Sequence record: JN673056
DNA from: Escherichia phage PhaxI
DNA: 64,000 bases
Reading direction: 5' to 3' (one strand)
Made by a program: the position numbers and the translations under genes
Shown: positions 1-64,000 of the stretch, piece by piece
Numbering within the stretch: the stretch's first letter is position 1
How the letters are laid out: the number at the start of each line of letters is the position of its first letter
Notes under the pieces: generated by a model
What the model was told of the DNA's origin: nothing
Seen by the model: the letters and a program-made list of their open reading frames with translations, nothing else
Database searches by the model: none

Positions 1-45
1 TTTGGATCTCAGACATCACTAATTTCCCCCAATATTATGGAGTAT

Positions 46-819
46 TTAGCGATCCGCCCAGATTCCTTTCTGTTCTTTATCCATTTTGTGATACAGGCGA
101 ACACGATCAAACATTTTAGAAATAACGTCTTTGCGATCGAATTCGATTATGGTGGGAACAAGGGCATTTTCGTTGGATATAATATTGATTAAACGCTCTA
201 TCTTAACATTAAACATCTGTTGAAACATGACTGAGTATAGGCACAATTGAATACTATAATCTTCTATCATGCTTCGAGTTTTCAGGGTGTTGGATGTTTT
301 GAAATCGATTATGCTAGGGATTCCCTCGTAAACGCCGATGAGGTCAACACGACCAGCAAGACCCAGGACTTCGCTATATAACGGAATCTCCTGTGCGTAT
401 ATCTTGCTCATTTTGTTCAGGTAGGGGAAGACCTGTTTAAACATAAACACGTATTCCCCTGCGGCTTCTAACACTTCCTTCATCGGCCTGTTTTTGAGAT
501 ACAACTCACAAGCCAAATGAAGTTTTTCCCCACGGTCTGCGCAACGATGTGTTTCTATATCAGCAGCTTCATGTCCCAACTTGTCCCGCCAGGCTTCTAA
601 CCATGTGTGGTCACCAGTACGCCCTAACATGGTCGTCACTGAAGTCAGTTTGACTCCAGTGGGAGAAACATAGTGACGACCATTTTCGGTAGTTACGCAA
701 GTCAGTTCCTTAAACGGCAAGGAATATTGCTGAAATGTATGATGACGATTTTCAAAGTCATTAAGTTTGCGCAAAGCCTGTAGAGAAACCATTACATCCC
801 ATCCAAATATTTTCGCCAA
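46..819 (-). CDS. PD-(D/E)xK nuclease-fold protein, possibly gp2-like DNA end protector
   Basis: 257-aa ORF; D...(I)DFK motif near C-terminus; overlaps the next gene as gp2/gp4 do in T4; position next to the head/tail module. Confidence 0.3.
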   Translation of the reverse strand: MAKIFGWDVMVSLQALRKLNDFENRHHTFQQYSLPFKELTCVTTENGRHYVSPTGVKLTSVTTMLGRTGDHTWLEAWRDKLGHEAADIETHRCADRGEKLHLACELYLKNRPMKEVLEAAGEYVFMFKQVFPYLNKMSKIYAQEIPLYSEVLGLAGRVDLIGVYEGIPSIIDFKTSNTLKTRSMIEDYSIQLCLYSVMFQQMFNVKIERLINIISNENALVPTIIEFDRKDVISKMFDRVRLYHKMDKEQKGIWADR

Positions 820-1247
820 TCAATAGCATTCTTCACTTCATATCCGAGTTTGTTCAAACGATCTAAGCAACTTTCGATAAACTTGACTTTGGCTTTCTGC
901 TCCTGAAGCATGCTAGACAATTCGATATAATCATTATCTGCCTTTACCCATACGTCTATATCAGATTTCAGGGGTTTAACTTTTAATGGGCGTTCAACAT
1001 AAACATTGGGCGGCAATTCCCCTGCATAAAATCGGCGTAAATAAAGATCTATTCGGCGGAATTTGCCAGTTAGATACTCAAGATATCTTCCTTCCCGAAT
1101 ATAATGGCGTTGCACAGTCATCCACGAACGACCAATTTTCAATGACATTTGGTCTAAGTTCATGTCTTCAGGATTTACCGAAATAAGAGGATCCAATTCT
1201 GCCATTATATCTTCGGTTTTCATCGTTTCAAGTTTTGTTTCGCTCAT
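792..1247 (-). CDS. hypothetical protein; size and position consistent with gp4-like head completion protein
   Basis: 151-aa ORF overlapping the upstream gene; T4 gp4 is about 150 aa; synteny only. Confidence 0.25.
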   Translation of the reverse strand: MSETKLETMKTEDIMAELDPLISVNPEDMNLDQMSLKIGRSWMTVQRHYIREGRYLEYLTGKFRRIDLYLRRFYAGELPPNVYVERPLKVKPLKSDIDVWVKADNDYIELSSMLQEQKAKVKFIESCLDRLNKLGYEVKNAIDWRKYLDGM

Positions 1248-1285
1248 GATTTATTCCCTGCTGTTTCAACTCTCTGTATTATAAC

Positions 1286-1783
1286 TTATTGTTTATCAAT
1301 TTCGCGGGTGACGCGAGTCGGAGTCAGTTTCAAATATTTGAACGTAACAGTCGTGACCAGTTGGGGAACCGCAGCATCCACATCCACCAATACGTTGTCC
1401 AAAGCTGTGGGACGGGCTTCTTCCAACAACAATTGTAGACCAATAGGTCGATTCATGTTATCAAGAAGGTCGATGGTGATGTCGCGGCTGACAGCTAAAT
1501 CAGATCCAGCATTGGACGCAATCCAATTGTAAATCTGTTCCCAGTTGTACCAACTCTCATCGATAACGAACGTAAATACGATGGGGTCATACGTGAGACG
1601 TTCTGAAGGTATAGAGTTTAGGACATCGCCAGGGGATGGGCCTTCGATACCTTCAGAATACACGCCAGGGATACTGAAGTCATGTATCGAACGGGTTAAC
1701 AGCACCAGGTCTCCGATAGTTAAGCGCCATTTATCGGAAGCCGCGAAATTAGGATTTTCGTTTTTGAATTGTACACCTGTCAT
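1286..1783 (-). CDS. hypothetical virion-associated protein
   Basis: 165-aa ORF in the minus-strand structural block. Confidence 0.35.
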   Translation of the reverse strand: MTGVQFKNENPNFAASDKWRLTIGDLVLLTRSIHDFSIPGVYSEGIEGPSPGDVLNSIPSERLTYDPIVFTFVIDESWYNWEQIYNWIASNAGSDLAVSRDITIDLLDNMNRPIGLQLLLEEARPTALDNVLVDVDAAVPQLVTTVTFKYLKLTPTRVTREIDKQ

Positions 1784-1846
1784 GTTAGCACCTTTGCTGT
1801 GGAGAACGTTTTAGTGTTCCTGATACGTGGATTCAGAAAATGGATC

Positions 1847-2467
1847 ATGACGATGATAATGGTTCTTGTACTTACAAGCTGCCGTATCTTTGTCACGTCC
1901 GTCATTTCTGTCACCGATCTTTGGGATCCTGAAATCAGAACTATACCAGTCAATATTTCTGCTGATGTCGACAAATGTAATAAAAAGTTACTGAATCAAG
2001 TTGTGGCAGACTTCCAGAATTTCCAAACCATACAAGTCGTCGGTTGTTTTTATGATAACAACCAGGCGTTGAGACCGTACTGGAAAACCACGATCCCTCT
2101 ATTGAGGAAAGGTGATGAGGGAAAAATCCCTTATCTGTCTGCCAGTATTTACTACTCACAAAACAACAGCATCATAGCCACATTCAATCCATCTTTCTTT
2201 GAAAAATTGAGGAGATATACAACAGCAAGAAATGTGGAATTGACAATGGATATCACGATATCTTTTCAGATAATTAACAACACAAAAACGCCTATTCGGA
2301 TTGCTACTCAAGGCGTTTTTGTGAATGGGTCTGCTGTTGGAAACGAGATGAACATCTATGAGATAAGGCCAGGGGGTAAGGTTTGGATTCGCCTGAGCGA
2401 TGTTGGAGTGGACTCCCTGATGATCGAAGGCATCGAACCAGTGGGAGTCCTCCCTGCTCGTCATTGA
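1847..2467 (+). CDS. hypothetical protein with N-terminal hydrophobic segment
   Basis: ORF track 1769-2467 starts at TTG; internal ATG at 1847 (residue 27) precedes a hydrophobic stretch MTMIMVLVLTSC; convergent with flanking minus genes. Confidence 0.4.
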   Translation: MTMIMVLVLTSCRIFVTSVISVTDLWDPEIRTIPVNISADVDKCNKKLLNQVVADFQNFQTIQVVGCFYDNNQALRPYWKTTIPLLRKGDEGKIPYLSASIYYSQNNSIIATFNPSFFEKLRRYTTARNVELTMDITISFQIINNTKTPIRIATQGVFVNGSAVGNEMNIYEIRPGGKVWIRLSDVGVDSLMIEGIEPVGVLPARH

Positions 2468-2468
2468 T

Positions 2469-3197
2469 TTATTTCAGGGATTCTTTTAATGCTGGAGTCC
2501 CTATTTTGTCAATAACACCTCCGGCGCACAGATCTTTAGCCCATTCCGCGAGCACGTTAGCAAAAGAGAAATTCAAGCACTCTTTGATCATACTTTCAAT
2601 ATGAGCAAGTTCTGCAGCTATCCCATCGGTGATATCGTTTATAACTCCATTGACGGCGGTTATTGCCTCATTGATATGTCCTGTTACTTCAGCAGCCAAT
2701 TGCTGTAGTTTTGCCATCCCTTCTGAGGCACCTTCCATAATCATGTCATACAATTCCGATATCTTGTTAGTCACAGTCTGGAGAGCGCCTTCCATAGCAT
2801 TCAGCCATTGGCGTCCTAAATCCTGAACAACACCAAAAGCCTTGTTGATCAGATCACAATTGTTTGGTTCCCGTGATATACTTTTCAAACCTGATTTATA
2901 TGAAACGGAAGTCCCAATTCTTGAATACGCTTCATTTACACTCTGGTCGCCATATGTGTTCAGTGTCGTTATCCCCGTGTTGGCAGAGCTATACATGTTT
3001 GTGGCTGCTGTAAGTTTATCTGGTGTTAATCCACCTGCTGACATAGCCACCTGCATCTCCGGAGTCGCGTTGGCAGTTATCAATGGTATATTGGTACTAC
3101 CACTGGTGATTAAATCCTGTGAGGGACCGGAGAGGGACGGAAGCGGGTTGCTAAATGCATTACCAGAGGAAAGGACATCGTAGATTTGTGCGTTCAT
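2469..3197 (-). CDS. hypothetical protein
   Basis: 242-aa ORF; ATG start; late-promoter-like palindrome immediately upstream (3198-3228). Confidence 0.5.
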   Translation of the reverse strand: MNAQIYDVLSSGNAFSNPLPSLSGPSQDLITSGSTNIPLITANATPEMQVAMSAGGLTPDKLTAATNMYSSANTGITTLNTYGDQSVNEAYSRIGTSVSYKSGLKSISREPNNCDLINKAFGVVQDLGRQWLNAMEGALQTVTNKISELYDMIMEGASEGMAKLQQLAAEVTGHINEAITAVNGVINDITDGIAAELAHIESMIKECLNFSFANVLAEWAKDLCAGGVIDKIGTPALKESLK

Positions 3198-3227
3198 AAA
3201 AATACCCCCAATTTTGGGGGTATTTAA

Positions 3228-3422
3228 TCATGGTAGATGATAAATAAAGTTTTCCGAGAACTTTTTGGCAAACTTCTTCAGAAAGATGAATTTGGGGTCA
3301 CGTGGGATACCCTTCATGTCATCTAAAGTAATAAAACAGATGCGCGCCATGAAGTACATGGTAAATGCGACACAAAGCACCAACAGTATTTGTAACATGG
3401 TATAACTCCTCATGGGTGGCAA
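3228..3422 (-). CDS. small hydrophobic protein
   Basis: 64-aa ORF with a predicted transmembrane stretch. Confidence 0.3.
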   Translation of the reverse strand: MPPMRSYTMLQILLVLCVAFTMYFMARICFITLDDMKGIPRDPKFIFLKKFAKKFSENFIYHLP

Positions 3423-3428
3423 ATTTAT

Positions 3429-3896
3429 TTATAACAATCGTTTGGTTTTGGGTTTGCCCATGAGAGTGATATTGACATTTATTCCCGCTTTCTTCATGCG
3501 CTTGATCATGTCTTGCGTCCCAGTAGACGAACCATCCCATAATGCAATTCCAAAGACCCTCAAGATCTTTTTGCTTTGCCACGATAGAGCATTGTCAGCA
3601 TATCTTGGGTTGCGTTGATTCCCTGCGCTTTCCCATAATAATGTATGGTAATTCTTAGGAATTGCCATCGGGGTGATATGGACATAATTGATTTCACACC
3701 AATCACGGGATATCAGGTCGACACCCACCGCTTCGCCTTCTATAAAAGTTTCGATCTCGTGCGGATCTAACAGTTCATCCAGTTTGGTGAATATTTTGTC
3801 CCGTTCGGTTATAGAACGGGAACCCGTTATAAGAACGATATACTTCTTCATAGAACTCACAGCGCCCCAAGATTGCTGATGACGTACAGGCTGCAT
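3429..3896 (-). CDS. Rossmann-like protein with DprA/SLOG-like motifs
   Basis: 155-aa ORF; motifs ITGSRS and WDGSSTGT resemble DprA/SLOG-family nucleotide-binding folds; assignment by motif only. Confidence 0.35.
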   Translation of the reverse strand: MQPVRHQQSWGAVSSMKKYIVLITGSRSITERDKIFTKLDELLDPHEIETFIEGEAVGVDLISRDWCEINYVHITPMAIPKNYHTLLWESAGNQRNPRYADNALSWQSKKILRVFGIALWDGSSTGTQDMIKRMKKAGINVNITLMGKPKTKRLL

Positions 3897-4216
3897 AGCG
3901 GGGTTCCTGACGAACGCGGTTCTATGTTCATCCCTGATAGGCGGATCAGTTCCAGCAAACCGTCGGTGGTCTGATACGCTCGAGTCGAACCGTTCGGACG
4001 ATATAGCTCCAACTCGGTTCGCCCTTCCTTTAATGCGTTGCGGATACGGGTAAAGACACTATGTTCTTGATATTTTTGGCGCAGAAGATCCAAGCGTGTG
4101 ATGACGTTGCGACTACGGGTGCGCCGCCGAGGTGAAGAAACAACCAATTTCATTTCCGGTGATTTACAAGCCATGTTGTAGTCCTCTATTTGTAGGGGAG
4201 GGTATGCGTTTAACAT
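3857..4216 (-). CDS. hypothetical protein
   Basis: 119-aa ORF; start uncertain. Confidence 0.3.
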   Translation of the reverse strand: MLNAYPPLQIEDYNMACKSPEMKLVVSSPRRRTRSRNVITRLDLLRQKYQEHSVFTRIRNALKEGRTELELYRPNGSTRAYQTTDGLLELIRLSGMNIEPRSSGTPLCSLYVISNLGAL

Positions 4217-4241
4217 ACCCCATTCAATGTTTTAGAACAAA

Positions 4242-4706
4242 TTACAGATCCTGACATTGATCACAATAATCGTCATATGTGAAAGTTTCATCACATAACC
4301 CGTCGCGGATCATATCCGCTTTGGCTTCACCAAACCTTTTTAACGTGATGACATTGCCGTCCAGATCGGTGCGCAGCGTCGTGGGCTTATTCTCAACGAA
4401 ATCAAATACAACGAAGAAACCGTCAGTAATATATTTCACGGTTTTATTGGCTAGTTTGCGCATTTGTCCGTTCTTTTTAAAGATTGAAATGCGTAAGTTT
4501 TCAAATTCAGAAATATTGTCATCATGGTTTTTCAGAGCGCTCAACATTTCGTCGAGTTCAACTTCAGGGCGAAACATCTTAACTTTGTCTTCACGGTCAT
4601 ATGAAATAGATGATTGTATATCAGAAATTCCAAATCCATTTTTAACGAATGCGTCGAATTTGCTGAAATTGTTGAATGCCCAGACGGAGATTTTTACGAT
4701 TGCCAT
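4242..4706 (-). CDS. hypothetical protein
   Basis: 154-aa ORF; preceded on minus strand by GTTTAC-N17-TATACT promoter-like element. Confidence 0.5.
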   Translation of the reverse strand: MAIVKISVWAFNNFSKFDAFVKNGFGISDIQSSISYDREDKVKMFRPEVELDEMLSALKNHDDNISEFENLRISIFKKNGQMRKLANKTVKYITDGFFVVFDFVENKPTTLRTDLDGNVITLKRFGEAKADMIRDGLCDETFTYDDYCDQCQDL

Positions 4707-4755
4707 GATGTATGTCCTTCATTTCAGAGTCAGTGTTGTGCTGCTTATGGAATGA

Positions 4756-4784
4756 AGTATACGGGGTTTATTGAAGAAGTAAAC
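4756..4784 (-). promoter_or_regulatory. sigma70/T4-early-like promoter GTTTAC-N17-TATACT
   Basis: On minus strand GTTTAC then 17 nt then TATACT, about 45 nt upstream of the ATG at 4706. Confidence 0.4.
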
Positions 4785-4820
4785 CCCGTTTATTGAAGAA
4801 GTAAACCCCGTTTATTGAAT
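4766..4820. repeat. tandem direct repeat, 22 bp x about 2.5 copies (GTTTATTGAAGAAGTAAACCCC)
   Basis: Two exact units at 4766-4787 and 4788-4809 plus a partial third; each unit is itself an imperfect palindrome and carries the GTTTAC -35-like hexamer on the minus strand. Confidence 0.7.
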
Positions 4821-4831
4821 AAATTTAAAAA

Positions 4832-5068
4832 TTATTTGAAGCGATCCGGAAGGGTGTCGTGAACCTCGGCGCTCAGCACCAGGAACTTGCCGTCTTTAGT
4901 AGGGAAGCAGTAATCTTTCTTGATATGAAGCATGTGTTCAGCTGTAGCTGCTACGCAGTCGTCAGTCACATCAGTCTTCTCACCGACCCACATGCTGGTC
5001 TTGGTGTTCAAAGTTCCCTGGAAGATTGTCCCCGTGAGGGGGCTTGCGCCGATCTTTTTGATCCTCAT
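4832..5068 (-). CDS. hypothetical small protein
   Basis: 78-aa ORF. Confidence 0.35.
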   Translation of the reverse strand: MRIKKIGASPLTGTIFQGTLNTKTSMWVGEKTDVTDDCVAATAEHMLHIKKDYCFPTKDGKFLVLSAEVHDTLPDRFK

Positions 5069-5076
5069 AATTGACC

Positions 5077-5517
5077 TCAGTTAATACGGAACAAATGTGG
5101 ATAGCCACCAGGATGACCCTGGCCAGTAACGAACACGTCGAATTTTGAACCCTTGATCAGGCCAGGCAGATTGCCGGAGTCCAGCAATTCACGGATCTGA
5201 TCCATCGCCAACATCCAGGTTTTGGCAGGTTCGGCTTCTGCTTCTCCTCGATTGAGTACGAGTTCACCTTCGGAATAGAACTTCCCGCTGTCCTTCATAT
5301 AGTACAACGTGATATGAATGTACTGAGGGGACGGAACTAAACGCCAACCGTCGTCGATCAGATCTTGGCGATCATTGTCCAGTGACTGATAATCAATATC
5401 ACCAGATGGCAAACCATAGCTGCGCATGTAGCGGAACTTCTCAACACGATCTTTCACGTCGGAGATGAAGAACTCCTTCGTAGCGGGGCTGATGAATATG
5501 TATTTTTCTTTTGACAT
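5077..5517 (-). CDS. hypothetical protein
   Basis: 146-aa ORF. Confidence 0.5.
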   Translation of the reverse strand: MSKEKYIFISPATKEFFISDVKDRVEKFRYMRSYGLPSGDIDYQSLDNDRQDLIDDGWRLVPSPQYIHITLYYMKDSGKFYSEGELVLNRGEAEAEPAKTWMLAMDQIRELLDSGNLPGLIKGSKFDVFVTGQGHPGGYPHLFRIN

Positions 5518-5577
5518 AATATAGATCTCTCAGTGATAGACAATATCATGATAGCACTGAGGGTAGATAAAGAAAAA

Positions 5578-5895
5578 CTACATGAAATCTTTTACCCATT
5601 CAGGGTCTTCCATAGGAACCCAATTTTCGTATTTGAACATTTTGTACATGTTATAGAACACTCGAATATTATTCCCGTCGTTCATCCGGTTACAAAATCG
5701 TTCATGCCCCCAACCTTCATTCTTCCATAATTGATAGAATTGGTCAGCCATAGCCCAAACGTGTTGTAATGGTTTGGCTCTATTCGTTTGCCAAATGCTC
5801 AGAGAAGAGTTTCTTACTTTATTGGTGGCTGATACCTTTTCCCCAAATCCAGCGGGCTTCTTACGTCCTCTCAGGGAATCTGAAATGGAAGCCAA
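5578..5895 (-). CDS. hypothetical protein; possible C-terminal part of a disrupted homing endonuclease
   Basis: 105-aa ORF; GRKKPAGFGEK segment resembles NUMOD-type DNA-binding motifs; different frame from the ORF at 6027-6425. Confidence 0.3.
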   Translation of the reverse strand: MASISDSLRGRKKPAGFGEKVSATNKVRNSSLSIWQTNRAKPLQHVWAMADQFYQLWKNEGWGHERFCNRMNDGNNIRVFYNMYKMFKYENWVPMEDPEWVKDFM

Positions 5896-6026
5896 CTCTT
5901 CGGGAGTTTTTGTTCTATTCTTATTGGTTGTATTGATTTTGTTTCTTAATTGTTGGTACGCTTCTGTTTGTTGGAAAGCCTTGACACCATCCCTTTGTGC
6001 TTCAGACCAAGTGGTTCCTGTTTTCC

Positions 6027-6425
6027 CTAATTTAATTCTTTCTCTTGTCTCCTTTGTCCTCTTTTTACCTTTGTTTGACGAAGAAATTTTCTGTCGTACC
6101 TTTTCAGAAGGAGTGCCGTATGTGCCCAGATGGACAGGCGTCCCATCTTTACGACAAAGGAAATTGATTCAAACAACCCAGGAAACTTATGAGTCTTTGA
6201 TATTAATAATCCTTCTACGCGTAGAGCATCTTCAGGAGTTTCACATACCATAACAATCTTGGTTTCAAAGAATTCTAACCCATTTTCTTCTATCAAAGAT
6301 TTAACTGGGAAGGAAGAAGTGAAATATGTTGCCCACAAATCATCAGGATGGCAATCTTTGGAATAACGACATCCGTAATAGAAATGTCCTTGTTTAGATT
6401 TTATTCTGTACACATATGGGGTCAT
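6027..6425 (-). CDS. hypothetical protein; possible degenerate GIY-YIG-like N-terminal domain
   Basis: 132-aa ORF; N-terminus YVYRIKSKQGHFYYG loosely resembles the GIY...YIG motif; SD AAAGGAGA upstream. Confidence 0.35.
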   Translation of the reverse strand: MTPYVYRIKSKQGHFYYGCRYSKDCHPDDLWATYFTSSFPVKSLIEENGLEFFETKIVMVCETPEDALRVEGLLISKTHKFPGLFESISFVVKMGRLSIWAHTALLLKRYDRKFLRQTKVKRGQRRQEKELN

Positions 6426-6460
6426 AATGATCTCCTTTCTGAGTAATATAACCCCATATC

Positions 6461-6490
6461 TTAGAAAAGAAAACCCCGCACATGGCGGGG
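6461..6490 (-). terminator. rho-independent terminator downstream of the capsid gene
   Basis: GC hairpin CCCCGC-ACATG-GCGGGG followed on the minus strand by TTTTCTTTTC. Confidence 0.6.
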
Positions 6491-6522
6491 TTTGATTATA
6501 GCGTAAGTCTTTGTTTTAGCTA

Positions 6523-7845
6523 TTAAAACAGCGACTTTATCAGCCCCTTCCTGAAATACGGGTTGCTGTCTTGAGCAATACCGTCAGCAGTCACGTAAAC
6601 CTGCGGGTCTTGGTTAGCCGGAATCTGAACGAACGGGTTAGCACAGATGCCGTAACGGGTTTTGAACGCCATACGCGGAGCGAAGGTGGTTTCACCCTGG
6701 GTGCGGTACATTTCCAGCGGCACATACGGCGCGAAGAAGATACCGGCATCCAGCGCAGTTGCGCCTTTGTATGCCAGAGTGATATATTCTGCTACAGCAT
6801 ACGGGTCAACATAGACGCACATACCGTTGGACAGAACACCAGCGAAGGTCTGGCCAGTCGGGTCAACAGCCAGTTTAGTGTTTTCCTGCAGAACCGGAGC
6901 ATAGTCCAGCATGCCAGACATCGCCAGAGCGGATGCCACGTTCGGAGAACACAGAACACGGTTGCCTTTACCACGACGGGTGTCAACACCGATACCGTTC
7001 GCTTCAACTTCCAGCATGAAAGTCAGGAACTTCCATTTTTCCAGCGCCCAACGACCAGAGATGTCCTGCGCGATATCAACAACACCGTTGGTGCCGAATT
7101 TTTTGAAGCGAACAGCACTGAAGTTCATGGTACGGATGAATTCACGGTTCATTTCCGCCTGAATTTCAGTTACCATCACGTCAGACAGGATATTGTCCAC
7201 GTCTTCGCCGTGAATTGCCATCATATCCTGACGCAGTTCATGGCTGTAATCAGCATACAGGCCGCGAGACTTGGCAGTAACGGTCGCTTTCTGAACGGTG
7301 ATACCAACACGCGCCCACGGATTGGTGGTAGTACCCAGCAGTTCCGCGTCGGTTGACGGCATACCTTTACCGATAGTGGTCACGACAGAGCCGGAACCTT
7401 CGATCTCAGCCTGACTGAAGCCTGACGGGTCGCCAGCCTGCACAGTGCCATCACCAGAGTAGCCGGAATCGGCTTCCTGCATGAACAGTTCTTTACGCGC
7501 CTGAGCGGTAGTAGAACCGTCGCCAACGCCTTGGCGAGCACGCAGTGCGAAGATCTGACCATCAGGACCAGACAGCGGCTGAACGCCGAAGAAGTCCATC
7601 GCGATGTTGATCGGCGCCAGACGTTTTGCCATGTCGATCAGGACTGGCTGCCATTTACCGACAGTGCTGTTTACAGAACCAGGAGCGTCGGATTCGCCCA
7701 GGTTTTTAGCGTTCCACTCGGCCTGGTTTTGCATCAGACGGATGGTTACGTTTTCGGCAGACAGAGGTTGGATGGCTTCAGATTCTTTTTGGAGAACTGG
7801 CAGCCACTGTTTGCGCATTTCTTCGGTTACAAGTTTCTTAGTCAT
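6523..7845 (-). CDS. gp23: major capsid protein, T4 gp23-like
   Basis: 440 aa; IAMDFFGVQPLSGPDGQIFALRARQG matches the conserved T4 gp23 segment IAFDICGVQPMNSPTGQVFALRAV; C-terminal NPYFRKGLIKSLF also gp23-like; strong SD; terminator downstream. Confidence 0.85.
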   Translation of the reverse strand: MTKKLVTEEMRKQWLPVLQKESEAIQPLSAENVTIRLMQNQAEWNAKNLGESDAPGSVNSTVGKWQPVLIDMAKRLAPINIAMDFFGVQPLSGPDGQIFALRARQGVGDGSTTAQARKELFMQEADSGYSGDGTVQAGDPSGFSQAEIEGSGSVVTTIGKGMPSTDAELLGTTTNPWARVGITVQKATVTAKSRGLYADYSHELRQDMMAIHGEDVDNILSDVMVTEIQAEMNREFIRTMNFSAVRFKKFGTNGVVDIAQDISGRWALEKWKFLTFMLEVEANGIGVDTRRGKGNRVLCSPNVASALAMSGMLDYAPVLQENTKLAVDPTGQTFAGVLSNGMCVYVDPYAVAEYITLAYKGATALDAGIFFAPYVPLEMYRTQGETTFAPRMAFKTRYGICANPFVQIPANQDPQVYVTADGIAQDSNPYFRKGLIKSLF

Positions 7846-7936
7846 GATGCTCGTTCCTTACATTGATATTCAGTTAAGTTGAAATTACTTAGTAGTTCAA
7901 AATCAAGCCCCCTTTCGAGGGCTGTGGCTGCTAAAA

Positions 7937-8776
7937 TTAGCCGTTCAGCAAGGCGCTGATCTGGCGACGGACGGCTTCGTTGACTTCTTTGCCAACTTCG
8001 TCTTTGTCGTCGTCGTCTTTGTCGTCGCCAACATCATCACCTTCTTTTTTCTGTTTCTTACCTTCTTTGATGTCTTTTTCAGCCTTGTCACCATCCGGCT
8101 TACCCTTTTCATTGTCTTTACCGACTTTGTCAGAGAAGTCATCTTTACCTTCTACCAGATTACGGAAGGTGCGAACACGCGATTCGAATTCAGACTCGGT
8201 CTGGAATTCAATACCTTCCAGCAGGTTGACAACAGTGTCTTTCTTGGTGTCAACCATGCCTTCACAAATGCGATCAATTACGTCGGTGCGCTGGCGTTTA
8301 GTCTCGCTTTCTTTGAGTTGGCTCAACTCTGTATTAGCCATATTGGCGCGTTGTTCTGCTTCAGCAAGGCGACTGGTGAGGGCGGCAATCTGACCGTCTG
8401 GGTCAGTAGCGAAACTCACACCTGCTTCTTTCAGCACGTTGGAGAAACCAGTGAGGAAGCGTTCAGCAGCTTCAGTTTTGATCTGAGCGTCAATAGCTGG
8501 GGCATTTTTGTTAGCCCATTCTTCAACCACCGCGTTGAGGAATGAGTCAACTTTCCCAGCCAATTGCAGAATGAAATTTTCTTTCAGGTCGGCGATTTCT
8601 TTCTGGTGAGATTCTACCAAATTCAGGCGCTCGACGTTGCCAGCTGCTTCGGTTTCTTGGATAGCTTTCAGACGAGCCGCTTCAACTTTCGATTCCAGCA
8701 AATTGGATACTTTATCCAGGAAATCTGGGCTGATGCCGTTAACGCCTTCAAACAGATTTTGCAATTCAGGTTTCAT
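7937..8776 (-). CDS. prohead scaffold protein (gp22-like)
   Basis: 279 aa; highly charged, helix-rich, lysine/aspartate-rich tail; lies between protease and capsid genes as in T4. Confidence 0.55.
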   Translation of the reverse strand: MKPELQNLFEGVNGISPDFLDKVSNLLESKVEAARLKAIQETEAAGNVERLNLVESHQKEIADLKENFILQLAGKVDSFLNAVVEEWANKNAPAIDAQIKTEAAERFLTGFSNVLKEAGVSFATDPDGQIAALTSRLAEAEQRANMANTELSQLKESETKRQRTDVIDRICEGMVDTKKDTVVNLLEGIEFQTESEFESRVRTFRNLVEGKDDFSDKVGKDNEKGKPDGDKAEKDIKEGKKQKKEGDDVGDDKDDDDKDEVGKEVNEAVRRQISALLNG

Positions 8777-8804
8777 GATAGTTTCCTTCTGAACGATTTT
8801 TCAG

Positions 8805-8811
8805 TATTTAG
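8805..8811 (-). promoter_or_regulatory. late-promoter-like motif CTAAATAC
   Basis: About 30 nt upstream of the scaffold gene ATG. Confidence 0.4.
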
Positions 8812-8822
8812 TGAGCTGAAAT

Positions 8823-9491
8823 TCAGCCCAGATGATTCAATGCTGCATCAAGGCGGCGCAGGAAATCGTCTTCAACCTGGATATTGGTTTTCACCAACTG
8901 GTCTACAACTTTCCCTTTAACATCACGAGGCATCCAAATACCCGAAGCCTCATCAAGCTGCCATTCAACAGATTCACTCACAGCCTTAACATAACAAACT
9001 TGTCCAGAAGGACGGTCGACTGCATCAACAGCGGTGAGCATAAAGCCAGGTTGAACGTCATCATAACCGTTTACTGACTTGGTCTCACCCAGGCCACGTG
9101 TAGACACGGCCAGATTGAAGTCTGCTTCGGCCAATGCACGTATGATTTGGCCTTTTGGTGTATTTAAAATTCGCGCCCGACCGATGGCATTAGTGCCTTC
9201 CCAGCGAAGGGATTCGGTTTTGAGTGCAGCTTCCACCAGATTAGGGAAAGGATAGTCAGGATGTGTGACTTCACCGATTGCGCGACGATCTTGGATATAC
9301 TCTTTGTCGTATGCTTCGACAGCAGGAATACCCACTTTCTGCAGATCATAGTTACGCCCGTTACGGTTGACTTGGTTACACATCACAAACGGACCTTCGA
9401 TGAACATGGCCTTCCCACCAGTTGAGGTTGTGGCCTCACCGATTTGAAGATCCTTCCCTATCGCTGTGATCTCACGCAACAGTTTCATCAT
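8823..9491 (-). CDS. prohead protease (gp21-like)
   Basis: 222 aa; position between portal and scaffold genes (T4 order 20-21-22-23); synteny-based. Confidence 0.5.
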   Translation of the reverse strand: MMKLLREITAIGKDLQIGEATTSTGGKAMFIEGPFVMCNQVNRNGRNYDLQKVGIPAVEAYDKEYIQDRRAIGEVTHPDYPFPNLVEAALKTESLRWEGTNAIGRARILNTPKGQIIRALAEADFNLAVSTRGLGETKSVNGYDDVQPGFMLTAVDAVDRPSGQVCYVKAVSESVEWQLDEASGIWMPRDVKGKVVDQLVKTNIQVEDDFLRRLDAALNHLG

Positions 9492-9498
9492 AAACTCC

Positions 9499-9816
9499 TT
9501 ACTTGTTCTTACTCAGTCCCATCATTTTGCGGAACTTCATAGCCTTTTTCTTGCGGCGCTCGATTTTACGTTGATAGCCCATTCCCATACGCTTTTTAGA
9601 GCGGAGGGCTTTGCGGTTGCCGATCTTGCGAACACGACGTTCGCTGGCGTCCATAACTTCACAACGTGAACCATCAGCCGACAATTTGAACCCAGGGGCA
9701 CATTTCAAGCGGCGGCGGCGTTTACCACGAGCGTTCACTTTATCGATGACTCGCTGCTCGTCCATACGAGAGGCCAGGAAATCAGCGAACGTGGCGATCT
9801 CTGTGATTTCCATCAT
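9499..9816 (-). CDS. small basic protein, prohead core/internal-protein-like
   Basis: 105 aa, very Arg/Lys-rich; SD AAGGAG upstream; position as T4 genes 67/68. Confidence 0.4.
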   Translation of the reverse strand: MMEITEIATFADFLASRMDEQRVIDKVNARGKRRRRLKCAPGFKLSADGSRCEVMDASERRVRKIGNRKALRSKKRMGMGYQRKIERRKKKAMKFRKMMGLSKNK

Positions 9817-9824
9817 GCATCTCC

Positions 9825-9995
9825 TTACTGGCCGTTGTTGTTTGAATTCATATCGGCTGCGATAGAATCCAGAACATATGCTGTGCCTTGGTTTAATAGT
9901 TCTTGACTACGTGCATCAAGTTCCATGTTGCATTCTGCAACAGCAGTTTCAGTGTCACCGTCAATTACTGCACGAACGATATCAATTGCGCTCAT
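9825..9995 (-). CDS. small acidic protein (56 aa), not in ORF track
   Basis: ATG at 9995 with SD GGAGAT; stop TAA at 9825-9827; late-promoter-like CTAAATAT about 28 nt upstream. Confidence 0.45.
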   Translation of the reverse strand: MSAIDIVRAVIDGDTETAVAECNMELDARSQELLNQGTAYVLDSIAADMNSNNNGQ

Positions 9996-10036
9996 GATTT
10001 TGATCTCCGAATTAATTTTCTATATTTAGTTGAACT

Positions 10037-11719
10037 TTAAATACTATCGTCTGTTGAACCGGAGAATGGGATAGTCTCAGGTTTAAACTTCAACGGACTA
10101 ACATCTGAACCGCTATAATTGCCAGTTTCATCTGCTTGAACCTTCGGATAGAGACCTTTCTTCTTCTCTTCCGCGATCTTAGCCTGTTGTTCTTTAACTT
10201 CTTCGTCTGACATACGCAGAACATTCCGCATGACATAATCGATGGAGAATATAGAACCAACAAAAGGCTCAACAGTGTTCAGAGAAGCCAGGCGATCATT
10301 TAATATGGCGTTTTCTTGTTGCTCACGAATATAGCTATCAGAAGTGAATTCAAACTTAATAAACGGCTTGATTTTTTCATTCCAATCTTTTTCGTCAGTC
10401 ACGCCTTTCAAAATTAATTGGCGACGTAAAAACTCCATAAAGAAATGGGAGTAACGACGACGTAACCCAGCACAGAACTTGCTGAAACGCAGCTCTTCCT
10501 GTGTAATCTCCGCGAGGTTGGAACCCCCAATGTTAATAGATCCTTCCTCTTGGAGGCGGCTCTTAGGGATCATTAGAGCATCATAGAGTTTTTCACGGAA
10601 ATAGTTCACGTGATCCATTTCGCCCAATTGATTCCCACCCCCAACAGTCGCAATCTCTGTAGCATTCTGACCTTCGCGGCGCGGCAACCAATAATCCTCT
10701 GCAATACCCATAAGATGGGCATTACCTGTTATCTTACCAGTGGTGCGGTCATATGCGTTGCGGTTTTTGAATTTACCCATCATCATGGTCATGTATTCTT
10801 CAGCAGATTTCTTACCGAGAGTACCGACGTCAAGATAGAATGCGCGTTTCTCAGGGGCGCGAGTGATGGCATAAATTACTGTTGCGTCTTCAGTCGTAAC
10901 CAAGTTGTTCAACGGGCGGATTGCAGGATTTAAAAGCCCTGGGACAATACCGTTAGCCAATGGTTCTTCACCACTATCGATATAAACGATACTTTCGTCA
11001 TCAAACACGAGTTCTTGTTGTGAAGGTTGGAAGTTTTGAGAAGTACCTGATTGACCAGTGAATTGGTTCCGATTATAATTCGGATTGTAATAGTATTTCA
11101 GCGTTACAGATTCGATCGCTTCTATACCACCTTCACGCATTGCCTTTTCAACGATGTACACAGGACGAATACAACGAGAATCCAGCATGACCAATTTCTT
11201 GATCCCGCCCTTCTTATTCGTTGGGTCAACAATCACATGATACGCTTGTCGACCATCTACATACCATTTCCGAATCTTTTGATACGCCGTATTTTCAAAA
11301 TCCATCAAATGAATCACTTCTTTGAAACATTCGGTGATAGATTCTTTGACTGATTCAGAAATACCATCAACTTTGTCAAGATTGACTGTCACCGGAGTTT
11401 CGTCTTCCTCACATGTGACAACGTCATTAACAATGATGTCCACAGCTTTGCGGATTTCTGGCTGCTGGGCCATGGACTGATATTCTTCCACAACTGTTTT
11501 AACGCTGAGAAGTTCACTCTCAACGCCAACATAGTTGTAGGTGTTTGCACCGCCCTGAAGGATTATAGAACCGTCTTGAGCATCGTCCAGAGCAACAACT
11601 GTCGCCTTGGTGAGCAACAATTCATCTTGTTTTTGGGCTAACTTATCGGTGTCGACTTTGGCATTGACTAAACCGCCGCCACCAAACAAACCGAAGAACC
11701 CCATGCCGTATCCAGCCAT
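10037..11719 (-). CDS. portal protein (gp20-like)
   Basis: 560 aa; glycine-rich N-terminus; position between the tail tube and prohead genes; SD GAGGA. Confidence 0.65.
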   Translation of the reverse strand: MAGYGMGFFGLFGGGGLVNAKVDTDKLAQKQDELLLTKATVVALDDAQDGSIILQGGANTYNYVGVESELLSVKTVVEEYQSMAQQPEIRKAVDIIVNDVVTCEEDETPVTVNLDKVDGISESVKESITECFKEVIHLMDFENTAYQKIRKWYVDGRQAYHVIVDPTNKKGGIKKLVMLDSRCIRPVYIVEKAMREGGIEAIESVTLKYYYNPNYNRNQFTGQSGTSQNFQPSQQELVFDDESIVYIDSGEEPLANGIVPGLLNPAIRPLNNLVTTEDATVIYAITRAPEKRAFYLDVGTLGKKSAEEYMTMMMGKFKNRNAYDRTTGKITGNAHLMGIAEDYWLPRREGQNATEIATVGGGNQLGEMDHVNYFREKLYDALMIPKSRLQEEGSINIGGSNLAEITQEELRFSKFCAGLRRRYSHFFMEFLRRQLILKGVTDEKDWNEKIKPFIKFEFTSDSYIREQQENAILNDRLASLNTVEPFVGSIFSIDYVMRNVLRMSDEEVKEQQAKIAEEKKKGLYPKVQADETGNYSGSDVSPLKFKPETIPFSGSTDDSI

Positions 11720-11786
11720 GATCTAAGTCCTCAACGTTTTCTTGTAATTAGTGAGGGGGAATAACATTCCCCCAGCACCGAGGACA

Positions 11787-12320
11787 TTACAAAGACTTGT
11801 CAGAAACGGCTTGGAAATAACGCAAGTCGACAGTGAACTGTGTGTAAGAGTCCATTGCCGACATATCGAGTTCCAGTTGGCCGAGGTTTTGAGGCCAGCC
11901 GCCCTGTAAAGTCCATGTCTTAGTCACGTTGTCATTCGCGTCCAGAAGTTCCATGATGATATCACGGAAATAATCATCTGGATTCGCGCTGGCGCGGTTG
12001 TTTTCACTACCGTTGATGAATTGCTGCCACACTTCAAAAGCATTGTATGGAGCGTTGTTCACCACGTTAATGAACGTCACAGGAAGCGCTTCGAAACGAC
12101 GATCCCCTGGGAACGGAAGTTCACGTCCACCCCAGGGCACCAGAATTTCGCCCAGCTGACCTGTTGGGGTGTTGGTGGTTACAGCCAGCAAGGACACGTC
12201 ACGAATTGTGTCGGAACCAGCAACAAAAGAAGGAAAGTTTACAGTCACACGCCAGCGGTGTTGGCGTTGTACGCCGCCCCCTCGTGACATGGCTGCGCGA
12301 AACTCATTGACTGTCGCCAT
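11787..12320 (-). CDS. tail tube protein (gp19-like)
   Basis: 177 aa; directly downstream of the sheath gene region as in T4; SD GGAGAT. Confidence 0.6.
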   Translation of the reverse strand: MATVNEFRAAMSRGGGVQRQHRWRVTVNFPSFVAGSDTIRDVSLLAVTTNTPTGQLGEILVPWGGRELPFPGDRRFEALPVTFINVVNNAPYNAFEVWQQFINGSENNRASANPDDYFRDIIMELLDANDNVTKTWTLQGGWPQNLGQLELDMSAMDSYTQFTVDLRYFQAVSDKSL

Positions 12321-12350
12321 TTTTATATCTCCAAATAAGAGTACACAATT

Positions 12351-12809
12351 CTAATTAGTCGTCAATCTTTTAATCTTCATGGAAGAAAAATCAAATCCGT
12401 GGTCAACATTGCTTAAAACGGGTTCTATTTCACACAATTCCCAACGGGGATCTATGAGAGAAACAAGACCAATGTGTTCACCTGTGGATGTCAATTTTGC
12501 TGCAGTTTTACCCAGCATATGACTTCCATCATTACCGCCTTTATTCATGTTGTAACCCATCTCATAAGAATTATATTGAGCGATGAGTTGCTTCTCTAAT
12601 TCCCATTTATGGACTTCATCGGTCTGAGCAATTACAACGAAAGTAAATCCAGATGTTCCATACTTACGCATGGCATCATACAATTCACTTTGGACTCCAT
12701 GATGAAAAGCATTCGCAAAATGCTGATCATATCTTCGTTGTGGGTTATTGGTTACACCGATGTAGACCTTTCCATTAGTTATCGTTTCAATTTTGTATGC
12801 GTATATCAT
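12351..12809 (-). CDS. GIY-YIG homing endonuclease
   Basis: 152 aa; N-terminus IYAYKIETITNGKVYIGVTNNPQRRYDQH is a clear GIY-YIG catalytic motif. Confidence 0.8.
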   Translation of the reverse strand: MIYAYKIETITNGKVYIGVTNNPQRRYDQHFANAFHHGVQSELYDAMRKYGTSGFTFVVIAQTDEVHKWELEKQLIAQYNSYEMGYNMNKGGNDGSHMLGKTAAKLTSTGEHIGLVSLIDPRWELCEIEPVLSNVDHGFDFSSMKIKRLTTN

Positions 12810-12876
12810 TTCAAATTCACCTCTATTTTATTTAGTGTTGAACAATTTCGGGGTATTATGCTCTTGGAGGTGTTAT

Positions 12877-13665
12877 ATGATCGGTCATATCTACATGTTA
12901 ACCGTCGGTAAAAAGAAGTATATCGGACAAACTAGAAACGGCGTTGAGTATCGAGTAAATGAACATTTGGGTGAAGCAAGAAGAGGGAATAAAACTATCC
13001 TCTACAACTATATCCGAAAGTATGGAATTACCAGCCAAGAAATATTGCTAGAATGCCATGTCGATGACCTAAACTCTAACGAAATTGAACTCATAAAATT
13101 GCATAAGACTCATATCTCTGAAGGTGGGCTGAATATCAGCCGTGGCGGTCAGATAGACATATCTGGTATGGCCGCAGCATATGATATAGAAAGCAGGGAA
13201 TTCATCGGAATGAAACCAGTTAATGATGCTGGTTGGAATGTTTTGTTTGTGGCAAAACAATACGGTTTAGTACATAAAGAAGAAAGTAAAACAAAAATGT
13301 CCCAATCCCAAGCGGTCGTGTGGACAGAAGAAAAGAAAGAATTGCAATCCCGGCGAATTACAAAGGCATACGAGAATCCAAAATGTAAAGAAAATCTTCG
13401 TATCGCTATGAACAAAGTGCGTATGAATCCTGAATTTCAAGAGAAAATAAATCGATCTCTCGGGAGATGGTTTACACTTCTTTCACCAGCTGGTGAAGAA
13501 TATGAAATCAAGAATCTAAACAAATTTTGTCAAGAACAATGTTTGTGTATAGAATCTTTCAACATGGCATTAGCTGGAAGGATGCAGAATCCCATCCCTA
13601 AACCTTACAGGAAATCTTCATTGAAGAGAACAAATACCACAGGATGGCATATCAGTAGGAAATAA
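12877..13665 (+). CDS. GIY-YIG homing endonuclease with NUMOD-like DNA-binding repeats
   Basis: ATG at 12877 with SD GGAGG (track start 12793 is further upstream); GHIYMLTVGKKKYIGQTRNGVEYRVNEH motif; C-terminal lysine-rich helix-turn-helix-like repeats. Confidence 0.8.
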   Translation: MIGHIYMLTVGKKKYIGQTRNGVEYRVNEHLGEARRGNKTILYNYIRKYGITSQEILLECHVDDLNSNEIELIKLHKTHISEGGLNISRGGQIDISGMAAAYDIESREFIGMKPVNDAGWNVLFVAKQYGLVHKEESKTKMSQSQAVVWTEEKKELQSRRITKAYENPKCKENLRIAMNKVRMNPEFQEKINRSLGRWFTLLSPAGEEYEIKNLNKFCQEQCLCIESFNMALAGRMQNPIPKPYRKSSLKRTNTTGWHISRK

Positions 13666-13690
13666 AAACCCCGCCGAAGCGGGGTTGTTG
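13661..13690. terminator. bidirectional hairpin terminator between convergent genes
   Basis: CCCCGC-CGAA-GCGGGG hairpin flanked by A-run and T-rich stretch. Confidence 0.5.
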
Positions 13691-13692
13691 TC

Positions 13693-15588
13693 TTAGGATG
13701 CAGCAACGATGCCGCCGCCTGATTCGATCTCGGAGAATTCCATATCTGGTCGAACTGCAGCAAAATCCAAATATACCCAATTAATGCTGTACTCAGGCTT
13801 CAACCAAATGCCTGCAACCATGGTGTTGGCTGCGATAACATCAGCAGTGTTGTTATCTTCGTCACACTTGACTTTACCATCGTAGATCGCACCCATATTT
13901 GCCAGTTGGCGAATATAAGGACGAACAGCGTTGCTGAACAGGCTGCGAGTGAACGCATCATTGTTCTCACCAAGGTAATATTTGGCGATTGCAGCGATGT
14001 TCTGTTCTGCCATAATGAACAAGCCACGAACATTGATACGATCGAAAGCAGACGGACGAGTCAGGCCAGTTTTGTCACCATACAACACGATACCTTCATT
14101 GGAGAAGGTTACGATGCTGTTAATCTGGTTGCGGTACAACACGGCACGTTCATCGGAAGACGCAGACCACGCCATTCGATTGTAGTTGTTGTATTTGCCA
14201 CGGTTGTGGAACGCAGGAGATTTGTAGATACCCGCGATTTCAATGCTTCGCGCCCAAACACCTGCGGTGCCACCACAAGCCGGAATCCAACGCATTTTGT
14301 CGTTGTACTTGTCGTACACATATGCCCAGTTATCATCCATGAAGAAATAAGAAGAGTCGCGAACAAGGCTTTCACGCCAAGCAACGACATCATCCATTTC
14401 ACGACCACGGTTGCCAACAACCGTATCACGGAGCGGGGATACGAAAGATACCGTATCTTTTCGCTCAGTAGATAAGTCGATCAATGCTTGTTGCTCAATC
14501 AGTTCTTCACAGTACGCAAATACTGGCTTCGCATCATATGCTTCAGCATTGTTCAAGACTTGGATAGCTGCCACGCGGTTGATGTTATAATCGTCTACGC
14601 CGCCTTCTAATTCAACAACACCTGCGGACAGAGCGGTAGCGAAGGTGTACACCCAATTTGATGTATCATTGATGACATCTTTGAAGTACGCATTCGCGCC
14701 ATCGGACTTTTTGGAACCCTGTGTGTTCTGCATGAGTTCGTATTTTTCGATAATAGAACCAGATGCGCCAACAGTGGTAATCACGGCGGTTGCAGTCAGC
14801 CCCTTATCATCTGGAACAATAGCAGTAACTGTCTGGGGACCAATAGCTTTATGGGTCACGATGACAGTGTTGGACTTCACGACAACAGAAGAATAAACAC
14901 TTGTCAGGGAAGTTAGTGCTGTACCGATTTTGGTTGCCAAATCGGCTGGAGTATCAGTATCCAGATATGCGATATCTTCACCTGCCACACTGATGGTGCC
15001 AGCAGCAGTAGCCGTACCAGAAACGGAGATACGGTCAACCTGACCGACCGCGCCAGCAGAGTCGGTAATGCGACCAACTTTGTCTACGACAACTACATGG
15101 AATTCACCAGACTGAGGTGCGTATGCAAAGTTATTACGGAATTCCCAAGTTGAGAATCCAGCAGCATCACAAACATTGATAGCAATATCATTACCCAGGG
15201 AACCTGGATAACGACCAGTCCAAGTGATGGACGCCGAAGGACTTGCTGTTTCAAAATCCAGTTTGTTTTTGATCGCAATCGCTGTCTGACCTTTGGTAAC
15301 AGAGTTCTTGGCCAGAGGACCAACAACACGGGTCACCCATGCCATAGAGCTGTAAGACAAAAAGTCCGCGATTACGAGAAAATCGGTCGCAGTACTGTCG
15401 TTGGGTTTGAAGAATTTCTTCACCAAACCTGTCTCACCACCAGTCACCAGCACTGGAAGTTCAACTTCACCCCATTGAAATTTGCCGACGGTCGCGCCCT
15501 GAACAACAACGGACGGGGACGTCTGAAGCGTGGCATCACGCTCAGTCCACTGAACGGACGGCGCAACGCTGAAGCTTTGAGTTGCCAT
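13693..15588 (-). CDS. tail sheath protein (gp18-like)
   Basis: about 631 aa from ATG at 15588 with SD AAGGAA (track start 15621 is TTG); size and position match T4 gp18; CTAAATAT motif about 45 nt upstream. Confidence 0.7.
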   Translation of the reverse strand: MATQSFSVAPSVQWTERDATLQTSPSVVVQGATVGKFQWGEVELPVLVTGGETGLVKKFFKPNDSTATDFLVIADFLSYSSMAWVTRVVGPLAKNSVTKGQTAIAIKNKLDFETASPSASITWTGRYPGSLGNDIAINVCDAAGFSTWEFRNNFAYAPQSGEFHVVVVDKVGRITDSAGAVGQVDRISVSGTATAAGTISVAGEDIAYLDTDTPADLATKIGTALTSLTSVYSSVVVKSNTVIVTHKAIGPQTVTAIVPDDKGLTATAVITTVGASGSIIEKYELMQNTQGSKKSDGANAYFKDVINDTSNWVYTFATALSAGVVELEGGVDDYNINRVAAIQVLNNAEAYDAKPVFAYCEELIEQQALIDLSTERKDTVSFVSPLRDTVVGNRGREMDDVVAWRESLVRDSSYFFMDDNWAYVYDKYNDKMRWIPACGGTAGVWARSIEIAGIYKSPAFHNRGKYNNYNRMAWSASSDERAVLYRNQINSIVTFSNEGIVLYGDKTGLTRPSAFDRINVRGLFIMAEQNIAAIAKYYLGENNDAFTRSLFSNAVRPYIRQLANMGAIYDGKVKCDEDNNTADVIAANTMVAGIWLKPEYSINWVYLDFAAVRPDMEFSEIESGGGIVAAS

Positions 15589-15630
15589 AATATCATTCCT
15601 TCTCGGTAGAGTTTCGCTCAATTTGAAAGA

Positions 15631-15637
15631 TATTTAG
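15631..15637 (-). promoter_or_regulatory. late-promoter-like motif CTAAATAT
   Basis: About 45 nt upstream of the tail sheath ATG. Confidence 0.4.
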
Positions 15638-15640
15638 TGA

Positions 15641-17851
15641 TCAATTCTTAAACCACTCATCCATGGTCATCCCTGACATTTCGTTGAAAACTTGAATACC
15701 CCCGAAACCAGGCAAATGCTCAGTTTCGGATGGGGTGTCTCCAACGACTAAACCGCCAAATGGGAATACCTGCTGGGATTCAGTTGAAGACATTCGGTTT
15801 CTCATGTCCTGAGAAATACTTGTAGATGTCAAGTCACTGAACCATTCTTGTTTTACCGCCCATGAATATAAGACCAACGGCATGACACAGTCATCGTGAC
15901 AACCGTCATCGGCTTCATACCGAGCGCCTTTGAACACAAATGTACTGAGTTCATCTATCGTGTCCTGGTCTTCTATCACCAACATTTCTTTCTCAATGAG
16001 CGCTTTCAGGTTAGCACAACCGATAGATCGGACTTTTCTGTTGGTATTGATACCAGGTTCCGGTTTACGTCCACCAATCCGTTTCCCCGTCCCTTTGTTA
16101 TCTGTTGATGTGAATATGATTTCTGGATATTCTATCTCTTGATAAAGAATTGTAATAACCTGACCGCCGACGTCGTTGTTTGTTTCAACAAGGACAGGAC
16201 ATTCCCCGTATTCGGTGCACATATCAGCTATCGTGTATGCATACATCATAGGAGGTATCGTATTATTCCTGTACTTGGCTGCTATGACATGCGGATATTC
16301 AGTTATATCCAGAATTGTTAAGACGGAATAATCTCCTTCCACCCCCTTCCCAGTGTCCGCAATCCCAAAGTAGAGACGTTGTGGGTCGTATTCCTTATAA
16401 ATCTTGGTGAATTCATTAGGTTCCCGATACAACTTGGACGTCATTTTATCTAAGCATTTGGCCGGAATCAATGAACCCACGGAACCACGGAACTTAATGC
16501 CAAATTCTTGATCGAAACGAGCATCCCCCAGACGGGCACGTTGTTTGGTTTCCCAATCTGGATCTTTGGTATATGCCGGAACCTTATACCATGGGACTTC
16601 AGTTAGGTGGAAGTCGTTGTATGGTGGATGGCGTGGATCTGCTTTGGTGACAATATCATAGAACAACCCTCGCTGGCCTTTCGGAGTACTTGTCAAAATA
16701 CAGCGTGATGTATCGGCAGATGCAATGGCTGGGAAAGTTGATTCCCAAAATTCAAAGTCGTTTTCGATAAACGCGACTTCGTCAACATACAGGAGCGATC
16801 GACGACCACGGATGGAGTTCCGAAGACTCGTGGCATAAGCGTATATCTTAGAACCATTCTCAAACTCTATCAGGGTAGAACCAAACTTCTCACAACCCTG
16901 CTGAAGGAAGAATGGAAGGTCTTGGTATGCCTTTCTGATACGGTCAAGAATTTCTATCGCTTGTTTCTCTTTGTTTGCCAGTACTGCGATTTCCTTATCA
17001 GAATGGAACATCGCGTACCAAAGAAGAAACGCCGCCACCACGGTCGTGTTATGACTGAGAAAGCCATTCGTGTAATAACGTTGATCACTAGATTTGACCT
17101 GCAGATCGTACATATGGTGATATTCACCAGTCTGCCAAATCTCACGGATTTCTTCTGGACCTTCGGTCGTCATGATGTATGACCCAGCATTCAGGTCTTT
17201 GGCAAATATCTCCTTCATGTCCGGAGTGAAGAACATATGTTCATCGGCCACGTTAATTCGCCTTCCGGTAACGGTGACAATAACGAATTCCGCATATTTC
17301 TTCGTCTTATGCGCTGCGATAACCGGAACCCAGCCACTATCGGATTGTACAAAGTAACGTTTGCCGAAGCGGCTGTCCACGAACTTGTCATGGTTGCCAA
17401 TGGTATTCAGCGGCACAGCGTGGTTGACGTCCTCGAAGCGGCTGTGAAGCTCCCCTATAGTCAGGAGCAACTCCTCTTGGCTGAGAGTATCGTAAACTGT
17501 GACAAGCGTGTCGCCTTTTACACATTTTCCGGACTGACGAGCCTGGACGACCGCATTAAATCGATAGTCCTGAAAGTCGTGGAACAACTGCTTCTGATAA
17601 TCATGCATATCGAAAAGGATAAAGCCCTTATCGATCGTGGTTATCTTGTAATAGTTGGCGGCGAAGTAGTGTGCATCCATAGAACATTCAACGAATTCGT
17701 CTTCTTGTTCATCTGTCAGCATTAACTCGACTCGAGGAGCACGCACAGAAAGTTTGCGCATGAACGTTTGGTCCATACGCAATTTTACATCGTCTATTTT
17801 GAACCCCGTTTTAATTGGGGCATATTCTATATCACGCTTCTGATACGCCAT
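15641..17851 (-). CDS. gp17: terminase large subunit (gp17-like) containing a mini-intein
   Basis: 736 aa; Walker A QARQSGK is interrupted and resumes with TTVVAAF; overlaps the small terminase gene at its 5' end; SD GAAGGAAG. Confidence 0.85.
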   Translation of the reverse strand: MAYQKRDIEYAPIKTGFKIDDVKLRMDQTFMRKLSVRAPRVELMLTDEQEDEFVECSMDAHYFAANYYKITTIDKGFILFDMHDYQKQLFHDFQDYRFNAVVQARQSGKCVKGDTLVTVYDTLSQEELLLTIGELHSRFEDVNHAVPLNTIGNHDKFVDSRFGKRYFVQSDSGWVPVIAAHKTKKYAEFVIVTVTGRRINVADEHMFFTPDMKEIFAKDLNAGSYIMTTEGPEEIREIWQTGEYHHMYDLQVKSSDQRYYTNGFLSHNTTVVAAFLLWYAMFHSDKEIAVLANKEKQAIEILDRIRKAYQDLPFFLQQGCEKFGSTLIEFENGSKIYAYATSLRNSIRGRRSLLYVDEVAFIENDFEFWESTFPAIASADTSRCILTSTPKGQRGLFYDIVTKADPRHPPYNDFHLTEVPWYKVPAYTKDPDWETKQRARLGDARFDQEFGIKFRGSVGSLIPAKCLDKMTSKLYREPNEFTKIYKEYDPQRLYFGIADTGKGVEGDYSVLTILDITEYPHVIAAKYRNNTIPPMMYAYTIADMCTEYGECPVLVETNNDVGGQVITILYQEIEYPEIIFTSTDNKGTGKRIGGRKPEPGINTNRKVRSIGCANLKALIEKEMLVIEDQDTIDELSTFVFKGARYEADDGCHDDCVMPLVLYSWAVKQEWFSDLTSTSISQDMRNRMSSTESQQVFPFGGLVVGDTPSETEHLPGFGGIQVFNEMSGMTMDEWFKN
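17048..17524 (-). mobile_element. mini-intein (159 aa) inserted in the terminase P-loop
   Basis: Begins CVKGDTLV (intein block A) directly after GK of the Walker A motif; ends YDLQVKSSDQRYYTNGFLSHN followed by extein T; excision would restore QARQSGKTT. Confidence 0.75.
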
Positions 17852-18512
17852 CGTCTTCTTCCTTCACATCAACTGTTTCACCATCAATGATTTCATCTTC
17901 TGGTTGTTGTGCGGCCTTTGCTTGTGCTCTTTCTTCAGCGCGACGGCGGGCATCTTCAATCGTCTTCAATAAATCGCGAGAAGATCGCGCCTTTTTCCCA
18001 ACCGATACTGTTGTTGTTCCGTCTGGTGAAGTTGTAACATCCACTGTCGTGTCATCAACAGGTGGTTCTTTATCACCTGTTACTGCCTTGATGGTTTTCT
18101 GGTTTTCCATCAAGTCTTTATTCAGACCGCGCATGAGTTCACCCAATTCACGGAAAACAGAAAATGCTCGCGGAGCTTCTGTGGATGCAGCCAATTTAGC
18201 GGCTTGTCCCATCATGAACATTGTGGCTTCTTGCATAGCATATGTTGTGTCGCGTATCCGTTTGTAATCCGTTGTAGCATCAGTGTCCGCAAACTCAGGT
18301 ACTTTGGATTCCTTGGAAGCAATATCCTCCAATGAAGGCGGTTCAGGAATCGGCTGATACCCTTCCGGACGTTCACCAAACCATTCACCTGTATTTTCAT
18401 CGAAGTCAATACCTGGACGAGGGGCGACAGCCTCCATCGCCTCCTTCCCGACTTCGTCTCGGGCAGTCACTGCATCAAGCGTGGCGAGTAACCTTTCTGA
18501 CATATTGCTCAT
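17832..18512 (-). CDS. terminase small subunit (gp16-like)
   Basis: 226 aa from ATG at 18512 with SD GGAGGA; acidic; immediately upstream of and overlapping the large terminase gene. Confidence 0.5.
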   Translation of the reverse strand: MSNMSERLLATLDAVTARDEVGKEAMEAVAPRPGIDFDENTGEWFGERPEGYQPIPEPPSLEDIASKESKVPEFADTDATTDYKRIRDTTYAMQEATMFMMGQAAKLAASTEAPRAFSVFRELGELMRGLNKDLMENQKTIKAVTGDKEPPVDDTTVDVTTSPDGTTTVSVGKKARSSRDLLKTIEDARRRAEERAQAKAAQQPEDEIIDGETVDVKEEDDGVSEA

Positions 18513-18514
18513 GA

Positions 18515-19213
18515 TCAATCCTCCGGATGATGTATGCCGTCTTTATCAACTCGGAACCACTCAGGAAGTTCCGACCATGGCATGTTCAAATCATTAGACA
18601 TTTCAATAATTATCTCTTTGATGACGTTTGGGTCCCCACCGCCCGAACCATCATCAACCCAATAATCTTCTCCATAGATGTGACCATGTAATTGAAAATT
18701 GAATGAACAATCTATGTGTGGTGATTCTGTTGCGTCTCCTTCCCAGTTGTCAGAAATCGTGTGATTTACCAACATTATCTTCACGTTCTGATCTTGAGAT
18801 AGCGTATCCGTGTCTTTTATCTGACAATCAATAGAAGGAGTGAACACAGAATAAATTTGTTCTAATACTTGCAACATTTCGACCAATTTTTTAGTTCTGA
18901 TATTGTATTCAAAATCTATAATGATCGGAATGCGTTGTTTGGACCGTGCCGTAGCGGTCGATATTTGGTTGTGGTATGACTTCGTCACCTGTTTATTGAT
19001 TTCGAACTGACCAAAGGACATTGTTGCAAATGGCAGCATATTGGCTGGCACGTTCCTGTTGAGGTCATTACGGCGGCCAATGGCCATATGCAGCGGGATT
19101 TCCATCAAGCCACGTTCGGTTTTGACTTTTAAATCTGACATGATAGCGTTGAACACATGTATGTATTTCAACAATGATTCATGATAGAAATATTTTTCAA
19201 ATGGTCTGGCCAT
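18515..19213 (-). CDS. tail completion/sheath stabilizer (gp15-like)
   Basis: 232 aa; position in the T4 13-14-15-16-17-18 order; synteny-based. Confidence 0.45.
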   Translation of the reverse strand: MARPFEKYFYHESLLKYIHVFNAIMSDLKVKTERGLMEIPLHMAIGRRNDLNRNVPANMLPFATMSFGQFEINKQVTKSYHNQISTATARSKQRIPIIIDFEYNIRTKKLVEMLQVLEQIYSVFTPSIDCQIKDTDTLSQDQNVKIMLVNHTISDNWEGDATESPHIDCSFNFQLHGHIYGEDYWVDDGSGGGDPNVIKEIIIEMSNDLNMPWSELPEWFRVDKDGIHHPED

Positions 19214-19215
19214 GA

Positions 19216-19857
19216 TTATTCCCCGAAGTCTATCTTCATTTTATTGGGCGAAAGATCTTTCTCTATTTCGTCCGCAAATTGGTTATCCGTTTGCAGGCTG
19301 GCGTCTTTGTACACACCGTCTCCTTCCAGATCCTGCAATCGTTTATCGATATCGTCTATTTCAGATACACCTGTATCGAAATCTTCGTTACCGTATTGGA
19401 ACAACGTACATGGTAGGGAATATGTGTACCATTTCCCAAATTGCATGAATTCTTCATCGTTATTCGGGTTATTCACTTTAAATATTTTGTTAGCCATAGG
19501 CAGATATATCAAATCACCTTCTTGAGGCATTTGTTCAAGGCCTGGACCATTACCAATAACTTCTGAAAAACGACGACGAGCAATAGTGAATGTCACTTCA
19601 TCTTGTAATTGGATACCGCCGAACTTTTCCCACATCTGTGTGTTGAAGCCTTGATAATCCTGCATATAAACTTCGATGTCAAACGCTTGGTCGAATTTGT
19701 GTTCGGCCTCGTTTAAAATTGGGTATTTTTCAACAATAGAACGTGGGATATACTTGACGTCAATCCCACGCAATTGTATCATCTCGACCACCAAGTCATC
19801 AATTAATTTTTGAGTACCTTGGTGTGAAGTGTAATTAAAGTATCGAGAAGTAGCCAT
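19216..19857 (-). CDS. neck protein (gp14-like)
   Basis: 213 aa; synteny; SD GAGGAAAA; CTAAATAT motif about 26 nt upstream. Confidence 0.45.
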   Translation of the reverse strand: MATSRYFNYTSHQGTQKLIDDLVVEMIQLRGIDVKYIPRSIVEKYPILNEAEHKFDQAFDIEVYMQDYQGFNTQMWEKFGGIQLQDEVTFTIARRRFSEVIGNGPGLEQMPQEGDLIYLPMANKIFKVNNPNNDEEFMQFGKWYTYSLPCTLFQYGNEDFDTGVSEIDDIDKRLQDLEGDGVYKDASLQTDNQFADEIEKDLSPNKMKIDFGE

Positions 19858-19915
19858 AATATTTTCCTCAAGATTTAAATATATTTAGTTGAATTTGTTT
19901 TTAAGGTGAATCAAT

Positions 19916-20626
19916 ATGATCGTCCTGACAGAAGGAATTGCTTCTAAAAGAATCAAATCATATGCTTCTTCTAGAGGTGGAATATTTCACGGATTTGTCG
20001 GTGGTAAATTTGTCACCAACCAAACTAAGTGCATTTTGTCTTGCGAATTTGGTCATGAATGGAACTCAGCAACTTATGCGAATTTGATAAATAAAGGAAG
20101 TTGGTGTCCTTCGTGTCGTGGAAACAAGAAGATCTCAAATGAAGAAGCTAAAATCAGGATATCGGAGTACGCCGTAAGCAACGGTGGTAAATTCATAAAT
20201 TTCATTGGCGGGAAGTACAAAGACAACGTGACAATTTGTGTCATGGAATGTTCTGAAACGCACAGGTGGGAATCCAGGTACGGTAATTTAGTCAACAGCC
20301 GAAGTTGGTGTCCGTATTGCGCAGAATCGGGTTACAATTATTCTAAGGAAGGTTTCTTATATATTCTAGTCAACGACGAAGGTTGTATGAAAGTGGGAAT
20401 AACCAACTCGCCTAAGAAACGTATAAATTGTTTGAGAAGCACCACCCCGTTTTACTTCAACGTTCTAGAAATATTTAATTCAACTGACGGATTATTTGTT
20501 TCCAGGTTGGAAAGAATTGCCCATAGAATGTGTAAGAGCGCGGGGTATAAGGATTTTGACGGTGCTACCGAATGGTTTGTATACGATGGATCAGTCGTAG
20601 ATTTTATCAGAAATATTTTGAAGTAG
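19916..20626 (+). CDS. T5orf172-type (GIY-YIG superfamily) endonuclease-like protein with tandem zinc-ribbon repeats
   Basis: 236 aa; two repeats of C..C.(FGH/ETH).W......WCP.C; C-terminal GFLYILVNDEGCMKVGITNSPKKR ... EWF matches the T5orf172 pattern; opposite strand to the flanking neck genes. Confidence 0.6.
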   Translation: MIVLTEGIASKRIKSYASSRGGIFHGFVGGKFVTNQTKCILSCEFGHEWNSATYANLINKGSWCPSCRGNKKISNEEAKIRISEYAVSNGGKFINFIGGKYKDNVTICVMECSETHRWESRYGNLVNSRSWCPYCAESGYNYSKEGFLYILVNDEGCMKVGITNSPKKRINCLRSTTPFYFNVLEIFNSTDGLFVSRLERIAHRMCKSAGYKDFDGATEWFVYDGSVVDFIRNILK

Positions 20627-20688
20627 CCATGACTTTACCTCAATTTTGAAGGTATTTAGTCAATCATTAATTCTTTTGAGAATGATAA

Positions 20689-20901
20689 ATGATGGTGGAA
20701 GATATTAAAGAAACTCGTGACGGAAGGCGTGTGAGAATTATCTGTGTAGACGCTAAATCCGCCGATGGTTCATATAACATTGTGGGTCTTATCAAAGACG
20801 AAAAGGGAAATGATTTTATTGAATGGTGGGATGAAAAGAACTTGGTTGATGGTTATATTCTAGCAAATTCAAATCCTTCCGACCGCGACATCAAGTTATA
20901 A
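20689..20901 (+). CDS. hypothetical small protein
   Basis: 70-aa ORF downstream of the endonuclease-like gene; ends at a bidirectional terminator. Confidence 0.4.
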   Translation: MMVEDIKETRDGRRVRIICVDAKSADGSYNIVGLIKDEKGNDFIEWWDEKNLVDGYILANSNPSDRDIKL

Positions 20902-20903
20902 AA

Positions 20904-20927
20904 GAAAGGCGGGATAACCCGCCTTTC
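20904..20927. terminator. bidirectional hairpin terminator
   Basis: AAAGGCGGG-ATAA-CCCGCCTTT perfect 9-bp hairpin between convergent genes. Confidence 0.6.
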
Positions 20928-20929
20928 TC

Positions 20930-21682
20930 TTATCCCATCATAAAATCGATAGGGTATTGCTGGCCAGTACGCAATTCTTCCTCCAACCGCTCTATCTCGG
21001 TCTCGGCCTCACTGAACATACTATCACCATCCAGTTCGATACCACCAGGGAGACGGATGCCTCTTGCCTTCTTAAGCACCTCTGCCCAACGGCGCTTGAC
21101 CAATGCAGTCGCATACGCTTTCAACCACATATCATTCCATGCTTCAGCGTTTTCTTCCGATTCGGGGTCGATATTTTGATAACAACGAAAAGCCAGGGTT
21201 TCATCAACAATGGCAGCAAACTGCGGGTAAAGGCGTCGCTGGAACTTCTTGTACACAAAATTACGGCGAACATTTAAGACGCTTGTGATATCCGACAGGC
21301 GTTGTTGCATGGAAACATAATCAATGAGACGAATAGAAACCAGCGCTGCTTTGGGGACAAGCATTGCTTGAGCCATTTGCCATTGAGGAGTTGCCCAGTT
21401 TCCGATTGACTCAATAGGAGGTCCAGGGATAACTTCAATCACATCGTCAATATCATCGGGAAATTCTATATATCCCTTGTCGATATCTTCTTGTTTAACT
21501 TGGTACAGGAAGAACGCATCTTGGCTACCATCACGATGATATTCCCAAAATTTCTGCAGAGCATCATCGACTGCATCTTCGACTTGTGAACTGTCAAGGT
21601 TAATTTGGATCACAGGAGCGCCCAATTTACGCAAGACATAATTCATAAAAGATTTTTTGTCTCGAATCTTATTGACGGCCAT
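20930..21682 (-). CDS. neck protein (gp13-like)
   Basis: 250 aa from ATG at 21682 with SD AAAGGGGA (track start 21739 is further upstream); synteny. Confidence 0.45.
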   Translation of the reverse strand: MAVNKIRDKKSFMNYVLRKLGAPVIQINLDSSQVEDAVDDALQKFWEYHRDGSQDAFFLYQVKQEDIDKGYIEFPDDIDDVIEVIPGPPIESIGNWATPQWQMAQAMLVPKAALVSIRLIDYVSMQQRLSDITSVLNVRRNFVYKKFQRRLYPQFAAIVDETLAFRCYQNIDPESEENAEAWNDMWLKAYATALVKRRWAEVLKKARGIRLPGGIELDGDSMFSEAETEIERLEEELRTGQQYPIDFMMG

Positions 21683-22010
21683 TGTTATTCCCCTTTTGCT
21701 GCAAATCAGATACAGTAATCCGCAGTGTGCGAACATCATCTGAAAGACTGCTGCTATTGAGTTTTAACTCAGCCATGTTTTGTTTGACATATGCGAGGTC
21801 AGTATTCATGATCGCCATACGTTCACTCATGTCATTCACTTTCTGAAGAACTTGATCCATCTTGTTGGAATCTCGTTCCAATACATTCACGCGCGTTTCC
21901 ATCCCGCCCATGAACCAAAGGAACGATGCTGCCGAGACCAATGCAGAAGCCACGACGGCAGTTAAGATACCACGGATGTCAAGCCCCGTTCTTTCAGCTT
22001 GCGTCGCCAT
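21669..22010 (-). CDS. membrane-anchored coiled-coil protein
   Basis: 113 aa; N-terminal hydrophobic helix then heptad-like region. Confidence 0.4.
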   Translation of the reverse strand: MATQAERTGLDIRGILTAVVASALVSAASFLWFMGGMETRVNVLERDSNKMDQVLQKVNDMSERMAIMNTDLAYVKQNMAELKLNSSSLSDDVRTLRITVSDLQQKGNNNGRQ

Positions 22011-22281
22011 TCTGACCTCCTTCGGGGATTTCGATCCCCAACTTTTCGGCCATCATTTTGATTGTCGCCTCCAGATTAGATATCTGGTTTGATTGTTCAA
22101 CAATGGTGGCTTCACGAGTTTCATTGCGTTGACGGGCTTGCAATGCAGCCATGCCAGCAGCGTGATCGGTGCAAATAATCGCGCCAGGGCAAGAACTGCT
22201 TCTCAACATGGATGCGTGCCCCTGTACTTTCATTCCACGCATATTTTTATCCTCTATTGGTTTGGTGGGCGTAAAGCCCAC
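21994..22281 (-). CDS. hypothetical small protein
   Basis: 95-aa ORF; start uncertain. Confidence 0.3.
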   Translation of the reverse strand: MGFTPTKPIEDKNMRGMKVQGHASMLRSSSCPGAIICTDHAAGMAALQARQRNETREATIVEQSNQISNLEATIKMMAEKLGIEIPEGGQNGDAS

Positions 22282-22295
22282 CTTTCAACATTATT

Positions 22296-25200
22296 TCATG
22301 CCAGAGCAATAAGACGGAAGTCTTTGAATGAAGGAGGAGCAACTCGGTTCCCCCTTACAAGTGCTCTGACTTTCAGTCCAACGAACGGATTGTTGCTTGC
22401 CACAGTCTTATCATACTCATATTCAAAGAATGTAGAACCGTCGTTAACCAGAGGCGAAGTTGGAGTAACGTCTTCCCAATCCACGCTATCCATCTCTTGA
22501 CCTGCTCGGAGCAGTTTTACCTGCACCTTCATGGAGGATTGAGAAGGCAGCATCGCCCCGAAGAACAACTTCACAGTAGAACACGGATTATCAAATCCGA
22601 TGTCCTTTGTCACGTATTTGAAGACATCTTCAAATGGATCCACACCGTATGAGTTGAAGATTACGCTCAGGTCATCGCCATCAATCATTGGAGCAGTGTA
22701 CACGTTGTTTTCACTACGCGTCATGGTGGCTCGGATTTGGAAATCCCCGACCTGACGATAGATACCTTCAGTCGGCAATGCCACGTCAGTGTCAGTTTCA
22801 AACTCAGCCCAATCAGACATAGAATTTGAAGTGGCATCGCGATAACGGTATTCCAATTTCAGAATTGAACCTTCCAGAGCCGAATTGGTAACGCTGGCAT
22901 AGAACATATCAACCAGATAATTGCCCAAGAAAGAAGCATTATCTCCACCGATTTGTCCATTGCTGTCTGCTGCCGTACCGACGTCAATCTTGAATGAAGT
23001 ATAGCTCGCATCTGTCACAGTAAACGTTTTGTTAAGTTGTTCAGGAGTAAAGCCACAACCGCCTGTCAATTCAGAAAGAGTGACATTGTTCCCAGCAACC
23101 AAACCATGACCAGGTGCAAACACAGTCACAACAGAAGACCCGCTTACGCAGTTCAGAGTATTCAATCCCAACGGACGTTGTTTTGGCCCGAGCTTCGGAT
23201 CAAATGTTACAACGTTCTGCCCCGCAGCGAAGTTACAACGATATATGCGGAATTTCATATCAGCCATTTGGTTTGGAGACCATGTAGAACCGTTTGAAGA
23301 AGTGAAGAACACCCCTGTATACGGTTGTTTGGCGATATATTCGTTGGACAGAAGGTTTTTCTTGCCCATTTCCGCGATATACGCGTTGTAATCCTGAGTA
23401 TTCGCCAACAAAACGATAGCAAACTCAGTCGATGCTTGCAGATACACCGGATAATCAAAGGTGAACTTCGTACCGCCGGAAGAGTCTGTAGAGATCGTCA
23501 CTTCAGACGGGTTCAAAGTTTTACGAGTAATGACTGTATGAGAAGGTAAGCCATTCTCCATCTCGCGAATTTCCAGAGTGATCGGAACATCACGTGACTT
23601 GGTAGAGAAGAATACTTCCACGCCTTCAATATACTCGCCGCCATTCTTAGTCGCTACCATAAACGATTGGGCAATCGGATCACGCCATTGGTCGACCACA
23701 ACTTCAGAAGTGCTGGTTTCGGTGCGAGTACTAGCAGTGTAACCCAGGACACGAGTGTTGACAAAGGTCTTTTGAATACCTTGTTTCTTACCGAAAGATT
23801 TATGAACAATTTCTGCATTGGTCAGTGTATCATCCGCAGATTTACTGTCAACAGGGCTATCCGTTAAGCGGAACACGTTGTCGCCTGTGTTGAACTTGAT
23901 TGTATCGTTCTGTGGAACGCGGAATATACCTTTAACAGCACCATTGGCATCAGTGGTGATTGGGTCACCGAAATTACCACCATTCGGTTTGCAATACAGA
24001 TTGACGTCACGACCAGAGAAGAACGCATACATACGAGTGAAAGGTCGCAGCCCAGATGCGTCGAAAGAAATATCGATCTCGCGCATGTATGGGATAACTT
24101 GCGTCTCCACAATCTGTTCACCAGTCATGGTCGTGGTTGTTTTGTCCGTGTATGTATATGCGGTGACATCACGGGCAGAAACAGTCGTGCGGTAAGGATA
24201 TCCCCCCCACACACCACCAGCGCCATGCGGTTCCCAAACACGATCAGAAACAGAAACAGTATGCCATGTTCCGTACACTGAACCTTCTTGTACAGTACCA
24301 CGGGTGTTGATCGTTTCATTGATAATACGCGGCGCAACATAATAGTTTTCGAACCAGTAGTCTGTGGTCGGGTTAATCTTCAAGAAACCTTCCCAATTGA
24401 ATACTGCATACGGGTTAACGTTGATCGTCGTCGTCGCATATTCTTGGTTCACTGAGATTTCAGGCGTGTAATTACAAACCACCATCCCATCCATCACTTT
24501 GTTCCAGCCAACAGGAGTCATGTCAACAACGTTCTGTTGTACAAACGGGCGTAGACGTCCGTTTTCGGTATCGATAGAACCCATCCAATCTTCAGACAAG
24601 TCATCAATCAACCGGAAGTCTTTGAACGGATCAGCTGCAATACCATTTTTGAAACGGGGATTGCCCGTGATGGGGTCGAACACTTGCTGTGTCATCGCTG
24701 AAGATTCCAACTGTGACAGAGAGGTATAGTATTCAACATTGGAAATACGGGTTTCCAGTTTACCGATATCGCGCATTGTATACCGACGATTATCAATAGT
24801 TCGAATTTGGATATCATCAATATTCGGCGTATACGGCGGGATCAACAGTTCATACAAACGCATGGCGTTCGCTGGGATTGCTGGAGAAGCCAGGTTGTTA
24901 GAACTGATGCCACGAGCCACTCCGAACACGCCGTTGTCTGCCAGATAAATCGCGTCGATGCGCGGCAGATAATATTCTGTGTCCAGAATAACTGCAGTGT
25001 TTGGACGAACCATATCTGTGTCAGAAGTTCCGTTGGTGATTTTCGGACGGAAATCCAAACTATCTGCCAGGCCGTACACCGCGCCTGATGTAGAAGATGT
25101 ATAATTCGGGATATCTTTATAATCCATCGAAGTATACGAATCAGCAGAGAAGAAATCACCGGAACTGTGGGCGAAGTATTGATACACCACTGTATACGTC

Positions 25201-27134
25201 CCTGAGATTGCTCCAGCGCTGGATAACAAGTTAGACTTGTAATACCCTGCATCACGCTGTCCGCCGTCTAGGACGAAGCTGGAGGTCACGTCTGCGCCAG
25301 TATCGTTTTTTACCGACACCAATTTCCAACCATCGTGATTCGCCAAAGGACGGCTAGTCTGCGAGGTGAACGTCACTGTTTCAGTTGTTTCAGTGATGGT
25401 CTTCGTTTTGATTGTGGCCGTGGTACGAATCATCAGCGCCAGCAAATTGATTGACTGGTTAGCATTACCACTGCCTAGAGAAATCTGCAGCGCCGAACCG
25501 ACCGGAGAACCAGTCAAAGACAAAGAACCAGAGATATCGAACTGCGCTTCAGAACCATCAGATTTCGCTGCAGAGTACAACGAAAATTCTGGGGAAAAAC
25601 TATATCCCAATGGAGCAGAAATAGAACCCGCGCCGCTGTTGTCCAACGTCACTTTATACGTTCTGAGAACAGTGTAGTTGATATCCACGGAGCCAGTTGG
25701 TGCTAAAGTCTTGACACCGAATACCGGAAGAGAGAAGATCAGATCTATCATAGAACTCTGGTTAAACTGATTGGATTCCAGTTCAGCAGAGAACATGGTG
25801 ATACCGCTTTCTTCGTAAGACACTTTGGTGATAGTGGACGCGTCCCCAGTCACAACTAAATCACGCATGTACAGGCGGAATTCAGTTGAATTGCGTTCAG
25901 CGGATATACACAACGCCGTGGCTTGAGTAGCGCCGGATGCATTCAATAACTTGTATCGCACAGTGCGAGATATTACTGGAACACCTTTGGAGTTCTTGGT
26001 GACCAGATAATTCCCTGTAGCAACTGCGACAGGCGTGTTATTCAGGACATCGGTATCCCGTGCCTTGTCAACGATCACCAACTCTTCCCCGACGTTTTCG
26101 ATACGACGACCGCGAACATAGGAAATACCTGGTTTCATTACAGACACGAATTTACTTTCGTCGCCGCCATCAGCAGCATTGAATACACCACCATTGTTAT
26201 TGACTTTCAGGTGTTCGCGGATGTCGATCTGGTGCGTTGAAACGTTGTAATCGCCGTTGGTTTCATACGTCCGTTGGGCCAACGTGTCTTCCAGAATATT
26301 ATAGGTGGACTGAGTCACCATAGACTGGATTTTACCATCACGAACTTTGGCCAGTTCAACAAAGTCTTCAACCACAGCATCATAATCAAATCGAGATAAG
26401 ACCAGATCTATTCGAAGACGATGAGCGCCTGGGGCTTTGGAGTTAATCGTTCCCTGAGCATTTGAATAAAGGGATTCGTCTTCAGATTCAGTCACGATGG
26501 TTTCAGTGACTTTAAATCCGACGCGGTGGGAAGACGTGTTCGAAGTTTTATCAACGATAAGAGTTGCGTCATCAACGTCTAGGAACATCCCACGAATGAA
26601 GTAAACGCCTTTCGTCATACGAGCAACGATAGAACCAGTCACAGCAGCCGCGATACCATAACCAATACGAATGAAATTATCATTCACGTCGTAAGTCTGG
26701 AAATACAGATTATCGTTAACATGGAATCCGTCAGCATTACCCGCTTCAGTCATCTCAAGGATAGCCAGCATTGTATCAGGAGCAGACAGATCACGTTCAA
26801 GAGACAACACACGCGCTTTGGCGTTATTGTCTTTCCCCAAAACGTAGAGTTCAGAAATACCTTCCAGATCAGTGAATTCAGTACCACCAGCCAAAGTGAA
26901 TTTCAAAGAGACTGCGGCATTGGTAATCGTCAGACCACCAGGGATAACCATAGAACCATCTTTGAACAAATGGTTGCCCAGTTTTTCAATTTGATCCTGA
27001 AGAATAGTCTGCATCTGGTTCAGTTCGCGAGTCTGAACCTTGATAGGCATCGGACGAAAAAGAATCCGTGAAAAACGTTTCCCAGGATTCCAGTCATCCC
27101 AATACGGGCGACGGTTTAAATTTGTAGATTGCAT
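22296..27134 (-). CDS. very large virion structural protein (1612 aa), putative tail fiber/baseplate-associated
   Basis: Single uninterrupted ORF; Thr/Ser/Asn/Gly-rich beta-type composition; CTAAATAT motif about 34 nt upstream; terminator upstream at 27201-27226. Confidence 0.6.
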   Translation of the reverse strand: MQSTNLNRRPYWDDWNPGKRFSRILFRPMPIKVQTRELNQMQTILQDQIEKLGNHLFKDGSMVIPGGLTITNAAVSLKFTLAGGTEFTDLEGISELYVLGKDNNAKARVLSLERDLSAPDTMLAILEMTEAGNADGFHVNDNLYFQTYDVNDNFIRIGYGIAAAVTGSIVARMTKGVYFIRGMFLDVDDATLIVDKTSNTSSHRVGFKVTETIVTESEDESLYSNAQGTINSKAPGAHRLRIDLVLSRFDYDAVVEDFVELAKVRDGKIQSMVTQSTYNILEDTLAQRTYETNGDYNVSTHQIDIREHLKVNNNGGVFNAADGGDESKFVSVMKPGISYVRGRRIENVGEELVIVDKARDTDVLNNTPVAVATGNYLVTKNSKGVPVISRTVRYKLLNASGATQATALCISAERNSTEFRLYMRDLVVTGDASTITKVSYEESGITMFSAELESNQFNQSSMIDLIFSLPVFGVKTLAPTGSVDINYTVLRTYKVTLDNSGAGSISAPLGYSFSPEFSLYSAAKSDGSEAQFDISGSLSLTGSPVGSALQISLGSGNANQSINLLALMIRTTATIKTKTITETTETVTFTSQTSRPLANHDGWKLVSVKNDTGADVTSSFVLDGGQRDAGYYKSNLLSSAGAISGTYTVVYQYFAHSSGDFFSADSYTSMDYKDIPNYTSSTSGAVYGLADSLDFRPKITNGTSDTDMVRPNTAVILDTEYYLPRIDAIYLADNGVFGVARGISSNNLASPAIPANAMRLYELLIPPYTPNIDDIQIRTIDNRRYTMRDIGKLETRISNVEYYTSLSQLESSAMTQQVFDPITGNPRFKNGIAADPFKDFRLIDDLSEDWMGSIDTENGRLRPFVQQNVVDMTPVGWNKVMDGMVVCNYTPEISVNQEYATTTINVNPYAVFNWEGFLKINPTTDYWFENYYVAPRIINETINTRGTVQEGSVYGTWHTVSVSDRVWEPHGAGGVWGGYPYRTTVSARDVTAYTYTDKTTTTMTGEQIVETQVIPYMREIDISFDASGLRPFTRMYAFFSGRDVNLYCKPNGGNFGDPITTDANGAVKGIFRVPQNDTIKFNTGDNVFRLTDSPVDSKSADDTLTNAEIVHKSFGKKQGIQKTFVNTRVLGYTASTRTETSTSEVVVDQWRDPIAQSFMVATKNGGEYIEGVEVFFSTKSRDVPITLEIREMENGLPSHTVITRKTLNPSEVTISTDSSGGTKFTFDYPVYLQASTEFAIVLLANTQDYNAYIAEMGKKNLLSNEYIAKQPYTGVFFTSSNGSTWSPNQMADMKFRIYRCNFAAGQNVVTFDPKLGPKQRPLGLNTLNCVSGSSVVTVFAPGHGLVAGNNVTLSELTGGCGFTPEQLNKTFTVTDASYTSFKIDVGTAADSNGQIGGDNASFLGNYLVDMFYASVTNSALEGSILKLEYRYRDATSNSMSDWAEFETDTDVALPTEGIYRQVGDFQIRATMTRSENNVYTAPMIDGDDLSVIFNSYGVDPFEDVFKYVTKDIGFDNPCSTVKLFFGAMLPSQSSMKVQVKLLRAGQEMDSVDWEDVTPTSPLVNDGSTFFEYEYDKTVASNNPFVGLKVRALVRGNRVAPPSFKDFRLIALA

Positions 27135-27167
27135 TTTGATGCTCCATCGATTGCCATTTTATAGAGA

Positions 27168-27174
27168 TATTTAG
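27168..27174 (-). promoter_or_regulatory. late-promoter-like motif CTAAATAT
   Basis: About 34 nt upstream of the 1612-aa gene, downstream of a terminator hairpin. Confidence 0.4.
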
Positions 27175-27200
27175 TATACAGCCAATAAACAGATAGAAAT

Positions 27201-27226
27201 AAAAACCCCGCCTAAGCGGGGGTTTT
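27201..27226. terminator. hairpin terminator
   Basis: CCCCGC-CTAA-GCGGGG hairpin flanked by A-run and TTTTG. Confidence 0.55.
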
Positions 27227-27291
27227 GTTAAACAGTTACGTTATAATGTTTACTACATCATTAAAATATTGATTAATTTACTACTATGCTG

Positions 27292-29535
27292 TTAATCAGT
27301 ATACGCCATCAAGAACATAATAAGCTCATCATAGCGTACTCCGTACCTTACTCCTGCTGGTTTAACTATTACAACTTCTTCTAACGTTTCTGGATTAATG
27401 ATTATTTCAGAAGACGCTTCCCATTCGTCCTTGCACCAGAATGCGTAATCCTCTGGTTTAAGTCCGTGCTTTGTCAGGATAGAACCAACAGTTTGCGCAC
27501 CAACGCCGAAGTGGACTCGTGCAGACTCTTCTCCCTTAATTTCTATAGCGTCAGTAAACTTATAGCGAATAATATTATTGCGAATTTCATTAGCCGCTTC
27601 CCTTTCCGCACTCTCGTTTGTTGCTGGGGTTTTTACCTTCAGTGTTTCATCGGAGGTGCTTATTGTTCCCGTTGCAGCATAGACAACAGACCATCTATGT
27701 GATGTATATCCTAATACGGTCGTATTGTCTGTATCAGGCATAAATCCATTGTATCCACCAATCTTAAGGTCGCCATTTGGGTTTCCGGATGACGTTTTAC
27801 CATCATAACTTCTCAGAGTTACTCCTTTCGTTCCGGCAGTGGTATCTACCAAGATACCAGCGTTGGTAGAACCTAGAAGCTGAATTCCACTATTATCATT
27901 ACGCAAATCCTGCACAGGTGCTTCAAGTACAGTTGCTGTAAATTTCCATTTTGTATCGGAATAAAATTCAGCAGGTGAAGTATCATCACTTTGTATGATT
28001 ACCGCTTGTTTGCCAGATTCTCTTCTACGACACCAGCAATATTTTTCTGGGTTGGATCCCAGTTACTAGAGACAAGCACCCCATCAAATTCTACTAATGA
28101 TTCAAAAGGTTTACCTACTGCACGCGTTGGGGTTTGGGACAAAAATACCCCAGTTCCAATCAAAGAAATTGTTATACGTACCAACATTATCATCTATCTG
28201 ATACCCACGAGTGCATAATTCGCCAAAATAACCATAGAATCGCAAGTTACCAGCAACTTGGGTGTCACTGCTCACCCTTTTAACAACACGTACCGCACAA
28301 GGTACATCAGCAGGCCAAGTGCCTTGTGTGATGTTCTCTGAATGTCCACCGAATACGCGAAGGCTATCTGTACTTTCAATCCAGAAGCTACAGTTACCGG
28401 TTGCATGGTGCGGGTCGTATATATGAATGCGGGTATTATTATTATCGCCACTCTCTGATCGTTCGAAGAAGAAACCACAGTCAACACGTTCGAAGTTAGG
28501 ATTCATAATGGAATGGTAATAAGCACCACTATTGCTACCACCTACAGTTGGGCCAGGTTTGAACTTGATACCAATCTTAACACCACGTGCTCGTGGGTTC
28601 TCCATTACACAGAACTGCTGAGATACACGCACTGTTGTTTGAGTTTCATTTTCTGGTGCAATAGCATAGGCGATAACGTCAGTGTGGTTACTTGGGTTAA
28701 TTACTGTTGGATTTATAACGTGGCAGAAATCATGACTCATGCGAATACAGGTAATGTTATTGGCACCTGCCACAATCACTGTCCCAGTGAAATCCAGATA
28801 GCGAGTTGACATTACATCCTGGGTATATGAACCGTCAAATTTCATTACGAGGCTATTCGTAATGAGATACTTAGCCCCAGGTCTGCCAACCAACTTACCG
28901 AAAGGTATCCCCTCTAGCCACACTAATGCTTCCAACATTGAGGCAGTGTCATTAGTAACCCCATCTCCAATCGCACCAAACTCTTCAAATGATTTTATTG
29001 TAGTAACCCGATGGGCAATTTGGTCAATTGTTGGACCATACTTTGTTAGGTCAGTTATAAGAGACGTAGCCCCAACACTAACCCAAGCACCCACGCCAAT
29101 CCCGCCAGATTCTTCTGGTGTTGAACTGGCAGGTACACTTTTAGGCAATGCCCCATCCCAACGGTATCTACCATCTGTAAAAGTAACCAATTCATTCTTG
29201 GTATTAACAGTTACACCAGTAGAGAATGAACCAGGTAGAGTTACATACTCTTCACGAGTAACAGCTAATGCACCAAGGTCTACATTACCTCCAGAATGAA
29301 CCAATACACCAGCAGTATTAAGACTGACGGCAGTAGTACCAGCACCAAGGTCAGTAGGTAAGGAATAAGCTCTCTGTGTTACTTTATCATAGATGACTTT
29401 ATAGCCACTTAATACAGCACCGATAGAGAAGTAAACAACCTCAGATTGCTTAACTCCAAAGTGACGAGCTACTGCTTGCTTGTTGGTTAAGATTCCAGTT
29501 GAACCTTTTCCACCTTGTGAGAACAGTTCGTTCAT
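27292..29535 (-). pseudogene. tailspike/tail fiber gene with C-terminal intramolecular chaperone-like domain, apparently interrupted by two frameshifts
   Basis: Three ORF pieces: frame A 28111-29535, frame B 27999-28193, frame A again open from 28062 to 27292 with no ATG (track start is GTG at 27915); C-terminal piece has SDETLK and YGVRYDELIMFL, typical of autocleaving chaperone domains. Confidence 0.5.
28111..29535 (-). CDS. tailspike N-terminal/central portion (474-aa ORF)
   Basis: N-terminal domain VYFSIGAVLSGYKVIYDKVTQRAYSLP...YRWDG shared with the 1036-aa tailspike; beta-helix-like repeats. Confidence 0.6.
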   Translation of the reverse strand: MNELFSQGGKGSTGILTNKQAVARHFGVKQSEVVYFSIGAVLSGYKVIYDKVTQRAYSLPTDLGAGTTAVSLNTAGVLVHSGGNVDLGALAVTREEYVTLPGSFSTGVTVNTKNELVTFTDGRYRWDGALPKSVPASSTPEESGGIGVGAWVSVGATSLITDLTKYGPTIDQIAHRVTTIKSFEEFGAIGDGVTNDTASMLEALVWLEGIPFGKLVGRPGAKYLITNSLVMKFDGSYTQDVMSTRYLDFTGTVIVAGANNITCIRMSHDFCHVINPTVINPSNHTDVIAYAIAPENETQTTVRVSQQFCVMENPRARGVKIGIKFKPGPTVGGSNSGAYYHSIMNPNFERVDCGFFFERSESGDNNNTRIHIYDPHHATGNCSFWIESTDSLRVFGGHSENITQGTWPADVPCAVRVVKRVSSDTQVAGNLRFYGYFGELCTRGYQIDDNVGTYNNFFDWNWGIFVPNPNACSR

Positions 29536-29585
29536 ACATACCTCTTTGTTTTTCTAGTGATATCCCTCCGAAGAGGGGTATATTT

Positions 29586-32369
29586 TTAAATAGAAGAATC
29601 CAATATACGGTAACTAATTAACTTAGTAGGGTCTACAGGATTAATCAGGTTGTAGTACCGTGAAGATACATAATCATTCTCAGAAGAGAACATACCAACA
29701 TACACTTTAGCACCTACACCAGAACAGGCATCCCCACCAGCATTGCTATCCGAGAAGAATGTTAATGAGGAAGTTAATCCGAATATAGAATTAAATGGTA
29801 CGGCTAAATAAGCGCCTCGGAATGACCGTCTGATTCTCTTACCCGTCTGAATATTAAGAATACTCCACCAGAAATATCCAGGTTTAGCACCAATAGCTAT
29901 ATGATATGGTACACCACTTTGTAGTTTAAGGTCGTTAGGTAAATCCCCAGATAAAATTTGGGTTGTACCATCGCCCCCCAATAGCAAAGCAATTGTTTGT
30001 TTTCCAGAAGCGTCTATAACTAATTGAAGATGAAGACTGTTGGATGTATCACTAAACCCTGAACCAATGGCCATGAAGTTAAATACTTCAGCTCCAGATA
30101 TGGTAGGTACTACAACAGCAGCCATGGTAATACCTTCTGGACCTGCTGTTCTTGAATACAGTAATTTATCTTTGTTGGCTTGTGATAGTCTCAGACCATT
30201 TACTTGCCCTACAGAAGATGGGACACTTACATAAACAGGTGTAGTGCTAACACCATCAAATGTAGGGGTCTCGTTCATGGTTTGCAAACCAGTCTTGGAA
30301 TAATTAACCAATCCGTTAATGCTCAGGTCGGAATTGGTGGGGTTGATAATATTGTTATCACCAATAAAGTTAATGCCCATATAACCAGTCTCAACCACAC
30401 CATTAATGGTGACACTACAATCATTAGACAGGAACTGAAAATTGCCTGCACTAGAGTTAGCACCTGAACCACTATTCGCGGCATAATTGAGTCCTACGAA
30501 TCCGTTGATAACTGCATCGCTTTTGTTAAATACGATGTTGTAGAAAGTGTTGTTAGCATTGATGCCGTTACGATTGGTGTTCAATCCGTTCATGGAAATT
30601 GAATATGAATCGCTAATCTCAATGCCATTCCCGCCACAATCTTGTACCTCAATACCATTAATAACCATATTCTGGCTGTTATTAATAGTAATGCCTGGGA
30701 ACTGTCCTACTGTACCATAAGGTTGCCAGTTAGCCCAAATGAATTTACCGCCCAATAAATACGAACCATTACCACAACCATCAAGAACCAGACATTGTTT
30801 ACCGCAGGTATTAACCTGGATATTTGTCCAAGTCCAATCAGTAGTAGCACAACGGACACCCACCTGATTGATGTGGTTGACTAAAAGAGAATCTGTAGTA
30901 ACACTAAAGTTACCACTATCAATATTTAACCCATATTCATCAAAACCTGCTATATGGACCTTAGAAATACACAAGTCGCGTCTTGGGTCTGCGGTAGTGT
31001 GGAACGGATAATCGGCTGAGAGACCTGAAGGAGTTTCTACATAGATACCTGTTGTGCCCGCAGTAAATGGCATGCCTTGTTGTGCACCTGTGCCATATAC
31101 CCCAAAGGCGTCTAATACAATAAGGGAGCATGTATCTTTTATGGTAATACAATTCCCAGTAGCAGAAGGCAACTGATGCAACCTTGAGTAATGTAATCCA
31201 GACCCATAAATAGACGACGTATTATATTTTAACTGGATATTGCTAACGTAATGTGCATCAGTTAATTGTGTGGCCTTACCACTATCCACACAAGATTGTA
31301 CTGGAATAGTATCATCATTAGAACCACCCAAAGCACCAAACATGAATGGGTTAACTCTATCAGCATTAACACGTAACCATGCCGCGCCGCCAACAGTTTT
31401 GATCACAGTACCGTTATTATCAGTCTTTCCTGTACCATCAATTAACGCACGGAATACCCCTCCACCAAGAAGAGTACCCGCAGTGTGTTGCTTAAGAATA
31501 ATGCGTTGTCCATCCATAGTGGGTTCAGTATTCCTGAGATCAGCAACAGAATGGCATTCTCCAATATACTTGGCACCATCATTGCGCCCCAGAGTGTTTA
31601 TCACATTAATAAATGAATCCTCTAAAGGCAACAAATCAACCTGCACATCACCTGGGTTGTAATTCAATTTCCCAGCAGATACAGAAGAAATGACAGAACC
31701 ATCAGGAATGGTTGGTAAACCATAACTGGTTTGCGTCGCTATATCATAAACAACTTTCTTCCCATCCAACAAAGATATGGTGTCCGTACTAACGATGACT
31801 TCAGAGTCTTTTACATTAGCAGAACGGGCGATTTCTTGAATACTTCGGTCAAACGCCGGACTGATATTCGGTTGTTTAACAGACATTTCAGCGACTACCC
31901 AAACGCCTGCAGTCAGTGCAGTTTGCAAAGACACTTTCCCTGTCGTGCTGTTATAGGAATATTCAATTTCGGGTGTTTTGTACTCGCCACCGATATAAAG
32001 AGATTGGACACCATAGGATGTGAAATCAGGAGTGAACTCGGTTTCACCTCCCACGGCCTGAAATTTGTATATGCGGATACCTTTGGCTGTATCTTCTGGC
32101 GAAAGAATTTTATCGAATAAGCAATACACAACATCGCCTTTGGACAATGCGCGCCCGAGATTCAACGTATTTCCTTCGATTTCAAAGTTGTCTAACGGAA
32201 CTTGCATACCACCGTTGATTGTGACTACGCCAGTGACAGGATAGAACGGCAAGGAAAGGAAAGTTTCTCCACCAACATTTGATTTATACGTGAAAGGAAT
32301 CTGGTGGGGAGCTGTGATTACGCCGCCGAATAATTCTTCTACATTTCTGGTCATTTGAAAATACCCCAT
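29586..32369 (-). CDS. tailspike protein with right-handed beta-helix-like domain (927 aa)
   Basis: Asn/Gly/Ser-rich repeats such as NGIEISDSYSISMNGLNTNRNGINANN; related anchor segment near residue 170; CTAAATACCCC motif upstream. Confidence 0.65.
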   Translation of the reverse strand: MGYFQMTRNVEELFGGVITAPHQIPFTYKSNVGGETFLSLPFYPVTGVVTINGGMQVPLDNFEIEGNTLNLGRALSKGDVVYCLFDKILSPEDTAKGIRIYKFQAVGGETEFTPDFTSYGVQSLYIGGEYKTPEIEYSYNSTTGKVSLQTALTAGVWVVAEMSVKQPNISPAFDRSIQEIARSANVKDSEVIVSTDTISLLDGKKVVYDIATQTSYGLPTIPDGSVISSVSAGKLNYNPGDVQVDLLPLEDSFINVINTLGRNDGAKYIGECHSVADLRNTEPTMDGQRIILKQHTAGTLLGGGVFRALIDGTGKTDNNGTVIKTVGGAAWLRVNADRVNPFMFGALGGSNDDTIPVQSCVDSGKATQLTDAHYVSNIQLKYNTSSIYGSGLHYSRLHQLPSATGNCITIKDTCSLIVLDAFGVYGTGAQQGMPFTAGTTGIYVETPSGLSADYPFHTTADPRRDLCISKVHIAGFDEYGLNIDSGNFSVTTDSLLVNHINQVGVRCATTDWTWTNIQVNTCGKQCLVLDGCGNGSYLLGGKFIWANWQPYGTVGQFPGITINNSQNMVINGIEVQDCGGNGIEISDSYSISMNGLNTNRNGINANNTFYNIVFNKSDAVINGFVGLNYAANSGSGANSSAGNFQFLSNDCSVTINGVVETGYMGINFIGDNNIINPTNSDLSINGLVNYSKTGLQTMNETPTFDGVSTTPVYVSVPSSVGQVNGLRLSQANKDKLLYSRTAGPEGITMAAVVVPTISGAEVFNFMAIGSGFSDTSNSLHLQLVIDASGKQTIALLLGGDGTTQILSGDLPNDLKLQSGVPYHIAIGAKPGYFWWSILNIQTGKRIRRSFRGAYLAVPFNSIFGLTSSLTFFSDSNAGGDACSGVGAKVYVGMFSSENDYVSSRYYNLINPVDPTKLISYRILDSSI

Positions 32370-32386
32370 AAAGGATTTGCCAATAT

Positions 32387-32397
32387 GGGGTATTTAG
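32387..32397 (-). promoter_or_regulatory. late-promoter-like motif CTAAATACCCC
   Basis: Minus-strand CTAAATACCCC upstream of the 927-aa tailspike gene; embedded in inverted repeat AAATACCCCAT...ATGGGGTATTT. Confidence 0.45.
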
Positions 32398-32459
32398 GCT
32401 GAACTAATAAAATTTATAATAAGATCCCCCCGCTTTTGGCGAGGAGGGATGGTTGTTAA

Positions 32460-35400
32460 TCATATCAATCCGTAAATGACATTGTGTATTGCAATACCAC
32501 CAACAATAGAGGAAACATTGAAATTAATTTCAGCTTTGTAAGCTCCTGGCGGAACGCAATCCACCAAAGCATAAAAGTTGAACGTGTTTCCTACTGGGAT
32601 GTTATATCCTATGGAATCCGCGACAGCATTTCCTTGCTGGTCCAGGAATCTAATTGATGCCAGGGTGGTTGTTGTATTTTTAGCCCAAAAACCAAGTTGA
32701 AAATAACGCCCAGGCTCACAGTCAATGATTGTCTGGGTGAAATTAGCCGCTGCACCCACTGATGGTACGGATAAGACAAAAGAAGTTGAAAACATTAAAT
32801 CATTAGGGACATCATTTCCTACAGTAGCGGTGACAACGCCGGATCCAGTTTGTGACAGCGCCCAGTTAGATATATTATTAAACTGTCCTGAACCGTTACT
32901 AATACTGTTTATATGAGGGCTTACAATGCATCCTAAATCCCAGTTACTTGTGATAAATCCTGCGCGTGGATAGCAACCTCTAGACATTACTTTTTTACTT
33001 AATCCGCCTATCAACTGCCTTGTGGCAAATCCAGTAGCAATCGTTGTATTCCCATAGAGTGGTAGCGAACAATTATTTAGAATAACAACCCCATCCCCGT
33101 TGTTTACAATAGGTACTGTAGAATAATCATTTGGCAACAGTATCGTCGAATCACTGATGCTTAATCGTGAACTACCATCCACAGTAAACCCAACGAAACT
33201 CTGACCTGGTTGATACTCAATGTTACCGTTTGTGAAAACCATAGTTGCGTTATCAGATAACGCGACAACAGGGTCAAAATATCGTGATTTTTTTACTGCT
33301 GGCAGAGAGCAGCTATCGAATATAAATTGACCATTAACAAACGTGAAAGGTCCACCGTTGTCAACCATCCAACAATGATTAAATTTTATAACCTCACCGG
33401 AATTCGCTGGTGAATTGAAAATAACAGAATTTGTAAAACTTCTGGACAACGTACATTTATCAAAAAGAATACGATATGCATTATCAAGAAACTCAATTCC
33501 GGCAGTTGAGATAAACCCGCAATTAGATATTCTTAACTCTGAGACTTCTCCACTGGTAGAACCACCGATCGCCAATTTCCTGGTCCCTTTTCCAACAAAT
33601 GACACTCCAGTCATTAACGCAGTTGCGTTAATTACATCTCTATTGGTGTAATCCGTGTCTGTATTAACAATGGTTAGATAGTAGCCGCCCGTTGCAGATG
33701 CAGATTCTATTAGAGTACATTTATTTTTTCCAATAAGTGCACCTTTTGCTATATCAAAAATAATCGGTGTTGTTATCTCACCAGAAACAGGGACTACACA
33801 GTCAAATCCGACGGCATTTATTTTATTGATGAATATAGCCAAATCTCCGGTTCCTGTATAACCAGCTTCGTACACATCCACCACACCGTTGAATAATTTC
33901 CTTTTCCAAACGACACCATTGCCTTGGAAAGTAACGATATTATCTACCACAGTATCTGAGTTAACAGCCACCATAACACCGCCACCAAGATTAAACCCGT
34001 CAACATACGAATCAAGAATTATAGAATCACCAATTAATCCTGCTATTGATGATAATTCAGAAACTGATGATACGGTTCCTATATAAGATAAGCCATTCGG
34101 TTTATTTAAATTACTTTTCAGAGATGCAACACCAACACTCAACCATGCACCTAAACCAACGCCACCAGATGTTTCAGGTGTTGAGCCAGCATCGACAGTT
34201 TTAGGAAGTGAACCATCCCAGCGATACTTACCGTTCGTATGGGTGAGTAATTCATTTTTAGTATTGATGACAGCACCAGAATCAAATGTCCCAGACAAGG
34301 TAACATACTCTTCACGAGATACAGCTAATGCGCCCAGATCAACACTACCAGCAGAATGCACAAGCACAGCCGAAGAACTAAGGCTGACCGCCGTGGTTCC
34401 AGTCGGTAGCTCTGGAATAAAATATGATCTCTGTGTTACTTTATCATAGATAACTTTATACCCGCTTAACACTGCACCAACACTAAAATAAACAACCTCT
34501 GTATCTTTAACATTGGTTACACGAGCCACTTCCCGCAAAGTATAATCAATTTGATTATAGATGTTTGGCGTTCCATTGATAATTACAACAACTTCATCCT
34601 CTGCATCCAGTTCTTGCGCAAGAGTGATTTTACTGGTTAATGGATCGAATGTGAACCCCAGGTTTTTATACTGGCGACTTCCGTTTATATCAATGGCTGG
34701 AACATCATCGACAACGATGTCTAACGTGATTTCGGTTTCACCACCAATCGCAGAACCACCATTATAGACCCAGGTAATCGTAGAAGAACTAGAACCACCG
34801 CCATTACCCAATTGAATAGGAGTATATTCTATTACCTGCAATTCAGTGCTGGCTGGCAAAGAAGGACTGAAAGTGATTACATTCCCATCTAATGAATATT
34901 TGGATTCCGCAAGACGTTTTCCGTCAGCATACACGTCCACAATTGTTGGTGGAGTATTGAGAGTGACAGCACTTGTTTCAGACGCCAAAATTTGTGTAAA
35001 GATTTCACGACTGTAGACACGGCCTTGACCAAGACCGACGCCGGATGTGATAACCCAACCTTGTTCATGTCCAGACCAAGTGAACGTTGCTGAAACATTA
35101 TCAGTTGTTATAGCCATGTCTTCAGTGGAACCATACAAATTATTTCCAGAAGGAGACACGGTCAATGGGTAAGTGGCAAATTTCCCATAAGCATCACAAA
35201 TAGTAACGGAATCCCCAATACGCGTAGGGGAAGGGAGAACCACTGTAGATGTCCCTGTGGTATTATTAATGAGATATCCACGACCTTCTAACAAATTGCT
35301 AGAGGGAGCGTGAGGGAGCGTTTCCCAGCGTATTCCACCACCCCCCAAAGACAACCAACCACCGTTTTCGTAATAACCTTCAAATTCATCACTATCAGGA

Positions 35401-35570
35401 TTGTAACGCACAGAAGATGGAAGACCTGTAACTTCAGTATCTTCAGGAAATGTCATTACGGCACCAGGGGAATGCTCAATAGTGCCGGAGTTGTTGAAGC
35501 CTTTTATGTTCGAAGACTCAGAAGTTTCTAAACCCAAAGGGAAAAGAGGCTGTGTTGGTTTGTTGGCCAT
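32460..35570 (-). CDS. tailspike protein (1036 aa)
   Basis: Internal domain VYFSVGAVLSGYKVIYDKVTQRSYFIP...YRWDG nearly identical to the N-terminus of the 474-aa ORF; beta-helix-like repeats; CTAAATACCCC motif upstream. Confidence 0.65.
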   Translation of the reverse strand: MANKPTQPLFPLGLETSESSNIKGFNNSGTIEHSPGAVMTFPEDTEVTGLPSSVRYNPDSDEFEGYYENGGWLSLGGGGIRWETLPHAPSSNLLEGRGYLINNTTGTSTVVLPSPTRIGDSVTICDAYGKFATYPLTVSPSGNNLYGSTEDMAITTDNVSATFTWSGHEQGWVITSGVGLGQGRVYSREIFTQILASETSAVTLNTPPTIVDVYADGKRLAESKYSLDGNVITFSPSLPASTELQVIEYTPIQLGNGGGSSSSTITWVYNGGSAIGGETEITLDIVVDDVPAIDINGSRQYKNLGFTFDPLTSKITLAQELDAEDEVVVIINGTPNIYNQIDYTLREVARVTNVKDTEVVYFSVGAVLSGYKVIYDKVTQRSYFIPELPTGTTAVSLSSSAVLVHSAGSVDLGALAVSREEYVTLSGTFDSGAVINTKNELLTHTNGKYRWDGSLPKTVDAGSTPETSGGVGLGAWLSVGVASLKSNLNKPNGLSYIGTVSSVSELSSIAGLIGDSIILDSYVDGFNLGGGVMVAVNSDTVVDNIVTFQGNGVVWKRKLFNGVVDVYEAGYTGTGDLAIFINKINAVGFDCVVPVSGEITTPIIFDIAKGALIGKNKCTLIESASATGGYYLTIVNTDTDYTNRDVINATALMTGVSFVGKGTRKLAIGGSTSGEVSELRISNCGFISTAGIEFLDNAYRILFDKCTLSRSFTNSVIFNSPANSGEVIKFNHCWMVDNGGPFTFVNGQFIFDSCSLPAVKKSRYFDPVVALSDNATMVFTNGNIEYQPGQSFVGFTVDGSSRLSISDSTILLPNDYSTVPIVNNGDGVVILNNCSLPLYGNTTIATGFATRQLIGGLSKKVMSRGCYPRAGFITSNWDLGCIVSPHINSISNGSGQFNNISNWALSQTGSGVVTATVGNDVPNDLMFSTSFVLSVPSVGAAANFTQTIIDCEPGRYFQLGFWAKNTTTTLASIRFLDQQGNAVADSIGYNIPVGNTFNFYALVDCVPPGAYKAEINFNVSSIVGGIAIHNVIYGLI

Positions 35571-35603
35571 TTGTAATACCCCTAAATGTATTCATGTCAT
35601 CTA

Positions 35604-35614
35604 GGGGTATTTAG
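35604..35614 (-). promoter_or_regulatory. late-promoter-like motif CTAAATACCCC
   Basis: Minus-strand CTAAATACCCC upstream of the 1036-aa tailspike gene; inverted repeat with TAATACCCCTA at 35574-35584. Confidence 0.45.
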
Positions 35615-35616
35615 TT

Positions 35617-36807
35617 TTAGAAAGAAGCTGCAATAGAATAGTCGACAGAACAAGCAGTTGTCGTGTTTGCATTAACAACGGAAATTCTCAATTTACCACC
35701 CACCACAGCCCCTGTGAACGTCACTGTACCGCTCGTACTTTTCTGAACCAACAACTCTGTTTTGATCGTTCCGTCACGAGTTATGGTTACTCGATATGTG
35801 TCAACAACGTTACCTGTCCCCCATTGCGCAGTTACCAGTATTTGACAAAGGTTCACCAAATCAAAATCTGGAAGAGCCGTCGTTCCAGAAGCCGAAACCG
35901 TGTATGACGACAAATTCGTTTTGGTACGATAAACGGCGTTCCCCAAACTATTGTCGATAGAGGTCATCTTGGCATTATACGTTGATACACTAACTTTATC
36001 ACTGGAAAGAGAACTGATGCTGTTATCCAGAGATGTCATCTTCGTGTTGTACGTGCTAACCTCGACTTTATTACCCAGAGACGTATTGATATTGGAGATA
36101 CTCAAATCCAATGACGCCATCTTAGTGTTGTAAGTCGAGGTGTTGACTTTCCCGTTCAACGACGTGTTGATGTTATTAATCTGGGACTCTAAACTCAGCA
36201 TATCTGCATCATACGCTGTCGTTGTCACATATCCATTAAATCGGTTATCTGCAAACAACGCATCAAAAAATGCAGTCATTGTCCAATAATGCGCTCCAGA
36301 ATCTGTTTGTACTGGAACTGAAGTCGGCAACGTTGGTCCGGTATACGCAGACAATCTGGTGAAATCCAAATTGAATTTGTAATATCCGGATGTCAACAAC
36401 TCCCCAGCCAAACCAGAACCAGGCGGGGTAGTGTCTTCACTGACGCCATGCTTTCTCAACATGCTCAGGTTAACACCATCTGTTGAGTTCGTTGGTTCAT
36501 CTGTTATTGAAACAGATTTTCCGGCGGGAACTTGTATGCCCCCATTGGTCACCAACAACGCATTGAAAGTCTTTTTACCATTGATCGTTTGCTCGCCACT
36601 ATCTGTCCGAATAACTTTGTTAGCCAGAGTATCGTTGATTGTGTCAACAGATCTTTTCAACTCATAAGTCAGACGAGCAGAAGGCGGAAACAATGGGTCA
36701 CTAACTTCAAAATCATCAATGACGTCGTTTTTACTTACTTTGTCGTCAACAGAACCCAATATCTGATCTATCTGCTGACCTGTATATTGACTCAGAAATC
36801 GGGCCAT
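35617..36807 (-). CDS. tail fiber-like protein with tandem coiled-coil repeats (396 aa)
   Basis: Four repeats of about 24 aa of the form VxxSTYNTKMxSLDxSISN; SD AAGGAG. Confidence 0.55.
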   Translation of the reverse strand: MARFLSQYTGQQIDQILGSVDDKVSKNDVIDDFEVSDPLFPPSARLTYELKRSVDTINDTLANKVIRTDSGEQTINGKKTFNALLVTNGGIQVPAGKSVSITDEPTNSTDGVNLSMLRKHGVSEDTTPPGSGLAGELLTSGYYKFNLDFTRLSAYTGPTLPTSVPVQTDSGAHYWTMTAFFDALFADNRFNGYVTTTAYDADMLSLESQINNINTSLNGKVNTSTYNTKMASLDLSISNINTSLGNKVEVSTYNTKMTSLDNSISSLSSDKVSVSTYNAKMTSIDNSLGNAVYRTKTNLSSYTVSASGTTALPDFDLVNLCQILVTAQWGTGNVVDTYRVTITRDGTIKTELLVQKSTSGTVTFTGAVVGGKLRISVVNANTTTACSVDYSIAASF

Positions 36808-36810
36808 TTT

Positions 36811-37638
36811 TTAGCTCCTTGTGCTTTCTAGGAATACAGTAAATCCAGCGGGATGAAAATGCTGACGGAAGACGCGCTCAAACACACCTTCAAAATCAGA
36901 TACGTCGCCTGGGACTCCTATAACATAAGTGTATTCATCATAATAGTAATCATCACGCATCCCTGTCGTGCCGTCACATTCAAAATTTCCGTCCAGACCG
37001 CCTATGTCTTCTTTCGTAAAATAGACGCTGACTGGACAACCAAAATATATCCAAAAGAACAATTCAATCGCTTTCTTTGTTCCACGTATTTTATAGATGT
37101 GTTTCAACAATTTCAACCAACGCGGATGATCCAGAGTTCTCCGTTTCGTTCCTTCGATATAAACAGAGAACGTATCGCCCGTGGCCGTCAATAAAGAATC
37201 CGAACCGACTGGGATAAAATGTCCAAATTCTTGAAATGATTTATCAACAGTTCGTTGGAAACCAAAATCATTATACCAGTCATCTATCTGTTTGTTCTTA
37301 TCTTCTATTGACAGTAGCGGCCTTCCGTCGGAATCTAAAAGTTCTTCGGCATCCAGAGCCATCATGTTCTCAAAGGTACGAACCAAGAATTTATCAGACA
37401 AATAATCCTTGGCCTCTGAGCCTGGCTGCTTAACTGGAGAATCTTCACTCTCAGGATTCATCCAACTAGACGTATCTGCCAGATATGCCAAGATCTCTTC
37501 TTGAGTGAACCCCTGCTGTCTATACAACCAATTGAAGAACGTGTCCATAAATTCTATGAACAGAGGGAAATCATTCTGGTAGAACAACGGAGTTTCATAC
37601 TTAACCCCGTTGTGTCCATTATTAAGATCTTTGGACAT
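36811..37638 (-). CDS. baseplate wedge-associated protein (start uncertain)
   Basis: Directly downstream of and overlapping gp6-like gene; ATG at 37638 with SD AGAGGTG chosen over track start 37671 (TTG). Confidence 0.4.
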   Translation of the reverse strand: MSKDLNNGHNGVKYETPLFYQNDFPLFIEFMDTFFNWLYRQQGFTQEEILAYLADTSSWMNPESEDSPVKQPGSEAKDYLSDKFLVRTFENMMALDAEELLDSDGRPLLSIEDKNKQIDDWYNDFGFQRTVDKSFQEFGHFIPVGSDSLLTATGDTFSVYIEGTKRRTLDHPRWLKLLKHIYKIRGTKKAIELFFWIYFGCPVSVYFTKEDIGGLDGNFECDGTTGMRDDYYYDEYTYVIGVPGDVSDFEGVFERVFRQHFHPAGFTVFLESTRS

Positions 37639-39403
37639 AGCGCACCTCTGGCGTAACAACCACATCACCAATCTTGAATACTTGGTTTTGTGTAGCCTGT
37701 ATGTTCTGGTTCAGTCCATCCGGTAACACGACTATGGTCACCCCTTCAGGGTTATAGTTAGAGACCGTGATCTGCTGAAGGTCTACAACCCCATTTGCAT
37801 AATCCACAACCCCTGTTTTTTGAACTAAAAACTCTTTTGTCGTGTCATTGTTATTCACTTTATACATGTTCAGATCGCCATTATCGTCGCGCATGTAGTA
37901 AGTGAAATCCACCTCGGCAGGAAGCGGTTTGAACCCCGTTATTTTCACAGAACCAGGTTTGATACTTCGTCCATAACTGAATGTGAAACTGTCTAAGGCT
38001 CCATAATCAGGTTTGAAATGGCGTTTATAACCAACTGAAGTAATATTCGAGTTGATAGAACGTTCCATTTTTGTAATTGCTTCCTGCAATATTTCTTTGT
38101 CAAACAATTGGTCAAATCCGCCGAGATTATTTTCACCCCATTTAACGATACTGTTTCCAACAACAACTTTCATCTGTTCTTCAACGTAGACTGTAGAAGT
38201 AGGATCCCAAAATATAGTCGTTGAGACTTGGATATATGTGATCTCGGAATCTACCACTTTGGGGGTGATAGATCCCACATTATACTTGTCCAGAGCAGCA
38301 ACGATATCGGCCTTCTCAGCGTCCGAAAGTGTCTCACCAACAGAAGGTATAACAGCGATGTAAACATAGCCAGAATCAGGAGGAGACAGCGTGTCACCAC
38401 CATATGATTTAGCTCGGGAGACGTTGGAGAATAACCTTTCAGTCAATACACCATAATCTGTTTCTGTAACCGCAGCACCATCAGCCTGATAAGCTAAAGG
38501 AGCCAACCGTTTAGTGTCCTCAATAGATTCCGGATCGTCCCCACCTGCGCTACGTTCGGAAACCAATTCTACATCGACCTGGTTAAACCCGCCTATGGAT
38601 GACGCTGATGACAGGCTTGTGATATCATTCCCATCAGCACCAGAAGTTTCTAAGTATTGAAGGAATATGACGTTCCCATCTTCTACTCGACGCGAAAGAT
38701 AACCATCTCCAAATTCAAACACATACAGACCGTCAATACCCAATTCTACGAAATACAGGTAGGCATATTGGCTCAGATCAAATGGAATGTTGTAACGTTG
38801 ATATGTCGTCGAAACGTCGGAAGACTCTGATTCTTGTACTTGCACGACCATATGATTGATATCGACATTCCCAGAAGGAATCGTGTATGTTGAAATCGCG
38901 CTTCCTTCAACATCATATGTCTTGTACAACCAATTCCCCTGTATCAACTTTACATTATTGAACATGTAATAACCGTCTGCGGTCAACGTTGCCGACACTG
39001 GTTTCTCAACAGTAAAGTTGTAGGAACTGCCGTCTTTTGCCCCAACGAACATCACACGCCGATCCATGATGATCTCATTGGGGGCTGTGCTGGCGTCATA
39101 AGGCGTAACTTTGATGTTGACATACATGTATGCTGCCCGATAGTTGTCAGGCGTGTAGGAAAGAAATGCAGCAGATAAACCGACGTTTGAACGTTGATTT
39201 GCTGTCTTCAAATGGCCTTCACCATTAAGCATGTTTTGCATAAAGGCTATGGCGTTCGCGTCAGATGCCAACAAACGAATAATCGCACTAAGACCAGAAC
39301 CTTCAAAGTCATAATCTTTAAAGGTGGGATCAGCTTTCATTCGCTGTTTAATAATGTATTCAAATGCTCTGACGTCGAGTGAAGGAACTGTTTGCGTGGC
39401 CAT
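37622..39403 (-). CDS. gp6: baseplate wedge protein, T4 gp6-like
   Basis: FKDYDFEGSGLSAIIRLLA matches T4 gp6 FLDYDFEGSRLNVLCDLLA; GGDDPESIEDTKRLAP matches GGGDPEDIERIRELGT; ATG at 39403 with SD GGAG (track start 39454 is TTG). Confidence 0.8.
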   Translation of the reverse strand: MATQTVPSLDVRAFEYIIKQRMKADPTFKDYDFEGSGLSAIIRLLASDANAIAFMQNMLNGEGHLKTANQRSNVGLSAAFLSYTPDNYRAAYMYVNIKVTPYDASTAPNEIIMDRRVMFVGAKDGSSYNFTVEKPVSATLTADGYYMFNNVKLIQGNWLYKTYDVEGSAISTYTIPSGNVDINHMVVQVQESESSDVSTTYQRYNIPFDLSQYAYLYFVELGIDGLYVFEFGDGYLSRRVEDGNVIFLQYLETSGADGNDITSLSSASSIGGFNQVDVELVSERSAGGDDPESIEDTKRLAPLAYQADGAAVTETDYGVLTERLFSNVSRAKSYGGDTLSPPDSGYVYIAVIPSVGETLSDAEKADIVAALDKYNVGSITPKVVDSEITYIQVSTTIFWDPTSTVYVEEQMKVVVGNSIVKWGENNLGGFDQLFDKEILQEAITKMERSINSNITSVGYKRHFKPDYGALDSFTFSYGRSIKPGSVKITGFKPLPAEVDFTYYMRDDNGDLNMYKVNNNDTTKEFLVQKTGVVDYANGVVDLQQITVSNYNPEGVTIVVLPDGLNQNIQATQNQVFKIGDVVVTPEVRYVQRS

Positions 39404-39443
39404 GATAATCTCCATCACCTGAGTTTGAATATGGTGTTGAAGA

Positions 39444-39450
39444 TATTTAG
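39444..39450 (-). promoter_or_regulatory. late-promoter-like motif CTAAATAT
   Basis: About 41 nt upstream of the gp6-like ATG at 39403. Confidence 0.4.
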
Positions 39451-39766
39451 CCAACGGGAATCAAAACGCTCGCGCGCGTTTAATTTATTCGAATATACTC
39501 GCGAGGGGGCTGACGCCCTCGCTCGTAACACCGCCTTGACAGGCAGTCCCATTCCGCAGCCATGGAGGCTGCTTCTCGTTGTTCGTTAACACTCACAACT
39601 CGAAGGGCACCGCGTTAAGATACAGTTTCTTGATGTTGTAGAAAAGTAGTTTTTACCTATTAATAATCACTGTCATTATTTTATTGGCCATTCCTGCGTT
39701 TATATTCAATAAACGTATCCCCAATATAATAATGGAGACATTTAATCAATTCGGTGAGGCTCCGGA

Positions 39767-40336
39767 ATGCACATTAACACAGCAATCATGAAACACATTA
39801 TTCCTTTATTGGCAAAATACGAAGGGGAACGTGCCACGAAAATCCCTTTTGGAACAATCACAGATGAAGTGAAACGCCTGACGGGTAAAAGTATCAATTT
39901 CCGTCGCGTTGTTGAATCTGCGTTAGAGTTGGCCCGTTCTGATTTACAAAATCCAACATTTTCATTTAATATTGACGTAACTTCTTCACTTCGACAAGAA
40001 TTGGAAGAATCATCACAAGCGCGGCGCGATCGTTTCCGTCATTTATATGTTCGTAACGAATTTTCCGAAGGTCGTGTTGGTATGAAACTGGAGTCTATTC
40101 GTTCTGATATTTGCTTCACTGTCAACTATGTTTTAGAGCCAGAGAGCCAGCGCATTTATTTTGGCGCGATTATCGGTTTCTATGGGAACTATATTAATGG
40201 TTGGGCAGAACGTGTTGGAATAAAAGAAACCCAGAACAATCATTCCACACCTTCTACCCATTATATGACGCATGAAGCTGCTGGCGAATATGTTTACCTT
40301 CTGCGTCGTGTTGTGAAGTTAGAAGTGTTAAAATAA
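39767..40336 (+). CDS. hypothetical protein
   Basis: 189-aa ORF diverging from the structural block. Confidence 0.5.
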   Translation: MHINTAIMKHIIPLLAKYEGERATKIPFGTITDEVKRLTGKSINFRRVVESALELARSDLQNPTFSFNIDVTSSLRQELEESSQARRDRFRHLYVRNEFSEGRVGMKLESIRSDICFTVNYVLEPESQRIYFGAIIGFYGNYINGWAERVGIKETQNNHSTPSTHYMTHEAAGEYVYLLRRVVKLEVLK

Positions 40337-40393
40337 CGCTTTATTCAATAAATAATTGTAGTAAAGTTAGTTGCATGGAAGGGAGGGAACACT

Positions 40394-40540
40394 ATGTTTT
40401 ACATGATGTTACTCCTCATCCTCCTGATCGGGATTACCTGCTCTCTCCTGGGTCTACCCGATCAGTCCGGTAAACAGTTGCCCACTTCGGCGCATCCGGT
40501 TTTGAGTGAAGGTTCGTCCGCACTGCTGTGGGCAGTGTAG
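40394..40540 (+). CDS. small hydrophobic peptide (48 aa), not in ORF track
   Basis: ATG at 40394 preceded by strong SD GGAGGG; MFYMMLLLILLIGITCSLLG signal-like N-terminus; sits at the start of the RNA island. Confidence 0.3.
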   Translation: MFYMMLLLILLIGITCSLLGLPDQSGKQLPTSAHPVLSEGSSALLWAV

Positions 40541-42811
40541 CTCAAAGGGGAGAGGACTTTTCAAATTAGCTGGGCTGCGGTAAAGTATTAAACACGAGGG
40601 AAATAACACAGTGGGAGTCGGGTTTGCAGCCCAAAACCAGTTAACCCTATTCTCAGGGCTGTTGATAGAGCGTAATAGCACCCTCGCTGGTGTCAGTGGA
40701 CGCACTGACGTCGAGACGAAACTCCTGTGTAGCGTGATAGCTCAGAAAACGAGAGCACCCGTGCAGTCGACACACATATAAGGGAGTCGGGGCGCTAATC
40801 TCCATCACGCGACAACATTATGAATCTCATAGAGGGTTCATAATGTTGCGTCAAAGGGCAACAAGAGGATTCCTGTTGGTTGAATTAACTTGATTCATAG
40901 TTCTGCTGATCTTCCCGGATTCAGAAGAACACCGACAGGACGAGGCCGGATGCGTAAGTTCCGGCAAATCGATGGTGAGGTGGTGCATTGATGACACGGG
41001 GTAGCGCTCAGAAGTGTGGTTCGATTCCGCACCCTCGCCAACAAAAATAAAAGGTTTTATCAATAACGGGTTACAAAGTATAGTTAACTCACTGAACGGC
41101 AAGCTGTTTGAGTCCTGGCCACTCATAGCGATGTGAGACCAAGACAGGTAGGTTTAGGACTCAAACAGGTTTTCGTTCTCGTTGCTTGCGACTTTGCGGG
41201 TTTTTAGAAACTGACCAAGCAAATAACTGCTAATGATTCCGAAGTTCTGATGGCGGCGTAATAGCCTATAAGTCAGTGAGGTCTTCCGATTCCTCATAAC
41301 AAAATTCGGCGCACTAAAATAGGCGGGAGGGTGTGATTAATAAGCTCCCGCCGAACAATGAGCGGAGCGTGTACTTAATAGGTCGATGGGAGCAGACTAC
41401 TTCTGAGAAATCAGGAGCGTACATGAGAAGGTTCGAGTCCTTCCTCCAATCCCAAAGCCGTTATATCTGACTGTCCAAAGGGGATAAGCTCCTGAGTAAG
41501 CAGAGGTGGGTTGCCTAAGTCAGATGGGATGTAAGGTCAGCGCTGGCTAAGCATTTGGGTTCGACTCCCTAAAGCGGCTCCACATCTTTGAGGGCATTCC
41601 GCGTCAGACGCGAGACTGTATGGAGTTTCAGGAGAAAGGCAACTTAAATCCGAGGCAGTAATGCCCTATGAAATATCGGAGCCTGTTGTACACTGAGTGC
41701 CCTCAAAGATGTGTCTCACAGCGCATCAGTTTGCAGTTATGCAAGCTTCAATAAGTTAAAACGCGCCTCGGGCGTTATGGGATAAAGCCTTAAACAGTGG
41801 AATCCCCAGGGCTAGCAATCCCTGTCAAAGAAGTAGCCGTGTGGGGGTTTGCCCCCACAACGCAAATCGAAGTTCTTTGGGTATATCTTTTAACCCTCAA
41901 GGTCTGTACACAGAAGTGGCCGTCCCATGAGTAAGTTAGGCGATATACAACATGTTGGGTCGAACCTGTTAAGCCCAGAGAACTTCGATTTGCGTACTTG
42001 AGAGAGCGTTGTATGAAATAGGGCAATGCCTTGCAGACCTCGACGCCTACACATTCTAGACACTGGTGGGCGCTGGCGAAGATCTCAATATAAGCTGGTC
42101 ATCAAGGGTAGCTCCCTGACCGGACGAACAATGAGAGGCCGAACTAAGGGGAAACCCGAGACAGGCGCAGTATTTTCAAGTTCGCAAAATGAAGAGCATT
42201 AAAGAACTCGCAAAGGACCTGAAAATTGGTATCCCTGGCTTGTACCACTGAGTGTTCTTCATCTTTGGGTGATTCTATGTTGTCGGGCTATCAACCCATG
42301 CTTGCTGGAGCAACCAGCGGCTCTGAATCAACCAGCCAGCCTCGTTTGGTCCGAGCGTTAGAGGACAAGTTGCTTCTGTATGGAAGCTGCGAGTTGTAAC
42401 ATTTGGTTGCAACTTTGATGGCTCTGGATTTTATAAACCATGTCTATGGGTGACGCGGGATCTTTAGTACCAGAGCCATCAAAGTTGTGTCCAACCCGAT
42501 CTTGCAAGCCCGTATCCCTGTATGGTCAAGACTTGCAAGTGGAAAGCCCTGGAAAAATAAACGCCTGTGGTGAGGCTACGGTGCAAGCCAAAGACCCACA
42601 GAAGCGCGTTGCCGTGAGGCGCACAAACAGGCATGCATGAACTGATCATGCACAAACGGGATAAATGGTTGAGAGACCTTGGTTGGTCACACAATAAATT
42701 ATGGGGCGATAGTTTAAGGGACAGCTGTCCGGACAGCGAGTCCCCAGAGAGAACAGGCTGGCGGCCAAACCAGCAAGGAGAGGTGAAAATCCTCAGACCC
42801 CGCCAAATTTT
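40541..42811 (+). ncRNA. ORF-poor structured region with tRNA 3'-half-like modules and long hairpins; candidate large structured RNA(s) or degenerate tRNA-like genes
   Basis: No credible ORF on either strand for about 2.3 kb; T-arm+acceptor+CCA modules near 41015-41040, 41427-41454, 41555-41582, 42779-42805; GAAA-capped 7-bp helix at 41400-41417; 12-18 bp perfect inverted repeats. Confidence 0.35.
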
Positions 42812-42837
42812 GGCCCCGTAGCTCAGTGGTTAGAGCA
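42812..42837 (+). other. tRNA 5' fragment (acceptor strand plus D-arm) without a matching 3' half
   Basis: GGCCCCG-TA-GCTC-AGTGGTTA-GAGC is a canonical acceptor/D-arm, but no anticodon arm or complementary 3' acceptor strand follows; abuts the endonuclease gene. Confidence 0.5.
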
Positions 42838-42874
42838 GACTAAGTAATACCATGTGTGTTGATTGGTATTACTT

Positions 42875-43516
42875 ATGAAAACTTGTGAATTTTGCTCAAG
42901 GGATTTTGGGACCGTACAAGCATTTTGTTCTCATGTGCGACAGTGTAAACAAAATCCAGACAGAATAATAAGAAACAGGTCTGGGGTTAATAATCCCATG
43001 TATGGTAGGAAGGGTAGTAATCAATTCACCAAAGCTATAAAGTTGGGTTTGGAACCACCTAAAGTTAGGGAAGAAACTTCCCGCGCTATATCCGAAAAAT
43101 TAAAAGGAAAGGCGTGGACACAGGAAAGAAGAGAATCCTTTTCTATGAGGATGAAGGAAATCGTAAAAGAAAATCCTGATTCCTATAGTAGCCACAATGT
43201 GTGTGGTAGGTCAAAAAAGTTTGTGATAGACGGGGTTTTATTTCATTCTTCTTGGGAAGTGGTCTTTGCCAATTATTTGAATAAAAGGTCTTTGGCCTGG
43301 GTGAGAGAAGTAGAATCGATACCTTATATTTGGAAAGGTAAACAGCATTTATACTTTCCTGATTTTTACATACCGGAGTTGGATATGTATGTAGAAGTCA
43401 AGGGGTATGAAACGGAAAGAGATCATGCTAAATGGAGTTGCATTGATAATTTGATAATAATCAGGGAAACTGAGATAAATAAAATTATCTCTGGTGAAAT
43501 TATTTCGGGTCTGTAG
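42875..43516 (+). CDS. homing endonuclease-like protein (zinc finger, NUMOD-like motifs, PD-(D/E)xK-like C-terminus)
   Basis: ATG at 42875; CEFCSRDFG...CSHVRQC finger; NPMYGRKGSNQ and ETSRAISEKLKGK motifs; C-terminal FPDF...ELDMYVEVKG nuclease-like motif; stop overlaps the 5' end of tRNA-Met. Confidence 0.55.
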   Translation: MKTCEFCSRDFGTVQAFCSHVRQCKQNPDRIIRNRSGVNNPMYGRKGSNQFTKAIKLGLEPPKVREETSRAISEKLKGKAWTQERRESFSMRMKEIVKENPDSYSSHNVCGRSKKFVIDGVLFHSSWEVVFANYLNKRSLAWVREVESIPYIWKGKQHLYFPDFYIPELDMYVEVKGYETERDHAKWSCIDNLIIIRETEINKIISGEIISGL

Positions 43517-43583
43517 TTTAATAGGTTAGAACAACGGACTCATAATCCGTCAGGTCTCAGTTCAAATCTGGGTGGACCCACCA
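43507..43583 (+). tRNA. tRNA-Met (anticodon CAT); could equally be initiator or lysidine-modified Ile type
   Basis: Hand-folded cloverleaf: acceptor GGGTCTG/TGGACCC, D-stem GTTT/GAAC, anticodon stem ACGGA/TCCGT with loop CTCATAA, T-arm CTCAG-TTCAAAT-CTGGG, discriminator A, encoded CCA. Confidence 0.85.
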
Positions 43584-43689
43584 AACACAATGAGAGAAAC
43601 TGAAGTGAGAAAGCTCGGTTAAACGAGGGAGTAATTCAGGAGTATCTCACCACTAAATAAACCAGTTGTTCAATAAACAATTGGTGAGT

Positions 43690-43890
43690 ATGATGAAAAC
43701 GTTCGGTGATTTTCTTACTGAGTGGGATGGTCTCGCTACCGACAACAAAGAGATTGTTGAGTTTGTTGAAAAGCGAGGCGATAAGTGGGTTGTCCTTGAC
43801 CACACCAAGACTAAAGTTCTTGGGACACATGACACCAAAGCTGACGCGGACGCCCAATTAAGGGCGATCGAAGCGAATAAACATAGTTGA
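43690..43890 (+). CDS. hypothetical small protein (66 aa)
   Basis: ATG at 43690 with SD GGTGAG; CTAAATA motif about 35 nt upstream; sits inside the RNA island. Confidence 0.4.
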   Translation: MMKTFGDFLTEWDGLATDNKEIVEFVEKRGDKWVVLDHTKTKVLGTHDTKADADAQLRAIEANKHS

Positions 43891-44064
43891 AGGGTTCTAT
43901 ATTATGAAGAATATTTGGGCGGTGATTTCCAACAGAATTCGCGCTAGTTGGGAAGGTCGGATGGTGAGCATCAAGAACGGGTCTCATCCAAAAACTTACG
44001 ATCGTTATGATCCTGCCCTGGATCTTCATGCAGAATAAAGAGTGTTTACGAAAGTAAGAATAGA

Positions 44065-44140
44065 GACGATGTAGTTCAGTCGGTAGAACGGTGGACTGTT
44101 AATCCATATGTCGCAGGTTCAAGTCCTGCCATCGTCGCCA
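44065..44140 (+). tRNA. tRNA-Asn (anticodon GTT)
   Basis: Perfect 7-bp acceptor GACGATG/CATCGTC; D-arm GTTC-AGTCGGTA-GAAC; anticodon loop CTGTTAA; T-arm GCAGG-TTCAAGT-CCTGC; discriminator G; encoded CCA. Confidence 0.9.
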
Positions 44141-44824
44141 AATTGAAGTAGAGTATCTCGAAGCGCCTTCGGAAGTGCGAATCGCGCGATAGCTGCCAAT
44201 GTAAGGCTGCAGGATACAGATACCCAGGGGAGTGAGACCTACTTCATACAATTTCAGAAGTGTAGAGGCTACAGTAGTGCGCACCTCACGGAAAGCTACA
44301 CCGGACACTCTGATACAAATCTACCACCGCGTGGATTAGCTGAGGAAGGATGGCCGATGTCCTCAAGCGTGGCCCAGCACGTGGTGGTAGACCAAACACA
44401 GTAAGCGTTGCAGCCAGCTGTGTATAAAATGGGGTGACTCCACATCGGAAACGATGCCCCAACTTCCAGAAATGGTCGGGCGCGAAGCCTGTAAAGTTCC
44501 AGGAGATCTAACCAGAAGGCACTGGTGCCAGTTAACCAATCGGCGCTGATAAGCGCGGGGAGTTGGGCTACGGCAGATCAAATGCACAATCGGGTGTGAA
44601 GCCCGTCCAAATTACGCTCGGTCAAGCAGTCTGTTTGTAGACGGTCGGTGCGGGTTTTGCAAGACCCAAATTGACCATCAAATAGATGAGGCGCGACTCT
44701 CTGGGTTGATCACCAGGGTGCTGAGGTTCAACCCCTCTAACGGACACCAATAAGTCGTTTCGGTCAGGTCAAGAACCCAGATTTAGGTCATGGCTTGGAA
44801 ATTCTTGACCGAAGCGCAGTATAC

Positions 44825-44913
44825 GGAAGGTTGCCCGAGAGGTTTAAGGGACTCGACTGCTAATCGAGTGGGGCTTTTAGCCCCCGAAGGTTCGAATCCT
44901 TCACCTTCCGCCA
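44825..44913 (+). tRNA. tRNA-Ser (anticodon GCT), type II with long variable arm
   Basis: Perfect acceptor GGAAGGT/ACCTTCC; anticodon stem CTCGA/TCGAG with loop CTGCTAA; long variable arm GGGGCTTTTAGCCCCC; T-arm GAAGG-TTCGAAT-CCTTC; discriminator G; CCA. Confidence 0.9.
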
Positions 44914-44916
44914 AAT

Positions 44917-45002
44917 TGCTTCATAGCTCGAGTGGTAGAGCGCAGGAAAGTTTCGAGAGAACAAGGTGCCTGAGGTCACTGGTTCGAATCCAGTTGAAGC
45001 AA
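44917..45002 (+). ncRNA. tRNA-like RNA lacking a foldable anticodon arm (possible Y RNA-like/tRNA-mimic or tRNA pseudogene)
   Basis: Perfect 7-bp acceptor TGCTTCA/TGAAGCA, canonical D-arm GCTC-GAGTGGTA-GAGC and T-arm ACTGG-TTCGAAT-CCAGT, but 35 nt between them contain no 5-bp stem/7-nt loop; no encoded CCA. Confidence 0.5.
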
Positions 45003-45230
45003 TCAGAATAATGAGTGTGACTTCCTGAAGATGAAGAAGGTGTGCATGCCGACTTCATAACAATCTGGGGTTAAAGGAAGTTAAGAAAGCCGGAGGATAT
45101 GCAAAGGTGAAATGCAATAGCTTTTCATTGTCCTGACGGTTTCGGGTTCGATTCCCGACGCACTCTCCCAAACGCCCATTATCAGAAATTGCTGTGAGTA
45201 GTCTTTCCATCCCCACGATGGTTTAACATA

Positions 45231-45258
45231 GCCCGATCAGAAGATCGGGCTTCTTTTG
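45231..45258 (+). terminator. rho-independent terminator closing the RNA island
   Basis: 8-bp hairpin GCCCGATC-AGAA-GATCGGGC followed by TTCTTTTGT. Confidence 0.65.
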
Positions 45259-45297
45259 TCTATAATAAATAGATCTGACTTGTAAAGGAGGTCTATT

Positions 45298-45531
45298 ATG
45301 GCAACTGCTAAGATCACACCAAACGCAAGTACATGGACGCAAGTCTCAGACGGCACATCTTTGAAAACTCTTCAAGTGACTCACGGTTCTGTGTATCTGT
45401 GTGATAGCCCCAGCGCTCCAACGGGTAACAACGCGCATATCATATATCAAGGAAATATGGTCGTTTTAACCCCGCCGACGGTGGGATGGGTTAAGGCAAT
45501 TAATTCTGATGCGACGGTTATCGTTTCTTAA
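45298..45531 (+). CDS. hypothetical small beta-rich protein
   Basis: 77 aa; SD AAAGGAGG; TATAAT-like element upstream. Confidence 0.5.
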   Translation: MATAKITPNASTWTQVSDGTSLKTLQVTHGSVYLCDSPSAPTGNNAHIIYQGNMVVLTPPTVGWVKAINSDATVIVS

Positions 45532-45540
45532 GGAGGGAGT

Positions 45541-46059
45541 ATGGCCATTTTGACATCTCCCTATTTGGGGAATATGCTTCAGACCCATCGCATCAAAACA
45601 GAAGTCAGATTTTCCGGTTTGTCACAACTTCTAACTTCTGGGGCAACTGGAATAGATTTGTTAACTGTGTTGGATGGGAAGACTCCGAACCCTTCTTCTC
45701 CTACTGGTTTGGCTCCGTTCTTTAAATTATCAGATCACAAATTTCACGCGTTTCCTTATGATTCTATTCTTCCGGTGAAGGTCAATATCGTCGGTTCATG
45801 GTCTGGATCCACTTCAAACAGAACCATGATTGTTGACTTTGTTGGCTCTGTTGGGAACCAGTTATCAAGAAGTCGTGATGCTAGCGTACCGCCGCCGGAC
45901 ACCCTGTCTTTCATTACGTTCTTCAGTGTTGACAAGGATGGGAATCTGGCGACAAACGGGGCGCAAATCAAACTGTACTCTTATGGCGGTGACTTCACTA
46001 TTACTGAGGTCGTGTTGATTGCCGAGCAGGTTGTCCCACTCTATATGACCAGTATTTGA
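45541..46059 (+). CDS. hypothetical protein
   Basis: 172-aa ORF. Confidence 0.55.
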   Translation: MAILTSPYLGNMLQTHRIKTEVRFSGLSQLLTSGATGIDLLTVLDGKTPNPSSPTGLAPFFKLSDHKFHAFPYDSILPVKVNIVGSWSGSTSNRTMIVDFVGSVGNQLSRSRDASVPPPDTLSFITFFSVDKDGNLATNGAQIKLYSYGGDFTITEVVLIAEQVVPLYMTSI

Positions 46060-46130
46060 TTTGTTCAATGACAATAAGGGGTTTAAAATTTAACCGTTTA
46101 TAAACCCCTTCATTGATTTGAGGAAACACC

Positions 46131-46814
46131 ATGCGCAATGTAACAATCTGGGATTACAATGATGTTGTTTGTGATCTGCCTCCATTTGCTCGTCTGTACA
46201 CATATAAAGGCAACAAGCGCACTCTGAATGAGTTCTTGTATCCGGCTTACATTTACAGAGACGGGCACCTCGCACCGCGTTCCCTAGATGATACGGGCGT
46301 CTGCACCCCATTTGATCTGAACAAGAAAGGCCAAGCGGTGTTCATCGGTTATTCCAGCGAAGACGATATGGTCAACGGGCGGCGCGGCCTGTATATGGTA
46401 TTCAATTCATTTGAGCAAGCAGTGAATTGGATGTTCAAAAATGGATATGACTTTTATGGTGAAGAGAGTTCTACTGCTCGCCGCCGTAAAGTTAAGAACG
46501 TCGATTTCTACGCTGAGCGCAAGAAATATCTAGATATCGCTCATCAGTATGAGCAGTCCAAGAAATCTGTTTTAATCAAGCCGTGTGTTTCTGTGGCTGA
46601 AGAAGCGAGTGTTGTGGACAATTCCGATCTGAATCAGGCGATCAAATCTTTGAAGCCGACTCCACCGACTCCGCCAGCCAGTCGTGTTCTGAACGATCAG
46701 GGAGCGCCTGTTGGTGTGGATCCTGAACTTCCACCCATCCTTCAGTATCCTCCGAAGGTGAGCGACTCACGCAAATCGTTTTTCCGCCGCCTGATGGATT
46801 TTCTGACCAAGTAA
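46131..46814 (+). CDS. hypothetical protein
   Basis: 227-aa ORF with Pro-rich C-terminal region. Confidence 0.55.
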   Translation: MRNVTIWDYNDVVCDLPPFARLYTYKGNKRTLNEFLYPAYIYRDGHLAPRSLDDTGVCTPFDLNKKGQAVFIGYSSEDDMVNGRRGLYMVFNSFEQAVNWMFKNGYDFYGEESSTARRRKVKNVDFYAERKKYLDIAHQYEQSKKSVLIKPCVSVAEEASVVDNSDLNQAIKSLKPTPPTPPASRVLNDQGAPVGVDPELPPILQYPPKVSDSRKSFFRRLMDFLTK

Positions 46815-46883
46815 CCCGAGATTCTCCTTTTCTATACTCCTGTAGATACGCTATGATAAGCCAATGTCTACAGGAGAAATAGA

Positions 46884-48179
46884 ATGAACGAGAAAGCTCA
46901 GAAACTCTTAGAACACACCAAGCAGATGATAGAAGAAAATGCATCGCCTATCATCTTTGCCCCATACGTCCCTGTTGTCCTTATGGGTGATCGGAAAACA
47001 ATCTTCAATGCTCTCTCACTTGATAGAAATATCATCCATTGGGAAGACTATCTCTACAAACACACCCCGTGCGAACTCGTTGCCAACCCTGAAACTAATC
47101 AGCAGGTCTGGTTCAAACGTGAAGATTACTTCGCGCCGCTGTCTTGTTATATGAATGGTAAGCAGGGGATCAATGGTAGTAAATTGCGTCAGGCCATCTG
47201 GCTGATGGTTGAGCATTTAAAAGCCGGAGGCTCCCCAGACCTTATCCATGGTACAGTTGTTGGTAGTCCGCAGTCCCCTATGGCGACGGCAGTCTCTCGG
47301 CATTTCGGCGGCAAGACAACTACAGTCCTGGGCGCGACCAAACCAACCACCTGTATGAACCACGATATGGTTAAGATGAGCGCCTGGTTCGGCAGCGAAT
47401 TCAACTTTGTCGGTTCGGGTTACAACAGCACTATCCAGCCGCGCTGCAAGAAATTGATTGAGCATCAGAATCCAAAAGCATATTATCTAGAGTATGGGAT
47501 CACTCTGGATCATACGTTGCATTCTCCGGAGAGGATTGCAGGATTTCATATGCTGGGCGGCGAGCAGGTTGCTAACATTCCGGACCATATCACAGATCTG
47601 ATCATTCCTGCTGGTTCATGTAATTCTTGTACCAGCATTTTGACAGGTCTGGCAATGCACCCGAAACCGAATCTGAAAAATGTATATCTGATCGGGATTG
47701 GTCCCAACCGTCTGGACTTTATTGAAAGCCGTTTGCGTATTATTGAAACAGCTAATCTTCCGCACATAACGGATTTCACTCGTTGCTATCACGACACCCA
47801 TTATTATGTGTATGGTAAGAAGGATCTTCAGCATGCCTCTAAGAGCGTTTCGCTGGCTGGCCTCCTGATGGGTATCCGCGAGAAGGGAGAGCCGGAGATA
47901 ACGCTCCCACGCTTTGCAGTACACCATTGGGATTTGCATACAACGAATTGGGTTCGCTATAATGACCTGATGGATTACCAGTGGGGCGATATTGAGTTGC
48001 ATCCTCGCTATGAAGGCAAGGTCATGACCTGGATCCAACAGCATAAGCCAGAACTGCTCAACGAAAACGCTCTGTTCTGGATTGTTGGTAGCAAGCCGTA
48101 TATTGAGCCAATGAAGGCAGCATGCCCCGAATTGTCTATGCCGGAACAAGTTCCCGTGAACGAGTTTACCCCTGATTGA
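46884..48179 (+). CDS. PLP-dependent enzyme-like protein (tryptophan synthase beta-like fold), candidate DNA-modification enzyme
   Basis: 431 aa; GINGSKLRQA resembles the PLP-lysine motif of fold-type II enzymes; SD AGGAGAAA; function inferred. Confidence 0.45.
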   Translation: MNEKAQKLLEHTKQMIEENASPIIFAPYVPVVLMGDRKTIFNALSLDRNIIHWEDYLYKHTPCELVANPETNQQVWFKREDYFAPLSCYMNGKQGINGSKLRQAIWLMVEHLKAGGSPDLIHGTVVGSPQSPMATAVSRHFGGKTTTVLGATKPTTCMNHDMVKMSAWFGSEFNFVGSGYNSTIQPRCKKLIEHQNPKAYYLEYGITLDHTLHSPERIAGFHMLGGEQVANIPDHITDLIIPAGSCNSCTSILTGLAMHPKPNLKNVYLIGIGPNRLDFIESRLRIIETANLPHITDFTRCYHDTHYYVYGKKDLQHASKSVSLAGLLMGIREKGEPEITLPRFAVHHWDLHTTNWVRYNDLMDYQWGDIELHPRYEGKVMTWIQQHKPELLNENALFWIVGSKPYIEPMKAACPELSMPEQVPVNEFTPD

Positions 48180-48185
48180 TCCCTC

Positions 48186-48196
48186 CTAAATACCCC
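48186..48196 (+). promoter_or_regulatory. late-promoter-like motif CTAAATACCCC
   Basis: Exact CTAAATACCCC about 23 nt upstream of the ATG at 48219; part of inverted repeat ATACCCCA...TGGGGTAT. Confidence 0.45.
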
Positions 48197-48218
48197 ATAC
48201 GACCAGTGTGGGGTATCT

Positions 48219-48668
48219 ATGAAAACCTTTCTAGAATTTTATCGCGAATCAACGTTACCTGATTTTACGAATATCGTTTTGTATCATGGGTCTAATGTTG
48301 AATTCGATATATTTGATTTTGAAAAATTTGGCCAGACTGACTCTGGTACGATGGGTGCTGGATTTTACCTGACAGGGGATCCAGAAAAGGCACAGATCTA
48401 CGCAGAAAATGCCGTGCGCTATCGTCAATCTGGTGAACCTGTTGTCATGGCATTTCGTGTTAAGGCCAAGAAGACTCTTGTAATAGATTCCAACAATGTT
48501 TCGGTGTGGGAAAATAAAATGCGAGAGTTGGGGATAAAGCCTGGTAAGATACATGATAATGTGAAAGAACTTGTCAACAAAGGGTTCGATTCTATAGCCT
48601 CTATGAGTGCCAATAACGTTGAGGAAATGGTGGTGTTTAAGCCAGGGCTGGCGACCAGAGAAGCCTAA
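48219..48668 (+). CDS. hypothetical protein with ADP-ribosyltransferase-like motif arrangement (speculative)
   Basis: 149 aa; LYHGS ... GAGFYLT ... VEEMVVF spacing resembles H-Y-E class ADP-ribosyltransferases; CTAAATACCCC motif upstream. Confidence 0.35.
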   Translation: MKTFLEFYRESTLPDFTNIVLYHGSNVEFDIFDFEKFGQTDSGTMGAGFYLTGDPEKAQIYAENAVRYRQSGEPVVMAFRVKAKKTLVIDSNNVSVWENKMRELGIKPGKIHDNVKELVNKGFDSIASMSANNVEEMVVFKPGLATREA

Positions 48669-48703
48669 ATAGTCCAAAGCGGTTTATTCAAGAGGACATT
48701 ACC

Positions 48704-49162
48704 ATGCCAATTTCGAAATTATTTGAAGCGGATTCCCCAGCAGATATGCCTATCTGGACTGGTGTTCAAGACGGGACAACGATTGAATTCTTTGAGCGCG
48801 GGGAAACAGGCGCTGAAGAGATTTATGCTTCCGTACAAGGGACAGACGTCGTCCGCGCCGCCGTAGCTCTTGCTACATTTTTAGAGGACGCCCCGATTGA
48901 CGGTATCCCGTTTGAAGCCCATGTGGACCCAGAAGACCCGACGTCTATCATCATTACAGTCCAGGGTTCTGAATATACATCTTACAGTATTGAGCACGAT
49001 GAAGAAACAGGAGCGCTGTTTATAGCCACGGATCTTCAATTGGAAGATGACGAAATTGAATATCTGAAACAGAATGGTCGTCTTCCAGAGTACTCTGACG
49101 AAGAATTGGATTCAGCGTTTGACAACGTAGACGATGAAGACGACTTTTGGGATGGGAAATAA
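48704..49162 (+). CDS. highly acidic hypothetical protein
   Basis: 152 aa with Asp/Glu-rich C-terminus; SD AGAGGA. Confidence 0.5.
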   Translation: MPISKLFEADSPADMPIWTGVQDGTTIEFFERGETGAEEIYASVQGTDVVRAAVALATFLEDAPIDGIPFEAHVDPEDPTSIIITVQGSEYTSYSIEHDEETGALFIATDLQLEDDEIEYLKQNGRLPEYSDEELDSAFDNVDDEDDFWDGK

Positions 49163-49190
49163 ACAAAGGGGCATTAAGCCCCTTTGTTTT
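49161..49190. terminator. bidirectional hairpin terminator between convergent genes
   Basis: AAAGGGGC-ATTAA-GCCCCTTT hairpin followed by GTTTT. Confidence 0.55.
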
Positions 49191-49563
49191 AGATATCGTT
49201 TGTGTGTACTGTGAATCTCATTGTTACGACATCTGTTCTTTCATCCTTGTGTAATTCGAACTTCAAACCTTCCTTCAGAAGACTCGCCGCCAACAATGTT
49301 TTGAACTTTTCGACTTGCTTGTCTGTTGGGTATTTTTGAGACTTATATGCCTGTTGAAATGCTGTTAATATTTCGTCAAACCTGTTGCCACCAACAGCGT
49401 ACACCATGTCATCAATTTCAACTCCGCGATTTGCTTGGGAAACGAGTTGCTTCTTCATTTTGCAAACAAAGATATCAACGGCTTTTTCAACTATCCCCAT
49501 GGCTTCCCAAATCTGAGCCTGGTCAATCGTAGTCTGTAATTCTTGTGCGAAGTTTTTCATCAT
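49189..49563 (-). CDS. hypothetical protein
   Basis: 124-aa ORF. Confidence 0.5.
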   Translation of the reverse strand: MMKNFAQELQTTIDQAQIWEAMGIVEKAVDIFVCKMKKQLVSQANRGVEIDDMVYAVGGNRFDEILTAFQQAYKSQKYPTDKQVEKFKTLLAASLLKEGLKFELHKDERTDVVTMRFTVHTNDI

Positions 49564-50102
49564 TTCACCTTCCTCGTTGGATATTGGTTAAAGAGTTTGC
49601 CCAGCTTGGACACATTGATAATCGTCTGAGTCTTCCAGCGCTCGATCCCCTCTGGTGTAGTCACGGTTAGGATTGAATAACCCCATATATGGGAACCATT
49701 CAGCACAGCCGCGCTGTGCCCACCAATTTTGTCTTCTAGTTTACAAATGAAAGACTCATATTGCATCGCAGCGTTTCGACGTGCTTCTTTGACAAACAGA
49801 GCATGGCGCTCAGGATCAGCTTTGACAATATCCGGCTTCCCAGGTATGTAAGAAGGATTCACTGCCTGGGTCAAAGAACGGTAGAGCGCATGTTTTGATT
49901 TCATTCTTTGGTAATCTGGATCACCAAACTTGACACCAACCGAAGATGGCCACGGAGCGCACTTCTCGACGTCCCAGCCGTTGGATGCCAGATCGTCCAT
50001 TATGTTCTTGATGACTTTGTTCGCGTACTGCTCAGCAGCATTCTCAGCATCAACCAGCAGAGGCTCAACTGCGATACGGACAGGAGTTTTTGGCATATTC
50101 AT
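49560..50102 (-). CDS. hypothetical protein
   Basis: 180-aa ORF overlapping downstream gene by 4 nt. Confidence 0.5.
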   Translation of the reverse strand: MNMPKTPVRIAVEPLLVDAENAAEQYANKVIKNIMDDLASNGWDVEKCAPWPSSVGVKFGDPDYQRMKSKHALYRSLTQAVNPSYIPGKPDIVKADPERHALFVKEARRNAAMQYESFICKLEDKIGGHSAAVLNGSHIWGYSILTVTTPEGIERWKTQTIINVSKLGKLFNQYPTRKVK

Positions 50103-50150
50103 GATATAGTCCTTCAGTTCAAAGTAAGCCCCCGAAGGGGCTTTGTCATA

Positions 50151-50708
50151 TTAGAGGCGGGAATCCAACCATGCGTTCTTTTCATTCTGCCATTCCCAAG
50201 CGGCCTGACCACCAGCCATAATCACTTCCAGAGAAGGAGTATTGTCATCCTCGCCGCCGTGAAGATCTGGATCAAATCCATCATCTTCCGGATCATCTTC
50301 ACATTCGTTCTGATATGCGGAATATTCAATATAATGCGCTTCGGCTTCGCAATCCATGTCTCCCAGAGCAGTCTCAAGAGTCATTTTACCTTCGGCAATC
50401 AGCTCAGCCGTTGCGTCGTCCAGACCTGCGTCTTTCGCTTCAACAAAGAGTTCATGACGTTTCTGGAAGAGAAAGAATTGCATGGCGGCAGAACGTGAAT
50501 CAAAGAATTCTTGACGAGGAGCGGTGATATCACGCCCATCAATTTTACTTACCATCACGACACGAGAACCGTACTCAACCAGGAAGCGACCGCCTTTTAC
50601 GGGGTTGCTGCCGTCAACTGTGCCCAAAGTGGTGATTACACGGCCTTCTTCGGTGCCGAACAATACAGTTTTGCCGGATTTAGATTGAGCGATAATTTCG
50701 ATTGCCAT
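50151..50708 (-). CDS. hypothetical acidic protein
   Basis: 185 aa from ATG at 50708 with SD AAGGAAAT; GTTTAC-N17-TATACT element upstream. Confidence 0.5.
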   Translation of the reverse strand: MAIEIIAQSKSGKTVLFGTEEGRVITTLGTVDGSNPVKGGRFLVEYGSRVVMVSKIDGRDITAPRQEFFDSRSAAMQFFLFQKRHELFVEAKDAGLDDATAELIAEGKMTLETALGDMDCEAEAHYIEYSAYQNECEDDPEDDGFDPDLHGGEDDNTPSLEVIMAGGQAAWEWQNEKNAWLDSRL

Positions 50709-50756
50709 GATGTATTTCCTTCTCTTCAAATTGTTGTTTGTTCGTACTACAATTAG

Positions 50757-50785
50757 AAGTATACGCCAGTTATTGAAGAAGTAAA
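50757..50785 (-). promoter_or_regulatory. sigma70/T4-early-like promoter GTTTAC-N17-TATACT
   Basis: Same architecture and same TTCTTCAATAA spacer core as 4756-4784; upstream of the ATG at 50708. Confidence 0.4.
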
Positions 50786-50803
50786 CTTTATTCAATAAAT
50801 ATT

Positions 50804-51016
50804 TTAATAAATTTTGAACTCTGCTCCTTTGTACACTGCTGTCCCTCGTTCTATGAGGCCGTCGGGGACAACCACCTTTGTGGGCCATCCACCGTCCGGT
50901 GCCTTGACAGTCAGGCGTGTCTTATGATCACCCAGCTGAATCTGTTCGTAAATCCTTCCTCTTACTATCGTCGCCCCGCCTTGGGTGACGAGCAATCTCT
51001 TGTTTACCACTTTCAT
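50804..51016 (-). CDS. hypothetical small protein
   Basis: 70-aa ORF with ATG start. Confidence 0.3.
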   Translation of the reverse strand: MKVVNKRLLVTQGGATIVRGRIYEQIQLGDHKTRLTVKAPDGGWPTKVVVPDGLIERGTAVYKGAEFKIY

Positions 51017-51057
51017 TCCTTAACACCAAAAGAAAGGGGAGTTTCCTCCCCTCTAAC

Positions 51058-51690
51058 TTATTTCTTCAGATCAGGCCACGCACCAGAGGTCGCAGTAGAC
51101 CCAGCTGGGGGAGCAGACTCAAGATCGGGAGAACCCGACTGAGTAACAACAGTGGGATCTTTGTTAACCACTTTGACCCCAAACTGCTTGAGAGCATCCA
51201 CAGCTTGCGCCTTCCGGCTGTTGCTTTTGTAATGGTTATAACCCTTGATACCGAATGATGCACTAATTGCTGTCAATAACGAATAGGTATACCATTCAGG
51301 TGCGGTATCGAGCGCCTGGAGGCCGCCGATTACTGCTTTGATGAAATCCCCTTTATGATACTCATCAGGGAACAGAATTAGTTCCACAACCGGAGCAGTC
51401 ATGACGAGGATAGCGGGTACGGCCAACACGATAGTCCAGAATTCGTCTTTCCAAGACCCGCCGACTTCGGTGATCTTAGACAGCTCCCAATCTGAGGAGG
51501 ACTTGATAGCCTCTAGCTTGACATCGTGTTTGGCCTGAACAACTTCCCGCTTGTATTGGATCAAATCAGTCCCGAGGTTCCAGAGTTGCTTGAGCGCCCC
51601 TGGGATCATACTCACAAAGGGGATTGCCATAATAAACTCCTTGGTCATTGAACGTTCCTCGGCTAAATTACGGGGACGTGCTAACGGCAC
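51058..51690 (-). CDS. membrane protein (start uncertain)
   Basis: 210-aa ORF with hydrophobic segments. Confidence 0.45.
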   Translation of the reverse strand: MPLARPRNLAEERSMTKEFIMAIPFVSMIPGALKQLWNLGTDLIQYKREVVQAKHDVKLEAIKSSSDWELSKITEVGGSWKDEFWTIVLAVPAILVMTAPVVELILFPDEYHKGDFIKAVIGGLQALDTAPEWYTYSLLTAISASFGIKGYNHYKSNSRKAQAVDALKQFGVKVVNKDPTVVTQSGSPDLESAPPAGSTATSGAWPDLKK

Positions 51691-51709
51691 GGTTAACCGG
51701 AGACAAACA

Positions 51710-54706
51710 ATGACTGTTTTCTATACGAACGTTGCCCGACAGGGTAACGACCTTCTGATTCGTATTGCAGACGACAACGGCAATCGCCGTATGTTGCGTA
51801 AGAAATTCGAACCCACCTTGTATTTACCCACAGCCGATTATTCCAAAGTTGAAAAGATTGGCCTCCTCAATGAACCGTTGGTGTCTAAAAAATTTGCGTC
51901 AATGCGTGACGCCGACAACTATCTGGAGGAATATAAGGAGGTCGAAGGCGCTGCCGTTTACGGACAAACGGATTATGCATATCAATTCATAGCGCATAGT
52001 TTTCCTGGGATGATTACCCCCGATTACTCAAATATTCACATCGCCAACGTGGATATCGAAGTTTTCTCGGCTGGGTGGCGCGATGGAGAAATGACTAAAG
52101 GCCCATTTCCTCACGCGACGATTGAATCCCACACGTTTAAGGGGAGTGAGGCGCGTGTTCGCCGATTCCATAAGCAAGTGTTGGCCAACCATGATTTCGT
52201 TCGAGAGCATTTCCCAGGTTCCTTTATTTCCAACAACGTGACTGACCAGTTCCCTATCATTGATAGTAATGGTAAGATCACACAGAACATGAATGCCGCC
52301 TTCCCTATTACGCTCATCCAGCTTCAAGACATGAACACCAACAAGTTCTATGTCTGGGGTATGCCGTGTTCTAAGGATCGCCATAAATTCAAATATGATC
52401 CAAATGATGAAGAGATAGGTGGTCTTGAGGTTGAATACAAAGAATACACGACTGAACAAGAACTTCTTCGCGCCTTCTTAGATTATTGGTCTGAACGTCA
52501 ATTTGATGGTTGGACTGGCTGGAACATCGAAACGTTTGATAGCCCGTACTTGGTTGAACGTATTACGCAGGTTCTCGGCGAAACCCAGGCAGAGCGCCTC
52601 AGTCCTTGGGGCAAACTCAAGAAACGTTTCATCAAAGACCGTAAAGGCGACGTGACTTCTTATCAATTCGTGGGTTGTCCTATGATGGACTACATGCAAG
52701 TTTACAAGAAACACACGTACACAACCCGCGAAAAATACTCACTGGATTGGATCGCTTATTGTGAACTCGGTGAGAAGAAGTTGGATTATAGTGAAAGCAA
52801 GTCATTGTATGATCTATATTTTAATGATTATTGCAAACACACCCGATATGGTATCAAAGACGTCAAACTCGTGTGGCGTTTAGAACAAAAGCTGCGTTTG
52901 ATACAGCTGATGTTCGTATTGGCGTATCGCACCAAATCTAACTATGAAGACGGTCTTGGGACTGTAGCACCATGGCTGGCGATGTGTTACTATCGTCTTT
53001 ATGAAAAGGGGATTGTCCCTAAAATACAGCGTGTGTATGATGGTCCAACGGACTTTGAAGGCGCATATGTCATGGAGGTTGCACCAGGGATATATTTCTG
53101 GGTATTCTCTGAGGACTTAAACTCCCTGTATCCCCACATCATACAGCAATACAACCTTGGTCCTGAGACTATCGTATCTGACAAGCACACACGTCGCGAT
53201 ATCATTGAGTCCATGTGTGAGGAATTAACCAAAGCGATGAATGATATGACAACGCCTATGAACAAGCGCCGTCATCTCAAAAATCTTCACGACAAGCTGC
53301 AGCGTGCTATTGATGAACGCATACAAGTTGTTGATGAATTGGTCGCGCTGGGTGAATTCCATTTTGAAACATTACGTCGATATAACGTTTCGTTTACCCC
53401 GAACGTTCAGTTCTTCAGTAATGAGAAGATGTCTTTCCTTTCCGAAATTATGCGAGGCATATACGCTGACCGTAAAGGAGAGAAAGCAACTGGCCTGAAG
53501 TATGAGCAATGGGCTGGTTGGTGTAAGGAAATGTCTAAAGGTGATTTCCACCTTGAATCTGCCATGAAGTCTCGTTTCTACGATCCTGAATGGTATGAAG
53601 AACACAAGCATATCGACCTTGATCACCTGACTGAAGTCATGCACAAGTGGGAAGATTTGGGAGTTGCCCAAGATACGTTACAACAAGGTCTGAAGATCTT
53701 GATGAACGCAGGATATGGTGCAATTTCTAACGTCTGGTTTAAAGAATACTTCAACATCAACATCGCTGAAGCAATTACCACTTCCGGCCAGCTGATCAAT
53801 AAATGGAACAAACGCCACACTGATGATTATCTGAACAAACTTTGTGGTACTACTGGTCAGGATTTTGTTATCGCAGGTGATACAGACTCCAACTACATTT
53901 GCATTGAACGCCTGGTCAAGCAATTGTGGCCTGAAGAAAAGGACCATCACAAACTCGTTGATAACATTGACCAATGGATCAAAGAGAATTACCAGCCAAA
54001 AACCAGTGAATGGGCGCAGTTGTTGTGTAATACCATGAACGGGTTTGAGCAGCGCATGGTCTGGGAACGTGAGGTCATCGCATCGTCTGCTGTATGGCGA
54101 GCCAAGAAGATGTATTGCATGGCAGTATACGATAGCGAAGGCATCAAGTATGAGAAACCAAAGATCAAATTCAAAGGTCTGGAAGCGCGTAAATCTACAA
54201 CGCCGGAATGGTGTCGTGAGCGTCTTGTCAAATGTTATGAGAAAGTCCTGCTCGGTACTGAGGCGGAGGTTCAGGAATTAATCGCTGGATACAAAAAGGA
54301 ATATATGGAACTCACCGTGGATGATATCGCTCAGGCATCTGGTGTGAGCGATATTGAGAAGTGGTTAGACGCGAACGGGAATTACATCAGCGGTACGCAC
54401 TTTGCTGCCAAGGCTTGTATTATGTACAACAAGCTGATCGATAAGCACGAAGATCTCGGTCTTCCGCCTATCGAATCCGGTGATAAGGTTAAAATCATCA
54501 ACCTGAAACCTGGCAATCCTGTGGGGAATGATCGCATAGCCTTCCCTGACTTCCTTCCTCCAGAATTGGGATTGGATAAATGGGTGGATTACCACACCAC
54601 GTTTGAAAAGACCTTTATAGAGCCAATTCAGTCTATCTTGGATGTGGTTGGTTGGTCTCATAAACGTCGAGTTAATCTGTTGTCCATGATGGGCAAGAAA
54701 GGTTGA
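51710..54706 (+). CDS. gp43: DNA polymerase, family B, T4 gp43-like
   Basis: 998 aa from ATG at 51710 with SD GGAG; N-terminus MTVFYTNVARQGNDLLIRIADDNGNRRM...KKFASMRDADNYL parallels T4 gp43 MKEFYISIETVGNNIVERYIDENGKER...QKFPSMKDARDWM. Confidence 0.9.
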   Translation: MTVFYTNVARQGNDLLIRIADDNGNRRMLRKKFEPTLYLPTADYSKVEKIGLLNEPLVSKKFASMRDADNYLEEYKEVEGAAVYGQTDYAYQFIAHSFPGMITPDYSNIHIANVDIEVFSAGWRDGEMTKGPFPHATIESHTFKGSEARVRRFHKQVLANHDFVREHFPGSFISNNVTDQFPIIDSNGKITQNMNAAFPITLIQLQDMNTNKFYVWGMPCSKDRHKFKYDPNDEEIGGLEVEYKEYTTEQELLRAFLDYWSERQFDGWTGWNIETFDSPYLVERITQVLGETQAERLSPWGKLKKRFIKDRKGDVTSYQFVGCPMMDYMQVYKKHTYTTREKYSLDWIAYCELGEKKLDYSESKSLYDLYFNDYCKHTRYGIKDVKLVWRLEQKLRLIQLMFVLAYRTKSNYEDGLGTVAPWLAMCYYRLYEKGIVPKIQRVYDGPTDFEGAYVMEVAPGIYFWVFSEDLNSLYPHIIQQYNLGPETIVSDKHTRRDIIESMCEELTKAMNDMTTPMNKRRHLKNLHDKLQRAIDERIQVVDELVALGEFHFETLRRYNVSFTPNVQFFSNEKMSFLSEIMRGIYADRKGEKATGLKYEQWAGWCKEMSKGDFHLESAMKSRFYDPEWYEEHKHIDLDHLTEVMHKWEDLGVAQDTLQQGLKILMNAGYGAISNVWFKEYFNINIAEAITTSGQLINKWNKRHTDDYLNKLCGTTGQDFVIAGDTDSNYICIERLVKQLWPEEKDHHKLVDNIDQWIKENYQPKTSEWAQLLCNTMNGFEQRMVWEREVIASSAVWRAKKMYCMAVYDSEGIKYEKPKIKFKGLEARKSTTPEWCRERLVKCYEKVLLGTEAEVQELIAGYKKEYMELTVDDIAQASGVSDIEKWLDANGNYISGTHFAAKACIMYNKLIDKHEDLGLPPIESGDKVKIINLKPGNPVGNDRIAFPDFLPPELGLDKWVDYHTTFEKTFIEPIQSILDVVGWSHKRRVNLLSMMGKKG

Positions 54707-54766
54707 TTCAATAAACCAAAGGGGGATATAATTCCCCCTGTTATCCCTTTGACAACAGGTATTGTT

Positions 54767-55108
54767 ATGAAACTCAATAAGATTCTTCTGGTGTGTGCTC
54801 TGGCTTTCTCTACCACTGCATGCTCTACCCTTCTGGACGTTGCGTCTACTGTTGACCTCGATGCGCCGACGTTCACCAATCAGCAAGCGGTGAATAAGAT
54901 GGAAGACACCATCAAAGCACATGCAGCTTTGGACAACACCACTCCTGGTCCGTTGCAAACTGTTTGCAATTATGATGATTCCATCCAGGAAGATGAAACC
55001 TATCACTGCACCACTTACGTGAAGGAATCTTCTGTGGTTCTGTATGCAGATTGCACAGAGAGCATGCACGCAACTGGTTATGATCAAGTGGAGAAGTCTG
55101 ATGAATAA
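54767..55108 (+). CDS. putative secreted/lipoprotein
   Basis: MKLNKILLVCALAFSTTACS signal-like N-terminus from ATG at 54767. Confidence 0.45.
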   Translation: MKLNKILLVCALAFSTTACSTLLDVASTVDLDAPTFTNQQAVNKMEDTIKAHAALDNTTPGPLQTVCNYDDSIQEDETYHCTTYVKESSVVLYADCTESMHATGYDQVEKSDE

Positions 55109-55883
55109 TCATGTTGGTCTGTATGATGCCAATTCTAAAATCGGTGGAATGTATCGTATCCTGGTAGACGTAGACTTGACTTTGGTTGATAGCCTCTCCC
55201 CTTGGGTGGATTGGTTTAATATTTCCAATTCAAAAGCTGCTGCGGAAAACATGGGTTGTCACGACTACCCATCTGAATTTCAACCAATCACCAAAGAGTG
55301 CTATATGTCACACGCTGGTGATCTGGCGATCCTCATGCGGGAACGCGCTCACCCAGCATGGTTGACACGCCGTGTGTTTGTTGCTGGTCAATGGATGGAT
55401 TCACCTACAGGACGTGATCCTATGGATTGGTGGCGCATGCCGGACCTGTATGCCAAGATGAACCCGCTTCCAGGCGCTTACGAGTTCCTGGTGAATCTGA
55501 AGAAGATCCTACTCGAAGACTTTGAAAATGTTGAATTGATCGCAGTATCTAAGTGTGAGCCAGAACACGAGCGCAGCAAGCGCCAGTTTGTCTATGACAA
55601 GTTCCCTGGCATCTTCAACGGGTTTGTCAGCACCGACGAAAAGCATCTTTTGGCAGGTGATGTTTTAATTGATGATAACCCGAAATACGTTGAACCCTGT
55701 GCGATGAACAATATTTTTGTCATCTTTGTTCCTCAGGGAAATTATGAAAAACTGGATCTTTCGAACTCGGAAGATATGCTTTATATTAAACCAGTAGAAG
55801 GCCAGAACCACTTCGACTTCCTGAACCGCAATATTGTCGAAGTGGTGAATCGCCTGATTGGCCATTATCAATACGTCCGTTGA
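55101..55883 (+). CDS. HAD-superfamily phosphatase-like protein
   Basis: ATG at 55101 overlapping upstream stop; YRILVDVDLTLVD contains the HAD DxDxT motif. Confidence 0.5.
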   Translation: MNNHVGLYDANSKIGGMYRILVDVDLTLVDSLSPWVDWFNISNSKAAAENMGCHDYPSEFQPITKECYMSHAGDLAILMRERAHPAWLTRRVFVAGQWMDSPTGRDPMDWWRMPDLYAKMNPLPGAYEFLVNLKKILLEDFENVELIAVSKCEPEHERSKRQFVYDKFPGIFNGFVSTDEKHLLAGDVLIDDNPKYVEPCAMNNIFVIFVPQGNYEKLDLSNSEDMLYIKPVEGQNHFDFLNRNIVEVVNRLIGHYQYVR

Positions 55884-56196
55884 GGAGGACATCGTGCAAG
55901 AACAATCCAAGTTTGGGAACCCAGACAAGCGTTCAGGTGATAGCGATATGGATGGCGTTATTATCCATGTGAACAACTTCATTCGTAAACAAACCACACC
56001 CACTTCCGTTGGTGCGGCGCTGGAGTTAAAGCGTGTTCTGATAGAGAACGGTATGGCACCAGATGACGATGAAATTTTCTATAACTTTGAAGACCAGTAT
56101 AAAGTGAAGTTTGTAGAAAACGAACGTCCACAGGTTGCTGTTTTCTGGTCTCCCTGGTTGGGCGGTGTGAGCTGGCGTATTGAGGAAGATGCATAA
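55858..56196 (+). CDS. hypothetical protein
   Basis: 112-aa ORF; start uncertain. Confidence 0.35.
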   Translation: MAIINTSVEEDIVQEQSKFGNPDKRSGDSDMDGVIIHVNNFIRKQTTPTSVGAALELKRVLIENGMAPDDDEIFYNFEDQYKVKFVENERPQVAVFWSPWLGGVSWRIEEDA

Positions 56197-57101
56197 TGGC
56201 TAAAATAATTGTAGTGAAAGGAACATCTGGCACGGGTAAAGGCACCCGTGTTGTTCAGTTCATCGAATGGCTCCGCACTAAGCTGGAGCCTACTGAACTC
56301 ACCTACACCATTGGTGACAAGACGCGCCCATTCGGCCTGAAATTCGAAGAGCTGAAGTTAATCTTCGTTGGCCAGTATACTGTGTCCAACAAATCCGGTC
56401 TGGCTTCCTGGACTTCCATGGATGCTATTCATGCTGCCACAGGCTCGGGTGATATCGCCCGTGATCTGGTCAAAGGCTGGCTGGCTCAGGGTTACACTTT
56501 GGTGTGCGAGGGTGAACCCCTCATGCTATCGGATAAATGGCGTCCTGAATGGATGTTCAAGAACTATCCGATTGAATCTCTGGCGTTGCTTTATTTTGCA
56601 TACCCAGACCGCTATCAGTATGATGCACGCATCCGTGGTCGCTCTGGTAAGGAAGCAGGGGACTCCGGCTGGTCACGCAACGAATCTTACTCCAAGGAGT
56701 TTGAGAAGTCGAAGACTGAAATGCTGGTGCTGGGTTGGGAAGTGGTGGTCAATGACTACAGCGGGCAAGACGTGTTGTATCGTCAATCGCCTACAAACAC
56801 TCAAGAATTCAAAACAGGAAATGATAGCGAATTAGCCATGATGCCGTTTGATGCACCTTTGTGGGTGATTGGCAACGCTATTCATCATCAAATGCGTGGT
56901 GAGTTTCACGCCATGGGTCTGGACATCAAAGATTTCTACGGATTCTGTGAAACTGACCCAATGACGCGTGAAGTCGGTGGGGATGATCCTCTAGCGCATC
57001 GAGTCCCTGAGAAGGCGACCAAATCTAAAACCAAGGCGAGCGCCAAGGGAGAGGTAACAAAGTCCTCTGTATCCCTTCTCGGCCTGTTGAGTAAGGGTTA
57101 G
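56196..57101 (+). CDS. P-loop kinase-like protein, candidate DNA/nucleotide kinase
   Basis: 301 aa; N-terminal Walker A VVKGTSGTGKGT; SD GAGGAAGA. Confidence 0.5.
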   Translation: MAKIIVVKGTSGTGKGTRVVQFIEWLRTKLEPTELTYTIGDKTRPFGLKFEELKLIFVGQYTVSNKSGLASWTSMDAIHAATGSGDIARDLVKGWLAQGYTLVCEGEPLMLSDKWRPEWMFKNYPIESLALLYFAYPDRYQYDARIRGRSGKEAGDSGWSRNESYSKEFEKSKTEMLVLGWEVVVNDYSGQDVLYRQSPTNTQEFKTGNDSELAMMPFDAPLWVIGNAIHHQMRGEFHAMGLDIKDFYGFCETDPMTREVGGDDPLAHRVPEKATKSKTKASAKGEVTKSSVSLLGLLSKG

Positions 57102-57103
57102 AA

Positions 57104-57307
57104 ATGAAACAGATGTCTAAATATTTTGTGTTCGTCGGATTGGTGATGTGTATCACAGCTGTGCTTGTCGGTGTCATGAAATATTTGGGCATCGTTGAGT
57201 TGGATTCAACCGAAATATTGAACGTTTACGCGTTATATTATTTGGGGGGTGCTATCTTATTAACGCCTTTCGTCTATAACATAATTCAGAGTTTCAAAAG
57301 GAATTAA
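57104..57307 (+). CDS. small membrane protein
   Basis: 67 aa, two hydrophobic helices. Confidence 0.4.
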   Translation: MKQMSKYFVFVGLVMCITAVLVGVMKYLGIVELDSTEILNVYALYYLGGAILLTPFVYNIIQSFKRN

Positions 57308-57308
57308 A

Positions 57309-57695
57309 ATGAAAATCCTCATTCCACGCAACGTTGTCGCTGTTGCTATTGATTACCGTGGTGATGCGAAGATGATTAACGCTGTCCGTTATTATCCGGA
57401 ACAGAATAAAATCGTCCCACAATTTCAACTGAATACCAATCCTTCTTCTAAGGATTTCGGTTCTTGGCGTCAAGTGGGTTTGGCTCGTACTCAGGTCAAT
57501 GCCCAGCATTTTATTTCCGAAAAGACGAAAACCGCCAAGCAAATTTGGTGGGTGACGAATGATCGTCGTTTCCTGCCTATCTGGTCTCTGGGACAGCCCG
57601 TAGTAAGCCCCGAAGAAATTCAGCTGGCTCCCGAAGCTGAGCCTGAAGTTGTTTCTCCTGTAGAGGAAGTGAAAGATGAAAATCAAGCATGTTGA
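57309..57695 (+). CDS. hypothetical protein
   Basis: 128-aa ORF. Confidence 0.45.
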   Translation: MKILIPRNVVAVAIDYRGDAKMINAVRYYPEQNKIVPQFQLNTNPSSKDFGSWRQVGLARTQVNAQHFISEKTKTAKQIWWVTNDRRFLPIWSLGQPVVSPEEIQLAPEAEPEVVSPVEEVKDENQAC

Positions 57696-57861
57696 TTTTA
57701 TCTTCATGATGCTGATGTTCGTTATCTTTACGGTTTCGCTGGTCGGCGTCATGGTCACAGAAGGGGTGCAACAGCGCCCATTCTTGGTGATCTGTCCAGT
57801 ATCGATCGCCACTTTCTTCTATCTGGCGTTCCGTGTTGAACTCGGGAGTAAAATCGGATGA
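57676..57861 (+). CDS. small membrane protein
   Basis: 61 aa, hydrophobic. Confidence 0.35.
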   Translation: MKIKHVDFIFMMLMFVIFTVSLVGVMVTEGVQQRPFLVICPVSIATFFYLAFRVELGSKIG

Positions 57862-59093
57862 TACACATTTCTAAAATGCCGCAGGGGTATAAAGCCCCTG
57901 AAAAATGGAAATACCCGATTGATCTGGCAGTAGATTATCGTAAGCCAGAAAATCGCATGTACCTGCTCAAGGCATGGGTGGAGGCGCTATCCTACACTGA
58001 AGAGCATAACCAGCAAGTCCGTCTGATGGATTATGCCATCGAGGTTACAGAAGGCATCACACAGCTCGAGAAGATCGAGCGCAAGATTTGGATGGCCTTT
58101 TTGTGGGGTTGTTGCTATAATGGGATTGGACCATGGACAATTTACAGTGAATTTCCTGTACCCCCACAATCTCCGAAAGAGTTTCAGCGATTTTCTGATT
58201 GGTATAACCTGAACTTTGATCGTATGCGCTTCGATACAGATTGTCGTTATCGTAAGTCGAAGATGATTCCGTGCGTTCAGTCCTATATCGATTGGTTGGG
58301 TGGTAAAACCCAAATGGATTCTTTTCGTTGGATGTTGGAATGCACTACCAAGGAAGACCAGTTCACCGAACTGTGGAATACGGCGATGTCATGGAAATAC
58401 TTTGGCCGCCTGAGCGCATGGAACTTCCTGGAAGCCCTGAACATGGTCTTCGGTAACATATGGGATATAGACGTCCCTGGCTTCATGTTGCGTGACCGCG
58501 ATGGCAGCGAGTCCAACCGCAACGGCGCGGCATTCTTGTCAAACCGTGACGACTGGGTGACCAAGCACGGGAAGAAAAAGATCAACGGTTGTCCTATTAC
58601 AGACGAAGAATGTGATATACTCGAAACCGACCTTGAGAAAGCATTTCAGGAATGCGTTGAAGAGTTCGGCCACATCACGTTTATCAATCGTCTGAACTTT
58701 GAGACCTCCGGTGCTTGTTGGCTGAAGAAATTCTTCCGACTGAAGAATACCCGTTACATCGGGTGGGACGCCGAGCGTACATGGGACGAGATCGATTATA
58801 TGGAGCGTATTTGGCCTGAATACTCCTGTGCGCCTCTCTGGGAAGCCCGTTCCCTCTGGCTACCAGATACCCTGTTGTGCGAAAAAGCTCCTACAGGGCA
58901 CGTTCCTGGCGTCCAGAAGTGGAAGATGCCTGTGTTCTTTGAGACGGGTGTTCCTCTACATATATGGCACCTGCAGCAGGGTACGCGTTGGGAACCATCT
59001 GAGGTTTACACTAATCTGAAAATGCCCGTCCGAAAGATAGAGGACAATCCGAAGTCGACCAGTGTAAACCTCATGTCTTTGTTGAAGCGCTGA
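57858..59093 (+). CDS. hypothetical protein (411 aa), candidate DNA base-modification transferase
   Basis: Large Trp/Cys-rich ORF in the same block as the kinase and PLP enzyme; SD GGGAG; function is inference only. Confidence 0.5.
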   Translation: MIHISKMPQGYKAPEKWKYPIDLAVDYRKPENRMYLLKAWVEALSYTEEHNQQVRLMDYAIEVTEGITQLEKIERKIWMAFLWGCCYNGIGPWTIYSEFPVPPQSPKEFQRFSDWYNLNFDRMRFDTDCRYRKSKMIPCVQSYIDWLGGKTQMDSFRWMLECTTKEDQFTELWNTAMSWKYFGRLSAWNFLEALNMVFGNIWDIDVPGFMLRDRDGSESNRNGAAFLSNRDDWVTKHGKKKINGCPITDEECDILETDLEKAFQECVEEFGHITFINRLNFETSGACWLKKFFRLKNTRYIGWDAERTWDEIDYMERIWPEYSCAPLWEARSLWLPDTLLCEKAPTGHVPGVQKWKMPVFFETGVPLHIWHLQQGTRWEPSEVYTNLKMPVRKIEDNPKSTSVNLMSLLKR

Positions 59094-59129
59094 TATAAAT
59101 ATCCTCACCTATAAAGTGAGGATATTATC

Positions 59130-59297
59130 ATGTTACAAGATCTGTTGGTGTACGCGCTTCCTGGCGTTGTTGTCGGCTTCGTAGCTGGCGCTCTGGTCTT
59201 CCGTAAACACGCGCAAGACGGTGAAGTGATTGTTCAGAAGGGTAAAGACATCCTGGAACAAATCGAAGCCAAACTGGACGAGCTGAAGAAAAAGTAA
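59130..59297 (+). CDS. small membrane protein (55 aa), not in ORF track
   Basis: ATG at 59130 with SD GAGGA; LVYALPGVVVGFVAGALVF hydrophobic helix; terminator downstream. Confidence 0.4.
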   Translation: MLQDLLVYALPGVVVGFVAGALVFRKHAQDGEVIVQKGKDILEQIEAKLDELKKK

Positions 59298-59322
59298 TCT
59301 GATTGCGATTGCGTTCTTCAAT

Positions 59323-59365
59323 AAAGGGGAATGGGTTATTATTAGCCCGTTCCCCTTTCTTTTTG
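59323..59365 (+). terminator. rho-independent terminator
   Basis: AAAGGGGAATGGG...CCCGTTCCCCTTT hairpin followed by CTTTCTTTTT. Confidence 0.55.
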
Positions 59366-59378
59366 CAAGGATTGATTT

Positions 59379-59570
59379 ATGACACCTCAATACAAAATAT
59401 TGGTCACCAGCCGTTGTTATGCTTATGGACAGGGTGAAGCAATATCAGTACACACAGTTGTAGTTGATTTTGAAAACAAAGAACAAGCAGATTTGGCATT
59501 CTATAATATGCAGCAGAGCACAGCTCCTGCCGATATTGGCGTTAAACAAGTTTATACGAAATTATACTGA
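59379..59570 (+). CDS. hypothetical small protein
   Basis: 63-aa ORF. Confidence 0.4.
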   Translation: MTPQYKILVTSRCYAYGQGEAISVHTVVVDFENKEQADLAFYNMQQSTAPADIGVKQVYTKLY

Positions 59571-59581
59571 GGTCCTATATC

Positions 59582-59794
59582 ATGGCAATGCAACGAATTG
59601 AAGACATGTCTGTGCTCGATATGGAAGCGACATTTGGCGACTATTTTGAATCTACCCCGAAACAAAAAGACTCTCGAGTTGGCCGTCTGGTAGTTTCTGA
59701 AGCGTTCACACAGAAGGTTCGCGAAGGTCTTCCACCCGAATATGGATGCTTCCGTAATGGCGCTTCCGTTATCGTCATGGGAGAATCTAAATGA
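59582..59794 (+). CDS. hypothetical small protein
   Basis: 70-aa ORF. Confidence 0.4.
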   Translation: MAMQRIEDMSVLDMEATFGDYFESTPKQKDSRVGRLVVSEAFTQKVREGLPPEYGCFRNGASVIVMGESK

Positions 59795-60177
59795 CGCAGT
59801 CAGGATACAAACAATATTTGTACGATCTGTTCATGAAAGAAACAGACGGCGCATTACATCCTAAGAAAGCGACTATTGTTAAATTGCATTCTGAAGGTGA
59901 TTTGTCTATAGCATATATCCGAAAAGAACTCGATTTGATGGGAATCGAATACGAAGACCACATCACGGATACACGTGCTTTAAAAAGAGCAACAGCAATC
60001 GTTCTTCACACCGTTGCAACAATTATGCATCGCCACCATGTTTCTTTTGACGATGCAATAACTCCACAGTATCATGAAGAACGCTGGGAATTGCTCAAAT
60101 TGAACGGGGCGCACAGTTCTCACAAAAATCAACTCCTTGGTATGACGAAGGAACAACTCGTGGATGGTGTGTTATGA
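59791..60177 (+). CDS. hypothetical protein
   Basis: 128-aa ORF overlapping neighbours by 4 nt. Confidence 0.45.
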   Translation: MTQSGYKQYLYDLFMKETDGALHPKKATIVKLHSEGDLSIAYIRKELDLMGIEYEDHITDTRALKRATAIVLHTVATIMHRHHVSFDDAITPQYHEERWELLKLNGAHSSHKNQLLGMTKEQLVDGVL

Positions 60178-61283
60178 TTTACCTTCTGTTTGTGGTTCCT
60201 GTAATTTTGGCCATCTTGTTTGTGATATATCACCGCAAGACTCATGAGCCAAAGGAGACTTTGATCGCCACGGCCATTGTTATCGTATTGTCTTGCCTTA
60301 TCCAGTCGGGATTATATGCTGCTTTCTCCCTTGGTAGTTCTGGGGACGTGGAAATTTTGAATGGATATGTAACTGATAAGCAACGGAATAAGGTGGGTTG
60401 TGAACATTCTTATGAATGTATGTGCTATTACACAACATCTTGCTCTGGTTCAGGAAATAACCGATCTTGTACACAAACGCGTCATTGCAGCACATGCTAT
60501 GAGCACTCTTATGACGTTGATTGGGACGTATTAACAACCGTCGGTGATCTGAGCATTGACCGTATTGATCGTCAGGGTACTACAGAGCCTCCGCGTTGGG
60601 CACAAGTTAAAATCGGGGAACCTGCGGCACGTGAACATTCATATATGAATTATGTGCTGGGCAACAAAGATTCATTATTCTCTAAATCTGACCAGCAATT
60701 CGCTGAGAATTTCAAAGAGCATATCCCTTCATATCCAAGGGTGTATGATTATTACCGAGTAACCCGTGTTCTGAATATGTCAGGGATGGACATTCCTGTT
60801 GATTACTGGAATGATTATCTGAACGACACTCTGAAAACATTAGGTGCTTCACGTCAGGTTAATATCGTTTGGGTTGTGACTTCTGGCCAGCCTGTTGAAT
60901 ATTTTCAGGGACTTCTATATGCATGGTCCGGCGGTAAAAAGAACGATGTTATTGTAGTCACCGATATTTCAAAGGATATGAAAATTAATTGGGGTAAGTC
61001 TACGTCATTTGCCGACGGCATGAACAACATGGAACTCCATTCTCGTAACGGACTTTCATTGACTGGGAAACCAATGGGTATATCCGTGTTCCAAGAAGTT
61101 GCGGTCAATATCAGTAAGGGATACAACCGAGTTGAGATGAAGGAAATGGAATATCTGAAATGGCGAGATCTTAAAACTTGGGAAGTGATTATCGTCGTGC
61201 TGTTTGGATGTATCCCTTTTACCGCAGTTTTCATATTAGGCCGCATGCAGTACAATGGTCGAACTTATAAACGTTTGTTTTAA
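60174..61283 (+). CDS. membrane protein with Cys-rich extracytoplasmic region
   Basis: 369 aa; N- and C-terminal transmembrane helices; cluster CEHSYECMCYYTTSCSGSGNNRSCTQTRHCSTC. Confidence 0.5.
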   Translation: MIYLLFVVPVILAILFVIYHRKTHEPKETLIATAIVIVLSCLIQSGLYAAFSLGSSGDVEILNGYVTDKQRNKVGCEHSYECMCYYTTSCSGSGNNRSCTQTRHCSTCYEHSYDVDWDVLTTVGDLSIDRIDRQGTTEPPRWAQVKIGEPAAREHSYMNYVLGNKDSLFSKSDQQFAENFKEHIPSYPRVYDYYRVTRVLNMSGMDIPVDYWNDYLNDTLKTLGASRQVNIVWVVTSGQPVEYFQGLLYAWSGGKKNDVIVVTDISKDMKINWGKSTSFADGMNNMELHSRNGLSLTGKPMGISVFQEVAVNISKGYNRVEMKEMEYLKWRDLKTWEVIIVVLFGCIPFTAVFILGRMQYNGRTYKRLF

Positions 61284-61298
61284 CAAGAGGAAGTAAAG

Positions 61299-61868
61299 AT
61301 GTCACAACGTAAAGGTATTTCAATTGGTTGGATTGTTGGGTTGGCGATTCTAGCATTTGCTGTAATTGGGATTGGCAGTGTGGTTAGCTATTTCAATGAC
61401 TTCAACCGCATTGAACAACAGGTCAAAAAGTTCAACAAAGATTCTGAAAACCACCTGAGCAACTACACGCTCAAAGTTCAGGAGACGGCGCAGATTCCTG
61501 ACATGTACAAAAACGGTTTGAAGGAAGTGATCAAAGATACTTTCCAAGGCCGTTATGGCGCGGACGGTTCCAAAGCAGTAATGCAATGGATTCAGGAACA
61601 GAATATTCAGTTTGATTCATCTTTGTACAAAGAGATTCAGGTTGTTATCAGCTCAGGTCGGGATGAATTCCGCATTAGCCAAACTAAAAAATTGGACGCA
61701 TGTGCGATCTATGAAACTAAACTTGGCCAGTTCCCTGGTTCTCTGATAGCAGGAATCTTTGGATATCCGCGTATCGATCTTGACAAGACATGTCAGGTGG
61801 TGAGTGACACCCGCACCCAGGCCGCATTTGACTCCGGTGTCCAGACTCCGATTAACTTCAAAGGCTGA
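61299..61868 (+). CDS. LemA-like membrane-anchored protein
   Basis: 189 aa; N-terminal transmembrane helix then helical domain, size and layout typical of LemA-family proteins; motif-level only. Confidence 0.4.
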   Translation: MSQRKGISIGWIVGLAILAFAVIGIGSVVSYFNDFNRIEQQVKKFNKDSENHLSNYTLKVQETAQIPDMYKNGLKEVIKDTFQGRYGADGSKAVMQWIQEQNIQFDSSLYKEIQVVISSGRDEFRISQTKKLDACAIYETKLGQFPGSLIAGIFGYPRIDLDKTCQVVSDTRTQAAFDSGVQTPINFKG

Positions 61869-61872
61869 TCTT

Positions 61873-62295
61873 ATGAGCGTGAAACTAACCGAATCTCTGA
61901 CGCTGGAACAGCAACAGGCGTTACTGGATGAAGTGGTAATCTCTGCCATCAAGCAGGGCATTATCAAAGACGACACGTTGTTGACGCGCCCCGAAATGAT
62001 CCATCATCTGGTGGTGTGCCTGGGTGAAGCCAATAATCCTCGCAAAAAGATTGTAATGTTCAAAGAAGGCATTATTTATCCCAATGGAAGATTCGCTTGG
62101 TTAACCCTATCGGGAAGTCATCCGGATTTGAAGGATGAACAGAAAGAAATCAAAACTTCTGTTCCGGTAACGCCATACACCGAAGGAGTTGATTTATTGT
62201 CTTGGTTTGAGACTATCAATACCATCTATGTCATGGCACCTGATGGTAAGCCAGCACAGGATCTGCGTGGTGGGGTTGTAGGTTCGGAAGACTAA
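61873..62295 (+). CDS. hypothetical protein
   Basis: 140 aa from ATG at 61873 (track start 61804 overlaps previous gene). Confidence 0.45.
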   Translation: MSVKLTESLTLEQQQALLDEVVISAIKQGIIKDDTLLTRPEMIHHLVVCLGEANNPRKKIVMFKEGIIYPNGRFAWLTLSGSHPDLKDEQKEIKTSVPVTPYTEGVDLLSWFETINTIYVMAPDGKPAQDLRGGVVGSED

Positions 62296-62311
62296 TAGTT
62301 CTTCAATAAAT

Positions 62312-62345
62312 GGGGATAGGGTATTATTGCTCTATCCCCTTTTCA
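62312..62345 (+). terminator. rho-independent terminator
   Basis: GGGGATAG...CTATCCCC hairpin followed by TTTTCA. Confidence 0.5.
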
Positions 62346-62356
62346 TGGGCAAGAAC

Positions 62357-62728
62357 ATGACAGACAAGCCAAGAAAGATAGCGATTATTGGAGGAGGAAT
62401 CGGCGCTCGGACTATGGCCATTATCCTTCAAGAAAAGTTGAAAGGTGTTGAAGTAGAATGTATCAGTGTAGACGATATTCCTAAACGTCGTTGTGAACCA
62501 GGTGAACGCATGATAATTTGTGATGATCTGGTAGAAAGCGAACGCAAAACCTTGGTATCTCAAGCGGTGGCTCAGTTACGGAAGTCAGATATTTCGTATT
62601 GTGAAGCAGAAGCCGATGACAGAGACATAATTGCGTCACAACGTTATCAAAAGCCGCCGCGCCTATATGGAGCCGCCCAACATAAACGTCAGGCTAAGAA
62701 ATATAAAAATCGGAGTAAACGAAAATGA
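62357..62728 (+). CDS. hypothetical protein with glycine-rich Rossmann-like motif
   Basis: ATG at 62357; IAIIGGGIGARTMAIIL motif; basic C-terminus. Confidence 0.4.
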   Translation: MTDKPRKIAIIGGGIGARTMAIILQEKLKGVEVECISVDDIPKRRCEPGERMIICDDLVESERKTLVSQAVAQLRKSDISYCEAEADDRDIIASQRYQKPPRLYGAAQHKRQAKKYKNRSKRK

Positions 62729-63171
62729 CTACTCAAAAACCAACTTATGAGGAATTGGCCACTGCATTGATCCACATGGATGATGCCTTCCAAGATCTCT
62801 TTGGCCAAGTATGCTCTAATCCAGTGATGAATGCTTGGGGCAAGCCCGTTAACTTTGCTGTTATGAACAAACACCGCGAACAGGCAAGTTCAACTATTAG
62901 CAATTTGCGTCAAACGATGGATGTAAAACAACCAAGCATCCAACGGTATCTTGAAAACTTCGATGAGTATTCTTTCAAAGACCTTCTGTTCAAAGATCTA
63001 GTCGAGCAAGAGCAACGCAGACAGAGTAAGAACTGCTCTGAAGTACAATCTTCTGATGAAATTCGTCAGAACATAGAACAAGAATTCGACAATGCATACG
63101 ATCCTATCGGTTTGGCTGTTATGATCGTAAAAGCTCTGTCGTATGCAGCAAAAGGTGAAACAAATGTCTAA
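62725..63171 (+). CDS. hypothetical protein
   Basis: 148-aa ORF. Confidence 0.45.
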   Translation: MTTQKPTYEELATALIHMDDAFQDLFGQVCSNPVMNAWGKPVNFAVMNKHREQASSTISNLRQTMDVKQPSIQRYLENFDEYSFKDLLFKDLVEQEQRRQSKNCSEVQSSDEIRQNIEQEFDNAYDPIGLAVMIVKALSYAAKGETNV

Positions 63172-63370
63172 ACCATTATCTGCTGTGGCTGTAGCAACCC
63201 TTGCTTTGTCCGCCATGGCTGAAGATATGACGCATAATGGTCGTCTCTGGGATGATCATCGTTATGCACAAGGGTGTACCCCTGGGGAACCTGGGCATGC
63301 TCGTCCTTCCGTCAGTCGTCCTAAAAAGGCCAAGACCCATGGAAAGAACAAAAAGAAACGCCGTAAATGA
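63143..63370 (+). CDS. small secreted basic protein
   Basis: 75 aa; signal-peptide-like LSAVAVATLALSAMA; Lys/Arg-rich C-terminus. Confidence 0.4.
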   Translation: MQQKVKQMSKPLSAVAVATLALSAMAEDMTHNGRLWDDHRYAQGCTPGEPGHARPSVSRPKKAKTHGKNKKKRRK

Positions 63371-63539
63371 CGTCATCCCCGAATATCGCCTTCACGCATT
63401 ATCGGAAGGTGAACCCAGATCATCACGATGTCATGTTATGTTTCAAGAAGGTAAAATGATGGCCGATGAAATCCTCTTCCTTCGAGCAGAGGTGATCCGT
63501 TTAAGTAACAATAAACCCCCAAAGAAATGAGGATATGTC

Positions 63540-63893
63540 ATGAGTTCTATTGAACAGCTGATCACACCACAATATGTTTACAGCAATATTGTAGAGCACC
63601 TCCGCTCTCAATTGAATGTGAAGCAGTTGAACACTTCTGAATTGAGTGGTTTAGAAATCACAGAAGTTGAAGTTGCGGCCTTCGGTAGTCGTTATCATTT
63701 TGTTGTCAATCACACTCAGGTTGAACAAGTCACTTCGAGCATTATTGACCTCGGCGCAACGAAGCCTTCCCGCGCAGAGCCGAAATCTGTGACACGCAAT
63801 ATTGTGGGTTATCTGGAAGAGACGTTAGAGCCAGGTGCCACCCACCCGATATTCAATTTCAACGCCACCGTTGTAAACGTTCAGGGAAGTTAA
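63540..63893 (+). CDS. hypothetical protein
   Basis: 117-aa ORF. Confidence 0.45.
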   Translation: MSSIEQLITPQYVYSNIVEHLRSQLNVKQLNTSELSGLEITEVEVAAFGSRYHFVVNHTQVEQVTSSIIDLGATKPSRAEPKSVTRNIVGYLEETLEPGATHPIFNFNATVVNVQGS

Positions 63894-64000
63894 TCCTGAT
63901 TAAAGCCTCCGATCGGAGGCTTTTCTATTGAACCACCCGCCAGTATCATAACCTTACCCAATAATGTGTTCTTCTTTGATCTGAACAGGAATTCTATACT

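Follow-up and report, generated by a model that had tools for sequence, protein, structure and literature searches.

About half of the T4-style late promoters in a Kuttervirus phage lie in a predicted hairpin arm that pairs with the ribosome-binding region of the downstream gene

About half of the T4-style late promoters in the window (the whole analysed stretch, 64,000 nt of Escherichia phage PhaxI, sequence record JN673056) lie in one arm of a predicted hairpin, whose other arm holds the following gene's ribosome-binding site. We consider it likely that such an element is a gp55-dependent late promoter and a translational lock of the downstream gene in one. By analogy with T4, the hairpin-bearing genes are probably translated only from their own late transcript. 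The layout of the elements, their predicted folds, their site-specific complementarity and their conservation with covariation were observed directly. The mechanism is known from T4. It is newly recognised here in another phage family and was not previously described for CBA120-like phages.

The window belongs to the genus Kuttervirus (Ackermannviridae), and its nearest relatives are FEC14 (98% identical) and CBA120. The heptamer CTAAATA was found 17 times on the two strands of the window, compared with 7.57 ± 2.58 times in dinucleotide shuffles, and none of 100 shuffles reached 17. The strand of the copies matched the gene orientation: 14 of the 17 were located 15–50 nt 5' of a co-oriented start codon, for which 2.6% of positions qualify (binomial p = 4e-20). 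The published motif of ViI-like phages, CTAAATAcCcc (in full CTAAATACCCC), had three exact matches: 32387-32397 (-), 35604-35614 (-) and 48186-48196 (+). When up to two mismatches were allowed, there were 33 matches vs 11.8 expected. The nearest genome, FEC14, has annotated homologues of T4's late transcription proteins gp55, gp33 and gp45. The original prediction had called the motif T4-late-promoter-like and had named a lack of enrichment over background as part of what would speak against it. The enrichment of (C/T/A)TAAATA, its co-orientation with genes, its position 15–50 nt before start codons and the FEC14 homologues all support a gp55-type late promoter box.

The hairpin form with the Shine-Dalgarno sequence (SD) in the 3' arm was found at 10 of the 19 sites of the window that combine TAAATA with a start codon. 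On the sense strand, the order of parts was the same at the four inverted repeats of the original prediction and at six more sites: stop codon, TAAATA, C-rich 5' arm, loop, SD-bearing 3' arm, 4–9 nt and ATG. The box had the form (C/T)TAAATA with a C-rich 5' arm, and the SD was GGGGT, GAGGA or GGAG. The elements and neighbouring features were as follows.

14..49 (-): promoter-hairpin of a UvsW-like helicase gene cut off by the left window end; CTAAATA 43-49, overlapping the stop codon of the exonuclease gene; ATG 14-16; CUCCA pairs with UGGGG (SD region)
3195..3227 (-): promoter-hairpin of gene 2469-3197 (phrog_289/2114, no assigned function); TTAAATA 3221-3227; ATG 3195-3197; 5' arm 3215-3225, 3' arm 3200-3210 (GGGGGTATTT)
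20628..20659 (-): remnant hairpin-type promoter (CTAAATACCTTCAA/TTGAGGTA) with a 7-codon stub of the gp14 start
32352..32397 (-): promoter-hairpin of the TSP2-like tailspike gene (29586-32354); CTAAATA 32391-32397; ATG 32352-32354; 5' arm 32384-32395 (AAATACCCCATA), 3' arm 32359-32370 (TATGGGGTATTT) including SD GGGGT; -20.8 kcal/mol, z = -3.6
32426..32446 (-): separate terminator-like hairpin (CTCCTCGCCAAAAGCGGGGGG) with a T-rich tail, located past the TSP4-like stop codon (32460) and ahead of the TSP2-like promoter-hairpin
35568..35614 (-): promoter-hairpin of the TSP4-like tailspike gene (32460-35570); CTAAATA 35608-35614; ATG 35568-35570; 5' arm 35598-35611, 3' arm 35575-35588 including SD GGGGT
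39401..39450 (-): promoter-hairpin of the gp6-like baseplate wedge gene; CTAAATA 39444-39450; ATG 39401-39403; 5' arm 39433-39444 (ATCTTCA.CACC), 3' arm 39408-39419 (GGTG.TGGAGAT) including SD GGAG
43653..43695 (+): promoter-hairpin of a 65-aa gene after a tRNA; CTAAATA 43653-43659; arms 43661-43670 and 43676-43685; ATG 43693-43695; alternative pairing of CTCACCA 43646-43652 with TGGTGAG 43682-43688
45265..45300 (+): weaker promoter-hairpin of the 77-aa gene 45298-45531; ATAAATA 45265-45271; 5' arm AUAGAUCU pairs with AGGUCUAU, overlapping SD AGGAGG; -8.6 to -10.7 kcal/mol, with a small opening-cost contrast
48186..48221 (+): promoter-hairpin of gene 48219-48668 (no assigned function); CTAAATA 48186-48192; ATG 48219-48221; 5' arm 48190-48200, 3' arm 48206-48216 (TGGGGTAT) including the SD
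59095..59132 (+): promoter-hairpin of the 55-aa gene 59130-59297; (T)ATAAATA 59095-59101; ATG 59130-59132; 5' arm 59098-59108 (AATATCCTCAC), 3' arm 59116-59126 (GTGAGGATATT) including SD GAGGA

All four inverted repeats that had been reported with the motif in one arm were present: 3200-3211 / 3214-3225 and 32359-32370 / 32384-32395 (both 12 nt, 100% complementary), 35575-35588 / 35598-35611 (14 nt, 93%) and 48184-48200 / 48206-48222 (17 nt, 82%). They had been placed upstream of structural genes, which applies to the two tailspike sites (TSP2-like and TSP4-like); the genes behind the other two have no assigned function. The identity of the 3' arm with the SD of the downstream gene had been overlooked, and the hairpin-type sites at 43-49 (-), 43653 (+), 45265 (+) and 59095 (+) were missing from the earlier list. 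For the TSP2-like gene, the second in-frame ATG agrees with the annotated length of TSP2 in CBA120 and FEC14. The UvsW-like helicase matched T4 UvsW (2OCA) with E = 9.5e-76. Outside the window, the same element precedes the endolysin gene and the RuvC-like Holliday-junction resolvase gene of FEC14. PHROG annotation left most of the hairpin-regulated genes without an assigned function, and an Rfam scan of the window at the gathering threshold returned three tRNAs only and no family at the hairpin elements.

Further late-promoter boxes of the window had no SD-covering hairpin.

3425-3432 (-): late-promoter box TATAAATA
8805..8811 (-): heptamer before the scaffold gene
10023-10029, 12829-12835, 15631-15637, 19882-19888, 27168-27174 (all -) and 48665-48671 (+): heptamers of the same class as 8805..8811

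Eight sites had been described earlier as carrying the heptamer alone. All eight are real, with the heptamer ending 19–42 nt before the ATG, but the site at 39444 does have a hairpin, which contains a G.U pair.

We infer the late start position (from T4 geometry), the occurrence of read-through transcripts and an effect on translation. In the proposed RNA hairpin, the 5' strand would consist of the (C/T)TAAATA box plus the C-rich bases that follow, and the 3' strand of the SD and spacer of the immediately downstream gene. Transcripts entering from upstream (early/middle transcripts or read-through from an upstream late gene) would carry both strands, fold and hide the ribosome-binding site, and the gene would not be translated from such RNA. 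Late transcripts from the gene's own promoter would begin ~6 nt after TAAATA, lack the 5' strand and leave the ribosome site open. Translation would thereby be tied to the firing of the gene's own late promoter. Within the window, this would concern the tailspikes, the gp6 wedge protein, UvsW and several small genes that lie amid early regions; outside it, the endolysin and the Holliday-junction resolvase would be affected as well.

The T4 TATA box precedes the transcription start by about one helical turn (PMC2988020). With this geometry, the late start would fall inside or 3' of the 5' strand. Late RNA could therefore not contain the hairpin, and the suggestion that the palindrome is a transcript-stabilising hairpin does not fit the gene's own transcripts. 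The expected start position is robust for the relatives L042 and L043 at the gene 48219-48668 element, since their 5' arm is placed wholly upstream of the box. Each element is preceded at 0–60 nt by the end of a co-oriented gene, mostly with no terminator-like site in between; read-through transcripts are hypothetical. The literature searched contained no mapped transcription start sites for any Ackermannviridae phage.

The sense-strand RNAs of the four cited sites folded at -18.9 to -20.8 kcal/mol (z -3.6 to -5.1 vs shuffles). Among the 19 TAAATA sites, the read-through RNAs of 10 placed the SD in the 3' arm of a fold of -10 to -21 kcal/mol, and these stable in silico helices over the SD and/or AUG had z values of -3.6 to -6.1. 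RNAs cut to begin 6 nt after TAAATA reached only -0.5 to -7 kcal/mol. The cost of opening the stretch from SD through AUG at hairpin sites was 15.1 kcal/mol in read-through RNA vs 5.9 kcal/mol in late RNA; at non-hairpin sites, it was 5.7 vs 3.6 kcal/mol. The contrast in SD unpaired probability was modest (0.07 vs 0.29), and the opening energy was the clearer measure. Even for late RNAs, the models predicted the G-rich SD to be unpaired only ~29% of the time, a point against the translational lock.

The promoter-proximal segments paired better with their own SD region (mean -9.3 kcal/mol) than with non-cognate ones (-4.9 kcal/mol; permutation p ~1e-5). Pairing at or below -12 kcal/mol was found at 7 of the 19 sites vs 5.1% of pseudo-sites, which were matched for distance and taken from genes without TAAATA (p = 2.6e-5). 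These cognate/non-cognate and distance-matched tests replaced a plain comparison of genes with and without TAAATA, in which SD-occlusion energies did not differ significantly (Mann-Whitney p = 0.09; with a -6 kcal/mol cut-off, Fisher p = 0.056). SD-covering structures also occurred at some genes without TAAATA (46884, 22010 and 11719).

Adriaenssens et al. reportedly introduced CTAAATAcCcc in 2012 as a 'unique regulatory motif' of ViI-like phages. The passage of PMC7283392 that gives it as a regulatory motif of these phages lists it without a link to inverted repeats, SD or translation; the elements here have the same sequence, genus group and kind of position, and such a link. In the window, the motif falls into two halves: CTAAATA, the promoter part, occurs at all sites, and cCcc, the anti-SD part, is confined to hairpin sites. 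The six bases after TAAATA contained 3.1 C at hairpin sites vs 0.8 at non-hairpin sites (p = 3e-5). Non-hairpin sites resembled T4 late promoters (PMC2988020) in being AT-rich there. As a corollary of the translational lock, 'cCcc' would be the anti-SD arm and stand outside promoter recognition.

At the sites followed across relatives, a set without the UvsW site, the hairpins persisted in Ackermannviridae loci down to 50% protein identity: stems were kept and loops changed. Across genera, the helix was kept through compensatory changes and changes that preserve G·U pairing, and 95.6–99% of alignment cells were paired. The TSP4-like element was kept in 18 related loci to 50% protein identity with a variable loop, and orthologues of the gene 48219-48668 element varied in the loop only. 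Some relatives carry TATAAATA at the gene 2469-3197 element. One stem pair of the 55-aa gene element was A-U, G.U or G-C depending on the relative. In the gp6-like element, a U.G pair became C-G in two distant relatives (L018 and L021), and at the 65-aa gene element, where relatives have three A-to-G substitutions within the 3' arm, every single change gave a U.G pair. The endolysin stem exchanged (U.G, C-G) for (C-G, U.G). In the resolvase stem, double changes from A-U to G-C and from A-U to U-A were joined by a compensating inserted G:C pair, and 8 of 500 shuffles reached its covariation score. All four 'unpaired' cells of the resolvase alignment came from the misplacement of this insertion (L167/L170 type) by MAFFT. 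The stems were near-invariant within orthologous groups because the arms are separately constrained, one as promoter and one as SD, and shuffle covariation tests are thus low in power; for the 55-aa gene element and the endolysin, nearly all columns were invariant and these controls were uninformative. In L042 and L043, the promoter sits in the loop of a different SD-covering hairpin: a 15-bp stem flanks it, and the 3' arm covers GAGGA (-26.5 kcal/mol, z = -5.0).

The closest known system is that of the T4 genes e (lysozyme), soc, 49 and I-TevI, in which a late promoter lies within a hairpin that sequesters the ribosome-binding site (PMC3014915). As there, the 5' strand of an RNA helix, here a predicted one, is encoded by DNA that contains a late promoter of the TATAAATA type. 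In T4, the helix sequesters the SD and/or AUG in the longer early RNA, and late RNA lacks this strand; the same is predicted here. The gene classes also match: endolysin corresponds to e, Holliday-junction resolvase to 49 and UvsW to the late-regulated uvsW. The elements here differ in family (Ackermannviridae), in box (mostly CTAAATA) and in extent, with ~12 genes per genome (~40% of the predicted late promoters) vs four classic T4 cases. Moreover, the late structural cluster contains some of the genes (tailspikes, gp6), and the box (AAATA) is usually paired with the post-SD spacer (TATTT). While the T4 lysozyme mechanism is proven by experiment, the elements here are known from sequence and predicted folds.

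Two other systems share parts of the design. Homing-endonuclease genes such as Aeh1 mobE and T4 segB have RBS-sequestering hairpins (cited in PMC3014915). An SD-occluding hairpin keeps read-through RNA untranslated there, as is predicted here, but the hairpins as described are not generally made from the promoter box. PeSL (promoter-early stem-loop) cassettes of T4-like phages consist of a terminator and an early sigma-70 promoter and were proposed as recombination mediators (PMC2839356, PMC4122927). Like these, the elements here are short, repeated, intergenic composites of promoter and stem-loop that adjoin variable genes, and cassette repeats do occur beside the variable tailspike genes. 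Unlike PeSLs, they have a late-type promoter and a stem that is not terminator-like and includes the downstream SD, so they do not belong to that class.

The PeSL precedent (PMC4122927) bears on the tailspike cassettes, which might mainly be short homology patches for module swapping, a reading that is compatible with a translational role. Near-identical cassettes (CTAAATACCCCATATTGG...TATGGGGTAT) stand before different tailspike genes in different genera, tailspike content differs among the window, FEC14 and CBA120, and the breakpoints are intergenic. We nevertheless regard this as unlikely: tailspike exchange has been ascribed to conserved 5' coding domains (PMC11414711), and the same architecture is found at the non-modular single-copy genes for endolysin, resolvase and UvsW. 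Somewhat less probable still is an action of the hairpins on the upstream mRNA, as intrinsic terminators or 3'-end exonuclease blocks that the promoter merely overlaps; of the tenable forms of the original transcript-stabilising idea, this comes nearest. Every hairpin does lie directly 3' of the stop codon of a co-oriented upstream gene, and short U runs follow those of the 3195..3227 and 32352..32397 elements. Most have no U tract (35613, 48187, 59096, 39449, 43654), however, loops are up to 17 nt long, against 3–8 nt for intrinsic terminators, and the terminator scan called none of the promoter hairpins, so they do not class as Rho-independent terminators. The TSP2-like promoter-hairpin is not the terminator of the upstream gene, because that gene is already followed by the distinct terminator-like hairpin at 32426..32446. 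An action on upstream mRNA also leaves unexplained why an SD is present in every 3' arm and why the SD-covering stem was rebuilt around the promoter in L042 and L043.

The original prediction had also offered a protein-binding site. Several arms are perfect 12-nt DNA palindromes that overlap the promoter box, as would suit duplex-DNA sites of a dimeric late-transcription regulator or cruciform-forming sequences. We think this very improbable. Stem sequences differ by site and have in common only the promoter and SD sequences, not a palindrome consensus, the arms are 2 to 17 nt apart (loops 4–17 nt), and compensatory changes preserve pairing, not sequence. G.U wobbles likewise preserve pairing, yet are mismatches in DNA, and in 8 of 10 site families the sense RNA was stabler than its antisense counterpart (Wilcoxon p = 0.007). 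There is just as little to expect from the complementarity being a by-product, with promoters ending in CCCC pairing by chance with G-rich SDs. Complementarity is inherent in the cores CCCC/GGGG and CCTC/GAGG, and non-cognate pairing was also strong among the four CCCC sites. Against this stand the excess of cognate over non-cognate pairing, the compensatory substitutions and the compensatory insertion. The pairing also runs 3–8 bp past the core on both sides in a site-specific manner (CAT/ATG, CAA/TTG, CTAG/CTAG, CAUAC/GUGUG), and non-hairpin genes lack both the C-rich tract of the promoter and the box-pairing TAT(T)(T) behind the SD.

Gene regulation in Ackermannviridae is almost uncharted. 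The CBA120 genome paper did not identify a late promoter (PMC3184105), and a family review from 2024 makes no mention of promoters. Members such as CBA120, ViI and LIMEstone are in wide use for biocontrol and tailspike engineering. If the promoter-hairpins act as translational locks, they would provide a concrete late-promoter map for the family, account for the C-rich tail of its signature motif and predict a set of late-translation-locked genes: endolysin, resolvase, UvsW, tailspikes and several small uncharacterised genes. Inserting or swapping a tailspike gene without the upstream arm, or behind a foreign promoter, would then alter its translation, which calls for caution in phage engineering. 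The mechanism of T4 gene e would be an ancestral or recurrent design that reaches past T4-like phages.

The two tailspike sites and the gp6 site are located within or at the head of the late gene cluster, where silencing of early read-through is a less obvious rationale. Speculatively, and improbably in our view, the promoter-hairpin could be a general 'translational insulator' module of Ackermannviridae, marked by CTAAATAcCcc, with a role beyond guarding against early read-through. The output of each gene would then be set by its own promoter alone, even inside late operons (tailspikes, gp6), and the stoichiometry of the branched tailspike complex would be governed in this way. The unit of promoter, hairpin and gene would be a self-contained portable cassette, indifferent to a new transcriptional context.

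The heptamer at 20653 had been assigned to a downstream gene. The heptamer is real, but only a 7-codon remnant of the gp14 start follows it; this remnant (20628..20659) was left by the insertion of the + strand ORF 19916-20626.

The heptamer CTAAATA occurred 17 times in the window against an expected 7.6 ± 2.6, and at least 17 copies were seen in 0 of 100 shuffles. The motif is hence enriched over background. Its strand tracked gene orientation: 14 of the 17 copies had a co-oriented start codon 15–50 nt downstream, a placement that only 2.6% of positions would satisfy (p = 4e-20). The 11-mer CTAAATACCCC had three exact copies and, with up to two mismatches, 33 matches vs 11.8 expected. PMC7283392 gives CTAAATAcCcc as a published motif. 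The four inverted repeats of the original prediction were present, with arms of 12 nt (100%), 12 nt (100%), 14 nt (93%) and 17 nt (82%), and the eight sites listed there with the heptamer alone were all real. The predicted folds of the sense RNAs of the four repeats had −18.9 to −20.8 kcal/mol (z −3.6 to −5.1).

While the inverted-repeat context holds, the original prediction overlooked that the 3' arm contains the Shine-Dalgarno sequence (SD) of the downstream gene. On the sense strand, the sites shared one order: the preceding gene ends with its stop codon, and then come (C/T)TAAATA with a C-rich stretch (5' arm), a loop of 4–17 nt, the 3' arm and ATG. In the 3' arm, the SD (GGGGT, GGGGGT, GAGGA or GGAG) precedes TAT(T)(T), and 4–9 nt separate the arm from the ATG. 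All 19 TAAATA-plus-start sites of the window were folded. At 10 of them, the predicted structure was a hairpin (−10 to −21 kcal/mol), its 5' arm starting in or just after TAAATA and the SD lying inside its 3' arm.

Predicted promoter-hairpin sites in the window
3195–3227 (−), inverted repeat of the original prediction
32352–32397 (−), inverted repeat of the original prediction
35568–35614 (−), inverted repeat of the original prediction
48186–48221 (+), inverted repeat of the original prediction
43–49 (−), precedes UvsW homologue
39444 (−), precedes gp6
43653 (+), from the fold
45265 (+), from the fold
59095 (+), box TATAAATA, arms ATATCCTCAC / GTGAGGATAT
20653 (−), remnant, from the fold

The UvsW homologue matched 2OCA (E = 9.5e-76); T4 uvsW is expressed late. 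Five hairpin genes are of unknown function: a 242-aa gene (2469–3197) and those starting at 43693, 45298, 48219 and 59130. The start codon at the elements 32352–32397 (−) and 39401–39450 (−) was taken as the second in-frame ATG because of the annotated protein lengths in Escherichia phage FEC14 and CBA120. At the TSP2-like tailspike gene (32354–32369) and the FEC14 resolvase gene (L132 45653–45678), an in-frame ATG lay within the 3' arm, 12–15 nt before the likely start, and annotators differ over which ATG to use. In T4, gene 49 with a start pair of this kind yields a nested pair of proteins.

Positions 30000–36000 of the window were 98.3% identical to FEC14 and 97% to CBA120 (both Kuttervirus, Ackermannviridae). 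Mapping to FEC14 gave leftward genes at 1–39450 (uvsW, uvsY, head, portal, sheath, terminase, neck, tailspikes, baseplate) and mostly rightward genes from ~39700 (tRNAs, DNA polymerase, many small genes). The four hairpin genes starting at 43693, 45298, 48219 and 59130 sit in this rightward region. Homologues of gp55, gp33 and gp45, the T4 late-transcription proteins, are encoded in FEC14.

The pairing was more than CCCC meeting GGGG. The promoter-proximal segment paired with its own SD region at a mean of −9.3 kcal/mol and with the SD of other sites at −4.9 (permutation p ~1e-5). Values of −12 kcal/mol or lower were reached in 7 of 19 sites vs 5.1% of pseudo-sites (p = 2.6e-5), which were distance-matched and lay 5' of genes without TAAATA. 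In a crude test, genes having TAAATA did not differ significantly from those lacking it. Inner stem extensions were site-specific, but complementary (CAT/ATG, CAA/TTG, CTAG/CTAG, CAUAC/GUGUG, CCTCAC/GTGAGG). The hexamer after TAAATA was C-rich at hairpin sites only (3.1 vs 0.8 C of 6, p = 3e-5), and the bases following the box were AT-rich at non-hairpin promoters, a feature of T4 late promoters too (PMC2988020). For these reasons, the cCcc of CTAAATAcCcc is better explained as an anti-SD arm than as a promoter component, which gives this family signature motif a new interpretation.

In four protein-anchored IMG/VR scans, loci of Ackermannviridae were recovered with protein identity as low as 50%. 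The hairpins 5' of TSP4, TSP2, gp6 and the genes starting at 48219, 43693 and 59130 were kept in relatives; stems persisted, while loops varied in sequence and length. In the element 59095–59132 (+), one stem pair was A-U in the window, G.U in eight sequences and G-C in L121; the adjoining pair was C-G or U.G, and 99% of cells were paired overall. The gp6 stem changed from U.G to C-G in L018 and L021, and the element 43653–43695 (+) showed three independent A-to-G changes, each yielding U.G. The formal power to detect covariation was low because the stems are so conserved. Owing to the G.U pairs, 8 of 10 site families had a sense RNA more stable than the antisense RNA (Wilcoxon p = 0.007). This points to a sense-strand RNA structure rather than a DNA palindrome.

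The most telling comparative case came from L042 and L043, orthologues of the element 48186–48221 (+). Here, a 15-bp stem GGUUCUCAGUGUGG / CCACACUGAGGAUC surrounds the promoter, which lies in the 16-nt loop, and GAGGA is still under the 3' arm (−26.5 kcal/mol, z = −5.0). The 5' arm is entirely upstream of the box and would therefore be absent from a late transcript at any exact start site. In L024, a natural deletion located ~70 nt 5' of the orthologue of the gene starting at 45298 (window equivalent 45265–45280) removed the TAAATAGAT promoter and the 5' arm and left the SD and the gene intact, a natural "unlocked" variant.

The remaining 92.6 kb of FEC14 contained eight more TAAATA-plus-start sites, two of which had a strong hairpin. 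These precede the endolysin (TTAAATACCTTCGCA / TGCGGAGGTATTT, −18 kcal/mol, z = −6.1) and a RuvC-like Holliday-junction resolvase (CTAAATACCCATAAC / GTTATGGGTATTT), and both were kept in ~20 related loci. The endolysin stem was 98.7% paired, with changes that swap wobbles. The resolvase stem showed the double changes A-U to G-C and A-U to U-A (observed score reached in 8 of 500 shuffles), and L167-type sequences had a compensating inserted G:C pair.

The T4 late TATA box is 8 bp long and located about one helical turn 5' of the start site (PMC2988020). With this geometry, a late transcript would therefore begin ~6 nt after TAAATA, within or beyond the 5' arm. Such an RNA would lack the full 5' arm, while in read-through RNA from upstream the hairpin would form and sequester the ribosome-binding site. 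RNAs modelled from ~6 nt after TAAATA folded at only −0.5 to −7 kcal/mol. The predicted cost of opening the SD through the AUG was 15.1 kcal/mol in read-through and 5.9 kcal/mol in late RNA at hairpin sites, compared with 5.7 and 3.6 kcal/mol at non-hairpin sites.

In T4 e, soc, 49 and I-TevI, experiments placed the late promoter in DNA encoding the 5' strand of a helix that sequesters the ribosome-binding site; read-through RNA made early is not translated (~100-fold lower for e), whereas late RNA is (PMC3014915). The window sites have the same arrangement, known here from sequence and predicted folds, and the late-promoter box, the predicted helix over the SD and its maintenance in evolution, features of this class that are open to sequence analysis, were found. 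In function, FEC14 endolysin and resolvase correspond to T4 e and 49, both among the four textbook cases, and the rightward region with tRNAs and DNA polymerase is the kind of setting where T4 uses this device. The elements are thus probably T4-type late promoters combined with a translational lock. A weak point of the read-through-silencing rationale is that hairpins also occur within the late cluster (tailspikes, gp6). If correct, a classic T4 mechanism would extend to a second family, with roughly 12 genes per genome. Within the searchable literature, we found no mapped transcription starts for Ackermannviridae and no description of such promoter-hairpin elements in them. The CBA120 genome paper did not identify a late promoter (PMC3184105), the papers on AG3 and LIMEstone go no further than lists of predicted promoters and terminators, and a 2024 Ackermannviridae review mentions neither promoters nor hairpins.

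It is unlikely that the hairpins serve the upstream mRNA instead. None of the promoter hairpins was terminator-like in scans, and a separate terminator-like hairpin already lies upstream of the element 32352–32397 (−). Stabilisation of a 3' end would leave the constant SD in the 3' arm unexplained. A DNA-binding palindrome, the protein-binding role of the original prediction, is disfavoured by the variable arm spacing, the lack of a common arm sequence and the wobble pairs in the stems. At the tailspike cassettes, a PeSL-like function in module exchange (precedent in PMC4122927) may exist alongside the translational role, as near-identical cassettes precede different tailspike genes.

Tailspike cassette content differed from close relatives at 27209–29548 and 32355–32460. 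The former had no homology to FEC14 and encodes a Tail_spike_N protein (28111–29535) and an endosialidase/chaperone fragment (27292–27915). Between the genes for the TSP4-like and the TSP2-like tailspike, TSP3 (CBA120 orf212) was missing. At 32415–32425 (−), the sequence TATAAATT is close to the T4 box consensus; it follows the terminator-like hairpin and precedes the CTAAATACCCC promoter of the TSP2-like gene. Transcripts from this box, if it is active, would carry the whole TSP2-like hairpin.

Two insertions relative to FEC14 were seen. The + strand ORF 19916–20626 encodes CapR and T5orf172/MUG113 (GIY-YIG-related) domains and resembles an insertion of the homing-endonuclease type. The gp14 promoter and start were duplicated on both sides of it (20610–20659 / 19857–19889, −): the remnant copy retained a hairpin-type promoter and seven codons, and the functional start has an AT-rich promoter and no hairpin. 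The second (~850 bp, 12815–13665) contains the + ORF 12877–13665 with no Pfam match, adjoining a GIY-YIG endonuclease gene (12351–12809, −) with its own CTAAATA promoter (12829).

SD-covering structures also occurred without TAAATA. At 46814–46886 (+), 5' of a widely conserved 431-aa gene (46884–48179), the hairpin ACTCCTGTAGA...TCTACAGGAGA (−25 kcal/mol) buries the SD. Its 5' arm starts at a TATACT (−10-like) box, so the promoter-in-5'-arm design may extend to another promoter class. At 11720–11790 (−), the SD of the portal gene is covered by long-range pairing GTCCTCGG...TTGAGGAC, inside which lies a terminator-like hairpin, GGGGGAATGTTATTCCCCC.

The second published ViI-like motif, TTCAAT-N14-TATAAT, was present as TTCAATAAA-N11-TATAAT and is presumably an early promoter. 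Exact copies were found at 39705–39730 and 54707–54732 (both +) and near-matches at 43669, 46064, 59317 and 62302 (+). With up to two mismatches, there were 23 matches vs 11.4 expected, and the good ones all pointed rightward into the + strand gene block.

Follow-up and report, generated by a model that had tools for sequence, protein, structure and literature searches.

A plus-strand tRNA operon of a Kuttervirus phage carrying modular small RNAs, including the tag-coding half of a tmRNA

Layout and protein genes of the island

The window analysed here, a 64,000-nt stretch of Escherichia phage PhaxI (JN673056), was assigned to Kuttervirus (Ackermannviridae), that is, to the Salmonella ViI-like phages. 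Positions 40337-45260 make up a single plus-strand unit with a terminator at its end, a phage 'tRNA operon' turned carrier of modular small RNAs. This island contains three canonical (decoding) tRNAs, at least six tRNA-derived RNAs lacking a usable anticodon arm, long-stem cassettes, three tiny ORFs with protein-family support and a mobile endonuclease gene. The protein genes and the island end are as follows.

39767-40336, plus strand: 189-aa gene (PHROG 3788), directly upstream of the island
40394-40540, plus strand: small hydrophobic ORF, 48 aa (PHROG 8415, E=2.5e-33)
42863-43516, plus strand: free-standing mobile endonuclease gene, 217 aa (PHROG 15137 'endonuclease', E=3.9e-77)
43666-43890, plus strand: small protein gene, 74 aa (PHROG 3684, E=1.8e-27)
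43904-44038, plus strand: small protein gene, 44 aa (PHROG 6110, E=2.2e-26)
45230-45258, plus strand: intrinsic-terminator-like hairpin of 9 bp (6 G-C; 45230-45251) with a T run behind it, at the island end

The 48-aa ORF is preceded by a strong ribosome-binding site (GGAGGG-N6-ATG) and shows a coding-like pattern of change in the alignment between genera, and both small genes at 43666-44038 are annotated in relatives. The endonuclease gene was found in one of 16 related loci and gave a weak match to Pfam Phage_endo_I (22.6 bits versus a cut-off of 29.1). A preliminary description, made from the sequence alone, had counted a single endonuclease-like gene plus one or two tiny ORFs directly after the last structural gene; instead, four ORFs with protein-family support lie inside the island and the 189-aa gene intervenes. 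The terminator that it placed at the end was recovered, and its view that the remainder is poor in coding sequence held, as none of the ten ORFs in 40.5-42.86 kb matched PHROG. The 2.5-kb ORF-free stretch has a G+C content of 0.50, compared with about 0.42 in the flanks, and a positive GC skew.

The locus is syntenic and conserved across Ackermannviridae genera, with covariation in parts of the island; of 16 loci from several genera, 14-15 keep the 40.3-41.3 kb segment. Between close relatives, whole modules are inserted, deleted or swapped.

tRNAs, tRNA-like elements and long-stem cassettes

43507-43583, plus strand: tRNA-Met (CAU), ARAGORN, Rfam 64.4 bits
44065-44140, plus strand: tRNA-Asn (GUU), ARAGORN, Rfam 77 bits
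44825-44913, plus strand: tRNA-Ser (GCU), ARAGORN, Rfam 56 bits
42813-42840, plus strand: resident tRNA-Met, 5′ fragment (GGCCCCGUAGCUCAGUGGUUAGAGCA), read off the sequence
44917-45002, plus strand: tRNA-Ile-derived RNA, 22-nt loop replacing the 7-nt anticodon loop (Rfam tRNA 48.7 bits, 22-nt insert)
40974-41043, plus strand: TL-1, minimal tRNA-like RNA, acceptor GGUGAGG/CCUCGCC (acceptor covariation in relatives)
41386-41454, plus strand: TL-2, tRNA-like RNA, acceptor AUGGGAG/CUCCAAU (6/7; T-arm/acceptor scan)
41457-41582, plus strand: TL-3, tRNA-like RNA, 126-nt body, acceptor GCCGUUA/AAGCGGC (6/7; same scan)
44629-44749, plus strand: TL-x, tRNA-like RNA, 120-nt body, acceptor GUCUGUU/AACGGAC (7/7; same scan)
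45013-45170, plus strand: TL-last, tRNA-like RNA, 158-nt body, acceptor GAGUGUG/CGCACUC (7/7; same scan)

The Met, Asn and Ser tRNAs of the preliminary description were confirmed by ARAGORN and by Rfam (56-77 bits), and the Rfam scan added a fourth tRNA-scoring element at 44917-45002. ARAGORN made no call for the latter, which is homologous to tRNAs of N4-like and T1-like loci and whose counterpart in relatives is annotated as 'tRNA-OTHER/Undet' or tRNA-Ile. Relatives without the endonuclease gene have an intact tRNA-Met annotated at the 42813-42840 site; judging by its sequence, the fragment in the window is a remnant of the insertion of that gene. Furthermore, the tRNA-Tyr of relatives is deleted in the window, and T-loops are truncated in some relatives.

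The tRNA-derived RNAs keep the acceptor stem and T-arm, often with an encoded CCA, and their anticodon arm is gone or replaced. The T-arm modules reported earlier at 41015-41040, 41427-41454, 41555-41582, 44722-44749 and 45142-45170 are indeed present, but not without 5′ halves, each having an acceptor partner 40-130 nt upstream; the one at 42779-42805 lacks a T-loop consensus as well as a convincing pairing. In an objective T-arm and acceptor scan of the island, with shuffled sequences as control, six T-arms had perfect 7/7 acceptors compared with 0.93 expected in shuffles, whereas several tRNA-like acceptors were paired at 6/7 only. TL-1 consists of a short D-arm, a 16-nt stub for the anticodon arm, a T-arm and discriminator A followed by ACA; in Kuttervirus and Taipeivirus its distance from the tag is constant (-210), and its acceptor covaries in relatives (GGCGAAG/CUUCGCC, GGCGAGG/CCUCGUC), with U:G or C:G at position 3:70. 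TL-2, in a segment that varies among relatives, has a GAAA-capped 7-bp helix for an anticodon arm (the previously noted GNRA-capped helix, CUUCUGA-GAAA-UCAGGAG, 41400-41417), then a T-arm, C73 and encoded CCA, and scored 16.3 bits with Rfam tRNA-Sec, well under the threshold of 47. TL-3 ends in T-arm GGGUUCGACUCCC, U73 and encoded CCA; Rfam tmRNA matches it at the T-arm only (10.5 bits, model positions 349-361), and its 3′ strand in relatives is AAACGGC, so that U5-G68 becomes U5-A68. TL-x has a T-arm, A73 and encoded CCA, and in S115 the tRNA-Tyr follows its counterpart. TL-last has a T-arm and U73 followed by CCC, its T-arm and 3′ end being common to six unrelated loci.

40720-40945, plus strand: conserved structured non-coding domain (14-15 of 16 Ackermannviridae loci)
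41057-41084, plus strand: sigma-70-like promoter match upstream of the tag module, TTATCA-16-TATAGT (consensus scan only, 9/12 matches; not evidence of function)
41094-41178, plus strand: long-stem cassette, 23-nt arms around 39 nt, directly 5′ of the tag module (inverted repeat I4)
41581-41713, plus strand: long-stem cassette, 24-nt arms around 85 nt (I3)
41860-41995, plus strand: long-stem cassette, 22-nt arms (95% complementary) around 92 nt (I2)
42403-42494, plus strand: long hairpin, 25-nt arms around 42 nt (I1)
44320-44391, plus strand: stem-enclosed cassette, 14-nt arms (I5)

The domain at 40720-40945 is closed by a long-range helix (40720-40729 with 40930-40945) and contains a cloverleaf-shaped element without T-loop consensus (40732-40810, GCGUGAU...AUCACGC) and an 18-bp hairpin around 40811-40850. 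RNAalifold predicted 100 pairs, of which 10 show compensatory changes; the domain matched no Rfam family and its ORFs no PHROG. The long inverted repeats described earlier were found, with arms of 12-25 nt. The stem at 41581-41713 encloses a different, T-arm-bearing insert in S115, and the insert at 44334-44377 is shared with N4-like phage L085, where its match (E=1.8e-14) is the hypervariable insert next to the tag module. At 41094-41178 the Rfam tmRNA_permuted model sets its P2-like outer helix; an equivalent helix, 9-17 bp long and with a hypervariable insert of 44-105 nt, lies 5′ of the tag module in most phage groups, and the helix sequence covaries between families around these inserts. 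A mir-3119 match at 42403-42494, on both strands, was rejected as spurious, being due only to the hairpin shape.

In sum, the preliminary observations were partly confirmed and their interpretation partly supported: the island is much more than a simple tRNA cluster, with anticodon-less tRNA mimics and stem-enclosed cassettes resembling processing units. What had been missed was a tmRNA-like tag template, the most informative of the elements.

The tag-template module

41156-41356, plus strand: tmRNA-like tag-template module (nhmmer family profile 153 bits, E=2.9e-45)

This cassette is the mRNA-like (tag-coding) half of tmRNA, without a tRNA-like half of its own. The resume codon GCU (41229-41231), with U-A context at -5/-4, opens the tag ANDSEVLMAA (41229-41258), and the stop codon UAA (41259-41261) lies in the loop of a helix-5 analogue (41247-41275). 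A putative PK1 of invariant sequence among copies spans 41169-41216, the invariant pseudoknot-like element ending 11 nt upstream of the resume codon. Pseudoknot a is formed by hairpin 41276-41295 and by CCGA (41286-89) with UCGG (41306-09), and pseudoknot b by CGCAC (41310-14) with GUGUG (41331-35) and by GGCGGGAG (41322-29) with CUCCCGCC (41345-52); both covary. Overall, 92.7% of cells were paired (slid controls, 39-49%) and 16 pairs were compensatory; none of 500 shuffles reached these values.

Matches to four Rfam tmRNA families were sub-threshold but consistent over six independent loci, agreeing in resume-codon context and sharing one pseudoknot stem. Moreover, the module aligns in register with nt 81-128 of E. 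coli ssrA, and ARAGORN, with its threshold lowered to 95-90%, called a tmRNA bearing exactly these tags. In neither gene order was the tag linked to a T-arm whose acceptor has U70/A73 and a G3 partner, and no alanine-identity tRNA-like domain was found beside the module. Phage CS01 carries the module, and its whole genome yielded no tRNA, no tmRNA and no Rfam match at the gathering threshold, which indicates that the module needs no tRNA-like domain from the phage.

Copies of the module were found in 493 phage records (about 500 sequenced phages), P1 among them, from at least six groups (T1-like, N4-like, ViI-like, Felix-O1-like, P1 and lambdoid), as well as in 656 of 5,426 E. coli genomes, and are never annotated. 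In P1 it sits in a regulated lytic context, the C1-controlled ban operon; in this phage the same stem strand follows both the module and tRNA-Thr. The Dickeya Limestonevirus locus has no tag module, which means that it is dispensable in that lineage.

The 10-codon AND..L..A frame and its stop were intact in all of the 129 copies retrieved. Their 33 distinct tag DNAs differ 1313, 1021 and 2209 times at first, second and third codon positions, respectively, and the C-terminal Ala is written with four codons. Replacements are conservative (D/E; hydrophobic at positions 6-9), L(A/M)(V/A)A is encoded by two unrelated helix-5 sequences, and the alternative frames are closed, with an invariant in-frame UAG 8 codons upstream. 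These are codon-level signs that selection acts on the tag peptide; since the tag partly overlaps helix 5, some of the codon constraints could be structural.

Possible roles of the tag module and the island

Having no tRNA-like domain and a strongly conserved tmRNA-like architecture, the module might be a decoy rather than a template, that is, an mRNA-like/pseudoknot mimic of tmRNA titrating ribosomal protein S1, RNase R and possibly SmpB, and thereby damping host trans-translation during infection. A mirror-image precedent is the TLD-only tmRNA of mycobacteriophage DS6A, and a similar molecule inhibits tmRNA, perhaps via SmpB titration (PMC4131195; PMC11915505). A pure decoy would need no reading frame, however, yet exactly 10 sense codons plus a stop are kept in every copy, and the third-position excess, the conservative replacements and the convergence of unrelated helix-5 sequences on one peptide motif also make this role rather unlikely. 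Alternatively, the frame could be translated independently of trans-translation, the upstream pseudoknot placing the GCN codon much as in dicistrovirus intergenic IRESs, which start at an alanine codon; the resulting free ssrA-like decapeptide would compete for SspB/ClpX and shield tagged proteins. Peptide-level selection without a tRNA-like domain and the position of the invariant element would fit, as would the AND(D/E) N-terminus and hydrophobic ..AA/..VA C-terminus of the tags, by which SspB and ClpX recognise the E. coli tag. Nevertheless, there is no Shine-Dalgarno sequence and no start codon, PK1 is putative and invariant among copies, very large amounts of competitor would be required, and we know of no pseudoknot-driven start at an alanine codon in bacteria or phages. 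Independent translation thus seems improbable.

The scars (the tRNA-Met fragment by the endonuclease gene, the deleted tRNA-Tyr, the truncated T-loops) and the turnover of modules between close relatives could also suggest that the island is mostly decaying debris, recombination and homing-endonuclease traffic in a tRNA cluster having left behind pseudo-tRNAs and a dead piece of tmRNA. This is very improbable given a tag frame intact throughout at least six phage groups, at least 16 pairs with compensatory changes, the retention of 40.3-41.3 kb across genera, and tRNA-like acceptors that covary and are retained far over chance. Still harder to credit is a single very large structured RNA of the GOLLD/ROOL/OLE class in the ORF-free stretch. 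The raised G+C, the GC skew and the adjoining tRNAs would agree with it, GOLLD and ROOL in phages often adjoining tRNAs; yet the Rfam scan gave no match, even at E<=10, to GOLLD, ROOL (both proposed in the preliminary description, like Y RNA, also without a match) or any other large RNA, local closing helices and encoded CCA ends mark off self-contained modules within the stretch, whole modules differ among relatives, and one of them stands alone in unrelated phages.

On balance, we favour as moderately probable a free-standing tag-template RNA that is freed from the tRNA operon and decoded by means of the host's machinery. The island would be transcribed into long precursors, whose tRNA-like ends may be processed by host RNase P, 3′-end tRNA trimming enzymes and the CCA-adding enzyme, and whose long stems may be cut by RNase III; together these cleavages would yield stable small RNAs, so that the tRNA-like modules would act as punctuation and as stabilising ends. 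The released tag-template RNA of about 180-200 nt would be decoded by ribosomes during infection, producing a phage-specified ssrA-like tag on broken-message proteins or a free peptide. Because a phage tRNA-like domain is not needed, decoding would use host components, probably Ala-tmRNA and SmpB, or direct loading into stalled ribosomes with an empty A site, although to our knowledge there is no established route for loading a template without a tRNA-like domain. It is in this respect that the module departs from tmRNA, in which the tRNA-like domain is the defining part, whereas the phage RNA carries the tag-coding part alone.

A conserved tag template in the island

In distant BLAST searches, the ORF-free stretch of the island (40337-45260, plus strand) matched Ackermannviridae and the intergenic DNA of many unrelated phages, the latter over ~130 nt only. 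Copies from CS01 (Drexlerviridae), TR2 (Schitoviridae), the lambdoid phage MII_001 (in which the copy lies just 3′ of antiterminator Q), BASEL phage Bas80 and Klebsiella phage RCIP0071 were aligned with the window, and the alignment revealed a conserved reading frame. In the window's copy of this tag module (41156-41356), the frame is GCU AAU GAU UCC GAA GUU CUG AUG GCG GCG UAA, that is, ANDSEVLMAA. Tags in other phages include ANDDVVLMAA, ANDDLMLMAA, ANDDQFLAVA and ANEEMYLAVA; the tag of E. coli tmRNA is ANDENYALAA. A scan of viral contigs, using a pattern that fixes the first three codons only, gave at least 120 loci, and in 129 of 129 retrieved copies 10 sense codons are followed by a stop, according to AND(D/E/N)xxL(M/A)(A/V)A. 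The frame has neither a Shine-Dalgarno sequence nor an AUG; it opens at the resume codon GCU (41229) and closes at the UAA. An ordinary ORF running into the tag was rejected, because with an invariant in-frame UAG eight codons upstream and no start codon such an ORF cannot read into it. Among the 33 distinct tag DNAs, differences at codon positions 1, 2 and 3 number 1313, 1021 and 2209, respectively, and all four synonymous codons are in use for the last Ala. Moreover, residues 3-4 are D, E, N or S, residues 6-9 are hydrophobic, and all but one of the 129 copies have a closed +1 frame. As judged from the codons, the tag is shown to be under selection at the peptide level.

The architecture of the module is tmRNA-like. 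Structural elements were specified on a non-redundant alignment of 51 sequences. A helix-5 analogue holds the stop codon in its loop, with an outer stem that is 99% paired and one pair that switches between G-C and A-U (26:25). Two pseudoknots are both marked by compensatory changes: in one, the hairpin loop CCGA pairs with a downstream UCGG, and the other combines CGCAC:GUGUG with GCCC:GGGC, the latter replaced by GGCGGGAG:CUCCCGCC in the window. By pair counting, 92.7% of cells are paired versus 39-49% when the partners are slid, and 16 pairs are changed on both sides (154 cells); the observed values were reached by none of 500 shuffles. A putative further pseudoknot, PK1, ends 11 nt 5′ of the resume codon; its possible helices (GUUUU:GAAAC and GG:CC) are 99-100% paired, in columns that are invariant and hence uninformative either way. 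A U-A is present at positions -5/-4 of the resume codon (AUAAAU before GCA in most copies, AUAACU before GCU in the window). In E. coli tmRNA, the frame-setting U85-A86 is required upstream of the resume codon.

All six loci tested gave sub-threshold but mutually consistent Rfam matches to tmRNA_permuted, alpha_tmRNA, beta_tmRNA and tmRNA. RF04321 scored 20.9 bits in the window and 25-31 bits in other loci versus a gathering threshold of 47, and beta_tmRNA 21.8 bits versus a threshold of 84. The permuted and beta consensus AUAAAUGCcAAcGAUGA is aligned at the resume codon, and the beta_tmRNA model pairs CCGA:UCGG, a stem derived independently here. Furthermore, the phage-family profile aligns in register with nt 81-128 of E. 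coli ssrA, with resume codons and stops both matched. By default, ARAGORN made no call on the module; with the threshold lowered to 95-90%, up to 18 loci were reported as tmRNA, with precisely the tags identified here.

The tag module was found in 493 of 50,697 phage records (~1% of sequenced phages), in T1-like and N4-like phages, Ackermannviridae (CBA120 and Ag3 among them), ~88-kb Felix-O1-like phages, phage 7-11, P1 and P7. It also occurs in 656 of 5,426 complete E. coli genomes (~12%), with ~150 copies in lambdoid prophages between Q and holin and ~554 on P1-like phage-plasmids, and no copy examined is annotated as tmRNA. The exact pattern is present in only 4 of ~100,000 species genomes, and the module is therefore not a cellular tmRNA. 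A profile search located it in 138 of 139 sequences, Serratia phage 3M included; the Limestonevirus locus of Dickeya lacks it. The CS01 copy (locus L140, 27042-27527) lies in a genome that has no tRNA genes and encodes a polynucleotide kinase. Near-identical Kuttervirus sequence is found in records named 'Pseudomonas phage Pa-sanjiao' and 'Enterococcus phage Efm 3-10' (matches H16 and H47), and the module in a 'Bacillota' MAG contig (L134), probably through mislabelling of the host or misbinning of the contig.

In P1 (locus L138, AF234172, 575-1272) the module, with tag ANDDLMMVAA, belongs to the C1-repressed ban operon, 3′ of the ban promoters, which C1 controls, and of a stretch termed 'dicF-like' by the original annotators. 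The order is Pban/Op72, 'dicF-like region', terminator-like hairpin, tag module, tRNA-Asn, tRNA-Thr and so on to tRNA-Ile, and ban; from the dmt stop to trnA the DNA is otherwise without annotation.

Search for a tRNA-like domain and nature of the flanking stems

With ARAGORN at default settings, no tRNA-like domain (TLD) with G3:U70, A73, CCA and a T-arm was found in any locus. A scan of all loci for a T-arm, a U70/A73 acceptor and a G3 strand, in standard or permuted order, likewise found none linked to the tag: the U70/A73 and G3 matches were ordinary phage tRNAs and chance 7-mers only, none of them in the window's island. Several candidates were rejected individually. TL-1, a tRNA-like RNA of the island (40974-41043), is fixed 210 nt 5′ of the tag in Kuttervirus and Taipeivirus and its acceptor covaries, yet its 3:70 pair is U:G or C:G. 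A standard-order TLD with the 5′ strand upstream of the tag, obtained with relaxed ARAGORN settings, has 5′ domains that differ between loci and U:A at 3:70, and in one case the 5′ strand runs into a promoter-like -10 element. As for a permuted TLD, the 'acceptor' of the T-arm inserts of MII_001 and locus L030 is a closed 4-6 bp hairpin without CCA or G3:U70. The GGGG-box inserts (GGGGAGCUGGA...) cannot be taken as a 5′ acceptor strand, since a complementary, T-arm-linked 3′ strand is nowhere in those loci; inserts starting with GGGGAGC have no 3′ partner. The '...GCUCCA' found after T-arms was dismissed as an alanine signature, as it represents acceptor, U73 and CCA of ordinary tRNA-like ends, e.g. 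in tRNA-Trp of locus L067. Base-pairing of the tag RNA with host tmRNA was also discarded, the duplex energy in a crude test being -102 kcal/mol versus -103 kcal/mol for shuffled sequence. The decisive case is the complete 48-kb genome of CS01, in which the tag module is intact: it contains no tRNA or tmRNA according to ARAGORN and no Rfam family at the gathering threshold. On these results, the tag family is a template of tmRNA type for which the phage encodes no tRNA-like half.

A helix of 9-17 bp lies 5′ of the tag module in most groups and covaries from family to family. This helix encloses a hypervariable insert of 44-105 nt, at the position that the TLD takes in a permuted tmRNA gene, and the inserts are unrelated to one another. 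Its interpretation as tmRNA helix P2 is weakened by P1, where the CACAACAGGUAAGGG strand follows the tag module and again tRNA-Thr. From this recurrence, the long flanking stems are more likely to be general spacer (processing) stems, and the module is best read as occupying a 'tRNA slot'. Downstream of the domain at 40720-40945 described below, inverted-repeat search located these long-stem cassettes:

Long-stem cassettes downstream of 40720-40945
41581-41713, plus strand, long-stem cassette
41860-41995, plus strand, long-stem cassette
42403-42494, plus strand, long-stem cassette

The inserts of the long-stem cassettes vary among close relatives, and a few recur in unrelated phages within other stems, as does 44334-44377 in the N4-like contig L085. 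This pattern suggests that phage tRNA operons may trade inserts. The island shares short cassettes of 25-45 nt, in differing stems, with N4-like and T1-like spacers; besides the one in L085, 42192-42255 is found in L100, L031 and other loci.

Setting and other elements of the island

The region 40300-45300 is 96-97.5% identical to that of Salmonella and Escherichia phages of the genus Kuttervirus (Ackermannviridae, ViI-like), and a syntenic gap, 2.5 to 5.2 kb in size, also exists in Taipeivirus T765, Agtrevirus MK-13, Limestonevirus Ds9CZ and Miltonvirus 3M. The island has a G+C content of ~0.50 versus ~0.42 in the flanks, with positive GC skew, and its best-conserved part, 40337-41340, is present in 14-15 of 16 related loci.

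Protein-coding genes in and around the island
39767-40336, plus strand, 189-aa gene (PHROG 3788), upstream flank
42863-43516, plus strand, 217-aa endonuclease gene (PHROG 15137, E=3.9e-77)
from 45298, plus strand, next plus-strand genes, downstream flank

The preliminary description of an ORF-poor RNA island was largely right. None of the 10 ORFs in 40.5-42.86 kb has a PHROG match, which disposes of hidden coding sequence there, and the long inverted repeats and the terminator were confirmed. Elsewhere in the island, four ORFs (48, 217, 74 and 44 aa) match protein families. The first of these, a hydrophobic ORF at the very start of the island (40394-40540; PHROG 8415), has a near-perfect RBS and is conserved across Ackermannviridae genera. 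The suggestion of Y RNA, GOLLD or ROOL did not hold: the GOLLD, ROOL and YrlA covariance models gave no match in 39400-45600, at the gathering threshold or at E<=10, and any other Rfam family for the ORF-poor stretch was rejected for want of matches.

The three tRNA genes previously folded by hand, tRNA-Met (43507-43583), tRNA-Asn (44065-44140) and tRNA-Ser (44825-44913), are called by both ARAGORN and Rfam, and only these three form a cloverleaf with a 7-nt anticodon loop above both thresholds. The T-arm modules are real, though not the orphan 3′ halves they had been taken for. An objective T-arm scan gave 12 candidates, six of which have a perfect 7/7 acceptor partner less than 200 nt away versus 0.93 expected from shuffles, namely the three tRNAs, 44629-44749 (TL-x), 44917-45002 and 45013-45170 (TL-last). 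The acceptors of TL-1, TL-2 (41386-41454) and TL-3 (41457-41582) are paired at 6 of 7 positions in the scan's register. The bodies of the tRNA-like elements measure 65 to 158 nt, several have encoded CCA ends, and in TL-2 a GAAA-capped helix stands where the anticodon arm would be. Since all five TL elements fall below the tRNA threshold, they are classified as tRNA-like RNAs and not as tRNAs.

The element at 44917-45002 is the fourth to score as a tRNA (48.7 bits in a permissive Rfam scan), with 22 nt versus 7 at the anticodon loop; ARAGORN gives no call. It is derived from tRNA-Ile, with an anticodon loop ~15 nt longer, and is kept in many Kuttervirus genomes, its equivalents in relatives being annotated as 'tRNA-OTHER/Undet' or tRNA-Ile. 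Since ~15 nt would not accommodate a group I intron, the element is presumably non-decoding. A tRNA-Tyr (GUA) present in the relatives S115, pSC20, T765 and MK-13 is missing from the window (44629-44830 aligned with 6830-7020 of locus L001). To judge from this alignment, the gene was apparently lost in a deletion between the ...CACCAA ends of the upstream tRNA-like RNA and of tRNA-Tyr; the tRNA-like element once upstream of it remains in the window.

The endonuclease gene is found in one of the 16 related loci, adjoins a truncated tRNA-Met and supplies a replacement tRNA-Met. A 5′ fragment of the resident tRNA-Met (42813-42840) is left beside the gene, the start of the ORF is covered by a perfect 12-bp hairpin (42841-42875), and the intact tRNA-Met, which extends to 43583, differs in sequence from the resident one and overlaps the ORF end. 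With a protein of this family, sporadic among relatives and beside a conserved gene, the locus has the attributes of a putative free-standing homing endonuclease, and 42813-43583 looks like the outcome of homing with co-conversion of the tRNA gene.

A conserved ~230-nt non-coding domain with long-range closing helices (40720-40945) lies 3′ of the 48-aa ORF and holds an 18-bp hairpin and an element that is cloverleaf-shaped but has no T-loop. Compensatory changes affect 10 of the 100 predicted pairs, a modest support in view of the 80% identity of the sequences. Within a D-arm-like stem there is a hot-spot at which relatives have insertions of 0-45 nt. No Rfam family matched this domain, which may be a separate new structured RNA.

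Possible function and relation to known systems

Acceptor/T-arm minihelices are substrates of RNase P and of the CCA-adding enzyme, and long duplexes are substrates of RNase III. Following this established tRNA biology, the island would be transcribed as precursors that would be cut at the tRNA-like ends and long stems, giving stable small RNAs. The codon evidence suggests that the tag template would be decoded by ribosomes. The use of rescue machinery of the host, or of a direct entry into stalled ribosomes, is ranked above a module acting as a pure decoy, because a decoy would not need a reading frame.

We tentatively propose that many Enterobacterales phages (P1, T1-like, N4-like, ViI-like, Felix-O1-like and lambdoid) carry a free-standing 'tag-template RNA', i.e. 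a tmRNA without its tRNA half. During infection it might be loaded into rescued or stalled ribosomes, via host Ala-tmRNA and SmpB or by a TLD-independent route, and might rewrite the degradation tag or cause a flood of ssrA-like peptides, thereby controlling the fate of truncated proteins. The module could then be one of a pool of mobile small-RNA cassettes swapped between phage tRNA operons within conserved processing stems. We hold this scenario as a whole to be possible rather than probable. By definition, tmRNA unites a tRNA-like half with an mRNA-like half, and the reduced forms known to us so far retain the tRNA half only. If the present family, conserved and under selection, keeps only the template half, it would call into question the premise of a physical link between the template and the alanyl-tRNA mimic, and would point to phage manipulation of ribosome rescue and of ClpXP/SspB-directed proteolysis. 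The tag-template reading is testable in P1, Bas80, CBA120 and lambdoid E. coli prophages. More generally, the island shows that phage 'tRNA clusters' can store small RNAs, some derived from tRNAs and some cassette-like, which escape both tRNA finders and Rfam.

In the tmRNA surveys, whose pipeline required tRNA-like segments, the forms listed are standard, permuted, intron-containing or CDS-less, and phages account for 79 sequences in all. We found no description of a tag-template-only form in the literature, the tmRNA database and surveys included, no paper containing any of six tag peptides, and no published link between P1 and tmRNA, an earlier mention in the P1 genome paper being possible. 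The tag-template half by itself is a new, widespread tmRNA variant.

The module shares the following features with the coding piece of two-piece tmRNA (RF04321/RF01850): a GCN resume codon with neither Shine-Dalgarno sequence nor AUG, the upstream context AUAAAUGC.AAYGAU, a 10-residue AND...AA-type tag with the stop in the helix-5 loop, pseudoknots downstream of the tag, whose CCGA:UCGG stem the beta_tmRNA model aligns, and a long helix directly 5′ of the putative PK1, at the P2 position of the permuted gene. Unlike two-piece tmRNA, it has no 5′ acceptor strand, D-loop or partner acceptor piece, the helix 5′ of PK1 holds unrelated hypervariable inserts instead of a TLD, and it is carried by phages that infect Enterobacterales, hosts in which tmRNA is of the standard one-piece type.

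The tRNA cluster of phage T4 contains co-transcribed stable 'species 1 and 2' RNAs, processed by the tRNA machinery and with no function assigned, and some of its genes lack an encoded CCA. We take it to resemble the island as a tRNA operon that also yields small stable RNAs, with no sequence relationship; the island presumably differs in its many more non-tRNA modules, its long-stem cassettes and its tmRNA-like module. Complete phage tmRNAs (cluster C mycobacteriophages, Bacillus phage G, a marine methylophage and huge phages) also place a template among tRNA genes. They are detected by ARAGORN and Rfam because they have full tRNA-like domains, whereas the tag module is missed by both at default settings. 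Finally, in the TLD-only tmRNAs of jakobid mitochondria, some plastids and mycobacteriophage DS6A, the last of which carries a CDS-less form (PMC4131195, PMC11915505), one functional half of tmRNA is left, as in the tag module. The two are mirror images, with a tRNA-like half without a tag in the former and a tag-template half without a tRNA-like half in the latter.

Follow-up and report, generated by a model that had tools for sequence, protein, structure and literature searches.

We show here that an element on the + strand of Escherichia phage PhaxI has the architecture of a tRNA-like, amino-acid-accepting end without an anticodon. The window analysed, a stretch of 64,000 nucleotides (sequence record JN673056), is from a Kuttervirus (Ackermannviridae), and the element, referred to below as the module, lies inside a 4-kb operon of stable RNAs and tRNAs. 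The unit is probably ~95 nt long (41360-41454) once a conserved 26-nt leader is counted. Our preferred reading, to which we give about an even chance (roughly 0.5), is that the module is a non-decoding, tRNA-shaped RNA that is cut from the operon transcript by host tRNA-processing enzymes. The features of the locus are as follows.

41057-41084, + strand: sigma-70-like promoter, TTATCA-N16-TATAGT, read from the sequence and kept across genera.
41229-41264, + strand: tmRNA-like tag template, GCU AAU GAU UCC GAA GUU CUG AUG GCG GCG UAA UAG, encoding ANDSEVLMAA and two stops.
41323-41353, + strand: hairpin H3, GGCGGGAG-GGUGUGAUUAAUAAG-CUCCCGCC, with a covarying stem and a conserved loop.
41360-41367, + strand: conserved leader GAGCGGAG, most likely the 5′ acceptor strand, from pair probabilities and its identity in both alleles.
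41368-41425, + strand: helix II, CGUGUAC (41368-41374) with GUACAUG (41419-41425), in the MFE and centroid folds of 41360-41457.
41381-41384 and 41395-41398, + strand: weak hairpin IIa, GGUC with GACU, inside helix II like the GAAA hairpin.
41386-41392, + strand: ATGGGAG, the 5′ acceptor strand proposed earlier, matching CTCCAAT at 6/7 positions and absent from the second allele.
Between ATGGGAG and the GAAA hairpin, + strand: linker CAGACTA, from the sequence.
41400-41417, + strand: hairpin IIb, CUUCUGA/UCAGGAG, 7 pairs with one U.G, capped by a GAAA tetraloop, P 0.95-0.97.
Between the GAAA hairpin and the T arm, + strand: 9-nt linker, from the sequence.
41427-41443, + strand: T arm GAAGG-UUCGAGU-CCUUC, with a perfect stem and a compensatory change in the second allele.
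41444-41454, + strand: 3′ acceptor strand CUCCAAU, then C, then encoded CCA (41452-41454), invariant among 8 distinct variants.
41455-41456, + strand: 2-nt spacer from the module CCA to the first base of E2, varying (AA, AC, UU) between fixed flanks.
41457-41582, + strand: E2, a 126-nt tRNA-like RNA with acceptor GCCGUU/AGCGGC and T loop UUCGACU, then U and CCA.

Every motif that an earlier note on this DNA had listed is present where the note placed it, and its T arm, GAAA hairpin and encoded CCA are borne out, the T arm being perfect and the hairpin 7 bp long. Both strands of the 64-kb window were scanned for a T stem of five perfect pairs closing a TTCRANY loop, with 7 nt, any nucleotide and CCA after it; only the module and three genuine tRNAs were found, and all four matches lie on the + strand between 41000 and 45200. 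The combination of T arm and NCCA is not due to chance. Both alleles of the module keep, as in a tRNA, a 7-bp acceptor stem, a T arm whose loop is of the GTTCRANYC type, and a discriminator followed by CCA. The module shares with canonical tRNAs (RF00005, including armless mitochondrial ones) an acceptor stem of 7-8 bp, NCCA and the T-loop consensus, but differs from them in having neither anticodon loop nor D arm, a non-cloverleaf body of ~95 nt and a sub-threshold score.

Folding of the element together with its leader suggests that the earlier 5′ boundary is most likely wrong, and that the 5′ end and the acceptor stem start 26 nt further upstream. In the fold of 41360-41454, GGAG of the leader (41364-41367) pairs with CUCC (41444-41447) at a probability of 0.96-0.99 and G41360-A41361 pair with U41450-C41451 at about 0.7, so that the 5′ acceptor strand of the module probably sits in the 26-nt leader and the GAAA hairpin is probably enclosed by the 7-bp helix II. 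The fold energy is -27.2 kcal/mol with the leader, compared with -19.0 for the earlier acceptor model. The acceptor stem of the leader model has a 2×2 internal mismatch, and the fold z-scores are unremarkable (-1.0 to -1.1). The earlier note had paired ATGGGAG with CTCCAAT; the 6/7 match exists, but in the isolated 69-mer the pairing has a probability of about 0.01, CUCC prefers the GGAG of the leader, and the 69-mer itself prefers UGGGA/UCCCA, which buries the CCA. The match is also statistically light, because almost any 7-mer finds a 6/7 partner within 230 nt; the pairing may be an alternative conformer. In the leader-inclusive fold, the 7-nt linker that the note had put in the place of a D arm is, like its 5′ acceptor strand, probably mis-assigned. 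The 8-bp acceptor end, with G-1:C73, offers at most a tentative lead towards a tRNA-His-like reading.

That the module does not decode, as the earlier note had held, is supported. ARAGORN reported no tRNA at the module, and in an 851-nt search the Rfam tRNA model RF00005 gave no match there even at E<=10; the best Rfam match was tRNA-Sec, at 16.3 bits and E 3.3. When pairs of the GAAA helix are opened, its loop can have 4, 6 or 8 nt but never 7, and none of these loops has U33. None of the folds contained a cloverleaf in which a 5-bp stem carries a 7-nt anticodon loop with U33 and a purine at 37. Because tetraloop-capped helices occupy the position of the anticodon arm, the module cannot read a codon. 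One could still take the weak tRNA-Sec alignment for a trace of an unusual functional tRNA, either of the armless type or with an anticodon loop that departs from the standard, or point to the 45-aa open reading frame that spans the module (41333-41470), and to the hypothetical proteins annotated at the site in some GenBank records, for a small protein gene. This explanation is close to refuted: the tRNA finders and the loop sizes speak against the first half of it, and the coding role of the reading frame is rejected because its frame is shifted by a 1-nt GAAC/GAC indel in near-identical relatives with the window-type allele; in the second allele the frame stops after 14 codons. The 'tRNA-Ser(tga)' of phage Ag3 was considered as a homologue of the module and discarded, as the two have the T arm alone in common.

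A relationship to Y RNA-like families, which the earlier note had raised, found no counterpart among the Rfam matches at E<=10. YrlA, which binds Rsr/Ro60, resembles the module in combining a tRNA-like T arm with the lack of an anticodon, and in its Salmonella host. It differs in being closed by a long Ro-binding stem with no free CCA, whereas the module ends in a single-stranded CCA. In related phages, an alternative long hairpin has a closed architecture as in YrlA.

The module is found in about 117 of 280 relatives, in two alleles: 103 phage records carry the window-type allele and 14 the second. The two have only the leader, the T arm and the CCA end in common and are otherwise dissimilar. 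The leader sequence is the same in both, and the second allele folds independently to the same topology. At the position of the GAAA helix it has a (G)CCCC-UNAUUU-GGGG(C) hairpin, helix II is replaced by a different, relocated helix (GGUGC/GCACC), and its T stem, GGAGG/CCUCC, contains one compensatory change from A-U to G-C. Comparative support for the fold of the module thus consists of two alleles, i.e. two data points; variation within each allele is near nil, and since each barely varies, there is no pair-by-pair covariation for helices IIa and IIb or the acceptor stem. The conservation of the GAAA helix, on which the earlier note had made its reading depend, holds among the window-type phages, where the hairpin is invariant, but not beyond them, as the second allele has another hairpin and about 60% of the relatives, Se-J and maane among them, have no module.

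Among nine window-type haplotypes, only 1 of the 95 sites of the module varies, compared with 2/2 in the spacer, 6/126 in E2 and 8-12% in the upstream RNA; where present, the module is the least variable stretch of the locus. As judged from these alignments, the tRNA-like end of the module is conserved and the module is under purifying selection. At the same time it is optional, and because it is missing from about 60% of the related phages it must be dispensable. The description of the element as a tRNA mimic, given in the earlier note, stands for the tRNA-like 3′ half, which is kept across alleles; that it acts as a mimic is something we infer.

The module is one of several RNAs of similar design. 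At least five anticodon-less tRNA-like units occur at the locus, the named siblings of the module being E0, E2, E3 and E4, each of which has an acceptor stem and a T arm. In E0, E2 and E4, paired bases have changed in a compensatory way between genera, and E3 shows a one-sided compatible change. E2 has one long arm, a GCGC-capped arm at the anticodon position and a T arm; it is 96-98% identical across Kuttervirus and Taipeivirus, with compensatory changes in four pairs. E0 lies upstream of the promoter; many phages lack it or have something else in its place, and in some it is deleted or truncated. The three tRNAs of the operon that ARAGORN calls all have an encoded CCA (3/3). The promoter is kept as TTGTCA...TATAGT in loci from five Ackermannviridae genera, namely Kuttervirus, Taipeivirus, Agtrevirus, Limestonevirus (PP35) and Miltonvirus (phiMAM1), and probably starts a transcript with the tmRNA-like RNA, the module and E2. 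The sole terminator-like site of the operon is at 45230-45251, and none lies between the promoter and the module or E2.

Such surroundings also suit another origin, in which the module is a by-product of recombination, a chimera of an H3 duplicate and the 3′ half of a tRNA, or a tRNA-derived pseudogene or cassette, that spread recently in Kuttervirus and has not yet decayed. H3, whose stem covaries and whose loop is kept in phiMAM1, a lambdoid prophage and a phage-plasmid, has an insertion slot directly 3′ of it that holds the module, E2 or another element, and the module is polymorphic for presence and absence. The leader is alike to the 5′ arm and loop of H3 at 14/17 positions, a score reached by 24 of 2000 shuffles, and the phage tRNA-Ser(GCU) has almost the same T arm as the module. 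There is tRNA wreckage elsewhere in the operon, including a tRNA 5′ half at 42812-42845 that abuts an HNH gene, as well as the deleted or truncated E0. A functionless, recently spread cassette is conceivable in a region pieced together, as this one is, by duplications and deletions and strewn with fragments of tRNAs. We nevertheless consider this origin unlikely, though worth keeping in mind: the module is the least variable part of the locus while the adjacent spacer is saturated with changes, the diverged second allele retains the CCA, the T arm (with its compensatory change) and the topology, and the adjoining E2 shows true covariation.

How the module might be released is suggested by what is known of tRNA maturation. 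The coaxial helix of acceptor stem and T arm, together with a single-stranded CCA, is the part recognised by RNase P, the 3′-trimming nucleases and the CCA-adding enzyme. In the predicted fold the module has the architecture of an RNase P substrate, an acceptor/T-arm coaxial helix with a 3′ NCCA within a longer precursor that also carries tRNAs. Transcription of the + strand would run from the promoter at 41057-41084 to 45230-45251, and the transcript would contain the tmRNA-like RNA, the module, E2, further structured RNAs and real tRNA genes. Since acceptor stem, T arm and CCA are what these enzymes recognise, we propose that they excise the module, which would yield a small, stable RNA. Through the same cuts, the tmRNA-like RNA upstream would acquire its 3′ end, and E2, 2 nt beyond the module, its 5′ end. 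Both the transcription from this promoter and the processing by tRNA enzymes are steps that we infer; a literature search returned no study of cleavage of the module or of accumulation of a small RNA. The same processing logic has a eukaryotic parallel in MALAT1, where, as Wilusz, Freier and Spector are said to have described in 2008, a cut by RNase P makes the 3′ end of the upstream non-coding RNA and frees mascRNA, a small tRNA-like RNA bearing CCA. There the processing was shown by experiment, whereas for the module it is a proposal.

Among phages, RNAC and RNAD of T4 have tRNA-like ends. Like the module, they are small RNAs other than tRNAs, encoded by a virulent enterobacterial myovirus within its tRNA cluster, and are presumably matured together with the tRNAs. 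They differ in that the locus described here has at least five units, which are cassette-like and vary between close relatives. Also called species 1 and 2 stable RNAs, RNAC and RNAD come from the T4 tRNA region and have no known function (PMC3014915).

About 120 nt upstream of the module, on the same predicted transcript, is the tag template, with AUAACU immediately 5′ of it. The orphan tags follow the pattern AND..(L)(M/A)(A/V)A with an upstream AUAA frame-setting motif. Beyond Ackermannviridae, where the template is conserved, it occurs in lambdoid prophages and phage-plasmids as well; apart from weak tmRNA and tRNA-Sec matches, Rfam finds nothing else at the locus. It is previously unnoticed and is missing from the exhaustive 2014 ssrA survey of phages; a literature search for any tmRNA or ncRNA described from Ackermannviridae or from the late regions of lambdoid phages returned nothing but ARAGORN citations, that survey and svsR, a prophage sRNA with no relation to the template.

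This neighbour raises the question whether the module has a role in trans-translation, either as a surrogate tRNA-like domain (TLD) for the tag RNA or as an SmpB-titrating 'TLD-only' decoy. Like the TLD of a tmRNA, its anticodon-less body combines acceptor stem, T arm and CCA with a helix that takes the place of an anticodon arm. An unrelated Klebsiella phage-plasmid shows the same order, with a tRNA-like unit downstream of a tag RNA. A phage-encoded precedent that shares the anticodon-less body is the 'TLD-only' RNA of mycobacteriophage DS6A, and inhibition of tmRNA by such molecules has been reported (PMC4131195). We nonetheless regard a role in trans-translation as improbable. The module lacks a D-loop analogue, and G3:U70 is absent from it and from all of E0-E4. 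G3:U70 and A73 are the identity elements for AlaRS, and G3:U70 is the defining acceptor feature of the tmRNA TLD. In the module, position 3:70 is G.A in the earlier model and C.A in the leader model, and the discriminator is C, not A. Unlike the tmRNA TLD, the module is closed on itself and does not enclose the tag; both acceptor strands lie downstream of it. It is dispensable for the conserved tag RNA, which is kept without the module, and without any nearby T arm, in Ag3, maane and the lambdoid prophage L033. No conserved complementarity or covarying intermolecular pairing was found between tag RNA and module.

Other ways of completing a tmRNA were also examined and rejected. A one-piece tmRNA ending in the module or E2 has no complementary 5′ strand near the transcript start, and variation of the transcript 5′ leader is independent of the presence of E2. 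A permuted or two-piece tmRNA with E0 as acceptor piece fails because E0 itself supplies the 5′ strand that closes it, and its position upstream of the promoter and its patchy occurrence also speak against it. An apparent covariation between E0 and SL1 is accounted for by a local hairpin in E0, and a duplex search of E0 against the tag RNA gave only uninformative long duplexes. It is a long shot that ribosome rescue is split or re-wired in enterobacterial phages, with an orphan tmRNA message domain and exchangeable anticodon-less tRNA-like RNAs, serving as acceptor partners or as SmpB/EF-Tu decoys, that redirect or block host trans-translation.

Returning to the module as an excised, non-decoding RNA, our guess is that the free RNA ties up a factor, from host or phage, whose target on tRNAs is the acceptor/T-arm half. 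Overlapping with such a role is the idea of an anti-defence decoy, an accessory mimic of the tRNA end that soaks up a hypothetical immunity effector of the host, directed at acceptor/CCA ends or T arms of tRNAs. A variable, cassette-like distribution at a hot spot with alternative inserts is the pattern of accessory counter-defence loci, and the conserved part of the module is precisely acceptor stem, T arm and CCA. We hold this to be doubtful, as the argument is purely inferential and the mechanism weak, since a single small RNA would have to titrate an enzyme stoichiometrically.

Ackermannviridae are among the most-used biocontrol phages for Salmonella, E. coli and Klebsiella, and the 2-4 kb beside their tRNA genes are unannotated or filled with dubious tiny ORFs. 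At least part of this stretch encodes conserved structured RNAs, a family of tRNA look-alikes and a tmRNA-like tag template, and the look-alikes retain the end of the tRNA that enzymes recognise while dropping the end that decodes. If they are processed and stable, they would enlarge the small class of phage tRNA-like RNAs to which T4 RNAC and RNAD belong, and would provide a system for studying the function of such RNAs that is tractable because natural variants with and without the module exist. They would also point to possible interference of these phages with tRNA biology or ribosome rescue.

The window belongs to a Kuttervirus (Ackermannviridae, Vi1/CBA120-like), and its region 41000-42000 has matches in 270 phage records, with 99% identity in Salmonella phages FSL SP-063 and Sajous1. 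The module lies within ∼4 kb (41050-45250) in which, both strands considered, an HNH gene is the only credible large ORF. On the + strand, tRNA-Met, tRNA-Asn and tRNA-Ser were called by ARAGORN, and a fourth, odd tRNA at 44917-45002 was added by Rfam. Because a sigma-70-like promoter and the sole terminator-like site on the + strand bracket the module, it looks to be inside a single long stable-RNA/tRNA operon. The ARAGORN-called tRNAs of the operon also encode CCA, and the next tRNA-like unit, E2, starts 2 nt past the CCA of the module. Apart from the module, the operon region has the following features:

40974-41040, tRNA-like unit E0, 67 nt, just upstream of the promoter, with A73 and no encoded CCA
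41057-41084, sigma-70-like promoter TTATCA-N16-TATAGT
41057-41355, core of a tmRNA-like tag RNA (also at L025 8474, L027 8355, L033 3480-3665 and L034 2480-2650)
41229-41264, tag template, ∼120 nt upstream of the module: GCU AAU GAU UCC GAA GUU CUG AUG GCG GCG UAA UAG, preceded by AUAACU
41457-41582, tRNA-like unit E2, 126 nt, cloverleaf-like, with a GCGC-capped arm at the anticodon position and an encoded CCA at the end
44629-44749, tRNA-like unit E3, ∼120 nt, with a 7-bp acceptor stem, a T arm, and A73 then CCA
44917-45002, tRNA found by Rfam only (48.7 bits), with normal acceptor stem, D arm and T arm, and the 3' end TCA, not CCA
45013-45170, tRNA-like unit E4, ∼158 nt, with a 7-bp acceptor stem, a T arm and UCCCA at the end
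45230-45251, + strand, terminator-like site

All the motifs that the earlier note listed for the module are present at the positions given there:

41386-41392, ATGGGAG, taken there as the 5' strand of the acceptor stem
CAGACTA, between this strand and the GAAA hairpin
41400-41417, hairpin CTTCTGA-GAAA-TCAGGAG
CGTACATGA, between the GAAA hairpin and the T arm
41427-41443, T arm GAAGG-TTCGAGT-CCTTC
CTCCAAT, then C, then CCA at 41452-41454

A scan of both strands of the window found a perfect T arm followed by 7 nt, N and CCA only in the module and in three genuine tRNAs. All four sites are on the + strand within 41000-45200, and the combination is not a product of chance. No fold of the module contains a 7-nt anticodon loop, ARAGORN makes no call, and Rfam gives no match at gathering thresholds, the best match being tRNA-Sec with 16.3 bits (E 3.3 in an 851-nt search with E≤10). 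The earlier note is therefore right that the module is not a decoding tRNA; to call it a tRNA mimic is fair as a structural description but does not demonstrate a function. Among known kinds of RNA, it belongs with the TLD-like RNAs and the tRNA-like stable RNAs of phages.

The observation as a whole is real, but its 5' end was probably mis-bounded. The proposed 5' acceptor strand carries little statistical weight, as nearly any 7-mer has a 6/7 partner within 230 nt. In the isolated 69-mer, the proposed pairing has a probability of ∼0.01, and the predicted fold puts UGGGA against the terminal UCCCA instead. The original boundaries are probably wrong. Comparison of relatives with and without the insertion places the start of the cassette 26 nt further upstream, at GAGCGGAGC. 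The fold of 41360-41454 has an energy of -27.2 kcal/mol, compared with -19.0 for the earlier model. Its acceptor stem pairs GA..GGAG of the leader with CUCC..UC (P of 0.96-0.99 for the GGAG/CUCC core). The other elements are helix II (CGUGUAC/GUACAUG, 7 bp), hairpin IIa, which is weak, the hairpin with the GAAA loop, the T arm and a free CCA.

Among 280 phage records with a syntenic upstream protein, 103 carry a module whose core is of the window type, 78 of them without a difference over 61 nt, and 14 (sal1, SP1, KWBSE43-6, bering and some Klebsiella phages) have a diverged second allele. The slot of the module, directly after the hairpin H3, differs in content between relatives: it holds E2 alone in Se-J, a different ∼150-nt element and E2 in IME250 and MK-13, a 13-nt remnant in HMGUkp5, and nothing in Ag3, maane and phiMAM1. 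The two alleles have the leader, the T arm and CUCCAAUCCCA in common, while the remainder is unalignable. Between them the T stem shows a compensatory A-U to G-C change, and four second-allele variants, folded independently, each adopt the same topology, with an acceptor from the leader, GGUGC/GCACC as helix II and a hairpin GGC-GUGA-GCC. Since the second allele has a (G)CCCC-UNAUUU-GGGG(C) hairpin where the window type has the GAAA helix, conservation in related phages does not extend to the GAAA helix itself; what both alleles keep is a hairpin at its position.

The main rival explanation is that the module is a recently spread, functionless chimera. In nine window-type haplotypes, only 1/95 sites of the module are variable, against 2/2 sites of the 2-nt spacer that follows its CCA. 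Both this contrast at the junction of CCA and spacer and the structural convergence of the second allele weaken the rival. The variable sites amount to 6/126 in E2, 8-12% in the upstream RNA and 13/36 in the tag codons. Coding by an overlapping 45-aa ORF was rejected, as near-identical relatives have a GAAC/GAC indel that breaks the frame. Between the leader and the 5' arm and loop of H3, 14/17 positions agree, a score equalled by 24/2000 shuffles; this likeness hints at an origin of the module by partial duplication of H3 and gain of the 3' half of a tRNA. What is shown for the module is its architecture, how it is conserved and the context in which it lies.

Other units of the operon, namely E0, E2, E3, E4 and the Rfam-only tRNA, also combine a T arm with an acceptor stem that closes the unit, and lack an anticodon loop. 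E0, annotated as 'tRNA-Ala' in one GenBank record, has a D-arm-like segment and a short hairpin where the anticodon arm would be. Its slot is polymorphic: it may be empty or deleted, or be occupied by E0, by a tRNA-like unit of 150 nt or by a form that has the helix CGGGG-UAGA-UCCCG. E2 is 96-98% identical across Kuttervirus and Taipeivirus, with compensatory changes at four pairs. E3 and E4 flank tRNA-Ser and are conserved in Agtrevirus, where the stems of E0 and E4 are maintained by compensatory changes; the T stem of E4 has a compensatory pair change, and the E3 acceptor is maintained in MK-13 by a one-sided compatible change. Similar units are found in Limestonevirus and Miltonvirus. The Rfam-only tRNA ('tRNA-OTHER' in GenBank) has a 22-nt 'anticodon loop' able to close into a GAGA-capped stem. 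Because a tetraloop-capped helix replacing the anticodon arm recurs among these units, a one-off accident is an unlikely origin for the module.

The GCGCAGGARAGYTTCGRRAGAACAAGGTGCCTG of the Rfam-only tRNA occurs again in a lambdoid prophage (L033 ∼3805-3839), ∼190 nt downstream of its tag-RNA core. The annotated 80-nt 'tRNA-Ser(tga)' of Shigella phage Ag3 (L025 9631-9710; also L028 10113-10192) has an anticodon loop CCUGAGG without U33, able to form a 7-bp stem capped by a 3-nt loop, and its T arm is closely similar to that of the module. It may be another anticodon-less tRNA-like RNA, not a decoder.

The tag template translates as ANDSEVLMAA followed by two stops; the tag of E. coli tmRNA is ANDENYALAA. 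It is aligned by the Rfam models of permuted tmRNA (20.9-29.8 bits) and of alpha-tmRNA (24.7 bits; E 2.5e-5 with 701 nt searched), but no score reaches a gathering threshold, and ARAGORN does not call the tag RNA. The tag is constant at 10 codons, its changes are synonymous and conservative, and stops, double in Kuttervirus, stand at its end. All examined Kuttervirus, Taipeivirus, Agtrevirus and Miltonvirus loci have it (variants ANDSEVLMAA, ANDDVVLMAA, ANDNTFLAVA and ANDNAYLMVA); Limestonevirus PP35 lacks it. The core of the tag RNA consists, in order, of the promoter, a short leader, a covarying stem CUGUUUGRG...CYCAAACAG, a conserved pseudoknot-like segment, AUAA(N)U, the tag, a hairpin and H3, whose stem covaries and whose loop GGUGUGAUUAAUAA is conserved. 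There is no T arm within the core.

The same core, with the tag ANDDVVLMAA, is present in 590/5426 complete E. coli genomes, and in lambdoid prophages it is flanked by Q/tR' and the holin gene. Plasmids of E. coli and Klebsiella have it too; the single plasmid examined, a 109-kb Klebsiella plasmid taken to be a phage-plasmid, has an E4-like unit and tRNA calls downstream of the core. An exhaustive survey published in 2014, covering 543 phage genomes, detected ssrA in mycobacteriophages only, and named Bacillus phage G and the 'TLD-only' DS6A from outside its dataset (PMC4131195). Neither tRNAs nor non-coding RNAs are mentioned in a review of the Ackermannviridae from 2024, and we found no earlier report of this tag RNA in the literature searched.

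A search for a tRNA-like domain belonging to the tag RNA found none. No such domain was recognised in cis, G3:U70 is in none of E0-E4, and neither long-range acceptor pairing nor a covarying intermolecular helix was found. Since no such link was found, and since the tag RNA is present in genomes without the module and without a nearby T arm, the module is not its obligatory partner.

Further structured segments surround these units. A long hairpin with a perfect 16-bp closing stem (41583-41713) is replaced in six loci (L002, L009, L012, L013, L015 and L018) by an insert with a 14-bp closing stem, inside which are a 7-bp GCGC-capped helix and a T arm (GGCGGGTTCGAGTCCCG). In architecture, such a closed tRNA-like domain without free CCA recalls YrlA-type Y RNAs; no Y RNA family is among the Rfam matches. 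Between the hairpin region and tRNA-Met, the gammaproteobacterial sRNA STnc100 matches above the Rfam gathering threshold in Taipeivirus (L004 2444-2658, L005 2501-2714, L006 2385-2599) and partially in Ag3 (L025 9144-9253), with no equivalent match in the window. A long near-perfect inverted repeat at 42395-42506 (AACTTTGATGGCTCTGG ... CCAGAGCCATCAAAGTT), partly kept in Dickeya phage PP35, is the source of spurious miRNA-family matches on both strands. A conserved structured segment at 42698-42800, common to PP35 (L026 8650-8765), has a hairpin CUGU-CCGG-ACAG that is compensatorily changed to CCGU-CCGG-ACGG in PP35, and a hairpin GAGG-UGAAAAU-CCUC followed by CCCCGCCAA. At 42812-42845, the 5' half of a tRNA, which starts canonically (GGCCCCG-TA-GCTCAGTGGTTAGAGC-A-GACT...), leads into a 10-bp hairpin and then the HNH endonuclease gene (ORF 42863-43516). 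Its 3' half was not found, and it is probably a tRNA gene split by insertion of the homing-endonuclease gene.

The module is most likely a non-decoding tRNA-like RNA of ∼95 nt. Selection keeps its acceptor/T-arm helix and CCA, which are determinants for RNase P, 3' trimming nucleases, the CCA-adding enzyme and EF-Tu-type binders. Because the module is in an operon of CCA-encoding tRNAs and 2 nt from the next tRNA-like unit, the most economical mechanism would be that the tRNA maturation machinery cuts it out of the operon precursor. This cutting would at the same time generate the 3' end of the tag RNA upstream and the 5' end of E2. MALAT1/mascRNA offers a parallel to such excision. Another is provided by RNAC and RNAD, small RNAs of the T4 tRNA operon (PMC3014915). 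Transcription, processing and any activity of the module as a free RNA are inferred. Since its distribution is optional, allelic and cassette-like, an accessory role is suggested; an example would be that the module occupies a factor that binds tRNA acceptor ends, in counter-defence or in titration of SmpB/EF-Tu. More surprising than the module is the system around it, with several anticodon-less tRNA-like units and an orphan, widespread tag RNA.
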